Positions 1-64,000 of a DNA stretch of 64,000 bases are shown here, one piece after another. Made by a program: the position numbers and the translations under genes. The first letter of the stretch is position 1; every line of letters starts with the position of its first letter. Below the pieces are notes generated by a model. That model ran no database searches and was not told where the DNA came from. It saw nothing but the letters and a program-made list of their open reading frames with translations. The stretch comes from an uncultured Collinsella sp. (GTDB taxonomy: Bacteria > Actinomycetota > Coriobacteriia > Coriobacteriales > Coriobacteriaceae): positions 40,150 through 104,149 of the forward strand of contig UQZM01000001.1 of assembly GCA_900545615.1 (NCBI GenBank), written 5' to 3'.

Positions 1-1839
1 GCTGCTTCCAGGGGTCAGGTGCCGGAGCACAAGTTCGATTCCTCTATCGAGGACGTTCTGGACCACATCGAAAACAACCTTCCGGCAAGCGTCCCCGCCA
101 ACAAGCGCCGCTACTATGCCGTCAAGCTGTTCGAGCGCGATGCGGACGCCTGCAAGCTCATCAACCTCACCAAGGAGAAGGCCGCTCGCGTCGAAGAGCT
201 GGTCGCTCAGTGCGAGCAGGACTGCGATGATGACGCCGAGTCCATCATCACCGGTGAGCGCTACGGCGTGATCGCGCACATCATCGACGAGTGCCTCACC
301 AAGGCCCCGGCCAAGATGAGCACCTCCGAGAAGATCGACCGCGTGGTTACCAACCGTATCCTGGGCCTGCCGATCTTTGTGGTCATCATGTTCTGCGTGT
401 ATTACATCGCCGTTTCTACCTTGGGCGGTACGGTGACCGACTTCACCAACGACCAGCTCTTCGGTACCGACGGCTGGTACGTGCTCGGTCAGGGCCGCGA
501 TGCCTATGACGCAGCTGTCGAGGCTGCGGGTGACGCTGCCGATTCGGTTGACCCGGCGGAGTATGGTCCGTATGTCTCGGGTATCACCACCATGGTCCAC
601 GACGCCCTTGTGGCGGGCGGCACCGAGGACGGTGGCCTGGTCGATTCGCTGGTCTGTGACGGTATCGTCGGCGGCTTGGGTGCCATCTTCGGCTTCGTCC
701 CGCAGATGTTCCTGCTGTTCGTCATGCTGTCCTTCCTGGAGGACTGCGGCTATATGGCCCGCGTCGCCTTTATCATGGACCGCGTGTTCCGCCGCTTTGG
801 CCTGTCCGGTAAGTCCTTTATCCCCATGCTCGTGTCCTCGGGCTGCGGCGTCCCCGGCGTCATGGCTACCAAGACCATCGAGAACGAGAAGGACCGCCGC
901 ATGACGGTCATGACCACCACGTTTATTCCCTGTGGCGCTAAGCTGCCGATCATCGCCCTGCTCATGGGTTCCATCATCGGCGATTCTTCTACCACTGCCG
1001 CATGGATCAGCCCGCTCTTCTACTTCCTGGGTGTCTTTGCCGTCATCGCCTCGGGCCTCATGCTCAAAAAGACCAAGCTCTTCGCCGGCCGCCCGACGCC
1101 GTTCGTTATGGAGCTTCCTGCCTACCACTTCCCGGCGATCCGCTCTTGGGCGCTGCACGTGTGGGAGCGCTGCTGGGCCTTTATCAAGAAGGCCGGCACG
1201 GTCATCTTCGCGTCCACTGTCGTGGTTTGGTTCCTGTCTAACTTTGGTAGCTACAACGGTTCCTTTGGCTTCCTGCCTGCGATGGACGGCATCCCCGAGG
1301 AGTTCATGGACTACTCCGTGCTTGCCATGCTCGGCAACCTGGTCGCTTGGATCTTCGCCCCGCTCGGCTTTAGCACCTGGCAGGCAACCGCGCTGACCGT
1401 CTCGGGCCTCGTCGCCAAGGAGAACGTCGTCGCCACTGCTGGCTCGCTGCTGTCCGTTGCCGATGCCGGCGAGACCGATCCGAGCCTGTGGACCGCATTT
1501 GCCGGTATGTTCCCGACCATGGGCGCTTGCGTGGCATTCGGTGCCTTCAACCTGCTGTGCGCTCCGTGCTTTGCCGCCATGGGTACCATCCGCAACCAAA
1601 TGGACTCCGGCAAGTGGACCGCGATTGCTATCGGCTACGAGTGCCTCTTCGCTTGGGTGATCGGCCTGTTCATCAATCAGTTCTACAACCTGTTCGTGCT
1701 GGGACAGTTTGGTTTCTGGACGATTGTCGCCGTTGTACTGCTGGTTGCGATGCTCTTACAGATCTTCCGTCCCATGCCCAAGCATGCTTGGACCGACGAG
1801 GACGAGACCAACACTGCTTCCGCCGCAGTTTCCGCTTAA
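1..1839 (+). CDS. feoB: Ferrous iron transporter FeoB, C-terminal polytopic membrane domain (5' part of gene lies outside window)
   Basis: Frame is open from base 1 in the frame of ORF 19..1839. Many TM helices typical of the FeoB permease domain. Immediately followed by a FeoB-associated Cys-rich peptide gene. Confidence 0.8.
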   Translation, partial: AASRGQVPEHKFDSSIEDVLDHIENNLPASVPANKRRYYAVKLFERDADACKLINLTKEKAARVEELVAQCEQDCDDDAESIITGERYGVIAHIIDECLTKAPAKMSTSEKIDRVVTNRILGLPIFVVIMFCVYYIAVSTLGGTVTDFTNDQLFGTDGWYVLGQGRDAYDAAVEAAGDAADSVDPAEYGPYVSGITTMVHDALVAGGTEDGGLVDSLVCDGIVGGLGAIFGFVPQMFLLFVMLSFLEDCGYMARVAFIMDRVFRRFGLSGKSFIPMLVSSGCGVPGVMATKTIENEKDRRMTVMTTTFIPCGAKLPIIALLMGSIIGDSSTTAAWISPLFYFLGVFAVIASGLMLKKTKLFAGRPTPFVMELPAYHFPAIRSWALHVWERCWAFIKKAGTVIFASTVVVWFLSNFGSYNGSFGFLPAMDGIPEEFMDYSVLAMLGNLVAWIFAPLGFSTWQATALTVSGLVAKENVVATAGSLLSVADAGETDPSLWTAFAGMFPTMGACVAFGAFNLLCAPCFAAMGTIRNQMDSGKWTAIAIGYECLFAWVIGLFINQFYNLFVLGQFGFWTIVAVVLLVAMLLQIFRPMPKHAWTDEDETNTASAAVSA

Positions 1840-1870
1840 GTCCGAATAAGGATTAACCCCTTTCCACGAG

Positions 1871-1902
1871 CCCGGGTGTCCCAGCGACACTCGGGCTTTT
1901 TG
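1871..1902 (+). terminator. Rho-independent terminator after feoB
   Basis: cccgggtgtc...gacactcggg stem followed by cttttt. Confidence 0.6.
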
Positions 1903-2014
1903 GTGGGGGAGATGTGGCGTTTCCGCAGATAAAACCAACCAAAATAAACCTGTCCCGTTTTGGTAGGTGGAGAATAGGGTAAAGTAAGTGATGGTTAACT
2001 AGAGGAGGCTTGCT

Positions 2015-2215
2015 ATGGCACCTATCGATATTGTTGTACTGGCTGTTATCGGTATTGCGTTTGTCGCGGTATGCGTGCGCATCTACCGCAAGGGCACTTG
2101 CGCCGACTGCGCTCAGGGCGGCGCTTGCACGGGGCATTGCTCCAACAAAAAGACGTGCGCCGCGCTGAAAGGCGTCGACAAAGTGGCCGAGAATTTAGGC
2201 CGCGGTGTCAAATAA
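2015..2215 (+). CDS. FeoB-associated Cys-rich small membrane protein
   Basis: 66 aa, N-terminal TM helix then CADCAQGGACTGHC Cys cluster. RBS gaggagg upstream. Position right after feoB. Confidence 0.7.
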   Translation: MAPIDIVVLAVIGIAFVAVCVRIYRKGTCADCAQGGACTGHCSNKKTCAALKGVDKVAENLGRGVK

Positions 2216-2233
2216 ACAACTGGGTATCTTGAA

Positions 2234-2265
2234 CGCCCCGCGAGCATCCGTTCGCGGGGCTTTTT
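2234..2265 (+). terminator. Rho-independent terminator
   Basis: gccccgcga...tcgcggggc stem followed by ttttt. Confidence 0.6.
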
Positions 2266-2362
2266 ACACATTCGAGCGTGAGTGCGGCGAGTAGACATGC
2301 ATTTTTTGGGGTATCGTTAACTGAATTGTTTATTAGCTGCCCGTCTGTACCGGAGTAACCCT

Positions 2363-3442
2363 ATGAGCGCACGCGTCACCATGAAGGACATAGCCGCCGA
2401 GCTTGGCGTTTCCATTAACACCGTGCATAAGGCCCTTACGGGCAAGGCCGGCGTGAGCGAGTCTGTGCGTGCCAAGGTTAATGCTAAGGCTGAGGAGATG
2501 GGCTATCACCGCAACACGAGTGCTTCGAGCCTGCGTCGTAAGGACATCAATCTGCTGTTTTGTCTGCCGTGCGCATCGCGTGAGGGCGCTTATTTCTATC
2601 GTTACCTATGGGAAGGCTGCAATCGCTTTGAGCAAGAGGTCATCGACCAGGGCATTACCGTTGAACGCGTTGAATTTGGCGTGGGCGGCTACGCTGATGC
2701 ACTCGAGCAAATCGACGAGCGTCTGCAGGTGGGCGAGAAGATTGATGGTTTGCTCGCCTATGCGCCGGGCGACGATCGTGCGACTGAGCTTTTGGGGCAG
2801 ATCGCCGAGGCGGGCGTGACGATTGAGCTCGTTGACGGCGACCGCCCTCACCTCGATCGTCTGGGCGCTAGTTTGGCCGACTACTCCACAGCGGGAAGCC
2901 TGATGGCCGAGCAGGCAGCCAACCTGGTTCACGCTTCTGGGATCGATACCCGCGTGCTTTTATTGGCGGGCGACCCCTATACCGACTCGCACTATTTGAC
3001 CGCTCGTGCCTTCCACAATTACCTTCGCGAGCACAATGTTCCCTGGCAGGTCGAGGATCTGACCGGTGCTCATGCCCAGGTCAAGCAGCTCGAGCACGAG
3101 CTCAACCAGCGTCTAAGGTCATCGGAAGCCCCCGAGTTGATCTGCAGCGTGTTCGCCGTGGGCTCTGAGCTGATTGCCGATGCGCTTGTCTCGGCTAACA
3201 AGGCCGGCGAAGTAATGGTGATTGGCAACGACCTGTTCCCAGAAAGTGCGCTGGCTTTGCGTCGGGGCATCTTTACCAACATCGTCTACAAGGATCCGGT
3301 GAGTCTGGCATATCGTGGCGCCAAGACCTTAGGCGATTACCTGCTGTGGGGGAAGACACCGGCGGAGCCTGTGCAAAAGGGGGCTGTTGAGATGGTGTTT
3401 GCCAGCAACGTCGATCGTTACTGCGAGCTCGCCGGAATCTAA
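2363..3442 (+). CDS. LacI-family transcriptional regulator (HTH plus periplasmic-binding-fold sugar sensor), likely hexuronate cluster regulator
   Basis: N-terminal MKDIAAELGVSINTVHKALTG HTH typical of LacI/GalR. 359 aa. Adjacent to uxaC. Confidence 0.85.
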   Translation: MSARVTMKDIAAELGVSINTVHKALTGKAGVSESVRAKVNAKAEEMGYHRNTSASSLRRKDINLLFCLPCASREGAYFYRYLWEGCNRFEQEVIDQGITVERVEFGVGGYADALEQIDERLQVGEKIDGLLAYAPGDDRATELLGQIAEAGVTIELVDGDRPHLDRLGASLADYSTAGSLMAEQAANLVHASGIDTRVLLLAGDPYTDSHYLTARAFHNYLREHNVPWQVEDLTGAHAQVKQLEHELNQRLRSSEAPELICSVFAVGSELIADALVSANKAGEVMVIGNDLFPESALALRRGIFTNIVYKDPVSLAYRGAKTLGDYLLWGKTPAEPVQKGAVEMVFASNVDRYCELAGI

Positions 3443-3504
3443 TGCGTTTAGGGAGTTCCCTACTTGCCGCGTATTTTTTGGCAGGGGATCGAAAAATTGT
3501 TTCG

Positions 3505-3547
3505 AAGGCCGCTGATGGCGAATCTGCCGTCAGCGGCCTTTCTTTGT
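3505..3547 (+). terminator. Rho-independent terminator after LacI gene
   Basis: aaggccgctga...tcagcggcctt stem followed by tctttgt. Confidence 0.55.
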
Positions 3548-3621
3548 GCCGCTTCAACGCAGGATCCATGGCTCGGCAACCGTTAATCGGTCAAAACCTA
3601 CCGTTTACCCCATGGTAGTTA

Positions 3622-3635
3622 GGTGAACGTTCACC
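3622..3635. promoter_or_regulatory. Operator palindrome GGTGAACGTTCACC (copy 1, uxaC promoter)
   Basis: Perfect 14-bp palindrome with central CG, a LacI/cre-like architecture. Recurs at 3660, 23787 and 31811. Confidence 0.55.
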
Positions 3636-3659
3636 TTTTGAGTCGTAATGGATTAGTAT

Positions 3660-3673
3660 GGTGAACGTTCACC
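3660..3673. promoter_or_regulatory. Operator palindrome GGTGAACGTTCACC (copy 2, uxaC promoter)
   Basis: Identical 14-mer 38 bp downstream of copy 1. Overlaps the spurious ATG at 3658. Confidence 0.55.
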
Positions 3674-3726
3674 TAGAGGATGACGAGCGTATTGTGCGCC
3701 CGCTCCGCAAACAAAGGGGTTGTTTG

Positions 3727-5154
3727 ATGAAAAACTTCATGGACGATCAGGATTTCCTGCTGAGCACCAAGACCGGCGAGGAACTGTTCCACAGCTTTGC
3801 CGAGGGCATGCCCATCGTTGACTACCATTGCCACATTTCTCCCAAGGAGATCTGGGAGGACAAGCGTTTCGAGAACATCACCGAGGTTTGGCTGGGCGGC
3901 GACCACTACAAGTGGCGCCTGATGCGCGCCAACGGCGTCGACGAGCGTTTTATCACTGGCGACGCCCCTGCTCGCGAGAAGTTCCAAAAGTGGGCCGAGA
4001 CCCTGGGTCGCTGCGTTGGCAACCCCGTCTTTGAGTGGAGCCACCTGGAGCTTAAGCGCTACTTTGGCTACGAGGGCGTCCTCAACGGCAAGACTGCCCA
4101 GGAGGTCTGGGACCTTGCCAACGCCAAGCTCGCCGAGGCCAGCTTTACCTGCCGCAACCTGATCAAGCAGTCCAACGTCCGCATGATCTGCACTACCGAC
4201 GACCCCGCCGACAGCTTTGAGTGGCACAAGAAGATTGCCGCCGATGACAGTTTTGACGTTCAGGTCGTTCCCGCCATGCGCCCCGACGCCGCTCTGCGCA
4301 TCGAGCGCGGCCAGGAGTTCGCCGACTACTGCAAGCACCTTTCCGAGGTTGCCGGCGTTGAGGTCAGCGACTTTGAGGGCATGAAGTCCGCCATCTCCAA
4401 GCGCTACGATGTTGCCCACGAGCTGGGCTGCCGCGCCTCCGACCACGCACTCGATTACGTTATGTATGTCCCGGCTACCGCCGATGAGATTGAGGCCATC
4501 TTTGCCAAGGGCCTGGCTGCCGAGCCGCTCACCGAGGAAGAGGTCCTCAAGTACAAGACCGCCTTTATGCAGTTTGTCGCGGGCGAGTATGTCCGCCTGG
4601 GCTGGGTCATGCAACTGCACTTTGGCTGCAAGCGCGACAACAACCGTGCCATGTTCGCCAAGCTCGGTCCCGACACCGGTTACGACTGCATCTCCAACTA
4701 CACGCCGTCCGACCAGCTCGCCGATTTCCTCAACTCCATCCAGGAGACCTGCGGCTTGCCCAAGACCATCCTGTATAGCTTGAACCCCATCGACAACACC
4801 ATGATCGATACCGTGATGGGCTGTTTCCAGGAGGCTCCGACCGCCGGTAAGATCCAGAACGGTTCCGCCTGGTGGTTCAACGACAACGAGGTCGGTATGC
4901 GCGAGCAGCTCACGGCTCTGGCTAACGAGGGCGTCCTGGGCAACTTTGTCGGCATGCTCACCGACTCCCGCTCCTTCCTGTCCTACCCGCGCCACGAGTA
5001 TTTCCGTCGCGTGCTGTGTAGCGTGATCGGCGAGTGGGTTGAGCAGGGCAAGTATCCGGCCGACATGGAGCTGCTGGGCACCATCGTGCGCGATATCAGC
5101 TACAACAATTCCGTTCGCTACTTTGGCTTCGATCTGGACACCGCCGAGGCATAG
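3727..5154 (+). CDS. uxaC: Glucuronate (uronate) isomerase
   Basis: MKNFMDDQDFLL N-terminus and the DYHCH motif match UxaC. RBS aaagggg sits 9 nt upstream of the ATG at 3727. The track start at 3658 lies inside the operator. Confidence 0.85.
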   Translation: MKNFMDDQDFLLSTKTGEELFHSFAEGMPIVDYHCHISPKEIWEDKRFENITEVWLGGDHYKWRLMRANGVDERFITGDAPAREKFQKWAETLGRCVGNPVFEWSHLELKRYFGYEGVLNGKTAQEVWDLANAKLAEASFTCRNLIKQSNVRMICTTDDPADSFEWHKKIAADDSFDVQVVPAMRPDAALRIERGQEFADYCKHLSEVAGVEVSDFEGMKSAISKRYDVAHELGCRASDHALDYVMYVPATADEIEAIFAKGLAAEPLTEEEVLKYKTAFMQFVAGEYVRLGWVMQLHFGCKRDNNRAMFAKLGPDTGYDCISNYTPSDQLADFLNSIQETCGLPKTILYSLNPIDNTMIDTVMGCFQEAPTAGKIQNGSAWWFNDNEVGMREQLTALANEGVLGNFVGMLTDSRSFLSYPRHEYFRRVLCSVIGEWVEQGKYPADMELLGTIVRDISYNNSVRYFGFDLDTAEA

Positions 5155-5204
5155 ATCTGTATGTGCTCCGATTGGTGAAATCGGTTGCAAAGGGGAGGGA
5201 CCAT

Positions 5205-6710
5205 ATGGTAACAGGGCAACAGAAAAACGAGCAGATCGTGTCTGCTCAGGCGGATTCGAGATCGATGCAGAGCTCGCAGGATATCAAGCTGAGCTGGCGT
5301 GAGAAAATCTGCTATGGCTTTGGCGATTTGGGCAACGGATTCATGTTCGATCTTGGTCAAGCATATCTGACCAAGTTCTACACTGACATCTGTCTGATTT
5401 CGCCAGGCGTAGTGAGCCTGATTTTCGCCGTCACCAAGATTTTCGATGCGTTCATGGACCCGATTGCCGGTGCATTCGTCGACGGTAGAAAGAAGATTGG
5501 CAAGCACGGTCGGTTTCGTCCGGTCATGATGGTTTCGGCCGTGATCCTTGCCGTTCTAACCGTGGTGACCTTCACTGCGCCCGATATTCCCATGGCAGGT
5601 AAAATTGCCTATGCGCTGATAACTTACATGATCTGGGGCGTCGTATACAGCTTCACCAACGTGCCGTACGGATCTCTGGCCACGGTAATGACGCGTGACG
5701 TCGATGACCGCGCGCACATGGCGTCAACGCGCCAGGCCGGTTCGCTTTGCGCACAGCTCATCACGGGCGTAGCGTTCATCCCATTGGTCCTGTTCTTTGC
5801 GGGTGGCGACACGCTCGACGGCAATCCGCACGGCTATACGATTGCAGCTGTCGTCATGGGACTGTGCGGCATCGCCGGATTCGCCATCTGCTTTTTAGGA
5901 ACGCGCGAGCATATCCGTATCGATCGACAGGCCGAGGAGAAGGCTGCGGGAAAGGCCGGCAAGAAGTCGAGCGCATTCAGCACGTATTTCAAGGTCGTTT
6001 TCACCAACAAGAACCTGGGAGCAGTTATCCTGCTTACGCTGTTTACCATTTCGGCCATGAACACCAACAACACCATGATGGTGTATTTCTGCCAGTACAA
6101 CCTGGGTAACATCGCGTTGCAGCCCGTTGTCAACGGCATCATGATCGGAACGTCGGTTGTCGCCATTCTCGCCATCCCGACGCTCGTCAAGCATTTCGGT
6201 AAGAAGCGCACGTGCGTCGCCTGCTTTATCGTCGGCGCTGTGGCAAACGGCCTCAACTTCATCCTGCCGACCAATACCGTGACGTTCATCATCTTCGTCA
6301 CCATCGGCTACGTCGCGCTTGCCATCCCCAACGGTATCACCTGGAACCTGGTTTCCGATGTTATCGATTACGGTGAATGGCACACGGGAATCCGCAAGGA
6401 GGGTACGACCTACGCCGCGTTCAACTTTTCTCGTAAGCTTGCGCAATCCCTTGCCGCGATCATTTCCGGCGGCATCCTTGCCCTTACCGGATATGTGGCA
6501 AATAAGCCCCAGACGGCTGCCACGCTGCTTGGCATCAAGGGCGCTCTGACGATTTATCCCGCCTGCGCCCTTCTGGTAGCAGCCTTGATTATCTTCGCTC
6601 TCTACGACATTACCGAGAAGAAGTTCAATTCCATTTCCAACGACCTGTCGAATGGTCGCTGGGAGCGCGGCAAGATCGGCGAGAGCACTATCGAGACGAT
6701 CGATAAATAG
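5205..6710 (+). CDS. GPH-family (MelB/UidB-like) glycoside-pentoside-hexuronide:cation symporter, probable (glucuronide/galacturonide) uronide transporter
   Basis: 12-TM MFS of GPH type. RBS aggggagg precedes the ATG at 5205. Located inside the uxa cluster. Confidence 0.75.
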   Translation: MVTGQQKNEQIVSAQADSRSMQSSQDIKLSWREKICYGFGDLGNGFMFDLGQAYLTKFYTDICLISPGVVSLIFAVTKIFDAFMDPIAGAFVDGRKKIGKHGRFRPVMMVSAVILAVLTVVTFTAPDIPMAGKIAYALITYMIWGVVYSFTNVPYGSLATVMTRDVDDRAHMASTRQAGSLCAQLITGVAFIPLVLFFAGGDTLDGNPHGYTIAAVVMGLCGIAGFAICFLGTREHIRIDRQAEEKAAGKAGKKSSAFSTYFKVVFTNKNLGAVILLTLFTISAMNTNNTMMVYFCQYNLGNIALQPVVNGIMIGTSVVAILAIPTLVKHFGKKRTCVACFIVGAVANGLNFILPTNTVTFIIFVTIGYVALAIPNGITWNLVSDVIDYGEWHTGIRKEGTTYAAFNFSRKLAQSLAAIISGGILALTGYVANKPQTAATLLGIKGALTIYPACALLVAALIIFALYDITEKKFNSISNDLSNGRWERGKIGESTIETIDK

Positions 6711-6788
6711 CTCCGCTGCTTGAAAAATCATGAATGCAACCCGGTGCGGCGATGCCGTACCGGGACTTGAGTTGAGAGGAAAACCTCT

Positions 6789-8303
6789 ATGAATAACATC
6801 AGCTACGAGACGCTCGAGAAGATCGGCTACGAGGGCTACGTGCTGCCCAAGGACGCCCCCGAGAAGGTCCTACAGTTTGGCGAGGGCAATTTCCTGCGCG
6901 CCTTCGTCGATCGTTTCTTCGATATGGGCAACGAGGCCACCGGTTGGAACGGCAAGGTCGTCATGGTGCAGCCCATCAGCGGCGCCTTCGATTTCGCCGA
7001 TGGTATCAATGCCCAGGATGGCCTGTACACCGTACTGGTGCGCGGCAAGGAGAACGGTGACACGGTTGACGATTCCCGCGTGATCAGCGCCTGCAGCCGT
7101 TGCCTCAATCCGTATCGCGAGGCTGACTACCGTGCCATGATGGAGGTCGCCGTTTCCGACGACCTGGAGATTATCGTCTCCAACACCACCGAGGCCGGTA
7201 TCGCCTACGATCCGTCCTGCAAGGCCGACGACATGCCCCCCGCGAGCTTCCCTGCCAAGCTTGCCCAGGTGCTCCATGCCCGCTGGGCTGCCGGCAAGCA
7301 GGGCGTCATCGTGCTCGCCTGCGAGCTCATCGACCATAACGGCGAGGAGCTGCTGCGCATCATGAACCAGTACGTGAGCGACTGGGGCTGGGAGGACGAG
7401 TTTTCGCAGTGGATGGCCAACGACTGCACCGTCTGCACCACGCTCGTCGACACCATCGTTCCGGGTCGCATCCGCGATCCCAAGGAGGCCGCTGCCGTGG
7501 CCGAGCGCTTGGGCTATGAAGATCCGTTCTTGGCCGTGCGTGAGCCCTTCCAGATGTGGGGCATCCAGGGTGACGAATCGCTCAAGGAGCGTCTGCCCTT
7601 CGTGAAGGCCGGTCTGCCGGGTGTCTTTGTGACCCCCGACGTCACCCCGTACAAGAAGCGCAAGGTCCGCATCCTCAACGGCGCCCACACCGCCTTTGTC
7701 CCGGGTTCCTGGGTTGCCGGCTTTGATATCGTGCGCGATTGCATGCACGACGAGACCGTCCGCGGCTTCATGAACACTATGCTCTACGACGAGGTCATTC
7801 CGACGCTTGCCGCCGACCTGGATGTCGAGGACTGCAAGGCCTTTGCCGCCGCTGTTGAGAACCGCTTCGACAACCCGTTTATCGACCACGCGCTGCTCTC
7901 CATCTGCCTCAACTCCACGGCTAAGTGGCGTGCCCGCGACCTGCCTACGCTCAAGGACTACGCTGCCGAGACCGGCAACCTGCCCAAGTGCCTGGCGACG
8001 AGCCTGGCCACGCTCATCTCCTTCTACACGCAGGAGCTCGTGTCCCGCGAGGGCGACGGCCTGCACCTGCGTCGCTCCGACGGCACCGAGTTCACCGCTC
8101 AGGACGACGCCTTTGTGCTCGACTTCTACGCTGCTCACGCCGGCGCCGACGACGCCGAGCTGGTGCACGATGTGCTCTCCAACGAGCAAATGTGGGGCGA
8201 GGATCTTACGCAGATCGCCGGCCTGGAGGAGTTTGTCGTCAACGCTCTCGCCGTCGTGCGCTCCGAGGGCGTCAAGCAGGCGTTCGCGAACGCTCAGGCC
8301 TAA
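6789..8303 (+). CDS. uxaB: Altronate oxidoreductase (tagaturonate reductase), mannitol dehydrogenase family
   Basis: 504 aa, mannitol-DH family N- and C-terminal domains. Sits next to uxaA. Confidence 0.75.
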   Translation: MNNISYETLEKIGYEGYVLPKDAPEKVLQFGEGNFLRAFVDRFFDMGNEATGWNGKVVMVQPISGAFDFADGINAQDGLYTVLVRGKENGDTVDDSRVISACSRCLNPYREADYRAMMEVAVSDDLEIIVSNTTEAGIAYDPSCKADDMPPASFPAKLAQVLHARWAAGKQGVIVLACELIDHNGEELLRIMNQYVSDWGWEDEFSQWMANDCTVCTTLVDTIVPGRIRDPKEAAAVAERLGYEDPFLAVREPFQMWGIQGDESLKERLPFVKAGLPGVFVTPDVTPYKKRKVRILNGAHTAFVPGSWVAGFDIVRDCMHDETVRGFMNTMLYDEVIPTLAADLDVEDCKAFAAAVENRFDNPFIDHALLSICLNSTAKWRARDLPTLKDYAAETGNLPKCLATSLATLISFYTQELVSREGDGLHLRRSDGTEFTAQDDAFVLDFYAAHAGADDAELVHDVLSNEQMWGEDLTQIAGLEEFVVNALAVVRSEGVKQAFANAQA

Positions 8304-8381
8304 ATCCTTCTGTACGCCCGCCGGGTAACTGGCGGGCGTCACTCGACTTCTGCTCAACCTGTAGGGTTAGGACTCTTTGTA

Positions 8382-9866
8382 ATGAACACTATCCAGATCA
8401 ATCCGGCCGACAACGTCATCGTTGCGCTGTCGCCGCTCGCCAAGGGTGCTGCCGTCGAGGTTCCCGGCGTGGGCGAGGTCGTTGCCGCGGAGGATATCCC
8501 GCAGGGTCACAAGATGGCCGTGCGCGCCATTGCAGCCGGTGAGGATGTCATCAAGTACGGTCTTCCCATCGGCCACGTGACGAAGGACATTCAGCCCGGC
8601 CAGTGGCTGCACACGCACAACGTGAAGACCAACCTCTCGGGTGAGATCGAGTACGCCTACAATCCGACACATCCGGTCGTTGAGCCGGTCGAGGCCGAGA
8701 CCTTTATGGGCTTCCGCCGTGCCGACGGTCGTGCCGCCACGCGCAATGAGCTTTGGATCATTCCCACCGTCGGTTGCGTCAACGAAGTCGCTCGTGCCAT
8801 GTGCGAGCAGACTCAGGACCTGGTCGAGGGCTCGTTGGAGGGCGTCTATTACTTCCCGCATCCGTTCGGTTGCTCACAGACCGGCGCCGACCATGCCCAG
8901 ACCCGTCGTCTGTTGGTGGCGCTGTCGCGTCACGCAAACGCCGCGGGCGTGCTGTTCTTGTCGCTCGGTTGCGAGAACTGCACGCATCAGCAGGTGCTCG
9001 ACGAGCTCGGTGACTTCGATCACGAGCGCGTTCGTTTTCTCACCTGCCAGGATGTAGCCGACGAGCAGATCGAGGGCCACAAGATTCTGTCCGAGCTGGC
9101 TGACCTGGCCAAGCAGGCCAAGCGTGAGCCCATTCCGGCCTCAGAGCTGGTTATTGGTCTTAAGTGCGGCGGCTCTGACGGTCTTTCGGGCATTACCGCC
9201 AACCCCACGATCGGTCGCGTGAGCGATATGGTCGTCGCCCGTGGCGGCACGTCGGTGCTCACCGAAGTGCCCGAGATGTTTGGCGCGGAGAGCATCCTGC
9301 TCGATCGCTGCGAGAACGAGCAGGTCTTTAACGCTGCCTCTGACATGCTTAACGGTTTTAAGGATTACTTTATTAGCCATGGTGAGGTGGTCTACGAGAA
9401 CCCGAGTCCCGGTAACAAGGACGGTGGCATCACCACGCTCGAGGACAAGAGTTGCGGCTGCGTGCAAAAGGGCGGCTCCGCACCCATCGTCGACGTGCTG
9501 CCGTATGCCGGTCAGGTCACCAAGCATGGCCTGAACATGCTGTGCGGCCCGGGCAACGACATGGTATCCACCACGGCGTTGACGGCTGCTGGCTGTCACG
9601 TGATTCTGTTCTCGACTGGACGCGGCACGCCGTTTGGTGCACCGGCGCCCACCCTCAAGGTGTTCACCAATCAGCGTCTGTGCGACCACAAGGCCAACTG
9701 GATGGACTTTAACGCCGGCGTGATTGCCACAGGCGAACGCACACTCGACGAGGCTGCCCGCGACCTGTATCAGCTGGTACTGGATACAGCGAGCGGTAAG
9801 CTAACGAGTGCCGAGCGCCGCGGTTGCCACGAGATCAGTATCTGGAAAGACGGCGTCTGCCTGTAG
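8382..9866 (+). CDS. uxaA: Altronate dehydratase
   Basis: 494 aa. SAF domain N-terminus plus the D-galactarate/altronate dehydratase large domain with a conserved Cys-rich region. Confidence 0.85.
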   Translation: MNTIQINPADNVIVALSPLAKGAAVEVPGVGEVVAAEDIPQGHKMAVRAIAAGEDVIKYGLPIGHVTKDIQPGQWLHTHNVKTNLSGEIEYAYNPTHPVVEPVEAETFMGFRRADGRAATRNELWIIPTVGCVNEVARAMCEQTQDLVEGSLEGVYYFPHPFGCSQTGADHAQTRRLLVALSRHANAAGVLFLSLGCENCTHQQVLDELGDFDHERVRFLTCQDVADEQIEGHKILSELADLAKQAKREPIPASELVIGLKCGGSDGLSGITANPTIGRVSDMVVARGGTSVLTEVPEMFGAESILLDRCENEQVFNAASDMLNGFKDYFISHGEVVYENPSPGNKDGGITTLEDKSCGCVQKGGSAPIVDVLPYAGQVTKHGLNMLCGPGNDMVSTTALTAAGCHVILFSTGRGTPFGAPAPTLKVFTNQRLCDHKANWMDFNAGVIATGERTLDEAARDLYQLVLDTASGKLTSAERRGCHEISIWKDGVCL

Positions 9867-9868
9867 AG

Positions 9869-9903
9869 AGATTCGCCATTCGTAGGGGTGGCGAATCTTT
9901 TGA
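9869..9903 (+). terminator. Rho-independent terminator after uxaA
   Basis: agattcgcca...tggcgaatct stem followed by tttgatct. Confidence 0.55.
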
Positions 9904-10073
9904 TCTCGATGACGGGGCTGCACAGTGGCTCCGTGCGAGGGAAGGGTTGCTACTGCGCGTTTGTGAGATGCCTTTCGGTGCCCTTTTCCGCACTGTTGAC
10001 GTATCTATGGTTATAAATTCGGGCAAATTGGTTTAAGAAGCCGATTTCGTCCAGGTCGATAGAGGGGAATTGC

Positions 10074-11291
10074 GTGGCTATCCACATCGTTGAGGAAGCA
10101 AATCGCTGTCTGGGCTGCAAAAAGGCGTTCTGTCAAATAAAGGGCTGTCCGGTGCAGACGCCCATTCCGCAGGTTATCGACCTCTTTAAGCAGCGCCGTC
10201 TGCAAGAGGCGGGCGAGCTGCTGTTCCAGAATAACCCGATGAGTGCGGTCTGCTCCATGGTGTGCAACCATTCGGGCCAGTGCGAGGGCGCGTGCATCCA
10301 GGGCCGAAAGGGCGCGCCCGTGCATTTTTCGAGCATCGAGAACTATATCTCTACGGCGTATTTGGACCGCAAAGAGTGGAAACCCGTGCCGTCGTGCGGC
10401 AAACAGGTCGCCGTGGTCGGCTCCGGCCCTGCCGGCATGACCGTGGCCATTAAGATGGCGCAGCTGGGTTGCGCCGTCACTGTTTTTGAGCAGCGGCCCG
10501 AGATCGGCGGCGTGCTGGAGTACGGTATCCCCGAGTTCCGTCTGCCGCGCTCGCTCGTGCAAAAGTACCGCCACGTGATGTGCTCGCTCGGCGTGCGCGT
10601 TCGCCCCTCGACCACCATCGGCGGTGCGCTCCACATCGACGACTTGCTGCGCGACGGCTACGATGCGGTCTTTGTTGGTACCGGCACCTGGCGAGCTCGA
10701 AAGCTGGGTATTCCCGGCGAGTCGCGCGGCAATGTGCTGTTTGGTATCGACTATCTGGTCGATCCCACGAGCGTGGCAATCGGGCAGAACGTGGCGGTTA
10801 TCGGCGCCGGCAATGTGGCCATGGATGTTGCCCGCACGGCCCTGCGCTCGGGTGCTCGCAAGGTTACCGTGTACGCCCGATCGCGCCATATCTCTGCCAT
10901 CGATGACGAGGTGGAGCTGACCGAGCTTGACGGTGCCGAGATTGTGTGCGGCAAGGCGATCTGCGCCATCGACGACAACGGTCCGGTGTTCGAGACGGCT
11001 ATCTTTGACGAGGACAACAACGTGGTGGGCTACGAGGAAGAACTCGATCACGTGTCCGCCGACACGGTTGTGATTGCGGCGTCTCAAGTGCCCAAGGACA
11101 AGCTCGTGCTTACAACGGGCGGTCTGGAGACCGACCATCGCGGCCTGCTTTCGGTCGACGAGTATGGCATGACTACCGTGCCTGGCGTCTTTGCCGCCGG
11201 CGACGTGGTCAACGGCCCGCTCACCGTGGTTCATGCCGTAGCTGGTGCCAAACTCGCCGTCGAAGGTATGATTGCCTACCTGGGCCTCTAA
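10074..11291 (+). CDS. GltD/PreT-like NAD(P)H-dependent FAD oxidoreductase (glutamate synthase small-subunit family) with N-terminal Fe-S cysteines
   Basis: GTG start with RBS agagggga. CLGCKKAFC...C Cys motifs and two GxGxxG dinucleotide folds (VVGSGPAG, VIGAGNVA). Confidence 0.7.
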   Translation: MAIHIVEEANRCLGCKKAFCQIKGCPVQTPIPQVIDLFKQRRLQEAGELLFQNNPMSAVCSMVCNHSGQCEGACIQGRKGAPVHFSSIENYISTAYLDRKEWKPVPSCGKQVAVVGSGPAGMTVAIKMAQLGCAVTVFEQRPEIGGVLEYGIPEFRLPRSLVQKYRHVMCSLGVRVRPSTTIGGALHIDDLLRDGYDAVFVGTGTWRARKLGIPGESRGNVLFGIDYLVDPTSVAIGQNVAVIGAGNVAMDVARTALRSGARKVTVYARSRHISAIDDEVELTELDGAEIVCGKAICAIDDNGPVFETAIFDEDNNVVGYEEELDHVSADTVVIAASQVPKDKLVLTTGGLETDHRGLLSVDEYGMTTVPGVFAAGDVVNGPLTVVHAVAGAKLAVEGMIAYLGL

Positions 11292-11380
11292 CTCCATCCC
11301 GCCCATCAGTTGCGGTGAAATACGGACTGTTTTGGCTGTCAAAGGCCTCATCTACTCCGTATTCCACCGCAACTTTTTAT
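11289..11380. repeat. Palindromic repeat element, AGTTGCGGTGAAATA family, long 90-bp form (copy a)
   Basis: About 92% identical to 19696-19790. Terminal inverted repeat AGTTGCGGTGAAATACGGA / TCCGTATTCCACCGCAACT followed by a T-run. Lies between convergent genes. Confidence 0.7.
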
Positions 11381-11388
11381 GGGGTGGG

Positions 11389-12093
11389 CTAGAGACGCTG
11401 CATGCGGTACCCGACACCCATGTGCGTCTGAATCATCTTGGGGTGAGAGGGGTCTGCCTCGATCTTCTTGCGCAGGGTGCGCATGAACACGCGCAGGCTC
11501 GCCAGATCGCTGTCCCAGCTCGTGCCCCATATCTCGCGGGTGATGAAGGTGTGGGTAAGCACCTTGTCGACGTTTTTCGCTAGAAGGACGAGCAATTTGT
11601 ACTCGGTTGGGGTGAGCGAGAGCTCGCGTCCGTCTTTCGTCGCGTATCCCGCGGCGTAGTCGATATGCAACGGACCGTTGTCGAACGTGCTCGCTTCTGT
11701 CGACTCGCTCGACGCCATCGAGGAGCGCCTCAAATTCGCACGTACGCGCGCGAGCAACTCATCCACAGAAAAGGGCTTGGTGAGGTAGTCGTCTGCCCCT
11801 GCGTCAAGTGCTGCAATCTTGTCGGAATCTTCGGTGCGCGCCGAAATGACGATAATGGGGACTGCCGACCAGCTTCGGATCTTCGTGATGACCTCGATAC
11901 CGTCAATGTCGGGAAGGCCGAGGTCGAGCATGATGAGGCTGGGGCCGTGCGACACCGCATCCATGATGGCGGCCTGGCCGTTGCAAACCTTGCTCACGAC
12001 ATAGCCGTGGAGGTCAAGCGCGGTCGAAACGAGGTTTTGAACGGTCGGGTCATCTTCGACCAGGAGGATGCGTGGCTTAGCGGCATTATTCAT
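11389..12093 (-). CDS. kdpE: KdpE, OmpR-family response regulator
   Basis: MNNAAKPRILLVEDD receiver plus winged-helix. Overlaps the kdpD stop by 8 nt. Confidence 0.85.
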   Translation of the reverse strand: MNNAAKPRILLVEDDPTVQNLVSTALDLHGYVVSKVCNGQAAIMDAVSHGPSLIMLDLGLPDIDGIEVITKIRSWSAVPIIVISARTEDSDKIAALDAGADDYLTKPFSVDELLARVRANLRRSSMASSESTEASTFDNGPLHIDYAAGYATKDGRELSLTPTEYKLLVLLAKNVDKVLTHTFITREIWGTSWDSDLASLRVFMRTLRKKIEADPSHPKMIQTHMGVGYRMQRL

Positions 12094-14821
12094 GAATCTC
12101 GATCTCCTCGGCGGGCAGGGTAAAACGGAAGACGGCCCCACGGGGGTGGTTGTCGCGAACTTCGATGACACCGCCATGCGCCTCCACGATGGAACGGCAG
12201 AGTGACAGCCCAAGGCCGATGCTTCGACGCGAATCCACGGGCCGCGTATTGCTTGAGGTGAAGAAGCGCTCAAAGATATGAGGCTTGTCGCAGTCTGCCA
12301 CACCCGGCCCATCGTCTGCGACGTCCACCACGACGAACGCACCCTCGCGACGTGCGCTGATGGTGACAGTCGAGTCCTCGGGCGTGTATTTGAAAGCGTT
12401 CATGATGAGATTCGTAAGCACCTGCATGATGAGATGGACGTCGATGCGTACCAGCAGGATGTCGTCAGTGTGGTCGATGGTGACGGTACGTCCATGCGAT
12501 GCTTGGGCGACATGGCTGAGGGCGGCCTCGATGACCTCGTCGATGAGCTCGGATGTTAAGTTGAGGCGAATGGTGCCGTCCTTGACGCGTGTGATGGCGA
12601 GGAGGTTCTCCACGGTATCGATAAGCCAGAGGGAGTCGTCGTAGATGGCATCGGCAAGATCGCAGCGTTGTTCGAGGCTGAGCTTCTCGTCACTCTTCCG
12701 AAGGATTGCCGCAGATCCGGATATAGCCGTGAGGGGTGTCCTCAAATCGTGGCCGATGGAGCGCAAAAGGTTGGCGCGCAGCTGCTCGTTTTTCGCCAAG
12801 ACCGCAGCCTCTTCGCGCTCTTGCGCCGCCCGATCGCTTTCGAGCGCCAAGGCGCATTCACCTACGATAGATAGGACGATCGAATGCTCGAAGGCTTCGA
12901 TCTCGCGCCCCTCCAGGGCGATACCGATGACACCGAATACCTTGTCGCCGGTGCGAACCGCGAGGTAGAGACAGCGCGCCTCAGGCAGGGTCCGCGTGCT
13001 TGCGCCCGCGCGCTTGTTGTTGGTGTAGGTCCAGGTTGCAACGGCGCGCTCGTAGTCGGTGAGCAGCGACGCGGATCGGTTTTCGGTGCCAGCGGACTCA
13101 TAGAGCGCCTTGCCGAGCGTGCCGTGTTCGGCGGGGTAGAAGACCACGTCGAGTTTTAGCAGTTTGACGAGTTGGTTCATGGCGACGCGGGCGCACTCCT
13201 CCGCGCTATGGGCTTGCTGCAAGAGCTGGTTCGTTTCGAGGAGTACGCGCGTTTTGAATGCGTTCTCGGCGGATGTACGGGCGTTGTCGGCGATGCGCGC
13301 AGTTAACTCGCCGGCGACCATAGCGGTAGCGAACATGATGCCGAACGTGACCAGATAGCTTCGGTCGTAGCTGGCGAGCGAAAACAGAGGTGTGACGAAG
13401 CAGAAGTTGTAAAGCACTACAGAGAGCACGCTCGATACGATCGTGCAGATACGCCCCGTCGTGGTGACGGCGGTCAGCAGGGCCGTGAGGATATAGAGGG
13501 ATATGATGCTGGAATCGGCAAATCCCAGATGGCGGAAAGCCGTGCCGATCGCCGTGGCGGCAAGAGAGAGGGCCAGCGTGCGAAGCACGTTTCGGCTGCT
13601 GGGCGGCTGCGGGGCGAGCGCATGGCGGCGTCCTTTGGGTCGGGAGGGCGGAGTCGACTGTTCTGGAATGATGTAAATGTCGAGGTTCGGGGCGAATGTT
13701 ATGAGCTGTTCTACGAGAGATTTGCGGCCGAAGAGGGCCTGACGGACGCTGCTGCGCTCACCCGTGCGCCCCATGACGATCTTCGAAATACCCGACAGGC
13801 GCGCGAACTCGGAAATCTGAAACGCGATGTCGTCGCCATAGACGGTTTCCATATGTGCTCCGAGCTGCTCGGCTAGGGCGATATTGGCTGCAAGCTTGGC
13901 GCGCTCATCATCGCTCATGGCTTGCGTGCGCGGGCTCTCTACGAACAGGGCGACGAGCTCGCTGCGAAACGCTTTCGCCATGCGTGCGGCGGCACGGACG
14001 ATGCGGGGATTGGTCGGCGCCGGGGAGACGCAGACTAAGATACGCTCCCTGGTGTAGTAGTCACGGTTTCCCAGCACGCGTGCGGCGTCTGTGAGGTGGC
14101 CGGTGCGATCGGCGCAGCGGCGCAGCGCGATTTCTCGGAGTGCGGTGAGGTTCTCGACGGTAAAAAAATGCTGTTGCGCTCGGTCGGCTTGTGCGGGACG
14201 GTAGACGAGGCCGGCGCGAAGGCGCTCAAGTAGGTCTTCGGGCTCTATGTCGACGAGCTCGACTTGGTCGGCATCATCGAAGATACGGTCGGGGATTCGT
14301 TCGCTCACGACAACGCCGGTGATGGATGCAACCATGTCGTTTAGGCTCTCGATATGCTGAACGTTCACGGTCGTATAGACGTCGATGCCCGCATGTAGAA
14401 GTTCCTCGACGTCTTGATAGCGTTTGTCGTGGCGAGACCCCGGCGCATTCGTATGGGCGAGCTCGTCGACAAGGATGAGCTGAGGGGCGCGTTCGATAGC
14501 CGCATCTAGATCGAACTCGCTGAGCGCAATGCCGTTGTGCTCGATGAGTTTACAGAGCACGTTCTCAAGCCCTTGTGCAAGATGGGCAGTTGCCGGACGT
14601 TCGTGCGGCTCGATGTATCCCGCGACGACGTCGACACCTCGCCGCTTGGCGGCGTGGGCGGCTTGAAGCATTGCATAGGTTTTGCCTGTGCCAGCAGCGT
14701 AGCCAAAGAAAATCTTGAGGTGTCCCCGGCTGGTTCGAGCGTCATCGGCGACCTCGTCTTTCTCAATTGCCTTGAGGATGAGGTCTGGATTGACGCGAGT
14801 GTCCGATGCGTCGCGCTGCAT
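12086..14821 (-). CDS. kdpD: KdpD sensor histidine kinase (KdpD N-domain, Usp, TM, HisKA, HATPase)
   Basis: FFGYAAGTGKTYAML KdpD N-terminal P-loop and a C-terminal HATPase. Start set at the Met aligning with KdpD N-termini; the track's upstream TTG extension is unlikely. Confidence 0.8.
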   Translation of the reverse strand: MQRDASDTRVNPDLILKAIEKDEVADDARTSRGHLKIFFGYAAGTGKTYAMLQAAHAAKRRGVDVVAGYIEPHERPATAHLAQGLENVLCKLIEHNGIALSEFDLDAAIERAPQLILVDELAHTNAPGSRHDKRYQDVEELLHAGIDVYTTVNVQHIESLNDMVASITGVVVSERIPDRIFDDADQVELVDIEPEDLLERLRAGLVYRPAQADRAQQHFFTVENLTALREIALRRCADRTGHLTDAARVLGNRDYYTRERILVCVSPAPTNPRIVRAAARMAKAFRSELVALFVESPRTQAMSDDERAKLAANIALAEQLGAHMETVYGDDIAFQISEFARLSGISKIVMGRTGERSSVRQALFGRKSLVEQLITFAPNLDIYIIPEQSTPPSRPKGRRHALAPQPPSSRNVLRTLALSLAATAIGTAFRHLGFADSSIISLYILTALLTAVTTTGRICTIVSSVLSVVLYNFCFVTPLFSLASYDRSYLVTFGIMFATAMVAGELTARIADNARTSAENAFKTRVLLETNQLLQQAHSAEECARVAMNQLVKLLKLDVVFYPAEHGTLGKALYESAGTENRSASLLTDYERAVATWTYTNNKRAGASTRTLPEARCLYLAVRTGDKVFGVIGIALEGREIEAFEHSIVLSIVGECALALESDRAAQEREEAAVLAKNEQLRANLLRSIGHDLRTPLTAISGSAAILRKSDEKLSLEQRCDLADAIYDDSLWLIDTVENLLAITRVKDGTIRLNLTSELIDEVIEAALSHVAQASHGRTVTIDHTDDILLVRIDVHLIMQVLTNLIMNAFKYTPEDSTVTISARREGAFVVVDVADDGPGVADCDKPHIFERFFTSSNTRPVDSRRSIGLGLSLCRSIVEAHGGVIEVRDNHPRGAVFRFTLPAEEIEIHE

Positions 14822-15065
14822 AGCGTAGCCTTTCTGAAGCGTTGTCCATGCGTGCATATGCGGCGAGGACGCCACTGTATGCTCGCGAGGTCGAGTATAG
14901 GCGCACTGCAGCCGCAATAGTGCTTTCTACCTGCATCTTTACGGCATCTTAAGGTCGTGAGCCCCAGCCCTCACGCCTCTTTAATCCCTAGAAGCGTTTA
15001 CTGTCCCCAGACGCTTGCGAGAGCAGGCGTCCGAGACATCGGGCCGCGCGTGAAAGGGGCGGTAA

Positions 15066-15152
15066 ATGAACATCCTCATTCCCATCATCGGAGTCGTCTG
15101 CATTGGACTCCTTATCTATTACATCTACATTCTGATGAGGAGTGATTCGTAA
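15066..15152 (+). CDS. kdpF: KdpF, small hydrophobic subunit of the Kdp ATPase (28 aa; absent from ORF track)
   Basis: ATG at 15066. Encodes MNILIPIIGVVCIGLLIYYIYILMRSDS. The stop lies 3 nt before the kdpA ATG. RBS gaaagggg. Confidence 0.65.
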   Translation: MNILIPIIGVVCIGLLIYYIYILMRSDS

Positions 15153-15155
15153 ACT

Positions 15156-16979
15156 ATGGACGCTGCGATTCAGTACATCGTGTACTTTGCCGTGCTCGTC
15201 GTCCTGGCCGTTCCGCTCGGTCGGTTCATGGCCCATATCATGGATGGTGAGCATACGTTCCTGTCGCCTGTGATTGCTCCTGTGGAGCGCGGCGTCTATC
15301 GTCTGCTTCGCATCGACGCGGCAGAGCAGATGGGGTGTAGGCGCTATCTGGCGAGCGTGCTGGTCTTTTCGGGGATCGGCCTCGTGGCTCTTGTGGCACT
15401 CCAGGCGCTTCAGTCCTTCTTGCCAGGCAATCCCCAGCACCTGCCGGGTGTGTCATTGGACCTGTCGTTCAACACGGCTGCTTCCTTCATAACCAACACC
15501 AACTGGCAATCCTATTCCGGTGAGACCACCCTGTCCTACCTTGTGCAGTTCATGGGCCTCACCGTGCAGAACTTCGTTTCCGCTGGCACCGGTATCGCGG
15601 TCATGTTCGCGCTGATCCGCGGCTTCCGTCAGGTCAAGGAGCAGGGTCTAGGTTCCTTCTGGGTCGACCTCACCCGCACCGTCCTGTATGTGCTCATCCC
15701 GCTGAACCTCGTGTTCGGCATCTGCCTGGCTGCCGGTGGCGTCATCTCCAACTTCCAGCCGGCTCAGAAGGCTGAGCTCGTAGAGCCCGTCGCTGTTCAG
15801 CCTAATGCAGACGGCGGCTGGAGCGTCATCGACGGCGCCCAGATCGAGGGCGACGCGGTCAAGGTCGACGGCAAGGTTGTCGAGGGCGCGCGCGTGGTCA
15901 CCGAGCAGTTCCTGCCCCAGGGTCCCGCGGCTCCCCAGGTCGCCATCAAGCAGTCCGGCACCAACGGAGGCGGCTTCTTCGGCGTGAACTCCGCCCATCC
16001 GTATGAGAACCCCAGTGCCTTCACCAACATCATCGAGATGACCAGCCTGCTGCTGATCCCGGCCGCCTGTTGCTTCACCTTCGGTATCGGCGTCAAGAAC
16101 ACCAAGCAGGGCAAGGCCATCTTTGCCGCCATGTTCATCCTGCTGGTGATCTTCACCGGCATCATCGCCGTCAACGAGCATGCGGGCACCCCGCAGCTGG
16201 CCGATGGCGGAGCGGTCAATATCGAGATGACCGACGGCCAGGCCGGCGGCAACATGGAGGGCAAGGAGAGCCGCTTTGGCATCGCCTCCTCTTCCACCTG
16301 GTCCGCTTTCACGACGGCTGCTTCCAACGGCTCGGTTAACTCCATGCACGACTCCTACACCCCGCTGGGCGGTTTTGTCCAGATGCTCCAGATTGCTCTG
16401 GGCGAGGTCGTCTTCGGCGGCGTGGGCTGCGGCCTGTACGGCATGATCGGCTTCGCCATCCTCACAGTGTTCATCGCCGGCCTCATGGTCGGACGCACGC
16501 CTGAGTTCCTGGGCAAGAAGATCGAGCCGGGCGAGATGCGCTGGGCGGTTGTCCTGTGCTTGGCAACTCCGTTTGCCATTCTGGTGTGCTCGGCCATCGC
16601 CTGCATGGTGCCCGGTCTTGCCGACCAGCTCAACAACGGTGGCGCGCACGGCTTCTCCGAGGTGCTGTATGCCTTCACCTCATGCGGCGGCAACAACGGC
16701 TCGGCGTTTGCAGGCATGAACTGCAACATTCCCTGGATCAACGTCATGCTCGGCCTCGAGACGCTGTTCGCCCGCTTCATGCCCATCATCGGTACGCTGG
16801 CTATCGCCGGCTCGCTGGCCAAGAAGGGTAAGGTCGCCGAGAGCGCCGGTACCCTGTCTACCACCAACGGCATGTTCGTATTCCTGCTCGTGTTCATCGT
16901 TCTGCTGATCGGTGCCCTGAGCTTCTTCCCGGCCCTGGCGCTTGGCCCCGTTGCCGAGTTCTTCCAGATGATTGCGTAA
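15156..16979 (+). CDS. kdpA: Potassium-transporting ATPase subunit A
   Basis: 607 aa, polytopic, with the KdpA N-terminus [11 protein letters not shown]. Confidence 0.9.
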
Positions 16980-16995
16980 AGGAGGGCGCAGATTT

Positions 16996-19050
16996 ATGAC
17001 TATGCAAAAAGACATGATGGGCCGCGCGGTCCGCGACTCGTTTGCCAAGCTGGATCCTCGCGTCCAGATTCAAAACCCGGTCATGTTCCTGGTGTGGCTT
17101 TCCGCCGTCATGACCTCCGTCCTGGCCGTCGCTTCCATTTTCGGTGTGCAGGACGCGGGTGTGCCCACCTACTATGTGGTCGCCATCGCGGTCATTCTGT
17201 GGCTCACCGACCTGTTCTCGAACTTCGCCGAGGCGCTTGCCGAGGGCCGCGGTAAGGCCCAGGCCGATTCCCTGCGTGCGGCCAAGAAGGATGTCGAGGC
17301 CCATCGCATCGAGTCCGTTGAGGACAAGGAGCACTTCACCGTCGTTCCCGGCACCGAGCTCACGCGCGGCGACCTGGTGATCGTACGCGCCGGCGAGCAG
17401 ATTCCCGGCGACGGCGACGTCATCGAGGGTGCTGCTTCCGTTGACGAGTCCGCCATCACCGGCGAGTCCGCCCCCGTAGTCCGCGAGGCCGGCGGCGACC
17501 GCTCTGCCGTTACCGGCGGTACCACGGTGCTGTCCGACTGGATCATCGTCAAGATTTCCAGTGAGCCCGGCCAGAGCTTCCTGGACAAGATGATCGCGAT
17601 GGTCGAGGGTGCCGCGCGCAAGAAGACCCCTAATGAGATCGCTCTGGAGATCTTCCTGGTGGCCCTCTCCATCGTCTTTATCCTGGTCACGCTGGCCCTG
17701 TATTGTTACTCCTGCTTCTCGGTCGGTCTTAACGACATGGTCAACCCCACGGCCGTGACCACGCTCGTGGCGCTGCTCGTGTGCCTGGCTCCCACTACCA
17801 TCGGCGCCCTTCTGTCCGCCATCGGCATCGCCGGCATGAGCCGTCTGAACGAGGCCAACGTGCTGGCCATGTCCGGCCGCGCCATCGAGGCCGCCGGCGA
17901 CGTCGACATCCTCATGCTCGACAAGACCGGCACCATCACCCTGGGTAACCGCCAAGCCGCCGAGTTCATCCCGGTCGACGGCATCGATCCCGCGGAGCTG
18001 GCCGATGCCGCCCAGCTTTCCTCGCTGGCCGACGAGACCCCCGAAGGCCGTTCCATCGTCGTGCTCGCCAAGGAGCAGTTCGGTCTGCGCGGCCGCACAC
18101 TCGAGGATAAGGGTATGGAGTTCATCCCCTTCACCGCGGCGACCCGCATGTCCGGTGTGAACTACGAGGGCAATGAGATCCGCAAGGGCGCTGCCGATTC
18201 CGTGCGCACCTATGTGGAGGCAGCCGGCGGCGTGTTCTCCCAGGAGTGCGACGAGGCCGTCGAGCGCATCGCCAAGGCCGGCGGCACCCCGCTGGTCGTG
18301 ACCAAGAACTGCCGCGTGCTGGGCGTTGTGTACCTCAAGGACATCATCAAGTCCGGCGTTAAGGAGAAGTTCGCCGACCTGCGCAAGATGGGCATCAAGA
18401 CCATCATGGTGACGGGCGACAACCCGCTCACCGCCGCGGCAATCGCCGCCGAGGCCGGCGTTGACGACTTCCTGGCCGAGGCCACCCCTGAAGGCAAGCT
18501 CGAGAAGATCCGCGAGTTCCAGCGTGAGGGGCACCTGGTCGCCATGACCGGCGACGGCACCAACGACGCGCCCGCTCTGGCCCAGGCCGACGTCGCCGTG
18601 GCCATGAACACGGGCACCCAGGCTGCCAAGGAGGCCGGCAACATGGTCGACCTCGACTCCAGCCCCACCAAGCTCATCGAGGTCGTGCGTATCGGCAAGC
18701 AGCTGCTCATGACCCGCGGTTCGCTCACGACCTTCTCGGTGGCCAACGACATGGCGAAGTACTTCGCTATCATCCCGGCCCTGTTCTCGCCGATCTACCC
18801 CGGGTTGGACGCCCTCAACATCCTCGGTCTGGCAAGCCCGCTGTCCGCGGTTCTTTCGGCCATCATCTATAACGCGCTCGTTATCGTCGCGCTGATCCCG
18901 GCCGCGCTGAAGGGCGTTAAGTACCGCGAGGTCCCGTCCGGACAGCTGCTGACCCACAACCTGCTCGTGTGGGGTCTGGGCGGCATCGTTGCCCCGTTCG
19001 TATTCATCAAGCTCATCGACATGCTGCTCGCGTTCTGCGGCATTATGTAA
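16996..19050 (+). CDS. kdpB: Potassium-transporting P-type ATPase subunit B
   Basis: DKTGTIT phosphorylation motif and TGDN/GDGTND motifs. RBS aaggaggg. Confidence 0.9.
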
Positions 19051-19062
19051 GTGGAGGTTTGT

Positions 19063-19653
19063 ATGTTCAAAGGTGTTGCATCGCGCGCACTGGGCGTGTT
19101 CGCGCTGTTTACCGTTGTCTGCGGCCTGGGCTATACGCTCGTCGTGACCGGCATCGCCCAGGTTGCGTTCCCGTATCAGGCGAACGGTTCGCTCATCAAG
19201 GTCGACGACAAGATTGTGGGCTCCGAGCTGATCGGCCAGAACTTCGAGGATGAGGACCACATGTGGGGCCGCATCCAGAACGTGACTATCGTCGAGGGGG
19301 AGGACGGCGGGCTCATGGCCTACGGCACCCCGTCCAATTTGTCCCCGGCGAGTGAGGAGTACCGGCAGCTTGTGGACGCGCGCGTCGAGAAGATTCGCGC
19401 CTTCAACCCCGATGCCGGCATGGATGCCGTGCCCGTCGACCTGGTGACGTGTTCCGGCTCAGGGCTCGACCCCGATATCTCTCCCGATGCCGCCGAGTAC
19501 CAGGTACCGCGCCTGGCGAAGGCCACGGGCAAGAGCGAAGGCGAGGTGCGCGAGATCATCGCCCAGTGCACCAAGGGCCGATTCCTGGGCGTGTTCGGCG
19601 AGCCCACGGTCAACGTGCTCAAGGTGAACCTTATGCTGGACGGCGCGCTGTAG
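19063..19653 (+). CDS. kdpC: Potassium-transporting ATPase subunit C
   Basis: About 197 aa, single N-terminal TM. RBS ggagg. Confidence 0.85.
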   Translation: MFKGVASRALGVFALFTVVCGLGYTLVVTGIAQVAFPYQANGSLIKVDDKIVGSELIGQNFEDEDHMWGRIQNVTIVEGEDGGLMAYGTPSNLSPASEEYRQLVDARVEKIRAFNPDAGMDAVPVDLVTCSGSGLDPDISPDAAEYQVPRLAKATGKSEGEVREIIAQCTKGRFLGVFGEPTVNVLKVNLMLDGAL

Positions 19654-19695
19654 GTGAGGGAGTGGCGGATGAGGGCATGACTGACTATCTGAGCC

Positions 19696-19790
19696 CTCAA
19701 TTCCACTCCGCCCATCAGTTGCGGTGGAATACGGACTGTTTTGCCTGTCAAAAGCCTCATCTACTCCGTATTCCACCGCAACTTTTTTGT
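19696..19790. repeat. Palindromic repeat element, AGTTGCGGTGGAATA family, long form (copy b)
   Basis: Near-identical to 11289-11380 in the same orientation. Together the two copies bracket the kdp locus. Confidence 0.7.
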
Positions 19791-19901
19791 GAGGGTCGGG
19801 ATTGAAGGTGGGGAGTGCGAGCGAGTGCGAATGCAGCGGATACTGATACGATAGGTACGTTAGCAACTGCCGCCGAGCGGCTCAAACGAAAGGAACCCTG
19901 T

Positions 19902-21851
19902 ATGGAGTCATCCGCCTACCCGATGCTCTTTAGCCCGATCAAGGTCGGTACGACCGAGGTCAAGAACCGCGTCTTTATGCCGCCGGTGTCCACGAACCTG
20001 GCCGATCATGGCTATGTGACCGACGATTTGGTCGATCATTACCGTGCCCGCGCCAAGGGCGGCGTGGGCCTGATCATCACCGAGGTCGTGACGGTCGAGC
20101 CCACCTATACCTATCTGCCGGGTGACATGTGCTGCTACGACGATACGTTTATCCCCGGCTGGGAAAAGCTCGCCGCGGCCGTCCACGAGTACGGCTGCAA
20201 GATCATGCCGCAGCTCTTCCACCCCGCTTACATGGCCTTTAACATTCCGGGCACGCCGCGCCTGATCGCTCCGTCTTTTGTGGGCCCGTCCTATGCCCGC
20301 GAGGCACCGCGCCCCATCACGGTCGACGAGATTCACGAGCTCACGCATCAGTTTGGCGACGCTGCCGTTCGTATGCAGAAGGCTGGCGTCGATGGCGTTG
20401 AAGTCCATGCGGCACACGCCCACGGCATGCTCGGCGGCTTTTTGACTCCGCTCTACAACAAGCGTACCGACGAGTATGGTGGCTCGCTCGACGCCCGTAT
20501 GCGCTTTTTGCTCGAGGTCATCGCCGAGATTCGTGAGCGCTGCGGCAAGGACTTCATCATCGACGTTCGTATCTCGGGCGATGAGTACACCGATGGCGGC
20601 CTGACCCTCAACGACATGATCTATGTCTCGCGTCGCTTGGAGAAGGCCGGCGTCGACATGATTCACGTGTCGGGCGGTACCACCATCAAGCGCGGCTCCG
20701 CAATTCCCGCCGCCGGTACCCAGCAGGCCTCGCATGCCGCCTGCTCGCGCGAGATCAAAAAGCACGTCAACATTCCCGTCGCCACCGTCGGTCGCATTAA
20801 CGAGGCCTGGATCGCCGAGGAGCTGATCGAGGACGGCGCTGCCGACATCTGCATGATGGGCCGCGCCAATCTGTGCGATGCCGAGTTCTGCAATAAGGCC
20901 GCTGCCGGCAACGCCGACGATATCCGCCCCTGCATTGGCTGCCTGCGCTGCCTGAACGGCATTATGTTTGGCAAGCGTATCTCCTGCACCGTCAACCCCG
21001 ATGTTGAGCGCGACGAGGCCGGTTACGAGCCTGCCGCCGAGGCCAAGAACGTACTGGTTGTGGGCGCTGGTCCTGCGGGCATGGAGGCGGCGTTCATTGC
21101 CGCCAAGCGCGGCCACAACGTGGTGCTCGTGGACAAGCAGGACGAACCGGGCGGCGAGATGCGCATCGCGGCCGTTCCGCCGGCAAAGCAGGAGCTCACC
21201 CGCGTGATCAAGTATCAGTATCGTCGCCTGGCCGAGGCCGGCGTGAAGTGCGTATTTGGCACCGAGCTTACTGCCGAGGACATTCAGCGCGACTACGCCG
21301 GGTATGAGGTTGTCCTGGCCTATGGCGCCGAGCCTATCGCTCCGGCCTTTATGCGGGGCTTTAAGCAGGTCATGACGGCTGACGACCTGCTGGGCGGCAA
21401 TGCCTTCCCGGGCAAGAAGATCGTCATCGTGGGCGGCGGCACCGTCGGCTGCGAGACGGCCGACTATCTGGCTCCGCTGGTCAACGACCTGTCGCCGGCA
21501 AACCGCGACGTCACCGTCATCGAGATGACCAAGACGCTCGCCGCCAACGAAGGTGGCGCCGGTCGCGCGGTGCTCATCACGCGCATGCTCTCCAAGGGCG
21601 TCCACGTGCTGACCGAGGCCAAGGTGACCGAGATTACCGAGGATGCCATCAGCTATGAGAAGGATGGCGAGATCCACACCATCGCCGATGCCGATACGCT
21701 GGTGCTTGCCATGGGTTATCGTCCCAATACCAAGCTGGCCGACGACCTTGCCGCTGCCGGCGTTGCCACCCACGTGCTGGGCGATGCCAACAAGTGCGGC
21801 AACATCCGCGATGCCATCGGCGATGGCTACAAGGTTGCCTGCGAACTCTAG
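19902..21851 (+). CDS. NADH:flavin oxidoreductase of the OYE/2-enoate-reductase/2,4-dienoyl-CoA-reductase type (FMN TIM barrel, 4Fe-4S, C-terminal FAD/NAD(P) domain)
   Basis: The N-terminal barrel is OYE-like. It has a CIGCLRC Cys cluster and GAGPAG plus GGGTVG dinucleotide folds. RBS aaaggaa precedes the ATG at 19902. Confidence 0.8.
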   Translation: MESSAYPMLFSPIKVGTTEVKNRVFMPPVSTNLADHGYVTDDLVDHYRARAKGGVGLIITEVVTVEPTYTYLPGDMCCYDDTFIPGWEKLAAAVHEYGCKIMPQLFHPAYMAFNIPGTPRLIAPSFVGPSYAREAPRPITVDEIHELTHQFGDAAVRMQKAGVDGVEVHAAHAHGMLGGFLTPLYNKRTDEYGGSLDARMRFLLEVIAEIRERCGKDFIIDVRISGDEYTDGGLTLNDMIYVSRRLEKAGVDMIHVSGGTTIKRGSAIPAAGTQQASHAACSREIKKHVNIPVATVGRINEAWIAEELIEDGAADICMMGRANLCDAEFCNKAAAGNADDIRPCIGCLRCLNGIMFGKRISCTVNPDVERDEAGYEPAAEAKNVLVVGAGPAGMEAAFIAAKRGHNVVLVDKQDEPGGEMRIAAVPPAKQELTRVIKYQYRRLAEAGVKCVFGTELTAEDIQRDYAGYEVVLAYGAEPIAPAFMRGFKQVMTADDLLGGNAFPGKKIVIVGGGTVGCETADYLAPLVNDLSPANRDVTVIEMTKTLAANEGGAGRAVLITRMLSKGVHVLTEAKVTEITEDAISYEKDGEIHTIADADTLVLAMGYRPNTKLADDLAAAGVATHVLGDANKCGNIRDAIGDGYKVACEL

Positions 21852-21931
21852 TCAACCCCTTGGTGCATGGGGGTCAGGCTACTTTGCACCAACTTGGTGC
21901 ATGTAAACCTGACCCCATTGCACCAGTCGAT

Positions 21932-21980
21932 AGCAAAAAACGGCGGCCGTCCCGTGTTGGGGCGGCCGCCGTTTGCGTTC
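21932..21980. terminator. Bidirectional terminator between convergent flavoreductase and dhuI-like genes
   Basis: aaaaaacggcggccg...cggccgccgtttgcg hairpin, with an A-run on one side and a T-run on the other. Confidence 0.55.
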
Positions 21981-21999
21981 GCTGCGATGGGTCGTGCGA

Positions 22000-22641
22000 T
22001 TAGAGACCCAGGAGCTCCTTGACCTTGGCGATGATTGCCTCGTCGGTGGCGTTGGCGAAGAAGTACTCCTGGAAGTGCTCGCCAGCCAGGGCACCCTTGA
22101 CCAGGTCCTGGTCGATCTCGCCCAGGACGTCGACGAGCGGACGCATGGTCACAGCGCGGACGCCGTCGAGGATCTTCTTGTTGCGCTGCTCGGGCTCAAC
22201 GCGCTCGGCAGGATAGCCGTTGCCCGAGCCGAAGCCGAAGAGCTTCTCGAAGGTGTACTCGAGGTTGAGCTCCTGGCCCCAGCCGTTCTTGAGGGCGAAG
22301 GGCATGGCGACGGCGTTACCATCGTTGACCTGGGCAAAGGTGTAGGCATCCAGCGGGTCGGCGACATGGCCGCACAGAACACCGGGGAAGGAGTTGCAGG
22401 CGAGCATGGCGCCCTCGCCGGTGCCGCAGCCGGTCACGACATAGTCGGCAGCGCCTGAGTTGAGCAGCACGGCGGCGAGGATGCCGTTCTGAACGTAGGT
22501 GAGCGGCTTGGAGTCGGCATCGGCATACATACCGTAGTTAAAGACGGTGTGGCCCATGGGCTCGACAACCTTCTTAAGGGCAGCCTCGATCATGGGGTTC
22601 TTGGAGTTCTGAGAGTTCTCGTTGATGAGAGCGATCTTCAT
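22000..22641 (-). CDS. RpiB/LacA/LacB-family sugar isomerase, DhuI-like 4-deoxy-L-threo-5-hexosulose-uronate ketol-isomerase candidate
   Basis: 213 aa RpiB fold with a C-terminal extension. Sits in an operon with a KduD/DhuD-like SDR. Assignment is by family resemblance. Confidence 0.6.
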   Translation of the reverse strand: MKIALINENSQNSKNPMIEAALKKVVEPMGHTVFNYGMYADADSKPLTYVQNGILAAVLLNSGAADYVVTGCGTGEGAMLACNSFPGVLCGHVADPLDAYTFAQVNDGNAVAMPFALKNGWGQELNLEYTFEKLFGFGSGNGYPAERVEPEQRNKKILDGVRAVTMRPLVDVLGEIDQDLVKGALAGEHFQEYFFANATDEAIIAKVKELLGL

Positions 22642-22664
22642 AGCGAAGTACCTTTCCTATTTCT

Positions 22665-22733
22665 AACTTGCGGTGAAATAGTTCCTATTCGTCCCGATGA
22701 TGGCCTATTCAGGAACTATTTCACCGCAACTAC
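22665..22733. repeat. Palindromic repeat, AGTTGCGGTGAAATA family (copy c)
   Basis: Perfect 19-bp arms ttgcggtgaaatagttcct / aggaactatttcaccgcaa. Starts 20 bp upstream of the isomerase start codon. Confidence 0.7.
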
Positions 22734-22872
22734 TAAATGAACCTAAATGTGGGAGCGCGGTGAGCGAGCGGGCTTGAGACGGAGCAGGTTGCCTTGAAAG
22801 AGGAGGGAAGCGTACTTGGGTACGCGACCGACGATTGAAAGGCAAGATGCCCGTCTCAAGCCCGCGCAGCGC

Positions 22873-23682
22873 CTACTGGGGCTGCTTGCCGATGTATGCG
22901 AGGATGCCGCCGTCGACGTAGAGGATGTGGCCGTTGACGAAGTTCGAGGCGTCGGAAGCCAGGAACACGGCGGGGCCCTTCAGGTCCTCGGGCGTGCCCC
23001 AACGGGCGGCCGGGGTCTTGGCGATGATGAACTGGTCAAACGGGTGACGGCTGCCATCGGGCTGCGTCTCGCGCAGCGGCGCGGTCTGCGGCGTGGCGAT
23101 ATAGCCAGGCCCAATGCCGTTGCACTGGATGTTGGCCTCGCCAAACTCGGAGCAGATATTCTTGGTGAGCATCTTGAGTCCGCCCTTGGCAGCGGCGTAG
23201 CCAGCGATGGTCTCGCGGCCAAGCTCGCTCATCATCGAGCAGATGTTGATGATCTTGCCGTGACCCTTGGCGATCATGCCGGGCAGGCAGGTCTTGGAGA
23301 CGATGAACGGGGCGTTAAGATCGATGTCGACGACGCGACGGAAGTCCTCGGCGCTCATGTCGAGCATGGGGGTGCGCTGGATAACACCTGCATTGTTGAC
23401 CAGGATGTCGGGCGTGGTGCCAAAATCGGCCTCGATCTTGGCGACGAGCTCGGCGACGACGGCCTCGTCAGTGACATCGGCCACGTAGCCGTGAGCCTCA
23501 AAGCCCAGCTCGCGGTAGTGCTTCTCGGCCTCGGCGACCTTGTCGGCGTGGCGGGCGTTAAAGGCGATCTTGGCGCCGGCCTCGCCGAGCGCCTCGGCAA
23601 TGGCCATGCCAATGCCGTAGGTGGCGCCGGTCACGAGTGCGACCTTGCCATCCAGGCGGAAGCTGTCCATAAGATCAGACAT
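22873..23682 (-). CDS. SDR-family reductase, KduD/DhuD-like 2-dehydro-3-deoxy-D-gluconate 5-dehydrogenase candidate
   Basis: GKVALVTGATYGIG Rossmann motif and YxxxK. RBS gaaagga precedes the internal Met. The track's start is 9 codons upstream. Confidence 0.7.
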   Translation of the reverse strand: MSDLMDSFRLDGKVALVTGATYGIGMAIAEALGEAGAKIAFNARHADKVAEAEKHYRELGFEAHGYVADVTDEAVVAELVAKIEADFGTTPDILVNNAGVIQRTPMLDMSAEDFRRVVDIDLNAPFIVSKTCLPGMIAKGHGKIINICSMMSELGRETIAGYAAAKGGLKMLTKNICSEFGEANIQCNGIGPGYIATPQTAPLRETQPDGSRHPFDQFIIAKTPAARWGTPEDLKGPAVFLASDASNFVNGHILYVDGGILAYIGKQPQ

Positions 23683-23786
23683 AGCGATCCTTTCAAAAGA
23701 AACGTTCATCTATATAAGTCTTGCTTTTAATACAAGCTCAGTATAGGAGAAGAGGAGGAATTGACGCCCCTATTCTCCTAAAAATA

Positions 23787-23800
23787 GGTGAACGTTCACT
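23787..23800. promoter_or_regulatory. Operator GGTGAACGTTCACt (one mismatch) in the SDR gene promoter
   Basis: Same palindrome as at uxaC. A half-site, aggtgaacgg, follows 8 bp downstream. Confidence 0.5.
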
Positions 23801-23840
23801 TTTAAAAGGTGAACGGTTGAAATCGGTTGTCGCGATGCCC

Positions 23841-24533
23841 TTACTCGCTTTTCGCCATCGCGCCTTCCGCGATCATGTTGCGGTTGTAGACCAGGTGCAG
23901 ATACATGGCGTCGTGCGCGGCGGTGGGGTTGCGTGCCTCGATGGCGTCGGCCACGCCGCGGTGCGTGCGGATGGTCTCCTCGACGAGCTTTTTGCCCGTT
24001 ACGTCGATAAAGAGGGGAACGGATGCCTTGAGCACACCCATCAGGCGAGGGACGACGAGGTTGCCGCAGCTCTCGGCAATGGCGTTGTGGAAAGCGGTGT
24101 CGGCGGCAGAGTAGTCCTCGCCGGCCTCGGCCAGGCGCTGGGACTCATCGCAGAGCTCGCGGATGCACATAATCTGATCTTCGGTCGCGTGCTCGGCGGC
24201 CATGCTCGCCATCTGCGGCTCGATCATAAAGCGCACCTCGAGCAGGTCGCGCGCCAGGCGCTGCTTGTCGCCGATAAAGGTAAAGCCCAGCGGGTCGTCG
24301 GCAACGCCAGGGTTCGAGGCCACGTACGTGCCCGAACCCTGCTTAATGCGCACGATGTTGCGCGACTGCAGCAGCTTCATGGCCTCGCGCACGGTACTTC
24401 TGCCGGCACCCAGGCGCTCAACGAGCACGGCCTCCTTGGGCAGGCGATCGCCTTGCTCAAGGTGCTCATCAAGAATCAATTGAATGATTTTCTCGGAAAT
24501 CTGCTCGGGGAGTCCCGATTCGGCGCGGGCCAT
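23841..24533 (-). CDS. GntR-family (FadR/FCD subfamily) transcriptional regulator
   Basis: N-terminal winged HTH (SEKIIQLILDEHLEQGDRLP...STVREAMKLL) plus an FCD domain. RBS gagagg before the internal Met. Confidence 0.8.
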   Translation of the reverse strand: MARAESGLPEQISEKIIQLILDEHLEQGDRLPKEAVLVERLGAGRSTVREAMKLLQSRNIVRIKQGSGTYVASNPGVADDPLGFTFIGDKQRLARDLLEVRFMIEPQMASMAAEHATEDQIMCIRELCDESQRLAEAGEDYSAADTAFHNAIAESCGNLVVPRLMGVLKASVPLFIDVTGKKLVEETIRTHRGVADAIEARNPTAAHDAMYLHLVYNRNMIAEGAMAKSE

Positions 24534-24766
24534 AGTTATACCTCTCATCGCAAAATTCATCTGAGCTATTTTAGCGCATCACAGATGCGATACTGGCGGT
24601 TCGTCCCAATCGAGCGGCTTATATATACCGTTCGCAGCGTAAATTCGCCCGTTCGCCAAATACATCAGATGTATTTCGAACAAATTTCAAAATGAAACAT
24701 CAGACCTTTTCAAAACACGCTATAGTCATCAGACGAATTTAAAAGGTCTGATGAATTGGAGGAAAG

Positions 24767-26128
24767 ATGTCAGACCCAACGTTTATGGCAGACCCCACCA
24801 GGCTGGTCATCGCCGCCATCGTGGGCATCGCGCTGCTGCTTGCGCTCATCATCAAGTTCAAGCTGCACCCCGTGCTGTCGATGATGGTTTCGGCGCTTGC
24901 GATCGGCATCGGTGCCGGCATGCCGCTCGACCTGGTGGCCGATACCGTCACCAAGGGCGTGGGCACCACGCTGCAAAACATCGCACTGCTCATTGGCCTG
25001 GGCTCGATGTTCGGCCAGATCCTGGAGGAGAGCGGCGGCGCCAAGAAGATCGCCCAGACCTTCATTGACACCTTTGGTCAGGGTCACTCCAGCTGGGCGC
25101 TGGGCATCACCGGCTTGGTCATTGGCACCACGGTGTTCTTCGAGGCCGGCGTGGTCGTTTTGATCCCGCTTGCGTTTAGCGTGGCATCGCAGACCAAGAA
25201 GTCGACCCTCTACTATGGCATCGCCCTGCTCGCGGGACTGGCAGCCGGCTATGCCTTCGTGCCGCCTTCGGCCGGTTCGGTCCTCGTCGCCGGTACGCTC
25301 GGCGTCGACCTGGGCACCATGATTCTCGTCGGCATCCCCACCGCCTTTATCGCCATGGCTGTCGCCGGTGTCGTCTGGGGCCGCAACGTGGGTGGCCGCA
25401 TCTTCACGGACGTCCCCGAGCACTTCACCTCCGCCGAGGGCGCGAGCGACGACAAGGAGCTTCCCTCCTTTGGCATGGTTCTTGCCATCGTGCTCACCCC
25501 GCTGTGCCTGATTCTGCTGGGCACGCTGTCCTCGTACATCCCCATGCCCGCCGAGGTCGCCTCGATTCTCGCCTTCCTGGGCAAGCCGTTCGTCGCGCTC
25601 ACCATCGCCACACTTGTCGCCATGTACCTGCTGGGCGCTCGTCGCGGCTACACCGGTGCCGAACTCAAAGCCCTGCTCGACCGTTCGCTCAAGCCCGTCG
25701 GCATGATCTTGTTGGTTATTGCCTGTGGCGGCGTCATCCGCTGGATGCTGCAGGACTGCGGTCTGGGCCAGGTTATCGGGCCCGTGCTCGAGAGCTGCCC
25801 GCTGCCCCTTGTGGTCGTCGGCTTCCTCATCGCCGCGCTCGTTCGCGCCTCGGTCGGTAGCTCCATCGTTTCGATGACTATGGCCTCGGGCATCATGGCC
25901 GCCATGCCTGCGGTCGCCGGCGCCTCGGTGCTCATGCGTGCCGCCATCTGCCTTGCCATCTGCGGCGGCGCCACGGCGCTCTCGCACGTCAACGATGCCG
26001 GCTTCTGGATGTGCTCCTCGTTCCTCGAGATCGATGAGAAGACCACTCTCAAGTCCTGGACCATCATGGAGACGATCATCGGTCTTTCCGGCCTCGCCTG
26101 CGCCCTGGTGATCTCGTTCTTCGCCTAA
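24767..26128 (+). CDS. GntP-family sugar-acid:H+ symporter
   Basis: 453 aa, GntP permease topology. RBS ggaggaaag. Confidence 0.8.
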   Translation: MSDPTFMADPTRLVIAAIVGIALLLALIIKFKLHPVLSMMVSALAIGIGAGMPLDLVADTVTKGVGTTLQNIALLIGLGSMFGQILEESGGAKKIAQTFIDTFGQGHSSWALGITGLVIGTTVFFEAGVVVLIPLAFSVASQTKKSTLYYGIALLAGLAAGYAFVPPSAGSVLVAGTLGVDLGTMILVGIPTAFIAMAVAGVVWGRNVGGRIFTDVPEHFTSAEGASDDKELPSFGMVLAIVLTPLCLILLGTLSSYIPMPAEVASILAFLGKPFVALTIATLVAMYLLGARRGYTGAELKALLDRSLKPVGMILLVIACGGVIRWMLQDCGLGQVIGPVLESCPLPLVVVGFLIAALVRASVGSSIVSMTMASGIMAAMPAVAGASVLMRAAICLAICGGATALSHVNDAGFWMCSSFLEIDEKTTLKSWTIMETIIGLSGLACALVISFFA

Positions 26129-26306
26129 TCGCAAGCCAGCGCTTTGCATCAGCACGTCACATTAATCGATACCAAACCAAGTAAGCCTTAAACCAAAGGA
26201 GTACACCATAGACGAGAAGACCAAAGAGCAGATTCAGCAGGAGGCCGCCGAGCTGGTTGCCAAGCTGCAGCCGCGTTCTGGTAAGTTCCGCACCATCAGC
26301 CCCGAG

Positions 26307-27986
26307 ATGGACCCGCTGCGTCTGGGCTCTGGCTGGTCCATCGAGGATCTGGACAAGCCGCAGGTCATTATCGAGTCGACGTTCGGCGACTCGCACCCGG
26401 GTTCTGCCGGCCTGTTTGAGCTGGTCGAGGAGGTCCGTGCTGGCGTTGCCGAGGCTGGCGGTCACGGTGCCCGTTACTTCTGCACCGATATCTGCGACGG
26501 CGAGGCCCAGGGCCACGACGGCATCAACTACTCGCTGCCCAGCCGCGACATGATCGCCAACATGATCGAGATCCACGCCAAGGCCACCCCGTTCGATGCC
26601 GGCGTCTTTGTCGCCAGCTGCGATAAGGGCCTGCCTGCGAACCTCATGGCCATGGGCCGCATCAACATCCCCTCCATCGTCGTTACCGGCGGTGTCATGG
26701 ATGCCGGTCCCGATCTGTTGACCCTGGAGCAGCTCGGCGCGATTTCTGCCCGTTACGAGCGCGGCGAGATCTCCCGCGAGGAGCTTGAGTTTGCCAAGCA
26801 CAACGCATGCCCCAGCTGCGGCGCCTGCTCGTTTATGGGCACCGCGTCGACCATGCAGGTTACCGCCGAGGCCCTGGGCCTTATGCTCCCCGGCACGGCC
26901 CTGCTGCCCGCTACCAGCTCCGACCTGCGTGAGTTTGCGCGCGAGGCCGGCCGCCAGTCCGTGTGGCTCTCCGAGCACAACCTGTGCCCCCGCGACATCG
27001 TGACCAAGGAGTCCTTCGAGAACCTCATCATGGTCCACGGCGCCATCTCCGGTTCCACCAACTCGCTGCTGCACATCCCCGCGATCGCCCGCGAGTTTGG
27101 CATCGAGATGTCCGCCGACGACTTCGATCGCCTGCACCGTGGCGCCCACTACCTGCTCAACGTCCGTCCCGCAGGCGAGTGGCCGGCGCAGTTCTTCTAC
27201 TATGCGGGCGGCGTGCCGCGCATCATGGAGGAGATCAAGTCGATGCTCCACCTCGACGTTATGACCGTCACCGGCAAGACCCTCGGCGAGAACCTCGAGG
27301 ACCTCAAGAACAACGGTTACTACGAAAAGTGCGGCCGCTACCTGGAGAAGTGGAACCTCAAGCGCGAGGACATCATCCGCCCGTTCGACCAGGCCTTTGG
27401 CACCGATGGTTCCATCGCCATCCTTCACGGCAACCTTGCCCCCGAGGGCGCCGTCGTCAAGCACACCGTCGTTCCGCGTGAGATGTTCCAGGCTACGCTC
27501 AAGGCCCGTCCGTTCGACTGTGAGGAGGACGCTATCCACGCCGTTCTGACGCACGAGGTCAAGCCCGGCGACGCCGTCATCATTCGCTACGAGGGCCCCA
27601 AGGGTTCCGGCATGCCCGAGATGTTCTACACCACCGAGGCTATCGCCAGCGACCCCGAACTCGGCGCTTCCATTGCCCTGATCACCGACGGCCGCTTCTC
27701 CGGTGCCTCCAAGGGCCCGGCTATCGGTCACGTTTCGCCCGAGGCTGCCGTGGGCGGTCCGATTGCCCTGATCGAGGAGGGCGACCTTATCCAGATCAAC
27801 ATCCCCGAGCGCTCGCTGTCCATCGTGGGCATCGCCGGTAAGGAGATGGAGCCGACCGAGGTCGACGCCGTTCTGGCCGAGCGCCGCGCCGCTTGGAAGC
27901 CCAAGGCTAACCGCTATACCTTCGGCACGCTCAAGTTCTTTACCGAGCATGCAGTTTCCGCCATCCAGGGTGGCTACATGGAGTAG
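26307..27986 (+). CDS. IlvD/EDD-family sugar-acid dehydratase; true N-terminus is upstream of this ATG (see findings)
   Basis: SLPSRD, the CDK Fe-S Cys region, and the C-terminal GRFSGAS and GHVSPEA motifs of the IlvD/EDD family. The upstream in-frame peptide continues the homology. Confidence 0.75.
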   Translation: MDPLRLGSGWSIEDLDKPQVIIESTFGDSHPGSAGLFELVEEVRAGVAEAGGHGARYFCTDICDGEAQGHDGINYSLPSRDMIANMIEIHAKATPFDAGVFVASCDKGLPANLMAMGRINIPSIVVTGGVMDAGPDLLTLEQLGAISARYERGEISREELEFAKHNACPSCGACSFMGTASTMQVTAEALGLMLPGTALLPATSSDLREFAREAGRQSVWLSEHNLCPRDIVTKESFENLIMVHGAISGSTNSLLHIPAIAREFGIEMSADDFDRLHRGAHYLLNVRPAGEWPAQFFYYAGGVPRIMEEIKSMLHLDVMTVTGKTLGENLEDLKNNGYYEKCGRYLEKWNLKREDIIRPFDQAFGTDGSIAILHGNLAPEGAVVKHTVVPREMFQATLKARPFDCEEDAIHAVLTHEVKPGDAVIIRYEGPKGSGMPEMFYTTEAIASDPELGASIALITDGRFSGASKGPAIGHVSPEAAVGGPIALIEEGDLIQINIPERSLSIVGIAGKEMEPTEVDAVLAERRAAWKPKANRYTFGTLKFFTEHAVSAIQGGYME

Positions 27987-28030
27987 CGCCCGTGCGCATC
28001 GAATTTTTCCTCTCATAGATGCGTGGCACA

Positions 28031-28070
28031 AAGAGCCCCGAGTTCATACGAGCTCGGGGCTCTTTTCGTT
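28031..28070 (+). terminator. Rho-independent terminator after dehydratase gene
   Basis: aagagccccgag...ctcggggctctt stem followed by ttcgttt. Confidence 0.6.
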
Positions 28071-28072
28071 TG

Positions 28073-28254
28073 GATTGCAGACGTATTGCCAGACGAAAGC
28101 GTGTTGCGTCTGGGGTAAAATCGTACGAAAGCGCAATTTGCGTCTTAAATCAGGACGCAAATCAAGACGAAAACCGTTTACGTCTGGCTTAAATCCGTAC
28201 GCAAACGGTTTTCGTCTTATAATACGGTCGTGAAAAGTACGAAACGAAGGGGTT
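28073..28254. repeat. Repeat-dense leader region (direct and inverted repeats built on ACGAAA/CGTCTT/GACGCAAA words)
   Basis: The ttaaatc(a/c)g(g/t)acgcaaa direct repeat occurs twice. An inverted repeat, agacgaaaaccgttt / aaacggttttcgtct, is also present. cgcaatttgcg is a palindrome. A perfect tataat box sits at 28217. Confidence 0.5.
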
Positions 28255-29514
28255 ATGCATATGGTTGTTAGAGAGGGCCCTACAGTCGAATACAAGGAAA
28301 GCGTTACGCCGACGTTTCTTAAAACGGTGAGCGCCTATGCAAACTACGGGACGGGCAGGATTGAGTTTGGCGTTAATGACGAGGGTATTGCCGTCGGTCT
28401 TGCAGATCCGGTTGCTGAATGTCTGCGCATCGAAAATATGATTAATGACAGCTTGGATCCCGCGCCCCGTTACTCGCTTGAGCCCGATGAGAAACACGGG
28501 ACCGTAATCCTTACGGTTTATGAGGGCCAGGACAAACCCTATCGAAGCAAGGGAAAGGCCTACAGACGAAACGATTCGGCGACGGTGGAGGTCGACCGGT
28601 TTGAGTATGGCAGGCTGACGCTCGAAGGCGGCAACGTAACGTTCGACGCGCTCGCGTCGGCTCGCCAGGACTTGAGTTTTCACACGCTTGAGCATAAGTG
28701 TGTTGAACACCTCGGCATTTCCGAGCTAACGCCGGATATCATGCGTACGCTCCGCTTGCTCGGCAAGGATGGCTATACCAATGCCGCGGCGATTTTGGCG
28801 GATAAGAATGATTTTCCGGGCATTGACTGCGTCCGTTTTGGCGATACCGAGGATGTGATCTTGGATCGCGAGACGGCGACAGGTCTATCCGCAATTGAGC
28901 AGGTGGACAGGGCGGTTGCTATGTTTGCACGCTACTACCGTTATGAACGTATCGAGGGGATGGAACGCGTCCAAACCGATCGAATTCCTCTTGAGGCGTT
29001 CCGCGAAGCTGTCGCAAACGCTTTGGTGCATCGGACATGGGACGTTCGGGCGAACGTTCAAATTGCCCTGTACGACGATCGCGTCGTTGTGACTTCACCC
29101 GGACCGCTGCCCGCCGGTTTGACGACGGAACAATACCTGTATGGGCAGATATCCGTGCTCAGAAACCCAATTGTCGCTGAGGTCTTTCTAAAGCTGGATT
29201 ACATCGAGAAATTTGGTACGGGAATCGCGCGAATCAGGCGTGCGTATCGAGATTCTTTGAGCCAGCCGGTATTTGATGTTCGCGGCGGCATGGTGGCCGT
29301 CACATTGCCCGTTATCGATGCCTTTGAAGGGTCTGAGGAAGAGGTCCAGGTTCTCAAGGCTTTGTCAGGCGGACGAATACTGTCGCGGGGCGAGATTGAG
29401 CAACAGACAGGATTGAGCCGCACGCGCACGTTGACGGCGCTTGAATCTTTGCTCAACCGAAACTCGATCGTAAGGCGGGGGACAGGACGCGCCACGAAAT
29501 ACGAGCGCGCATAG
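28255..29514 (+). CDS. AlbA_2 (Schlafen-like) putative DNA-binding domain plus HATPase_c_4-like ATP-binding domain protein (so-called RecG-like putative transcriptional regulator)
   Basis: N-terminal VEYKESVTP...SAYANYGTGRIEFGV matches the AlbA_2 signature. The C-terminal region is a wHTH. Confidence 0.65.
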   Translation: MHMVVREGPTVEYKESVTPTFLKTVSAYANYGTGRIEFGVNDEGIAVGLADPVAECLRIENMINDSLDPAPRYSLEPDEKHGTVILTVYEGQDKPYRSKGKAYRRNDSATVEVDRFEYGRLTLEGGNVTFDALASARQDLSFHTLEHKCVEHLGISELTPDIMRTLRLLGKDGYTNAAAILADKNDFPGIDCVRFGDTEDVILDRETATGLSAIEQVDRAVAMFARYYRYERIEGMERVQTDRIPLEAFREAVANALVHRTWDVRANVQIALYDDRVVVTSPGPLPAGLTTEQYLYGQISVLRNPIVAEVFLKLDYIEKFGTGIARIRRAYRDSLSQPVFDVRGGMVAVTLPVIDAFEGSEEEVQVLKALSGGRILSRGEIEQQTGLSRTRTLTALESLLNRNSIVRRGTGRATKYERA

Positions 29515-29593
29515 CTCAAAAGAGCAAAGCTACAAAACAGGCCCCAAGCCTACACCGGCTTGGGGCCTGCTGTCCTCTGGGATATTGGCGCCT

Positions 29594-30694
29594 CTACAGT
29601 TCAGCTTCCAGTTCGGCTTTGTGTTCGTTGAGGTAGTCGCGCATGTAGGGGATGGCAAATGAGACCTTGCCGTACGAGGGCGCCTCAATGATCGACTCTC
29701 TCAGCAGACGACTGCGGATGGAACTTACCTGTTGAGGTGTCTTGTTTAAGTCATCGGCAACCATGCTGGTCGAGCTCGTCTGCCCTAAGGACGCCATGCT
29801 CAGCAGATAAGCGATGCACGTGGGCGGAATGCGCTGCAGCGCGGGCTCAATCACCATTGCGCAGAAGCGTTCGCGTGCTGTTGCGATGCCTCGCTTTGCC
29901 TCTTCCTCTCCAATTACAGTTGTATGGGCGCGTCGTGCCAGTTGCCATGCGTAATATCCAACGAGCTGAATCATAAAGGGGTAGCCTTGCGTTGCCTCGG
30001 CAAGTTGGCCGGCAATACCTGGCTGCAGCTCCATGCCAGACGCTTCAATGGTTTCTTCGAGGGAGTACGACACTTCGGTTACTGCCACAGCCTTCAGATC
30101 AAAGGGGAGGGCACGGCGCAAAAACGTAAGTGTCTTTCCGTTGATGACGCTTTCTATCATCGAAGGCAGCCCCGCAAAAACAAAGGCGATATCAAGGTCT
30201 TCGCCGATAACCTGCTGAATCGCAATGGAGAGCGTTCGGACCTCTTCGAGCTCTGCGTCTTGGACCTCATCGAGGGTGATGAGCAGACCATTGCCGTTCT
30301 TTGATATTGCCTGCCTCATGGCGTCACGCAGCGATGGGCCGATTCGCTCAATGTCTATGCTGCCGATGGATATGCCAGCTACGCTTGGCTCAAATCTGGC
30401 GTGTTTGGCCTGAAATTTGGGCTGCAGCTGCTCGAGAATGCGCTGACAAAGTCCTTCGGTTGCGACTTCTTTTATGACCGTCCAGCCATGGCTTTGCGCC
30501 AAACGTGAGCACTCGTCAAGGAGGACCGTCTTGCCCGTTCCGCGGACGCCGGCTATGCGCATAAGGCGTCCCGGGGCGCCAGGCCCGTTGACGAGGCCTT
30601 CATTGAATTCCTCGAGGACATCTTCGCGGCCGATAATCGTGGGAGGTGTTTTGCCTGCTGTGGGCTTAAAAGGGTTTGTTTGCATGCGAGCCAC
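29594..30694 (-). CDS. AAA+ ATPase of the archaeal-ATPase (PF01637-like) family
   Basis: Walker A AGVRGTGKTVLL and Walker B LLITLDEV. 366 aa. RBS aaaggtgg. Confidence 0.7.
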   Translation of the reverse strand: MARMQTNPFKPTAGKTPPTIIGREDVLEEFNEGLVNGPGAPGRLMRIAGVRGTGKTVLLDECSRLAQSHGWTVIKEVATEGLCQRILEQLQPKFQAKHARFEPSVAGISIGSIDIERIGPSLRDAMRQAISKNGNGLLITLDEVQDAELEEVRTLSIAIQQVIGEDLDIAFVFAGLPSMIESVINGKTLTFLRRALPFDLKAVAVTEVSYSLEETIEASGMELQPGIAGQLAEATQGYPFMIQLVGYYAWQLARRAHTTVIGEEEAKRGIATARERFCAMVIEPALQRIPPTCIAYLLSMASLGQTSSTSMVADDLNKTPQQVSSIRSRLLRESIIEAPSYGKVSFAIPYMRDYLNEHKAELEAEL

Positions 30695-30703
30695 CTTTGC
30701 TCA

Positions 30704-30793
30704 AAATATAGCAAGATATAGCAAAATATAGCAAGATATAGCAAAGTATAGCAAGATATAGCAAAGTATAGTGAGATATAGCAACGTATAGCG
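30704..30793. repeat. Tandem array, 9 x 10 bp, unit NNNTATAGCA, immediately upstream of the AAA ATPase RBS
   Basis: The nine units are aaaTATAGCA, agaTATAGCA, aaaTATAGCA, agaTATAGCA, aagTATAGCA, agaTATAGCA, aagTATAGTG, agaTATAGCA and acgTATAGCG. Period is exactly 10 bp. Confidence 0.85.
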
Positions 30794-30818
30794 CTGCTCG
30801 CGGGTTCTTGCGGTGGCG

Positions 30819-31499
30819 CTATTTTCCAAAGGCCACGCGGATAAAGCGCTGGGCGAAGAGCTTATTGGCGACGTTGATGACATGGCCCAGGAACAGTGCC
30901 GAGATGGCGGTCGTGACGCCAAAGCCGCCCAGGTTGTGCATAAAGACCAGCGACAGCGCGATCGAGGCGGCGACGTGCGAGCAATCGAATACGACCTTCA
31001 CATCGCCAAAGCGGCATTTGAGCTTTTCGGCAATGACCTGTACCAAGCCGTCGGGTGCGTTGGGAACGACGCCCATATTGACGACGAGGCTTACGCCAAA
31101 CGCGGTGATGGCAAGCGAGAGCAGCATGGTTACGACCTGTGCCGGCAGCGCGGTGGGGTGCAGAGGGTTAACGTTCATAAAGAAATCGGTAAAGCCGCCG
31201 ATCAGCGTTGAGAAAAAGAGCTCGAGCAAAATGCGCGGCTGAAACTCGCGGCGCAAGATGGCTGCCTGTGCGGCAATGTAGGCGACATAGGTCGCGGTAA
31301 TCCAAAAGCCGAGCGTCTTGCCGGTGAGCATGGACAGCGTCGTGGCAAAACAGGTAAGCGCTGCCACGCCTAGGCCCGACGCAGTCTGGATGCTCATGCC
31401 GAGGGCGAGCGTCGCGACGCCTGCTAAATACATCAACATCCTGATGACGGTATGGCACCAATTGATCTTCTCGCCATTCATAATGATGAGCGGTCGCAT
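30819..31499 (-). CDS. Polytopic membrane protein (YitT/YczE-like, DUF-type)
   Basis: About 226 aa with 5-6 TM helices. RBS aaaggacgg precedes the Met of MRPLIIMNGEKIN. Confidence 0.55.
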   Translation of the reverse strand: MRPLIIMNGEKINWCHTVIRMLMYLAGVATLALGMSIQTASGLGVAALTCFATTLSMLTGKTLGFWITATYVAYIAAQAAILRREFQPRILLELFFSTLIGGFTDFFMNVNPLHPTALPAQVVTMLLSLAITAFGVSLVVNMGVVPNAPDGLVQVIAEKLKCRFGDVKVVFDCSHVAASIALSLVFMHNLGGFGVTTAISALFLGHVINVANKLFAQRFIRVAFGK

Positions 31500-31810
31500 G
31501 CTGCTACCCGTCCTTTCGGTTGTGAAGAAAAGGCTGACTTGGGCCGGCAAAAGAGGGTTATCGGAGGCACTGCTGTAAAAGCAGAAAAGCCGGCCCCACG
31601 GTCAGTCGTCTAGGAAATGTCTCGCTGTGCCGGAATGGGACTGAAGGGCCAACGAGACGGGAGGAAAGCAAATGACATAGCGTGGGCAATAGGATGCCAA
31701 GATGGTGGGGTGCGTCTTAGCATCCTATTGCCCACGCTTAACGAAATCGGTTTCGTTTGAGCCTTAGTATACGCACGGGATTCTATTTGCAAAGAGAAAA
31801 ATAATAAAAA

Positions 31811-31824
31811 GGTGAACGTTCACC
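31811..31824. promoter_or_regulatory. Operator GGTGAACGTTCACC upstream of second GntR gene
   Basis: Perfect copy of the 14-bp palindrome. Confidence 0.55.
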
Positions 31825-31847
31825 TAATCGCAACAACTCGTTGGCTG

Positions 31848-31916
31848 TAGTTGCGGTGGAATAGTTCCTGTTTTTGCTGCTGAAGGCCTTGAACAGGAAC
31901 TATTCCACCGCAACTT
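31848..31916. repeat. Palindromic repeat, AGTTGCGGTGGAATA family (copy d)
   Basis: 24-bp perfect arms agttgcggtggaatagttcctgtt / aacaggaactattccaccgcaact. Confidence 0.7.
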
Positions 31917-31987
31917 ATGAGGGGGCGGGGGATGCGATAGTATTGCATGGTGGTATTCGATTAACCGAGGCTTCATCCGAGGGCTTT

Positions 31988-32680
31988 ATGGAACAACACC
32001 AGCATTATCAGAGCCTGCAAGACCAGGCGTACAACGCATTGCGGTCCAAGATCATCTATGCCGAGCTCAAGCCCGGCACGCGCCTTTCGGCGATTGGTCT
32101 GGAAAAAGAGACGGGAATCGGGCGCACACCCATTCGCGAGTCCTTTGTGCGTCTGCGCGAGCAGGAGCTGGTGGAAACGCGTCCCAAAAGCGGTACCTAT
32201 GTCTCAAAAATCAGCATGGAGCGTGCCGAGAACGCCTGTTTCTTGCGCGAGAAACTCGAGAGAAGCGTACTCATTAAATGCTGTTCTGCCGCCACGCCCG
32301 AGCAAAAGCATCGGCTCGAGCAGATTCTTGCCGAGTCCGAGTCGCTCGACCATAGCGAAACGCGTCGCTTCTTTGACCTGGACAACCTGTTCCATGAGAC
32401 GTGTTTTGAGATTGCCGGTCGTCACATGTTGTGGGATTGGATGAAGAGCATCAACACGCATTTTGAGCGATACAACTGGTTGCGTATGGTGTCGCAGGAT
32501 TTGGATTGGGAGCCGATTCGTCGGCAGCATCGCCGGATTCTCGAGGCCATTAAGGGGGGCGATACCGACACGGCGAGCTATCTGGCAGAGACGCACCTGC
32601 ACCTGATGCCCGAAGAGCAGGGCCCGGTTATCGCCTTGCATCCCGACTATTTTGAGCTGTCCAAAGACTCGGCCATCTAA
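31988..32680 (+). CDS. GntR-family (FadR/FCD subfamily) transcriptional regulator
   Basis: HTH AYNALRSKIIYAELKPGTRLSAIGLEKETGIGRTPIRESF plus an FCD domain. The track's start at 31874 lies inside the hairpin repeat and is rejected. Confidence 0.75.
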   Translation: MEQHQHYQSLQDQAYNALRSKIIYAELKPGTRLSAIGLEKETGIGRTPIRESFVRLREQELVETRPKSGTYVSKISMERAENACFLREKLERSVLIKCCSAATPEQKHRLEQILAESESLDHSETRRFFDLDNLFHETCFEIAGRHMLWDWMKSINTHFERYNWLRMVSQDLDWEPIRRQHRRILEAIKGGDTDTASYLAETHLHLMPEEQGPVIALHPDYFELSKDSAI

Positions 32681-32693
32681 CTCGTCCCCTTCA

Positions 32694-32761
32694 TTAGTTG
32701 CGGTGAAATAGGGATTGTTTGGGGCTCTGATGGTGTAAACAGTCCGTATTTCACCGCAAGT
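32694..32761. repeat. Palindromic repeat, AGTTGCGGTGAAATA family (copy e)
   Basis: Arms agttgcggtgaaatagggattgttt / aaacagtccgtatttcaccgcaagt. Located after the GntR stop. Confidence 0.65.
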
Positions 32762-33071
32762 GCGAGACGCTACCGGGGCACAAAAAAGCTGCGGCGCCGC
32801 TTGGAGGAAAAGACCGGAAACAAGGGTCCATTCCTCCAGACGGCGCCGCAGCTGTTTTGATGGCTCGGTTTTTGTCGATGTGGCTCAACTGGGCGCGGTT
32901 GCCAGCCGAGTAGGCAAAGCGGCTCGGGGGCGTGTCGCTTCCGTCACGTTCTATCAGCATACAAGACGGTTTTGGTTCTTGTTCGTGACGGAAACGGCGC
33001 GCTTCCGAGCCGCTTTAAAAGAAAGAGGGCGAGGTCTAGGGCACGCCCCCTTTCACGATAGAGAGCTAAAC

Positions 33072-33713
33072 CTAGCCGCGGACCTTCTTGACGACGTCCA
33101 TGGCCTCGCGGGCGATCTGCTCGACCTTGGAGAAGTCGCCGTCGGCAAACAGGGCCGGCTTGACCATCCAGGTGCCACCGCAGGCGATGATGGCGGAGGA
33201 GCTCAGGTACTCCTCGACGTTGGCAGTGCTCACGCCGCCGGTGGGCATAAAGCGGTGACCGACAAACGGAGCGGCGAGGGCCTTGATGGTGTTCAGGCCG
33301 CCATACTGGGACGCGGGGAAGAACTTGGTGACCTTGAGGCCCAGGTTCTCGGCTGCGGTGACCTCGGAGGGGGTTACGGTGCCGGGAAGGACAGGCAGGT
33401 CGATGTCGATGCAGTGCTTCACAACGTCCTCGTTGTAGCCCGGGGAGACGATGAACTTGGCACCGGCGGCACGGGCCTGCTCAACCTGCTCGACGGTCAG
33501 GACGGTGCCGGCGCCCACGCACATCTCGGGCTCGGCCTCGGCCATAGCGGCGATGCACTCGGCAGCGCAAGCGGTGCGGAAGGTGACCTCGGCGGACTTC
33601 ATGCCGGCGGCCATCAGGGCGTGAGCGAGCGGAGCGGCGTCCTCGACCTTGTCGAGCACGACGACCGGCACGATGCCCAGGGACTCAAGCGTGGTGTAGA
33701 ACTGATCGAACAT
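33072..33713 (-). CDS. eda: 2-dehydro-3-deoxy-phosphogluconate (KDPG) aldolase
   Basis: MFDQFYTTLESLGIVPVVV N-terminus and a TIM barrel. RBS gaaaggaa. Confidence 0.85.
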   Translation of the reverse strand: MFDQFYTTLESLGIVPVVVLDKVEDAAPLAHALMAAGMKSAEVTFRTACAAECIAAMAEAEPEMCVGAGTVLTVEQVEQARAAGAKFIVSPGYNEDVVKHCIDIDLPVLPGTVTPSEVTAAENLGLKVTKFFPASQYGGLNTIKALAAPFVGHRFMPTGGVSTANVEEYLSSSAIIACGGTWMVKPALFADGDFSKVEQIAREAMDVVKKVRG

Positions 33714-33966
33714 GATGTTCCTTTCGATGTGCGGCGCGCATGGGCGCGTGATTACCAAATGTGCTGGTCAGGAGCCGATTTTGGATTGGTTATCGGAGGC
33801 ACTGCTTGGGGTTCAAGCAATTCCAAAACCGGCTGCTCGACCAGTCATGTAGGGAATGCCAGGCAAAACCGGAATGGGACTGGTGGTTTTGCCCGGCCGG
33901 AGGAATCAGGGAGCGGGCCGCAGGGGTATGGGATTGGAAAGCTGCGGCCCGCGGAATGGAGACGGA

Positions 33967-35001
33967 CTAGCGCGCGACGCGGGTGCCACCGTCGGCGGCT
34001 GATGCTACGGCTGCGATCTCGTCTGCGGTCACCAAGTTGGAGTCGCCCTTGATGGTAAGCTTGAGGATCGAAGCCGCAATCGCGTAGTTGACGGCAGCCT
34101 GCGGATCGAAGTCGTTGATGAGGGCGTGGACCAGGCCGGCGTTGAAAGCGTCGCCGGCGGCAACACCCTCAAGCACGTGCACATCGTGAGCAGGGGAGAA
34201 CCAGTGCTCGCCGCTCTCGGCGTCATAGAGCATGCCCATCCAGATGGAGCGCTCGACGCAGGAGATGTTGCGGACGACCGAAGCGACCTTCTTGCAGCCG
34301 TACTCGGCGCAAATCTGACGGGCCATCTCGACATAGGTGTCGCGCTCCTCGATGCCGTGGGCAAGGGAGCCAGAGACGCAGATCATACCGAGGCCAGCAG
34401 GCGCATCCTCGTCGTTGGCGATGCAGATGTCGACGAGCGGCAGGAGCTCCTTCATGGTGGCCTGCGACTTCTCGGGCGACCACATCTTGCCGCGATAGTT
34501 GACGTCGCACACGGTGGTGATGCCCTTGGCGCGGCAAGCGGTGAGGGCATCCTTGCACGCAGCGGCCATCTCGTCGGAGACGGCGGGGGTCACGCCGGAG
34601 AAATAGAAGACATCGATGCCCTTGAGGATCTCGTCCCAGTCAAAGACGTCGCGCTTGGCCATGTTGATGGCGGAATACTTGCGGTCGTAGACGCAGCCGT
34701 TGCCGCGCTGCGAGGCACCGACTTCAAACACATAGGAGCCAAGACGGTCGCCCTGACGCACGACGCGCGTGGTGTCGACGCCGTAGGCCTTCAGCGAACG
34801 CAGGGCGCACTCGCCCAGACGGTTGGCCGGGACAACGGAGACGTAAGCGGCCTTGTCGCCCTGGTAGGCCAGGGAAAGCGCAGTGTTGGCCTCGGCGCCG
34901 CCATAGCGAACGTCAAACTCGGTCGCCTGCTCAATACGCAGGTGATCTTTGGGCGAGAGTCTCATCATGATTTCGCCGAAGGTAAGAACCGTTTTACCCA
35001 T
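33967..35001 (-). CDS. kdgK: 2-dehydro-3-deoxygluconokinase (PfkB family)
   Basis: PfkB motifs GGAEAN and DVHVLEGVAAGDAFNAG. RBS aaggag precedes MGKTVLTFGEIMMRL. Confidence 0.8.
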   Translation of the reverse strand: MGKTVLTFGEIMMRLSPKDHLRIEQATEFDVRYGGAEANTALSLAYQGDKAAYVSVVPANRLGECALRSLKAYGVDTTRVVRQGDRLGSYVFEVGASQRGNGCVYDRKYSAINMAKRDVFDWDEILKGIDVFYFSGVTPAVSDEMAAACKDALTACRAKGITTVCDVNYRGKMWSPEKSQATMKELLPLVDICIANDEDAPAGLGMICVSGSLAHGIEERDTYVEMARQICAEYGCKKVASVVRNISCVERSIWMGMLYDAESGEHWFSPAHDVHVLEGVAAGDAFNAGLVHALINDFDPQAAVNYAIAASILKLTIKGDSNLVTADEIAAVASAADGGTRVAR

Positions 35002-35105
35002 GGTCGCGCAGCTCCTTCTTACTCGTGCGTACACCTTTGATATGGCGTTGGCACGGAGGTGCCAAGACGGTAGGGTACATCTTTGCACCTCCGTGCCAAC
35101 GCTCG

Positions 35106-35133
35106 CCGAAATCGGTTTACGAAATCGGTTTCG
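35106..35133. promoter_or_regulatory. Tandem LacI-type near-palindromes CGAAATCGGTTTACG / CGAAATCGGTTTCG in divergent kdgK-LacI promoter
   Basis: 14-bp near-palindromes with central CG. The same 40-bp module occurs at 31737-31779. Confidence 0.5.
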
Positions 35134-35235
35134 TTTCGAGTTGTAGTATACTCACCTACAGCGTTTTGCAACCGAGATTTTTAAAAAAATGCCTAAAATG
35201 GCTCAGACTGCCGACATTGGGAAACGGGGTGCGCT

Positions 35236-36258
35236 ATGGCGCAGATGAGAATCAAGGACATTGCCGTCGAGGCGGGCGTGAGTCCGGCCACGGTCTCGCG
35301 CTATCTCAATAACCGCCCCGGGCAGATGACCGAGGAAACCCGCGCTCGCATCGCGGCGGTTATCGAGCGCACTGGCTATCGCCCACGTGCCGCCGCACGC
35401 AATCTACGCAGCTCACGCACCAACCTCATCGGCGTGATTCTGGCCGACATCGCCAACCCGTTCTCGAGCGCAATGCTCGAAGGGCTTTCCGCCAGTGCCG
35501 CCGCGCGCGGCTGCTCGCTTATGACGGCCATTAGCGGCAACGACCCCGCCAAGGAGGCAGAGTCGCTCACCAGACTTATCGATGCCGGCGTGGACGGCCT
35601 GGTCGTCAACACCTGCGGAGGCAACGACAAGGCGATCGCCGCGGCCGCGGGGCGCCTGCCGGTCGTGTTGCTCGACCGCGACATCGAGGACGGCGGCATC
35701 GACTTGGTGACGTCTAACAACCGTGAGCTCGTCGCCGGGCTGGTCGACGCCTTGGCTGCTGCGGGCAGTGAGCGCCTGTGCCTGCTCACCGAGGCAAGCG
35801 ATGACAGTCCTGTCCGTCGCGAGCGTGCCGAGGCCTTTACCGACGAGCTCGCTCGTCGCGGTCTTGCCGGCGAGGTTGTCACCCTCACCGACGGTGGCGC
35901 CGAGGGTATCAGTCGCCTGGACGAGACCATCCGCGATTACGCAGGTAAAAAGCTCGGCCTTATCGCCGTCAACGGTTTGGTCTTTTTGCGCTTGACCGAG
36001 GCGCTGGCCCAGCTTGGCCCCTCGCTGCCGGCGGGCCTAAAGATCGCGACGTTCGATGACTATCCCTGGAACCACGTGCTCTTTGGCGGCGTGACTACAG
36101 CCGCGCAGGACACCCAGGCAATTGCCGAGCGCGTGGTCGAGCGCCTGTCCGAGCGCATCGACGTCGTCACCACCACGGTAGGCGAGGCAGCAAGACTGGC
36201 GCCTAAGCGCATCGAGATCCCCGGCCATATCGAACACCGCGCCTCAACCTCACGCTAG
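35236..36258 (+). CDS. LacI-family transcriptional regulator (candidate KdgR-like repressor of kdgK-eda)
   Basis: HTH MRIKDIAVEAGVSPATVSRYLNN. 340 aa. Divergent from kdgK. Confidence 0.85.
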   Translation: MAQMRIKDIAVEAGVSPATVSRYLNNRPGQMTEETRARIAAVIERTGYRPRAAARNLRSSRTNLIGVILADIANPFSSAMLEGLSASAAARGCSLMTAISGNDPAKEAESLTRLIDAGVDGLVVNTCGGNDKAIAAAAGRLPVVLLDRDIEDGGIDLVTSNNRELVAGLVDALAAAGSERLCLLTEASDDSPVRRERAEAFTDELARRGLAGEVVTLTDGGAEGISRLDETIRDYAGKKLGLIAVNGLVFLRLTEALAQLGPSLPAGLKIATFDDYPWNHVLFGGVTTAAQDTQAIAERVVERLSERIDVVTTTVGEAARLAPKRIEIPGHIEHRASTSR

Positions 36259-36300
36259 CCTGTGTGATAATATATAGACAATGTCATACAGGAGGTATCC

Positions 36301-36795
36301 ATGGCTGCGTCTGTACTGAGTGTGCGAGTGGACTCGTCAATTAAAGATTCATTTGCCGAGCTATGCGAAGAACTCGGCATGACTTCGTCTGTTGCGGTCA
36401 ATATGTTTATGAGGCAGATGCTGCGCGAGCGTTCGCTGCCGTTTGTTCCTTCACTCGGTAAAAGCTCTGCGAGCGAAAGCGTCTCGGCGGGCATTTTAGA
36501 TACTGCCCAGATTGAGTCCGCAGTCCGCGAGGCAGCCAGCTCGATTCCTGCTATCAAAAGCGTGATACTTTTCGGTTCGTATGCCCGTGGCGAGGCGCGT
36601 CCCGATAGTGATATCGACTTGCGCCTCGAAGTCGATCGCGAGCGGGGCTTTGGCCTCTTCGCGCTGTCGGCATTTGGTGAGGCGGTGCGCAAAAAAACCG
36701 GGAGGCAGGTTGACCTCGTCTCGAGTGACTATCTTGATGACGATCTTGCCGCGGTAATCGAGCGCGAAGGAGTGATCCTCTATGATCGCGCGTAA
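36301..36795 (+). CDS. Fusion protein: RelB/DinJ-like antitoxin N-domain plus MNT-type nucleotidyltransferase domain (antitoxin of HepT/MNT system)
   Basis: N-terminus VRVDSSIKDSFAELCEELGMTSSVAVNMFMRQMLRERSLPF resembles DinJ. The C-terminal ILFGSYARGEARPDSDIDL carries the GS...D.D nucleotidyltransferase motif. Confidence 0.7.
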   Translation: MAASVLSVRVDSSIKDSFAELCEELGMTSSVAVNMFMRQMLRERSLPFVPSLGKSSASESVSAGILDTAQIESAVREAASSIPAIKSVILFGSYARGEARPDSDIDLRLEVDRERGFGLFALSAFGEAVRKKTGRQVDLVSSDYLDDDLAAVIEREGVILYDRA

Positions 36796-47614: not shown

Positions 47615-48454
47615 TTAGCGGACCGGTATCGCGATCCTCGTCACATACGCCCCCGGGTCGTCGCTGATGATGTCGTCGATCAGGGCGATCTCGCGCGAGG
47701 GACCGGCGGGTGTCAGGTTGCGCTCGCGCATATAGCTGAGCAGCTGCTCATAGCGTGGGGTTGCTTGCCCGTGCGTGCCGCGAAAGCTAATGGTCAGGCG
47801 GCGCGCGGCGGGTCGCGTCTCGAGGTCGCCCACGTAATCATCGGTGTCATCGAGCAGCAAAAAGACCTCGTCGTAGCCATCAAAGTCGCCGGCGGCGAGG
47901 CGCTCGGCGCTAATCCCAACGCCCAAGTTGCCCAGAAAGACAAAGGTCTCGTGCTGGCCCTTCTGCAGCTGACGAATCTGCCACTCCAGCGCATAGGCGT
48001 CGGTAGGCTTGACGCGTTCGCGCAATACGGCGCAGCGAAGCTCGGGCGCATCGATTGCGCAAATGGTATCGAGCTCGGTGTTCAGGGCATTGTGAAGCAG
48101 GGCAAGCCGGTTGTCGATCTTGCGCGACACGCGCTCCAGCTCGCGGCGCTTGCGCTCGATGAGCTCCTGCTGCTGAGCCAGCTGCCGCTGCATAAGGTTC
48201 ACGTCGCGCGTGGTCACAAACTCACGGATTAGCGCGAGCGGCAAGTCGAGAACACGCAGGTGGCTGATGGTGTTGAGAGTGGAGAGCTGCCGCGATCCGT
48301 AGTAGCGGTACCCACTCGCCGGATCGATGTGTGCCGGGTCCAGCAAGCCCATCTGCTCGTAATGGCGCAACGTGCCCACGCTTAGGTTAAACAAGCGCGC
48401 CACCTCGCCAATGCGGAGCAGACCCTCGGTATGTTCAGTTGGCGAGTCGGTCAT
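47615..48454 (-). CDS. MerR-family transcriptional regulator with GyrI-like effector-binding domain (BmrR/TipA type)
   Basis: LRIGEVARLFNLSVGTLRHYEQMGLL HTH plus a coiled coil. RBS aaaggag. Start inside track ORF 47615..48847. Confidence 0.8.
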   Translation of the reverse strand: MTDSPTEHTEGLLRIGEVARLFNLSVGTLRHYEQMGLLDPAHIDPASGYRYYGSRQLSTLNTISHLRVLDLPLALIREFVTTRDVNLMQRQLAQQQELIERKRRELERVSRKIDNRLALLHNALNTELDTICAIDAPELRCAVLRERVKPTDAYALEWQIRQLQKGQHETFVFLGNLGVGISAERLAAGDFDGYDEVFLLLDDTDDYVGDLETRPAARRLTISFRGTHGQATPRYEQLLSYMRERNLTPAGPSREIALIDDIISDDPGAYVTRIAIPVR

Positions 48455-48515
48455 GGCGCCGCTCCTTTCAATGGACGGGGAAGGGGCGCCGAGGTCGTAC
48501 GACGCAAACGATCCT

Positions 48516-49862
48516 CTACGCTGCCAACTTGTCAAAAGCCCCGCGTCGGTTGAGCACGGTAAACGCGACAACACAGATGACTGCCGACAGAATGGACCCG
48601 CACGGCGAGGCGATGCCCATGGGAAACAACGTTTCGGAATAGGCGTTCGACAGCAGCCACGCGCCCGGCACGCGAATGAGCGCCACGGCCAGCACGTTGT
48701 GCGCAAAGCCGATGTAGCTCTTGCCATACGCAGCGAAAAAGCCGCTAAAGCAAATGTGGATGCCGGCAAAAATCGCGTCGAAAATGTAGCTGCGCATATA
48801 GCCGGTACCGGCGGCGACCACCGCGGCGTCCTTGGCAAAAAAGCCAATAAACGCCGGCGCCACCAGCCACATCAGCACCGTGATCAGGCAGCCGTACACC
48901 ACCGAGATGGTCATGGCGTCCTTGAGCACCTGACGCGCACGGTTGCCCTTTCCCGCGCCGGCGTTTTGCGCCGTGAGCGCGCTGACGGTGGCGCCCATGG
49001 AGCTCGGCACAATGAACAAAAAGCTGATCATCTTTTCGACCAGGCCCACGGCGGCGGCGTCGACCAGGCCGCGATGGTTGGCGATGACGGTGATAAACAT
49101 AAACGCCACCTGGATGCAGCCGTCCTGCACAGCCACGGGCACGCCGATTTTAAGAATGCTGCCGAGCACCTCGGGCTGGGGGCGCAGGTCGCTGCGCTTA
49201 ACGTGGATGTTTGTGCGACGGCTCTTGAGCCACACGAGCGCGAGGGCAACGCTGGCCGTCTGCGCGGTCACCGTGCCGAGCGCTGCGCCCACGGGGCCGA
49301 GCCCCATGTGACCGATAAACAGAAAATCGAGCGCGATGTTGATGATGCACGCCACGCCGATCACGTACATGGGCGAGCGCGAATCGCCCAGCCCGCGAAA
49401 GATGGCCGAAAGAATGTTGTACGCGGCGATAAAGGGAATGCCGATAAAGCAGATACGCAGGTAGGCGGCAGTGCCTTCGACCGCCTCGGCCGGCGTGCCA
49501 ATGAGTGCCACAATCTGCGGACACAGTGCAAGCAGGACAGCGGCCAGCACCACCGAGACACCCATAAAGAGCGTGATGGTGTTGCCGATGGCGGTCTCGG
49601 CGCGGTCAAACCGGCGCGAGCCCACGGCGTGGCCGACGATGACCGTCGTTCCCATGGCCAGACCCACGAGCGTCACGGTAATGATATAGAGCGTCTGCGC
49701 GCCGTTGCCCACGGCGGTGATGCCGGCGGCGCCGCTAAACTGCCCCATCATGTACAGGTCGGCCATGCCGTAGAGCATCTGCAAAAAGTACGAGAGCATA
49801 TAAGGCAGGGCAAAGACCGCGATGGTCTTGAGGACATTGCCGCGTGTGAGGTCATGTTCCAT
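48516..49862 (-). CDS. MATE-family multidrug efflux transporter
   Basis: 448 aa, 12 TM, MATE N-terminus MEHDLTRGNVLKTIAVFALPYMLS. Confidence 0.85.
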   Translation of the reverse strand: MEHDLTRGNVLKTIAVFALPYMLSYFLQMLYGMADLYMMGQFSGAAGITAVGNGAQTLYIITVTLVGLAMGTTVIVGHAVGSRRFDRAETAIGNTITLFMGVSVVLAAVLLALCPQIVALIGTPAEAVEGTAAYLRICFIGIPFIAAYNILSAIFRGLGDSRSPMYVIGVACIINIALDFLFIGHMGLGPVGAALGTVTAQTASVALALVWLKSRRTNIHVKRSDLRPQPEVLGSILKIGVPVAVQDGCIQVAFMFITVIANHRGLVDAAAVGLVEKMISFLFIVPSSMGATVSALTAQNAGAGKGNRARQVLKDAMTISVVYGCLITVLMWLVAPAFIGFFAKDAAVVAAGTGYMRSYIFDAIFAGIHICFSGFFAAYGKSYIGFAHNVLAVALIRVPGAWLLSNAYSETLFPMGIASPCGSILSAVICVVAFTVLNRRGAFDKLAA

Positions 49863-49912
49863 GGGCGGGGCTTTCTGGCTTGGGTCGTTTACGTACCAGT
49901 GTAGTGAAAACC

Positions 49913-49927
49913 CTACAACGATTGTAG
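49913..49927. promoter_or_regulatory. MerR-type dyad CTACAACGATTGTAG inside MATE promoter spacer
   Basis: On the minus strand it reads TTGACT-ctacaatcgttgtagggtt-ttcact. The -35 is followed by a dyad in a ~19-bp spacer. Confidence 0.45.
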
Positions 49928-50121
49928 AGTCAAGGTTTGTATTGGCGGCGGGGCGAAAAAGTCACGCACGCGTTCATTTCCAATTGAATACGGACATGCG
50001 TCCTGCGAGCTTGGTGCCTGCACTAGCCTTGCAGAAATCGATTTCGGAACACTTGACACCGCCGCATGGCGCGCCATAATACGTGGGTTTGCGAACAACG
50101 TTTGATGGGGGATGAACCTGC

Positions 50122-51942
50122 GTGCGCAATCTCAAGATTCTGTTTTCCTACCTGGGGGCATACCGCCGCGATGCCATACTCGGCGTGCTCTTTGTGACTG
50201 CCGAGACGGCGCTCGAGCTGTTTATTCCGGTCATCATGGCAAATATCATCGATGTGGGCGTGCCCGCGGGCGACATCAACTACATGCTGTTGCAGGGCAC
50301 GTATATGTTGGTATGCGCCGCATGTTCGCTGGTACTTGGCTTAGGCTATGCGCGCACGTCCGCCCGCGTTGCCTCGGGGCTGGGCGCTAACCTACGCGAG
50401 GCCGAGTACCGCAAGATCCAGACGCTCGCTTTTGGCAATCTGGACAACTACGACGCCAGCTCGCTCGTCACGCGCATGACCACCGATATCACTGTTATTC
50501 AAAACGCCATCGGCAACGGCTTTCGCCCCATGGTGCGCGGTCCCGTGACGCTTATCGTTGGCTTGGTCTATGCGTTGGTGCTGTCGCGTCCGCTTGCTAC
50601 GGTATTCGCGATCATCCTGCCGGTGCTGGCGATCGTACTGGGCGTTATTACCTACCGCGTCAGCCCGCTCTACCGCCAGCTGCAGACTTCGATGGATCAC
50701 CTCAACGGCGTGGTGCAGGAGGACCTCACCGCCGTGCGCGCCGTCAAGGCGTATGTGCGCGCCGCGCACGAGGAGGCCAAGTTCGATGCCGTCAACACCG
50801 AGCTTGCGCACACGGCGACGAAGACCTTCGGCAACGCCGTGCTCAACCTGCCGGTGTTTCAGCTGTCGATGTACGTGGCGGCGCTTTCCATTCTGTGGAT
50901 CGGCGGGCGCATGATCCTTGCCGGCGAGCTCGGCGTGGGCTCGCTCACGGGCTTTATGAGCTACGTGCTGCTGATCATGAACTCGCTCATGATGGTCTCC
51001 AACGTGTTTTTGCTGCTCACCCGCGCACTTGCCAGCGTGGAACGCATCTCGCGGGTGCTCGACGAGCGTTCGCTTATCCAAGCGCCCGACGCTGCCGCTG
51101 CTGTGCACGAGGTGGCCGACGGAAGCATCGAGTTTCGCGATGTGTCGTTTAAGTACCGCGCGGATGCTGCCGAGGATGTGCTCGAGCATATCGACCTTCG
51201 CATCGAGAGCGGCTCGACGGTGGGCATCCTTGGCGGCACGGGCTCGGGCAAGAGCTCGCTTGTGCAGCTGATTGCGCGCCTGTACGACGCCACTGAGGGC
51301 GCCGTGCTTGTGGGCGGACACGACGTGCGTGACTACGACCTGGCTACCTTGCGCGACGCGGTGGGCATTGTGCTGCAAAGGAATGTGCTGTTCACGGGCA
51401 CCGTGCGCGAGAACCTGCAGTGGGGAGCGCCCGATGCCACCGACGAGGAGCTGCTGCGCGCCTGCCGGGCGGCATGCGTGGACGAGTTCCTGGATCGCAT
51501 CGGCGGACTCGACGGCTATCTGGGCCAGGGCGGTGCCGGCGTCTCGGGCGGGCAGAAGCAGCGTCTGTGCATCGCGCGTACGTTGCTCAAACATCCGCGT
51601 GTGCTCATCTTTGACGATTCGACCAGCGCGGTCGATATGGCGACCGACGCCAAGATTCGTGAGCATATCGCTCAGATTCCCAATACGACGGTGATTGTCA
51701 TTGCGCAGCGCATTGCGAGCGTCATGGATGCCGACCGCATTATTGTGTTGGACGACGGCCGTGTCCACGGCGTGGGAACGCATGAGGAGCTGCTGGCGGG
51801 CGATAGCATCTACCAGGAGATTTACGCCTCGCAGATGGAGTTTGCGGGGGATGCGGGCGTCGTGGACGGCGCAAATGCCCCGTCTTCCGCCGGCCCCAAC
51901 GAATCAATTCAAGCCACGGAAGGGGGTGAGCGCCATGCCTAA
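50122..51942 (+). CDS. ABC exporter subunit (fused TMD-NBD), heterodimer partner 1
   Basis: Six TM helices plus Walker A GGTGSGKSS, signature LSGGQKQR and Walker B ILIFDD. GTG start. Confidence 0.85.
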   Translation: MRNLKILFSYLGAYRRDAILGVLFVTAETALELFIPVIMANIIDVGVPAGDINYMLLQGTYMLVCAACSLVLGLGYARTSARVASGLGANLREAEYRKIQTLAFGNLDNYDASSLVTRMTTDITVIQNAIGNGFRPMVRGPVTLIVGLVYALVLSRPLATVFAIILPVLAIVLGVITYRVSPLYRQLQTSMDHLNGVVQEDLTAVRAVKAYVRAAHEEAKFDAVNTELAHTATKTFGNAVLNLPVFQLSMYVAALSILWIGGRMILAGELGVGSLTGFMSYVLLIMNSLMMVSNVFLLLTRALASVERISRVLDERSLIQAPDAAAAVHEVADGSIEFRDVSFKYRADAAEDVLEHIDLRIESGSTVGILGGTGSGKSSLVQLIARLYDATEGAVLVGGHDVRDYDLATLRDAVGIVLQRNVLFTGTVRENLQWGAPDATDEELLRACRAACVDEFLDRIGGLDGYLGQGGAGVSGGQKQRLCIARTLLKHPRVLIFDDSTSAVDMATDAKIREHIAQIPNTTVIVIAQRIASVMDADRIIVLDDGRVHGVGTHEELLAGDSIYQEIYASQMEFAGDAGVVDGANAPSSAGPNESIQATEGGERHA

Positions 51943-53833
51943 GACATCCGCTCAGGCCCGTCCCGCCAATCTGGCGCAGACGCTCCGCCGCCTGCTCTCC
52001 TACATGGGCCACGCCAAGTTCTCGCTGCTCGCAGTGGGTGTGCTTGCCTCTGTTGCGGCCATCGCAAGCCTTGCCGGTACCTACATGGTGCGCCCCATCG
52101 TCAACGGTTTGGCAACGGGCGGCGAGGAACTGCTCGCTAAGCAGGTTATCTTTACCGCTGCCATCTACGCCGCGGGCGTGCTCTCGGCTCTGGGCTACTC
52201 GCAGATTATGGTGCGCGCGGCCCAGCGCGTGGTCTCCGATATCCGCCGCGACCTGTTTGCGCACATCCAGACGCTGCCGCTCAGTTACTTCGACAGCACG
52301 CGCTCAGGCGACATCATGAGTTTCTTTACCAACGACGTCGACACCGTCTCCGAGGCGCTCAACAACAGCTTTGCCAACGTGATTCAGGCGAGCATCCAGG
52401 TGGTCGGCACCACGGCCATGCTCATCATCCTCAACTGGCAGCTCACGATTATCACGCTCGTGTGCGATGTGGCCATTGTGCTGTACGCGCGCTACTCGGG
52501 CATGCGTTCCAAGCGCTTTTTTGCCGCCCAACAGGCGTCGCTGGGCGATTTGGACGGATATATCGAAGAGATGGTCTCGGGCCAAAAGGTCATCAAGGTC
52601 TTTAGTCACGAACAGGCCAACGTGGCTGGTTTTGACGCACGCAACCAAGAGCTGCGCCGCACCGGTGGTGCCGCGCAGGCCTACGCCAACTCGATGGTTC
52701 CCATGACCGTGGTGATCGGCTATGCCAACTACGCCATCGTTGCGGTGGCAGGCGGCATGCTCTGCATCAACGGTCTGGCCGATGTAGGTGCGCTCGCAAG
52801 TTACCTGGTCTTTGTGCGTCAGGCCGCCATGCCCATCAACCAGTTTACGCAGCTGGGCAACTTTTTGCTCAACGCGCTGGCCGGTGCCGAGCGCCTGTTT
52901 GCCGCCATGGACCTTAAGCTCGAGGTGGACGAGGGCTGCGTGGAGCTGGTGCAGACGGGCGACGCCGCGTGGGCGTGGAAGATTCCCGAGGGCCAGGGCG
53001 TGGGCACATATGGGCACCTGCACGACGTGGCCGCTGTTGATGAGTCGGGCCGCGCGGTGGCTGCCGACGGTACCGAGCTCACGTGCGGCTTGGTCCCGCT
53101 TGCCGGCGACGTGCGCTTCCATGCCGTGGACTTTTCCTACGTGCCGGGCACGCGCGTGCTCACGGACCTCAACCTGTTTGCCAAGCCGGGACAAAAGATC
53201 GCTTTTGTGGGTTCGACGGGCGCCGGAAAGACGACCATCACCAACCTCATCAACCGCTTCTACGAGGTCGATGACGGCGAGATCACGTACGACGGCATCG
53301 ACGTCAAGCACATCGCCAAGGCCAGCCTGCGCGGGTCGCTCGGCATTGTGCTGCAGGATACGCACCTGTTTAGCGGCACCATTGCGCAGAATATCCGCTT
53401 TGGCAAGCTCGACGCGACCGACGAGGAAGTGCGCGCTGCCGCCGAGGCCGCCTGCGCCGACTCGTTTATCCGCCGCTTGCCACAAGGCTACGACACGCCG
53501 GTTACGGCCGATGGTGCCAACCTGTCACAGGGCCAGCGGCAGCTGCTCGCTATCGCGCGCGTGGCCGTGGCCGATCCGCCGGTGCTCATCCTGGACGAGG
53601 CGACAAGCTCCATCGACACGCGCACCGAAAAGCTCATCGAGCGCGGCATGGACCGCATCATGCGCGGACGCACCACGTTTATGATCGCGCACCGCCTGTC
53701 CACCGTCCGCGACGCCGACGCCATCATGGTCCTCGAACACGGCCGCATCATCGAGCGCGGCACGCACGAAGAGCTGCTCGCCCAGCACGGCGAGTACTGG
53801 CAGCTGGCGCATGGCTTAAAAGAGCTGGATTAA
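51935..53833 (+). CDS. ABC exporter subunit (fused TMD-NBD), heterodimer partner 2
   Basis: Walker A GSTGAGKTT, signature LSQGQRQ and Walker B ILILDE. Overlaps the upstream stop by 8 nt. Confidence 0.85.
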   Translation: MPKTSAQARPANLAQTLRRLLSYMGHAKFSLLAVGVLASVAAIASLAGTYMVRPIVNGLATGGEELLAKQVIFTAAIYAAGVLSALGYSQIMVRAAQRVVSDIRRDLFAHIQTLPLSYFDSTRSGDIMSFFTNDVDTVSEALNNSFANVIQASIQVVGTTAMLIILNWQLTIITLVCDVAIVLYARYSGMRSKRFFAAQQASLGDLDGYIEEMVSGQKVIKVFSHEQANVAGFDARNQELRRTGGAAQAYANSMVPMTVVIGYANYAIVAVAGGMLCINGLADVGALASYLVFVRQAAMPINQFTQLGNFLLNALAGAERLFAAMDLKLEVDEGCVELVQTGDAAWAWKIPEGQGVGTYGHLHDVAAVDESGRAVAADGTELTCGLVPLAGDVRFHAVDFSYVPGTRVLTDLNLFAKPGQKIAFVGSTGAGKTTITNLINRFYEVDDGEITYDGIDVKHIAKASLRGSLGIVLQDTHLFSGTIAQNIRFGKLDATDEEVRAAAEAACADSFIRRLPQGYDTPVTADGANLSQGQRQLLAIARVAVADPPVLILDEATSSIDTRTEKLIERGMDRIMRGRTTFMIAHRLSTVRDADAIMVLEHGRIIERGTHEELLAQHGEYWQLAHGLKELD

Positions 53834-53877
53834 CCCGTTCGAGCACGATGCTTTGATCCCTCCGTGCCCCTCACCTC

Positions 53878-53943
53878 AAACCATCACAACATTCGACGTT
53901 TTTTGCCAAAATCGGGAAAAGCATCGGATGTTGTGATGGTTTT
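53878..53943. repeat. 66-bp palindromic element, direct-repeat copy 1, flanking DUF559 gene
   Basis: aaaccatcacaacattcgacg - loop - catcggatgttgtgatggttt. About 95% identical to 55120-55184. Confidence 0.75.
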
Positions 53944-54043
53944 TCTGCCACTTGACCGGGTGGAATCGCTTTCTTGCGCACGAAGGTGTGCGGACCCGTG
54001 GGCAGGGGAATAAGGTTGGTTATCCGACTCCATTGGAGGGCTC

Positions 54044-55081
54044 ATGGACCTGCCGATCGTCCTGTCCCATAAGACTGCCTGGCTGTACCACAACGTGGCG
54101 CGCCCGTCCGAGCCGCTCTCGCGAGCAAGCAGCCTATACGATGAGGACTCGCTTGCCAACGAGGCGGAGCTGACCGCGAGCCTGCCCAAATTGGGACTCG
54201 ATGCCAAGGGGCTGAGGGCTTCAACGGCAGTTGGGATCGTTACCGACTATCTGGTCTCGATCGGTATTCCACGAGAAGAGCTCGATCATATCGACACGCT
54301 CGTCAACTTCGATTTTGAGCGCTCGACGCCGGCTGGATTTAGGTGCCACGTGTTTGGAGCGCCGGTACCTCCAGGCCATCTTATCGAGGTGGCAGAGGGC
54401 CTTCTGGTGGTTGATGAGGCCATGTGCTTTGTCCAAGCGGGTTCGTGGATGAGCGAGCCCGAACAGCTGGAATATGGCTACGAAATCTGCGCCCGATACC
54501 ATTTGAATCATCTGTCGACAGGCGATTATATCGAGATGGGGAAGAGGTATACCGTTGCCGACTTGATTGCCTATTGCAATGAGAACCGATCTCGTCAGGG
54601 GGCTATACGCGCGGCCGCTGTGCTCAAACGCGTGCACGATGGCGCGCGGTCGCCCATGGAGACGGCCACCGCAATCATGGTCGTAGCGAAACGTTCCCAG
54701 GGCGGGCTGGGATACACCAAGATCGAGCTCAACCATCGGGTCGATGTTCCCAACGAGTTCAAGTATCTCGCAAAGGCCGGGTATTTCGAGATCGACGTAT
54801 ATGCGCCAGCGAGTGGTACGGGGATTGAATACAACGGCTCGGACCATCTTGATAAACAGCGCAGCGCGTCGGATGCGGAGCGTATGACCGTGCTGAGCGC
54901 GCTGGGCTTTAGGATGATCGTCCTCACCGGGACTCAGTTTGCCCACCAGCTGCAATTGCATCGGGCGATGAACGCCATCGCACTCGCTATGGGCCTTAAG
55001 TGCGACCGAAGCGAAGCGTTCCAGAAACGTCAAAACGACCTGCGAGAATTCGTGATTCGGCACTGGGACGGCGGCCTTTAG
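54044..55081 (+). CDS. DUF559-type protein (Vsr/restriction-endonuclease-like C-terminal domain)
   Basis: C-terminal FEIDVYAPASGTGIEYNGSDHLDKQRSASDAERMTVLSALGFRMIVLT is typical of DUF559. RBS ggaggg. Confidence 0.6.
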   Translation: MDLPIVLSHKTAWLYHNVARPSEPLSRASSLYDEDSLANEAELTASLPKLGLDAKGLRASTAVGIVTDYLVSIGIPREELDHIDTLVNFDFERSTPAGFRCHVFGAPVPPGHLIEVAEGLLVVDEAMCFVQAGSWMSEPEQLEYGYEICARYHLNHLSTGDYIEMGKRYTVADLIAYCNENRSRQGAIRAAAVLKRVHDGARSPMETATAIMVVAKRSQGGLGYTKIELNHRVDVPNEFKYLAKAGYFEIDVYAPASGTGIEYNGSDHLDKQRSASDAERMTVLSALGFRMIVLTGTQFAHQLQLHRAMNAIALAMGLKCDRSEAFQKRQNDLREFVIRHWDGGL

Positions 55082-55119
55082 GGGCGCTTTGGTCCTTCTA
55101 CGGGGTGCTGCGGGCAGGC

Positions 55120-55184
55120 AAACCATCACAACATTCGACGTTTTTCGCCAAAATCGGGAAAAGCATCGAATGCTGTGATGGTTT
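55120..55184. repeat. 65-bp palindromic element, direct-repeat copy 2, flanking DUF559 gene
   Basis: Same sequence and orientation as 53878-53943. Confidence 0.75.
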
Positions 55185-55315
55185 GTGTGCTGAGGATGGG
55201 CTTGGAAAGTCCGTTTTGCTCGAAGCGACTGTCCTGTCGTACGGGTGTCGGCATGATTTTCCCGTGGGGTATTATGTTTTCCGAAGAATAAAACACCGCG
55301 TGAGGGGAGGGCCGC

Positions 55316-56371
55316 GTGGACGAGCGCGTGCAACATGACGGTTTTGGCCGCGATATCAACTACCTGCGCATTGCCGTTACTGACAAGTGCAATTTCCGCT
55401 GCATTTACTGCATGCCTGCCGACGGCGTGGCGCCGCGCGCGCATGACGAGCTGCTCAGTGCCGAGGAAATCGCCCGCTTTGTGCGTCTGGTGGCGGGGGA
55501 GGGCATTCACCGCGTGCGCCTGACGGGTGGCGAGCCGCTGGTCAGCCGCCGCATTATTCCGCTCATTCGTGACATTCGTGCGATCCCGCAGGTCGAGGAT
55601 ATCTCGCTCACCACCAACGGTGCCCTGCTGCCCAAGCTGGCGCCGCAGCTTAAAGATGCCGGGCTTAACCGCGTCAACATCTCCCTCGATACGCTCGACC
55701 CCTTGCTGTTTGGAAAGATCACGCGTCTAGGTCGACTCGAGCAGACCATGGCTGGCATCGACGCGGCGCTGGCTTGGGGCTTTGAGCCCGTTAAGGTCAA
55801 CTGCGTTGTAGTGCGTCGGCTCAACCAGGATGTGGCGGCCCTCGCGCGGCTCACGCTCGACCGCCCCATCCATCTGCGCTTTATCGAATATATGCCCATC
55901 GGAGACGAGCACACGAGCTCGCATTGCGCCGTGGATCCGCATGCGCCCGCGCTCAATCCCGAGCTGTGGGACGCGAGCGATACCGTGCCGAGCGACGAGC
56001 TGCGGGCGCGCATCAATGCCGGGGCCACCGCGGCGGGACTGGGCGAGCTTGAGCCGCTCGACATCAACGACGCTCCTGCCGGCGCGGGCCCCGCGCGCTA
56101 CTGGCACTTTCCGGGCGCGGCGGGAACGGTCGGCTTTATCAGCGCCATGTCCAACCATTTTTGTGCGAATTGCAACCGTCTGCGCCTGACGGCTGATGGC
56201 AACGTGCGTCCGTGCCTGTTCAGCGATGCCGAGTATTCGGTGCGCGAGGCGCTACGCCGTGGTGATGATATGCAGGTGCTTTCGATTTGGCGCGATGCCG
56301 TGGCCCACAAACCGCAGGAACACGCGATAATTGAGGGCACGCAACGATTTATGTCCCAAATCGGAGGATGA
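55316..56371 (+). CDS. moaA: GTP 3',8-cyclase MoaA (radical SAM)
   Basis: CNFRCIYC radical-SAM cluster motif and a C-terminal second cluster region. GTG start with RBS gaggggaggg. Confidence 0.85.
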   Translation: MDERVQHDGFGRDINYLRIAVTDKCNFRCIYCMPADGVAPRAHDELLSAEEIARFVRLVAGEGIHRVRLTGGEPLVSRRIIPLIRDIRAIPQVEDISLTTNGALLPKLAPQLKDAGLNRVNISLDTLDPLLFGKITRLGRLEQTMAGIDAALAWGFEPVKVNCVVVRRLNQDVAALARLTLDRPIHLRFIEYMPIGDEHTSSHCAVDPHAPALNPELWDASDTVPSDELRARINAGATAAGLGELEPLDINDAPAGAGPARYWHFPGAAGTVGFISAMSNHFCANCNRLRLTADGNVRPCLFSDAEYSVREALRRGDDMQVLSIWRDAVAHKPQEHAIIEGTQRFMSQIGG

Positions 56372-56375
56372 TCAT

Positions 56376-64000: not shown

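Follow-up and report, generated by a model that had tools for sequence, protein, structure and literature searches.

In Staphylococcus aureus, a second kdpDE-kdpFABC copy is carried by SCCmec type II, a recombinase-driven element. The kdp locus of Collinsella described here is likewise a complete sensor-plus-pump module that occurs as a strain-variable block, but it contains no mobile-element machinery. The repeats that flank this block are palindromes, and palindromes of the REP, BIME, and REPIN type are known insertion targets and rearrangement end points, according to the passage of PMC7771070 that cites this work (Tobes & Pareja 2006, PMC1525189; Darmon & Leach 2014, PMC3957733). Similar to the REP, BIME, and REPIN sequences of E. 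coli and Pseudomonas, the Collinsella palindrome is a short, high-copy, intergenic, and imperfect palindrome with conserved arms that is found at gene 3' ends and at rearrangement end points; it differs from them in being longer (approximately 89 nt in all, with a core of 64 nt), nearly fixed at orthologous sites, and not present in Rfam. It also resembles intrinsic (Rho-independent) terminators, since a stable stem-loop follows stop codons and the kdp-flanking copies carry T runs (T5 and T6), but its stem is much longer (21-26 bp), the outer half of the stem is conserved in sequence, and most copies lack a T run. Lastly, the locus recalls Campbell-type integration and excision, in that an insert lies between two copies of a duplicated target stretch that includes the 3' end of the adjacent gene, while relatives have a one-copy empty site. 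Unlike in Campbell-type systems, the kdp block lacks genes for an integrase or a replicon, its flanking repeats are short (approximately 142 bp) and old, and a circular intermediate is hypothetical.

The window, a stretch of 64,000 nt from an uncultured Collinsella sp., contains this locus within a variable sugar-acid island, and genes for MFS_2, mannitol-DH-like, altronate dehydratase, and GltD-like proteins lie to the left of the block (Pfam). The gene content agrees with the initial annotation of the DNA. KdpA, KdpB, and KdpC are encoded together, KdpD has an N-terminal KdpD domain, and KdpE is of the OmpR type, as in a Kdp system (Pfam). A 28-amino-acid peptide, MNILIPIIGVVCIGLLIYYIYILMRSDS, is a candidate KdpF on the basis of its position and hydrophobicity. 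All open reading frames between the repeats belong to kdp, and no recombinase, transposase, plasmid, or integrase gene was found in or next to the kdp block.

Table 1. Features of the kdp locus and copies of the palindrome family in the window.
Feature	Coordinates	Strand	Evidence
GltD-like oxidoreductase gene	10074..11291	+	Pfam Fer4_20 + Pyr_redox_2
Left palindromic element (core hairpin 11307-11374, T5, outer G-run)	11297..11385	+	Covariance-model match, 69 bits
kdpE, response regulator	11389..12093	-	Pfam Response_reg + Trans_reg_C; called gene of 234 aa in L121
kdpD, sensor kinase	12086..14857	-	Pfam KdpD, Usp, DUF4118, HisKA, HATPase_c; called gene of 923 aa
Candidate kdpF, hydrophobic peptide	15066..15152	+	ORF listing; directly upstream of kdpA
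kdpA	15156..16979	+	Pfam KdpA, E = 6e-220
kdpB, P-type ATPase subunit	16996..19050	+	Pfam E1-E2_ATPase + Hydrolase; called gene of 684 aa
kdpC	19063..19653	+	Pfam KdpC, E = 2e-64
GltD-like 3'-end relic and spacer, now non-coding	19654..19705	+	29/48 matches in fixed register; alignment
Right palindromic element (core 19716-19783, T6)	19706..19794	+	Covariance-model match, 68-70 bits; upstream of flavoreductase gene
OYE/FAD flavoreductase gene, right backbone neighbour	19902..21851	+	Pfam Oxidored_FMN + Pyr_redox_2; called gene of 649 aa
Third family copy (GTTCCT-type inner stem, no T run)	22655..22742		Just upstream of RpiB-like gene; covariance model
Fourth family copy (5' outer flank missing)	31838..31926		Covariance model
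Fifth family copy	32685..32772		15 nt past stop codon of GntR/FCD gene; covariance model

The initial annotation placed direct repeats at 11289-11380 and 19696-19790 and gave their identity as approximately 92% over 90 bp. The repeats are borne out, and their letters are as quoted. Identity over these coordinates is 89.5% (85/95), but the true extent of the repeats, approximately 144 bp, is longer than claimed. A repeat search of the window returned a 117-nt direct repeat (11262-11378 versus 19671-19787) with 87% identity, and the full duplicated stretch (11241-11384 versus 19650-19794) is identical at 118 of 145 positions (81%), with a longest perfect tract of 34 nt. Within the 68-nt palindrome core the two copies agree at 65 positions (95.6%). 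For the 21-nt palindrome arm, six matches were observed versus none in 100 shuffles; chance origin of the repeat similarity is excluded. Both copies fold into stable hairpins, of -39.9 kcal/mol (z = -6.0) on the left and -38.9 kcal/mol (z = -6.7) on the right, which begin 17 and 64 nt past a stop codon, respectively, and are followed by a run of 5-6 T, as in an intrinsic terminator. Judging from their position, the two palindromes most likely terminate transcription of the GltD-like gene (left copy) and of kdpFABC (right copy).

The duplication is not limited to the palindrome. Its left part takes in the final 48 nt of GltD-like coding sequence (11241-11288) and the stop codon, and a decayed copy of these 48 nt lies directly after the kdpC stop codon. 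The two match at 29 of 48 positions without gaps and in a fixed register, while the background over 63,714 positions has a mean of 12.4 matches, a standard deviation of 3.1, and a maximum of 26. This relic is kept in all kdp-bearing loci and is nearly invariant among kdp-positive lineages, yet it is approximately 35-40% diverged from GltD. Copies of the palindrome family elsewhere have no sequence in common with the kdp-flanking pair upstream of the stop codon. Since the duplication exceeds the family element and other copies lack the upstream likeness, the two kdp-flanking copies represent a local duplication rather than two independent family members. We also asked whether kdp could have been resident already, flanked incidentally by two separately gained family members that gene conversion homogenised, with the empty sites of relatives arising by deletion. 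In favour of this explanation, the family is dense here (five copies, all within the window's first 33 kb), inner stem-loops have been swapped at orthologous sites, and neighbouring copies are 100% identical in one genome but different in another (L100 versus L056). Gene conversion between neighbouring copies thus does occur and could contribute to the similarity of the left and right copies. However, the similarity runs into unique GltD coding sequence, the loops of the pair are closer to each other than to any other copy found, and the kdp block is located elsewhere in another lineage. Taken together, we regard prior residence of kdp as unlikely.

Whether the GltD-like gene is directly adjacent to the flavoreductase gene in relatives that lack kdp had been proposed as a check, and the answer is positive. 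At nine related Collinsella loci (L077, which is C. aerofaciens ATCC 25986, L066, L044, L127, L131-L134, and L137) the two genes are neighbours, with exactly one copy of the repeat between them and no kdp. Thirteen loci, counting the window and L225, contain kdp. The GltD-like protein is identical on 24 metagenome or genome contigs, 22 of which carry kdp while two are empty, and the GltD gene of the empty locus L127 is 100% identical to that of the window at the nucleotide level. The junctions are resolved in sequence: the left end of L135 equals the empty site of L066 through '...CCGCAACTTTTTTGTGAGG', after which the former continues into kdpE and the latter into the flavoreductase leader. 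In the window, kdp-specific sequence begins at 11385/11386, with the kdpE stop codon 4 nt from the left junction, and ends with the kdpC stop codon (19651-19653). This locus is a clean, sequence-resolved case of a complete sensor-plus-transporter module that has come to vary among strains of an abundant human gut actinobacterium. Within the C. aerofaciens complex, whose type strain lacks kdp at the site between the GltD-like and flavoreductase genes, high-affinity K+ uptake thereby differs from strain to strain, and this variability is relevant to strain comparisons for gut fitness. We found nothing in the literature on Collinsella repeats or kdp variability.

The initial annotation also suggested that kdp had split a pre-existing catabolic locus. 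Our data support an insertion relative to the backbone of GltD-like and flavoreductase genes, but a split functional unit is not established, since the adjacency of these two genes is found in Collinsella only and is absent in approximately 70 more distant GltD-like loci. Empty sites cannot tell gain from loss, because an ancestral empty site looks like a repeat-mediated deletion. In the GltD and OYE trees, loci with kdp are intermixed with loci that lack it, the two states share right-flank haplotypes, and identity profiles along the locus are mosaic. Since the right flanks of L127 and L066 are of another type, these two empty loci are not simple recombinants, left by right, of any sampled kdp-positive haplotype.

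In another Collinsella lineage (L211 and L220-L224), the block from kdpE to kdpC lies between PFK and FtsX and has its exact limits at the stop codons of kdpE and kdpC; homology of L211 to the window ends at 11386 and 19654. The presence of the same block at this position indicates that kdp changed place at least once. No palindromic repeats were found at these six orthologous loci of approximately 20 kb each (approximately 120 kb in total). The suggestion that kdp was acquired or relocated by recombination between repeat copies is therefore supported in part: an insertion and at least one change of place are borne out, but repeat recombination as the route of arrival is not, since the duplication runs into GltD coding sequence and the locus between PFK and FtsX lacks the repeats. 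The block could plausibly be lost through recombination between the two copies, while gain by this route is not demonstrated.

We consider it reasonably probable that an ancient insertion duplicated its target and placed kdp at the 3' edge of a terminator-like palindrome that was already there, and that homologous recombination now lets the block segregate as a presence/absence polymorphism. The 8.27-kb block of kdpE-kdpD and kdpF-kdpA-kdpB-kdpC (11386-19653) would have entered the short spacer between the GltD-like and flavoreductase genes in the Collinsella aerofaciens group, exactly at the 3' edge of the single genus-wide palindrome in that spacer. The insertion would have brought a target duplication of approximately 142 bp that runs from the final 48 nt of GltD-like coding sequence through the stop codon and the palindrome to the outer G-run. 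The gene-proximal copy keeps GltD intact, and the copy past kdpC has decayed outside of the palindrome. The most economical source of so long a duplication would be a single crossover of the Campbell type that joined the chromosome to a circular or looped DNA in which kdp lay beside a homologous copy of the target stretch. The palindromes may have remained approximately 96% identical while the adjacent relic fell to approximately 65% because both likely serve as terminators. Homologous recombination in the flanks would then shuttle alleles with and without kdp among lineages, and the two direct repeats could serve as a substrate for precise RecA-type deletion that restores the one-copy empty site.

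The proposed comparison of composition between kdp and its flanks gave no foreign signal: GC content is 0.615 for kdp and 0.586 for the host, GC3 is in the host range, and codon usage correlates at r = 0.95. Alleles of kdp differ by up to 15% between lineages, the same as flanking core genes; two kdpBC allele classes lie 85% apart, and in L135 the GltD gene beside kdp is only 88% identical to that of the window. In a homologue search with KdpC, the relatives returned were all at least 94% identical. The native composition and the deeply differing alleles indicate that the block is old and was not acquired recently. From these sequence comparisons, we view kdp as a real but ordinary, old, and strain-variable block rather than a recent foreign import. 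This bears on a further explanation, in which a site-specific integrase recently inserted a genomic island into the GltD-like 3' end, with the repeats as attL and attR. A precise empty site in relatives, combined with direct repeats that take in the 3' end of a gene, is the classical signature of such an event. However, the composition and codon usage do not deviate as expected of an island, the alleles are deeply diverged, and the 8.27 kb consist of kdp genes with no integrase or mobility gene, which leaves a recent integrase-borne island highly improbable.

The repeats are not private to kdp: their core belongs to a Collinsella-wide family of terminator-like palindromes, and the initial annotation missed the three other copies in the window. 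We collected 158 distinct copies, with at least 120 stretches in Collinsella genomes, and the palindrome is restricted to Collinsella among the matches listed. As in REP or REPIN families, many copies of a conserved imperfect palindrome are dispersed in intergenic DNA. Approximately 69% of copies (96/140) lie within 45 nt past the end of an open reading frame that has 100 codons or more, compared to 17% of random positions, with a modal distance of 13-17 nt from the stop codon. T runs are present in about one third of copies and, where present, on the matching side. The outer half of the stem is kept in sequence across hundreds of sites, with its outer 14 bp invariant and the interiors swappable, and four stem positions covary (96-99% paired). 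A simple terminator scan is blind to these hairpins since their loops exceed 8 nt. Rfam returned no meaningful family for the whole window at the gathering threshold or for the left repeat at a permissive E-value, and gave only sub-threshold, miRNA-like hairpin noise. The family is apparently undescribed and genus-specific. A scan of viral contigs gave only three matches, and we rejected a phage element. Integron attC sites have RYYYAAC...GTTRRRY core sites and occur as an array next to intI. The Collinsella arms (AGTTGCGG...CCGCAACT) have the opposite arrangement, with GTT outermost on the 5' arm, and the copies are dispersed beside core genes with no array, so attC was rejected as well.

Orthologous palindrome sites were filled in 653 comparisons, with approximately two unclear exceptions, and these comparisons gave no clean empty site or target site duplication of the kind expected from MITE-like mobility. 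Since orthologous sites are nearly always filled, the elements are not visibly transposing. An apparent empty palindrome site in L092/L112 was a spurious match. In L132, approximately 50 nt of unrelated sequence stand in place of the palindrome.

Family copies coincide with several rearrangement end points, interrupt short-read assemblies, and have swapped interiors. They are useful as markers. Logan contigs of 8388-8439 nt that contain only the kdp block and end in the repeats were considered as circular kdp molecules and rejected as repeat-bounded assemblies, plainly so for L231 and L232; the two ends of L214 overlap by 30 nt (k-1), but the graph is tangled by other family copies. Relative to L127, one end of a 2.1-kb indel falls exactly on the 5' base of the fourth family copy (31848/31849); this indel and an unrelated deletion in L225 both stop within 0-3 nt of the 5' foot of such a hairpin. 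We asked whether a dedicated system for recombination or transposition (REP/RAYT-like, IS200/IS605-like, or Xer-like) recognises the palindromes and mobilises kdp as a hairpin-bounded cassette. Such a system would account for these deletion ends, for hairpins in direct orientation at both ends of the block, for block boundaries that coincide with the element edge, for invariant outer stems with swappable interiors, and for the presence of the block at two loci. But the locus between PFK and FtsX has no hairpins, the duplication is asymmetric and takes in non-element sequence, and orthologous sites are nearly always filled. In addition, the divergence of kdp alleles follows that of the host, and no recombinase gene was seen near any family copy examined. 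We therefore judge a dedicated system quite improbable. It is equally doubtful that the palindromes, rather than being passive terminators, are recognised by a recombination or nicking activity specific for hairpins, one that cuts at the stem foot, inserts, deletes, and relocates entire blocks of genes including kdp, and exchanges interiors while keeping the invariant 14-bp outer stem; if true, this activity would amount to a cassette-like system that operates on core loci of the chromosome.

Two candidates for further hairpin-flanked blocks were rejected: the L100/L049 pair has one gene between its copies, yet both copies are present in all relatives, and hairpins are absent from the GntR gene that is translocated in L133. 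All break points are intergenic. Those away from hairpins include the 22074-29585 deletion and an indel in the uxa cluster, among others, while those at family copies are the kdp junctions, 31848/31849, the L225 deletion, and 22641-22680. This distribution is suggestive of an enrichment of family copies at synteny break points, for which we make no formal claim.

We found that the kdpDE-kdpFABC block is an old insertion/deletion polymorphism with two definable junctions, native in composition and lying in a locus that recombination has made mosaic. By domain content its genes form an ordinary KdpFABC/KdpDE system, and Pfam confirmed the gene content of the initial annotation, with kdp inside the repeats and redox and uronate genes outside. 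A short hydrophobic ORF is plausibly kdpF, and the 8.27-kb block between the repeats has no room for genes besides kdp. The initial annotation had also proposed that kdp split a pre-existing backbone, which could be checked in relatives without kdp. This was right: in such relatives the GltD-like oxidoreductase and flavoreductase genes adjoin, with approximately 117 nt and one palindrome between them. These empty sites were found in C. aerofaciens ATCC 25986 (L077), two other species-representative genomes (L066 and L044) and six metagenome contigs (L127, L131-L134, L137). Sites occupied by kdp between two palindrome copies were found in the window, L121-L126, L128-L130 and L135, and L225 is occupied but rearranged. 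Since approximately 70 more distant GltD-like loci (35-53% identity) have no adjoining flavoreductase homologue, the adjacency is a Collinsella backbone feature rather than a widely conserved pair.

Features of the kdp locus and its surroundings (window positions)
Feature	Position	Strand	Remark
MFS_2 sugar transporter; mannitol-dehydrogenase-like (UxaB/UxuB type); altronate dehydratase; GltD-like oxidoreductase			left of kdp; Pfam
kdpE, kdpD		minus	between repeats; Pfam
Candidate kdpF	15066-15152		28-aa hydrophobic ORF
kdpA, kdpB, kdpC		plus	between repeats; Pfam
OYE + FAD/NAD flavoreductase			right of kdp; Pfam
Direct-repeat pair	11262-11378; 19671-19787		117 nt; spacing 8409 nt
Stretch taken as duplicated	11241-11384; 19650-19794
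Palindrome family copies	11.3, 19.7, 22.7, 31.8, 32.7 kb
Unrelated palindromes, paired	31673-31753 + 35038-35118; 53877-53948 + 55119-55190; 59306-59338 + 60268-60300		intergenic
Unrelated palindromes, further	32777-32864; 28154-28228; 45901-45958		intergenic
Block deleted in relatives	22074-29585		RpiB-like, SDR, GntR/FCD, GntP permease, IlvD/Edd dehydratase, Schlafen-AlbA_2
AAA_16 gene	29594-30694	minus	beside tandem array
Tandem array	30682-30801
DUF6198 gene	30819-31550	minus	beside tandem array

Among 24 contigs whose GltD-like protein is identical to that of the window, 22 are occupied and 2 are empty, and the GltD gene of the empty L127 is 100% nucleotide-identical to the window's. Neighbour-joining trees of the GltD and flavoreductase genes interleave the two states; L135, which carries kdp and has a GltD gene 88% identical to that of the window, clusters with the empty L066 and L044. 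Two of the three right-flank haplotypes were found both with and without kdp.

Both repeat sequences read in the window exactly as first annotated, and their near-identity was borne out (approximately 90% over 11289-11380 and 19696-19790), although the value varies with the span compared: 65 of 68 positions in the palindrome core, 87% over the pair returned by repeat search and 81% over the whole stretch taken as duplicated. The longest perfect tract common to the two in the window is 34 nt, and a 21-nt repeat arm had no match in 100 shuffles of the window. The predicted fold of either copy is a stem of 19-21 bp interrupted by an internal loop (dG approximately -39 kcal/mol, z approximately -6 to -7), and T5 or T6 follows it. 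The loops of the two copies are closer to each other than to any other collected copy, and their similarity extends upstream into unique sequence outside the family element. Of the 48 nt that precede the GltD-like stop (11241-11288), 29 match the same register after the kdpC stop (19650-19697), against a best of 26 and a mean of 12.4 (sd 3.1) at 63,714 other window positions, and the latter stretch matches the ATCC 25986 GltD-like allele at 30 of 48. Other family copies share no sequence upstream of their stop codons. The region separating kdpC from the right palindrome therefore holds a degenerate copy, or relic, of the 3' end of GltD. Judged from these alignments, the copies on either side of kdp arose by local duplication rather than as two ordinary members of the family. 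It is unlikely that they are instead independent members homogenised by gene conversion, which leaves the GltD relic unexplained. Conversion between neighbouring copies does appear to be real: a gene of approximately 1.1 kb lies between two direct-orientation family palindromes in all five relatives compared (L100, L056, L049, L028, L065), and the pair is 100% identical in L100 (4726-4789 and 5913-5976) while the inner stems differ in L056, which suggests such conversion.

The local duplication spans approximately 142 bp, and at its other end it closes with the element's outer G-run, 11 nt past the core. L135 (occupied) and the empty L066 share one left flank, identical through '...CCGCAACTTTTTTGTGAGG', past which L135 enters the kdpE stop codon and L066 the flavoreductase leader. 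This places the start of kdp-specific sequence at 11385/11386, 4 nt ahead of the kdpE stop, and its end at the kdpC stop (19653).

A duplication of this length most likely came from a single crossover between the chromosome and circular or looped DNA in which kdp lay beside a homologous stretch of GltD end and palindrome; alternatively, it might have originated in staggered-break repair beside a fragile palindrome. Empty alleles probably arise both by deletion between the direct repeats and by allelic replacement through flanking homology. L127 illustrates the latter route: its identity to the window is 98-100% upstream but only 91% over the 2.4 kb that follow the palindrome and comprise the flavoreductase gene plus the next spacer. 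In its architecture the kdp locus works as a Campbell-type integrated segment would: the 3' end of a gene is part of the duplicated target, and the empty site is precise. Events of this kind are known, and the present case adds a well-resolved new example. From short-read assemblies, four Logan contigs (L214, L215, L231, L232; 8388-8439 nt) consist of a stand-alone kdp block with ends inside the repeats, and L214 has a 30-nt terminal overlap. We do not take them as evidence for a circular kdp molecule, repeat-bounded unitigs being the simplest explanation.

We found that the block has a GC content of 0.615 (host 0.586), a GC3 of 0.72-0.87, inside the range of neighbouring genes, and a codon usage correlated with that of the host (r = 0.95). 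Unlike integrase islands, the locus thus has no compositional signal and its gene content includes no integrase, which contradicts a classical island of that kind. Identity profiles among occupied loci are a mosaic of 100% and 85% tracts. The kdpB and kdpC genes fall into two allele classes approximately 85% apart, as distant as flanking core genes. Host-like composition and deeply diverged alleles contradict a recent acquisition of kdp. Furthermore, the relic is almost invariant among kdp-carrying lineages and approximately 35-40% diverged from GltD, and therefore the duplication predates the diversification of the sampled lineages.

A second kdp locus lies between a phosphofructokinase gene and a hypothetical/FtsX gene pair in L211 (GCA_027683425.1, labelled C. 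intestinalis) and seven metagenome contigs (L212, L213, L220-L224). Its homology to the window covers exactly 11386-19654, stop codon to stop codon, so kdp has occupied two chromosomal sites. No family palindrome was found at this second locus, and the repeat copies, between which recombination was originally proposed to have brought in kdp, are unproven as agents. Between the two loci, kdpB, kdpC and the 3' part of kdpA share 94-99% identity (window 15400-19653, L211 6350-10592), whereas kdpDE is only 75-80% identical; L135 and L123 carry the second kdpBC class, approximately 85% from both. In these comparisons the pattern indicates that homologous replacement recently exchanged pump genes between lineages in which kdp occupies different chromosomal sites.

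The analysis also yielded a genus-specific family of palindromes, apparently undescribed, since Rfam holds no family matching it and a literature search found nothing on the Collinsella palindromes. The gapped outer-stem pattern GTTGCGGTGRAATA...TATTYCACCGCAA has five copies in the window, and a covariance model built from 65 copies of other genomes recovered these five with scores of 59-75 bits and gave no other hit above 31 bits. More than 120 stretches carry the pattern among the matches listed in the species-representative genome collection; all of these records are Collinsella/Coriobacteriaceae except three 'uncultured bacterium' records and one contig deposited as Alloprevotella sp. The latter (L075, CAVGCW010000044.1) holds a typical palindrome and is probably a mis-binned Collinsella contig. 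Only three stretches in the viral collection match. The element is approximately 89 nt long with a 64-nt core, and the consensus of 158 distinct copies is CCCCnnnATA-AGTTGCGGTGRAATA-[GGGACTG / GTTCCTG / CGGACTG...]-loop-[...]-TATTYCACCGCAACT-TATnnnGGGG, in which the outer 14 bp are imposed by the search pattern and uninformative on conservation. The next four stem pairs, unconstrained by the pattern, are 96-99% paired and switch GC/CG, GC/TA, GC/TA and AT/CG; these switches mark subfamilies and therefore reflect descent as well as selection. The window also has several other families of long near-perfect intergenic palindromes of unrelated sequence (dG -36 to -50 kcal/mol, z -7 to -11), and long hairpins seem to be normal intergenic punctuation of this genome.

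For 96 of 140 family copies, an open frame of 100 or more codons ends with its stop codon no more than 45 nt before the element, on one side or both (17% for random positions); the stop-to-stem distance peaks at 13-17 nt. A T run occurs in approximately one third, nearly always on the side fitting the adjacent ORF. TGA ends only 2 of 33 long high-GC3 ORFs in the window (16 TAA, 15 TAG), which is unusual for a genome of 59-60% GC; that TAA and TAG prevail beside palindromes is thus a genome-wide habit, not a property of the element. The palindromes resemble intrinsic terminators and REP/BIME-type extragenic palindromes. The kdp-flanking copies probably terminate GltD-like and kdpFABC, which would explain why they are better conserved than the relic. 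Across Collinsella lineages, 653 comparisons of orthologous sites had the palindrome present and approximately 2 were unclear; the element is old and largely fixed rather than an actively jumping MITE. Neither the target-site duplication and insertion polymorphism of a MITE nor the features of an attC site were found. At orthologous sites, the interior (inner stem and loop) has been exchanged between the CGGACT and GTTCCT subfamilies, as in L225 10644-10732 against the right kdp copy (19706-19794) and in 22655-22742 (at 22668) against L134 3836-3901, leaving the outer 14-bp stem and flanks, GltD relic included, unchanged.

Neighbouring segments are also polymorphic. In L225 (GCA_020537185.1; 2236-2324 against window 2323-11304) one deletion removes LacI, uxaC, MFS, uxaB, uxaA and GltD-like, ends 3 nt before the left kdp palindrome and leaves FeoB/66-aa gene, palindrome and kdp in a row. 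The window lacks 2.1 kb with HIT and GntP-permease genes (L127 15783-17876), and the break, 31848/31849, falls precisely where the fourth family palindrome has its 5' base; in the window that palindrome has lost its C-rich outer flank. An open reading, which we consider very unlikely, is that a hairpin-specific recombinase moved kdp as a cassette. These two unrelated deletions, ending 0-3 nt from a hairpin 5' foot, and the interior swaps speak for it; against it, hairpins are missing from the second kdp locus, the duplication is asymmetric, the elements are fixed at orthologous sites and we saw no recombinase gene. A 7.5-kb block is deleted in L127 and ATCC 25986 except for 72 nt from the 3' end of the RpiB-like gene, and no hairpin bounds this deletion. 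The uronate cluster (LacI, uxaC, MFS, uxaB, uxaA) is itself an indel (window 2210-10059, L131 9617-9986): GltD-like directly follows the FeoB/66-aa genes in L131, and in L132 and L133 approximately 9 kb of other DNA separates uxaA from GltD-like. Finally, the tandem array consists of approximately 12 copies of the 10-bp unit CAARATATAG and could be an iteron-like or phase-variable promoter region.
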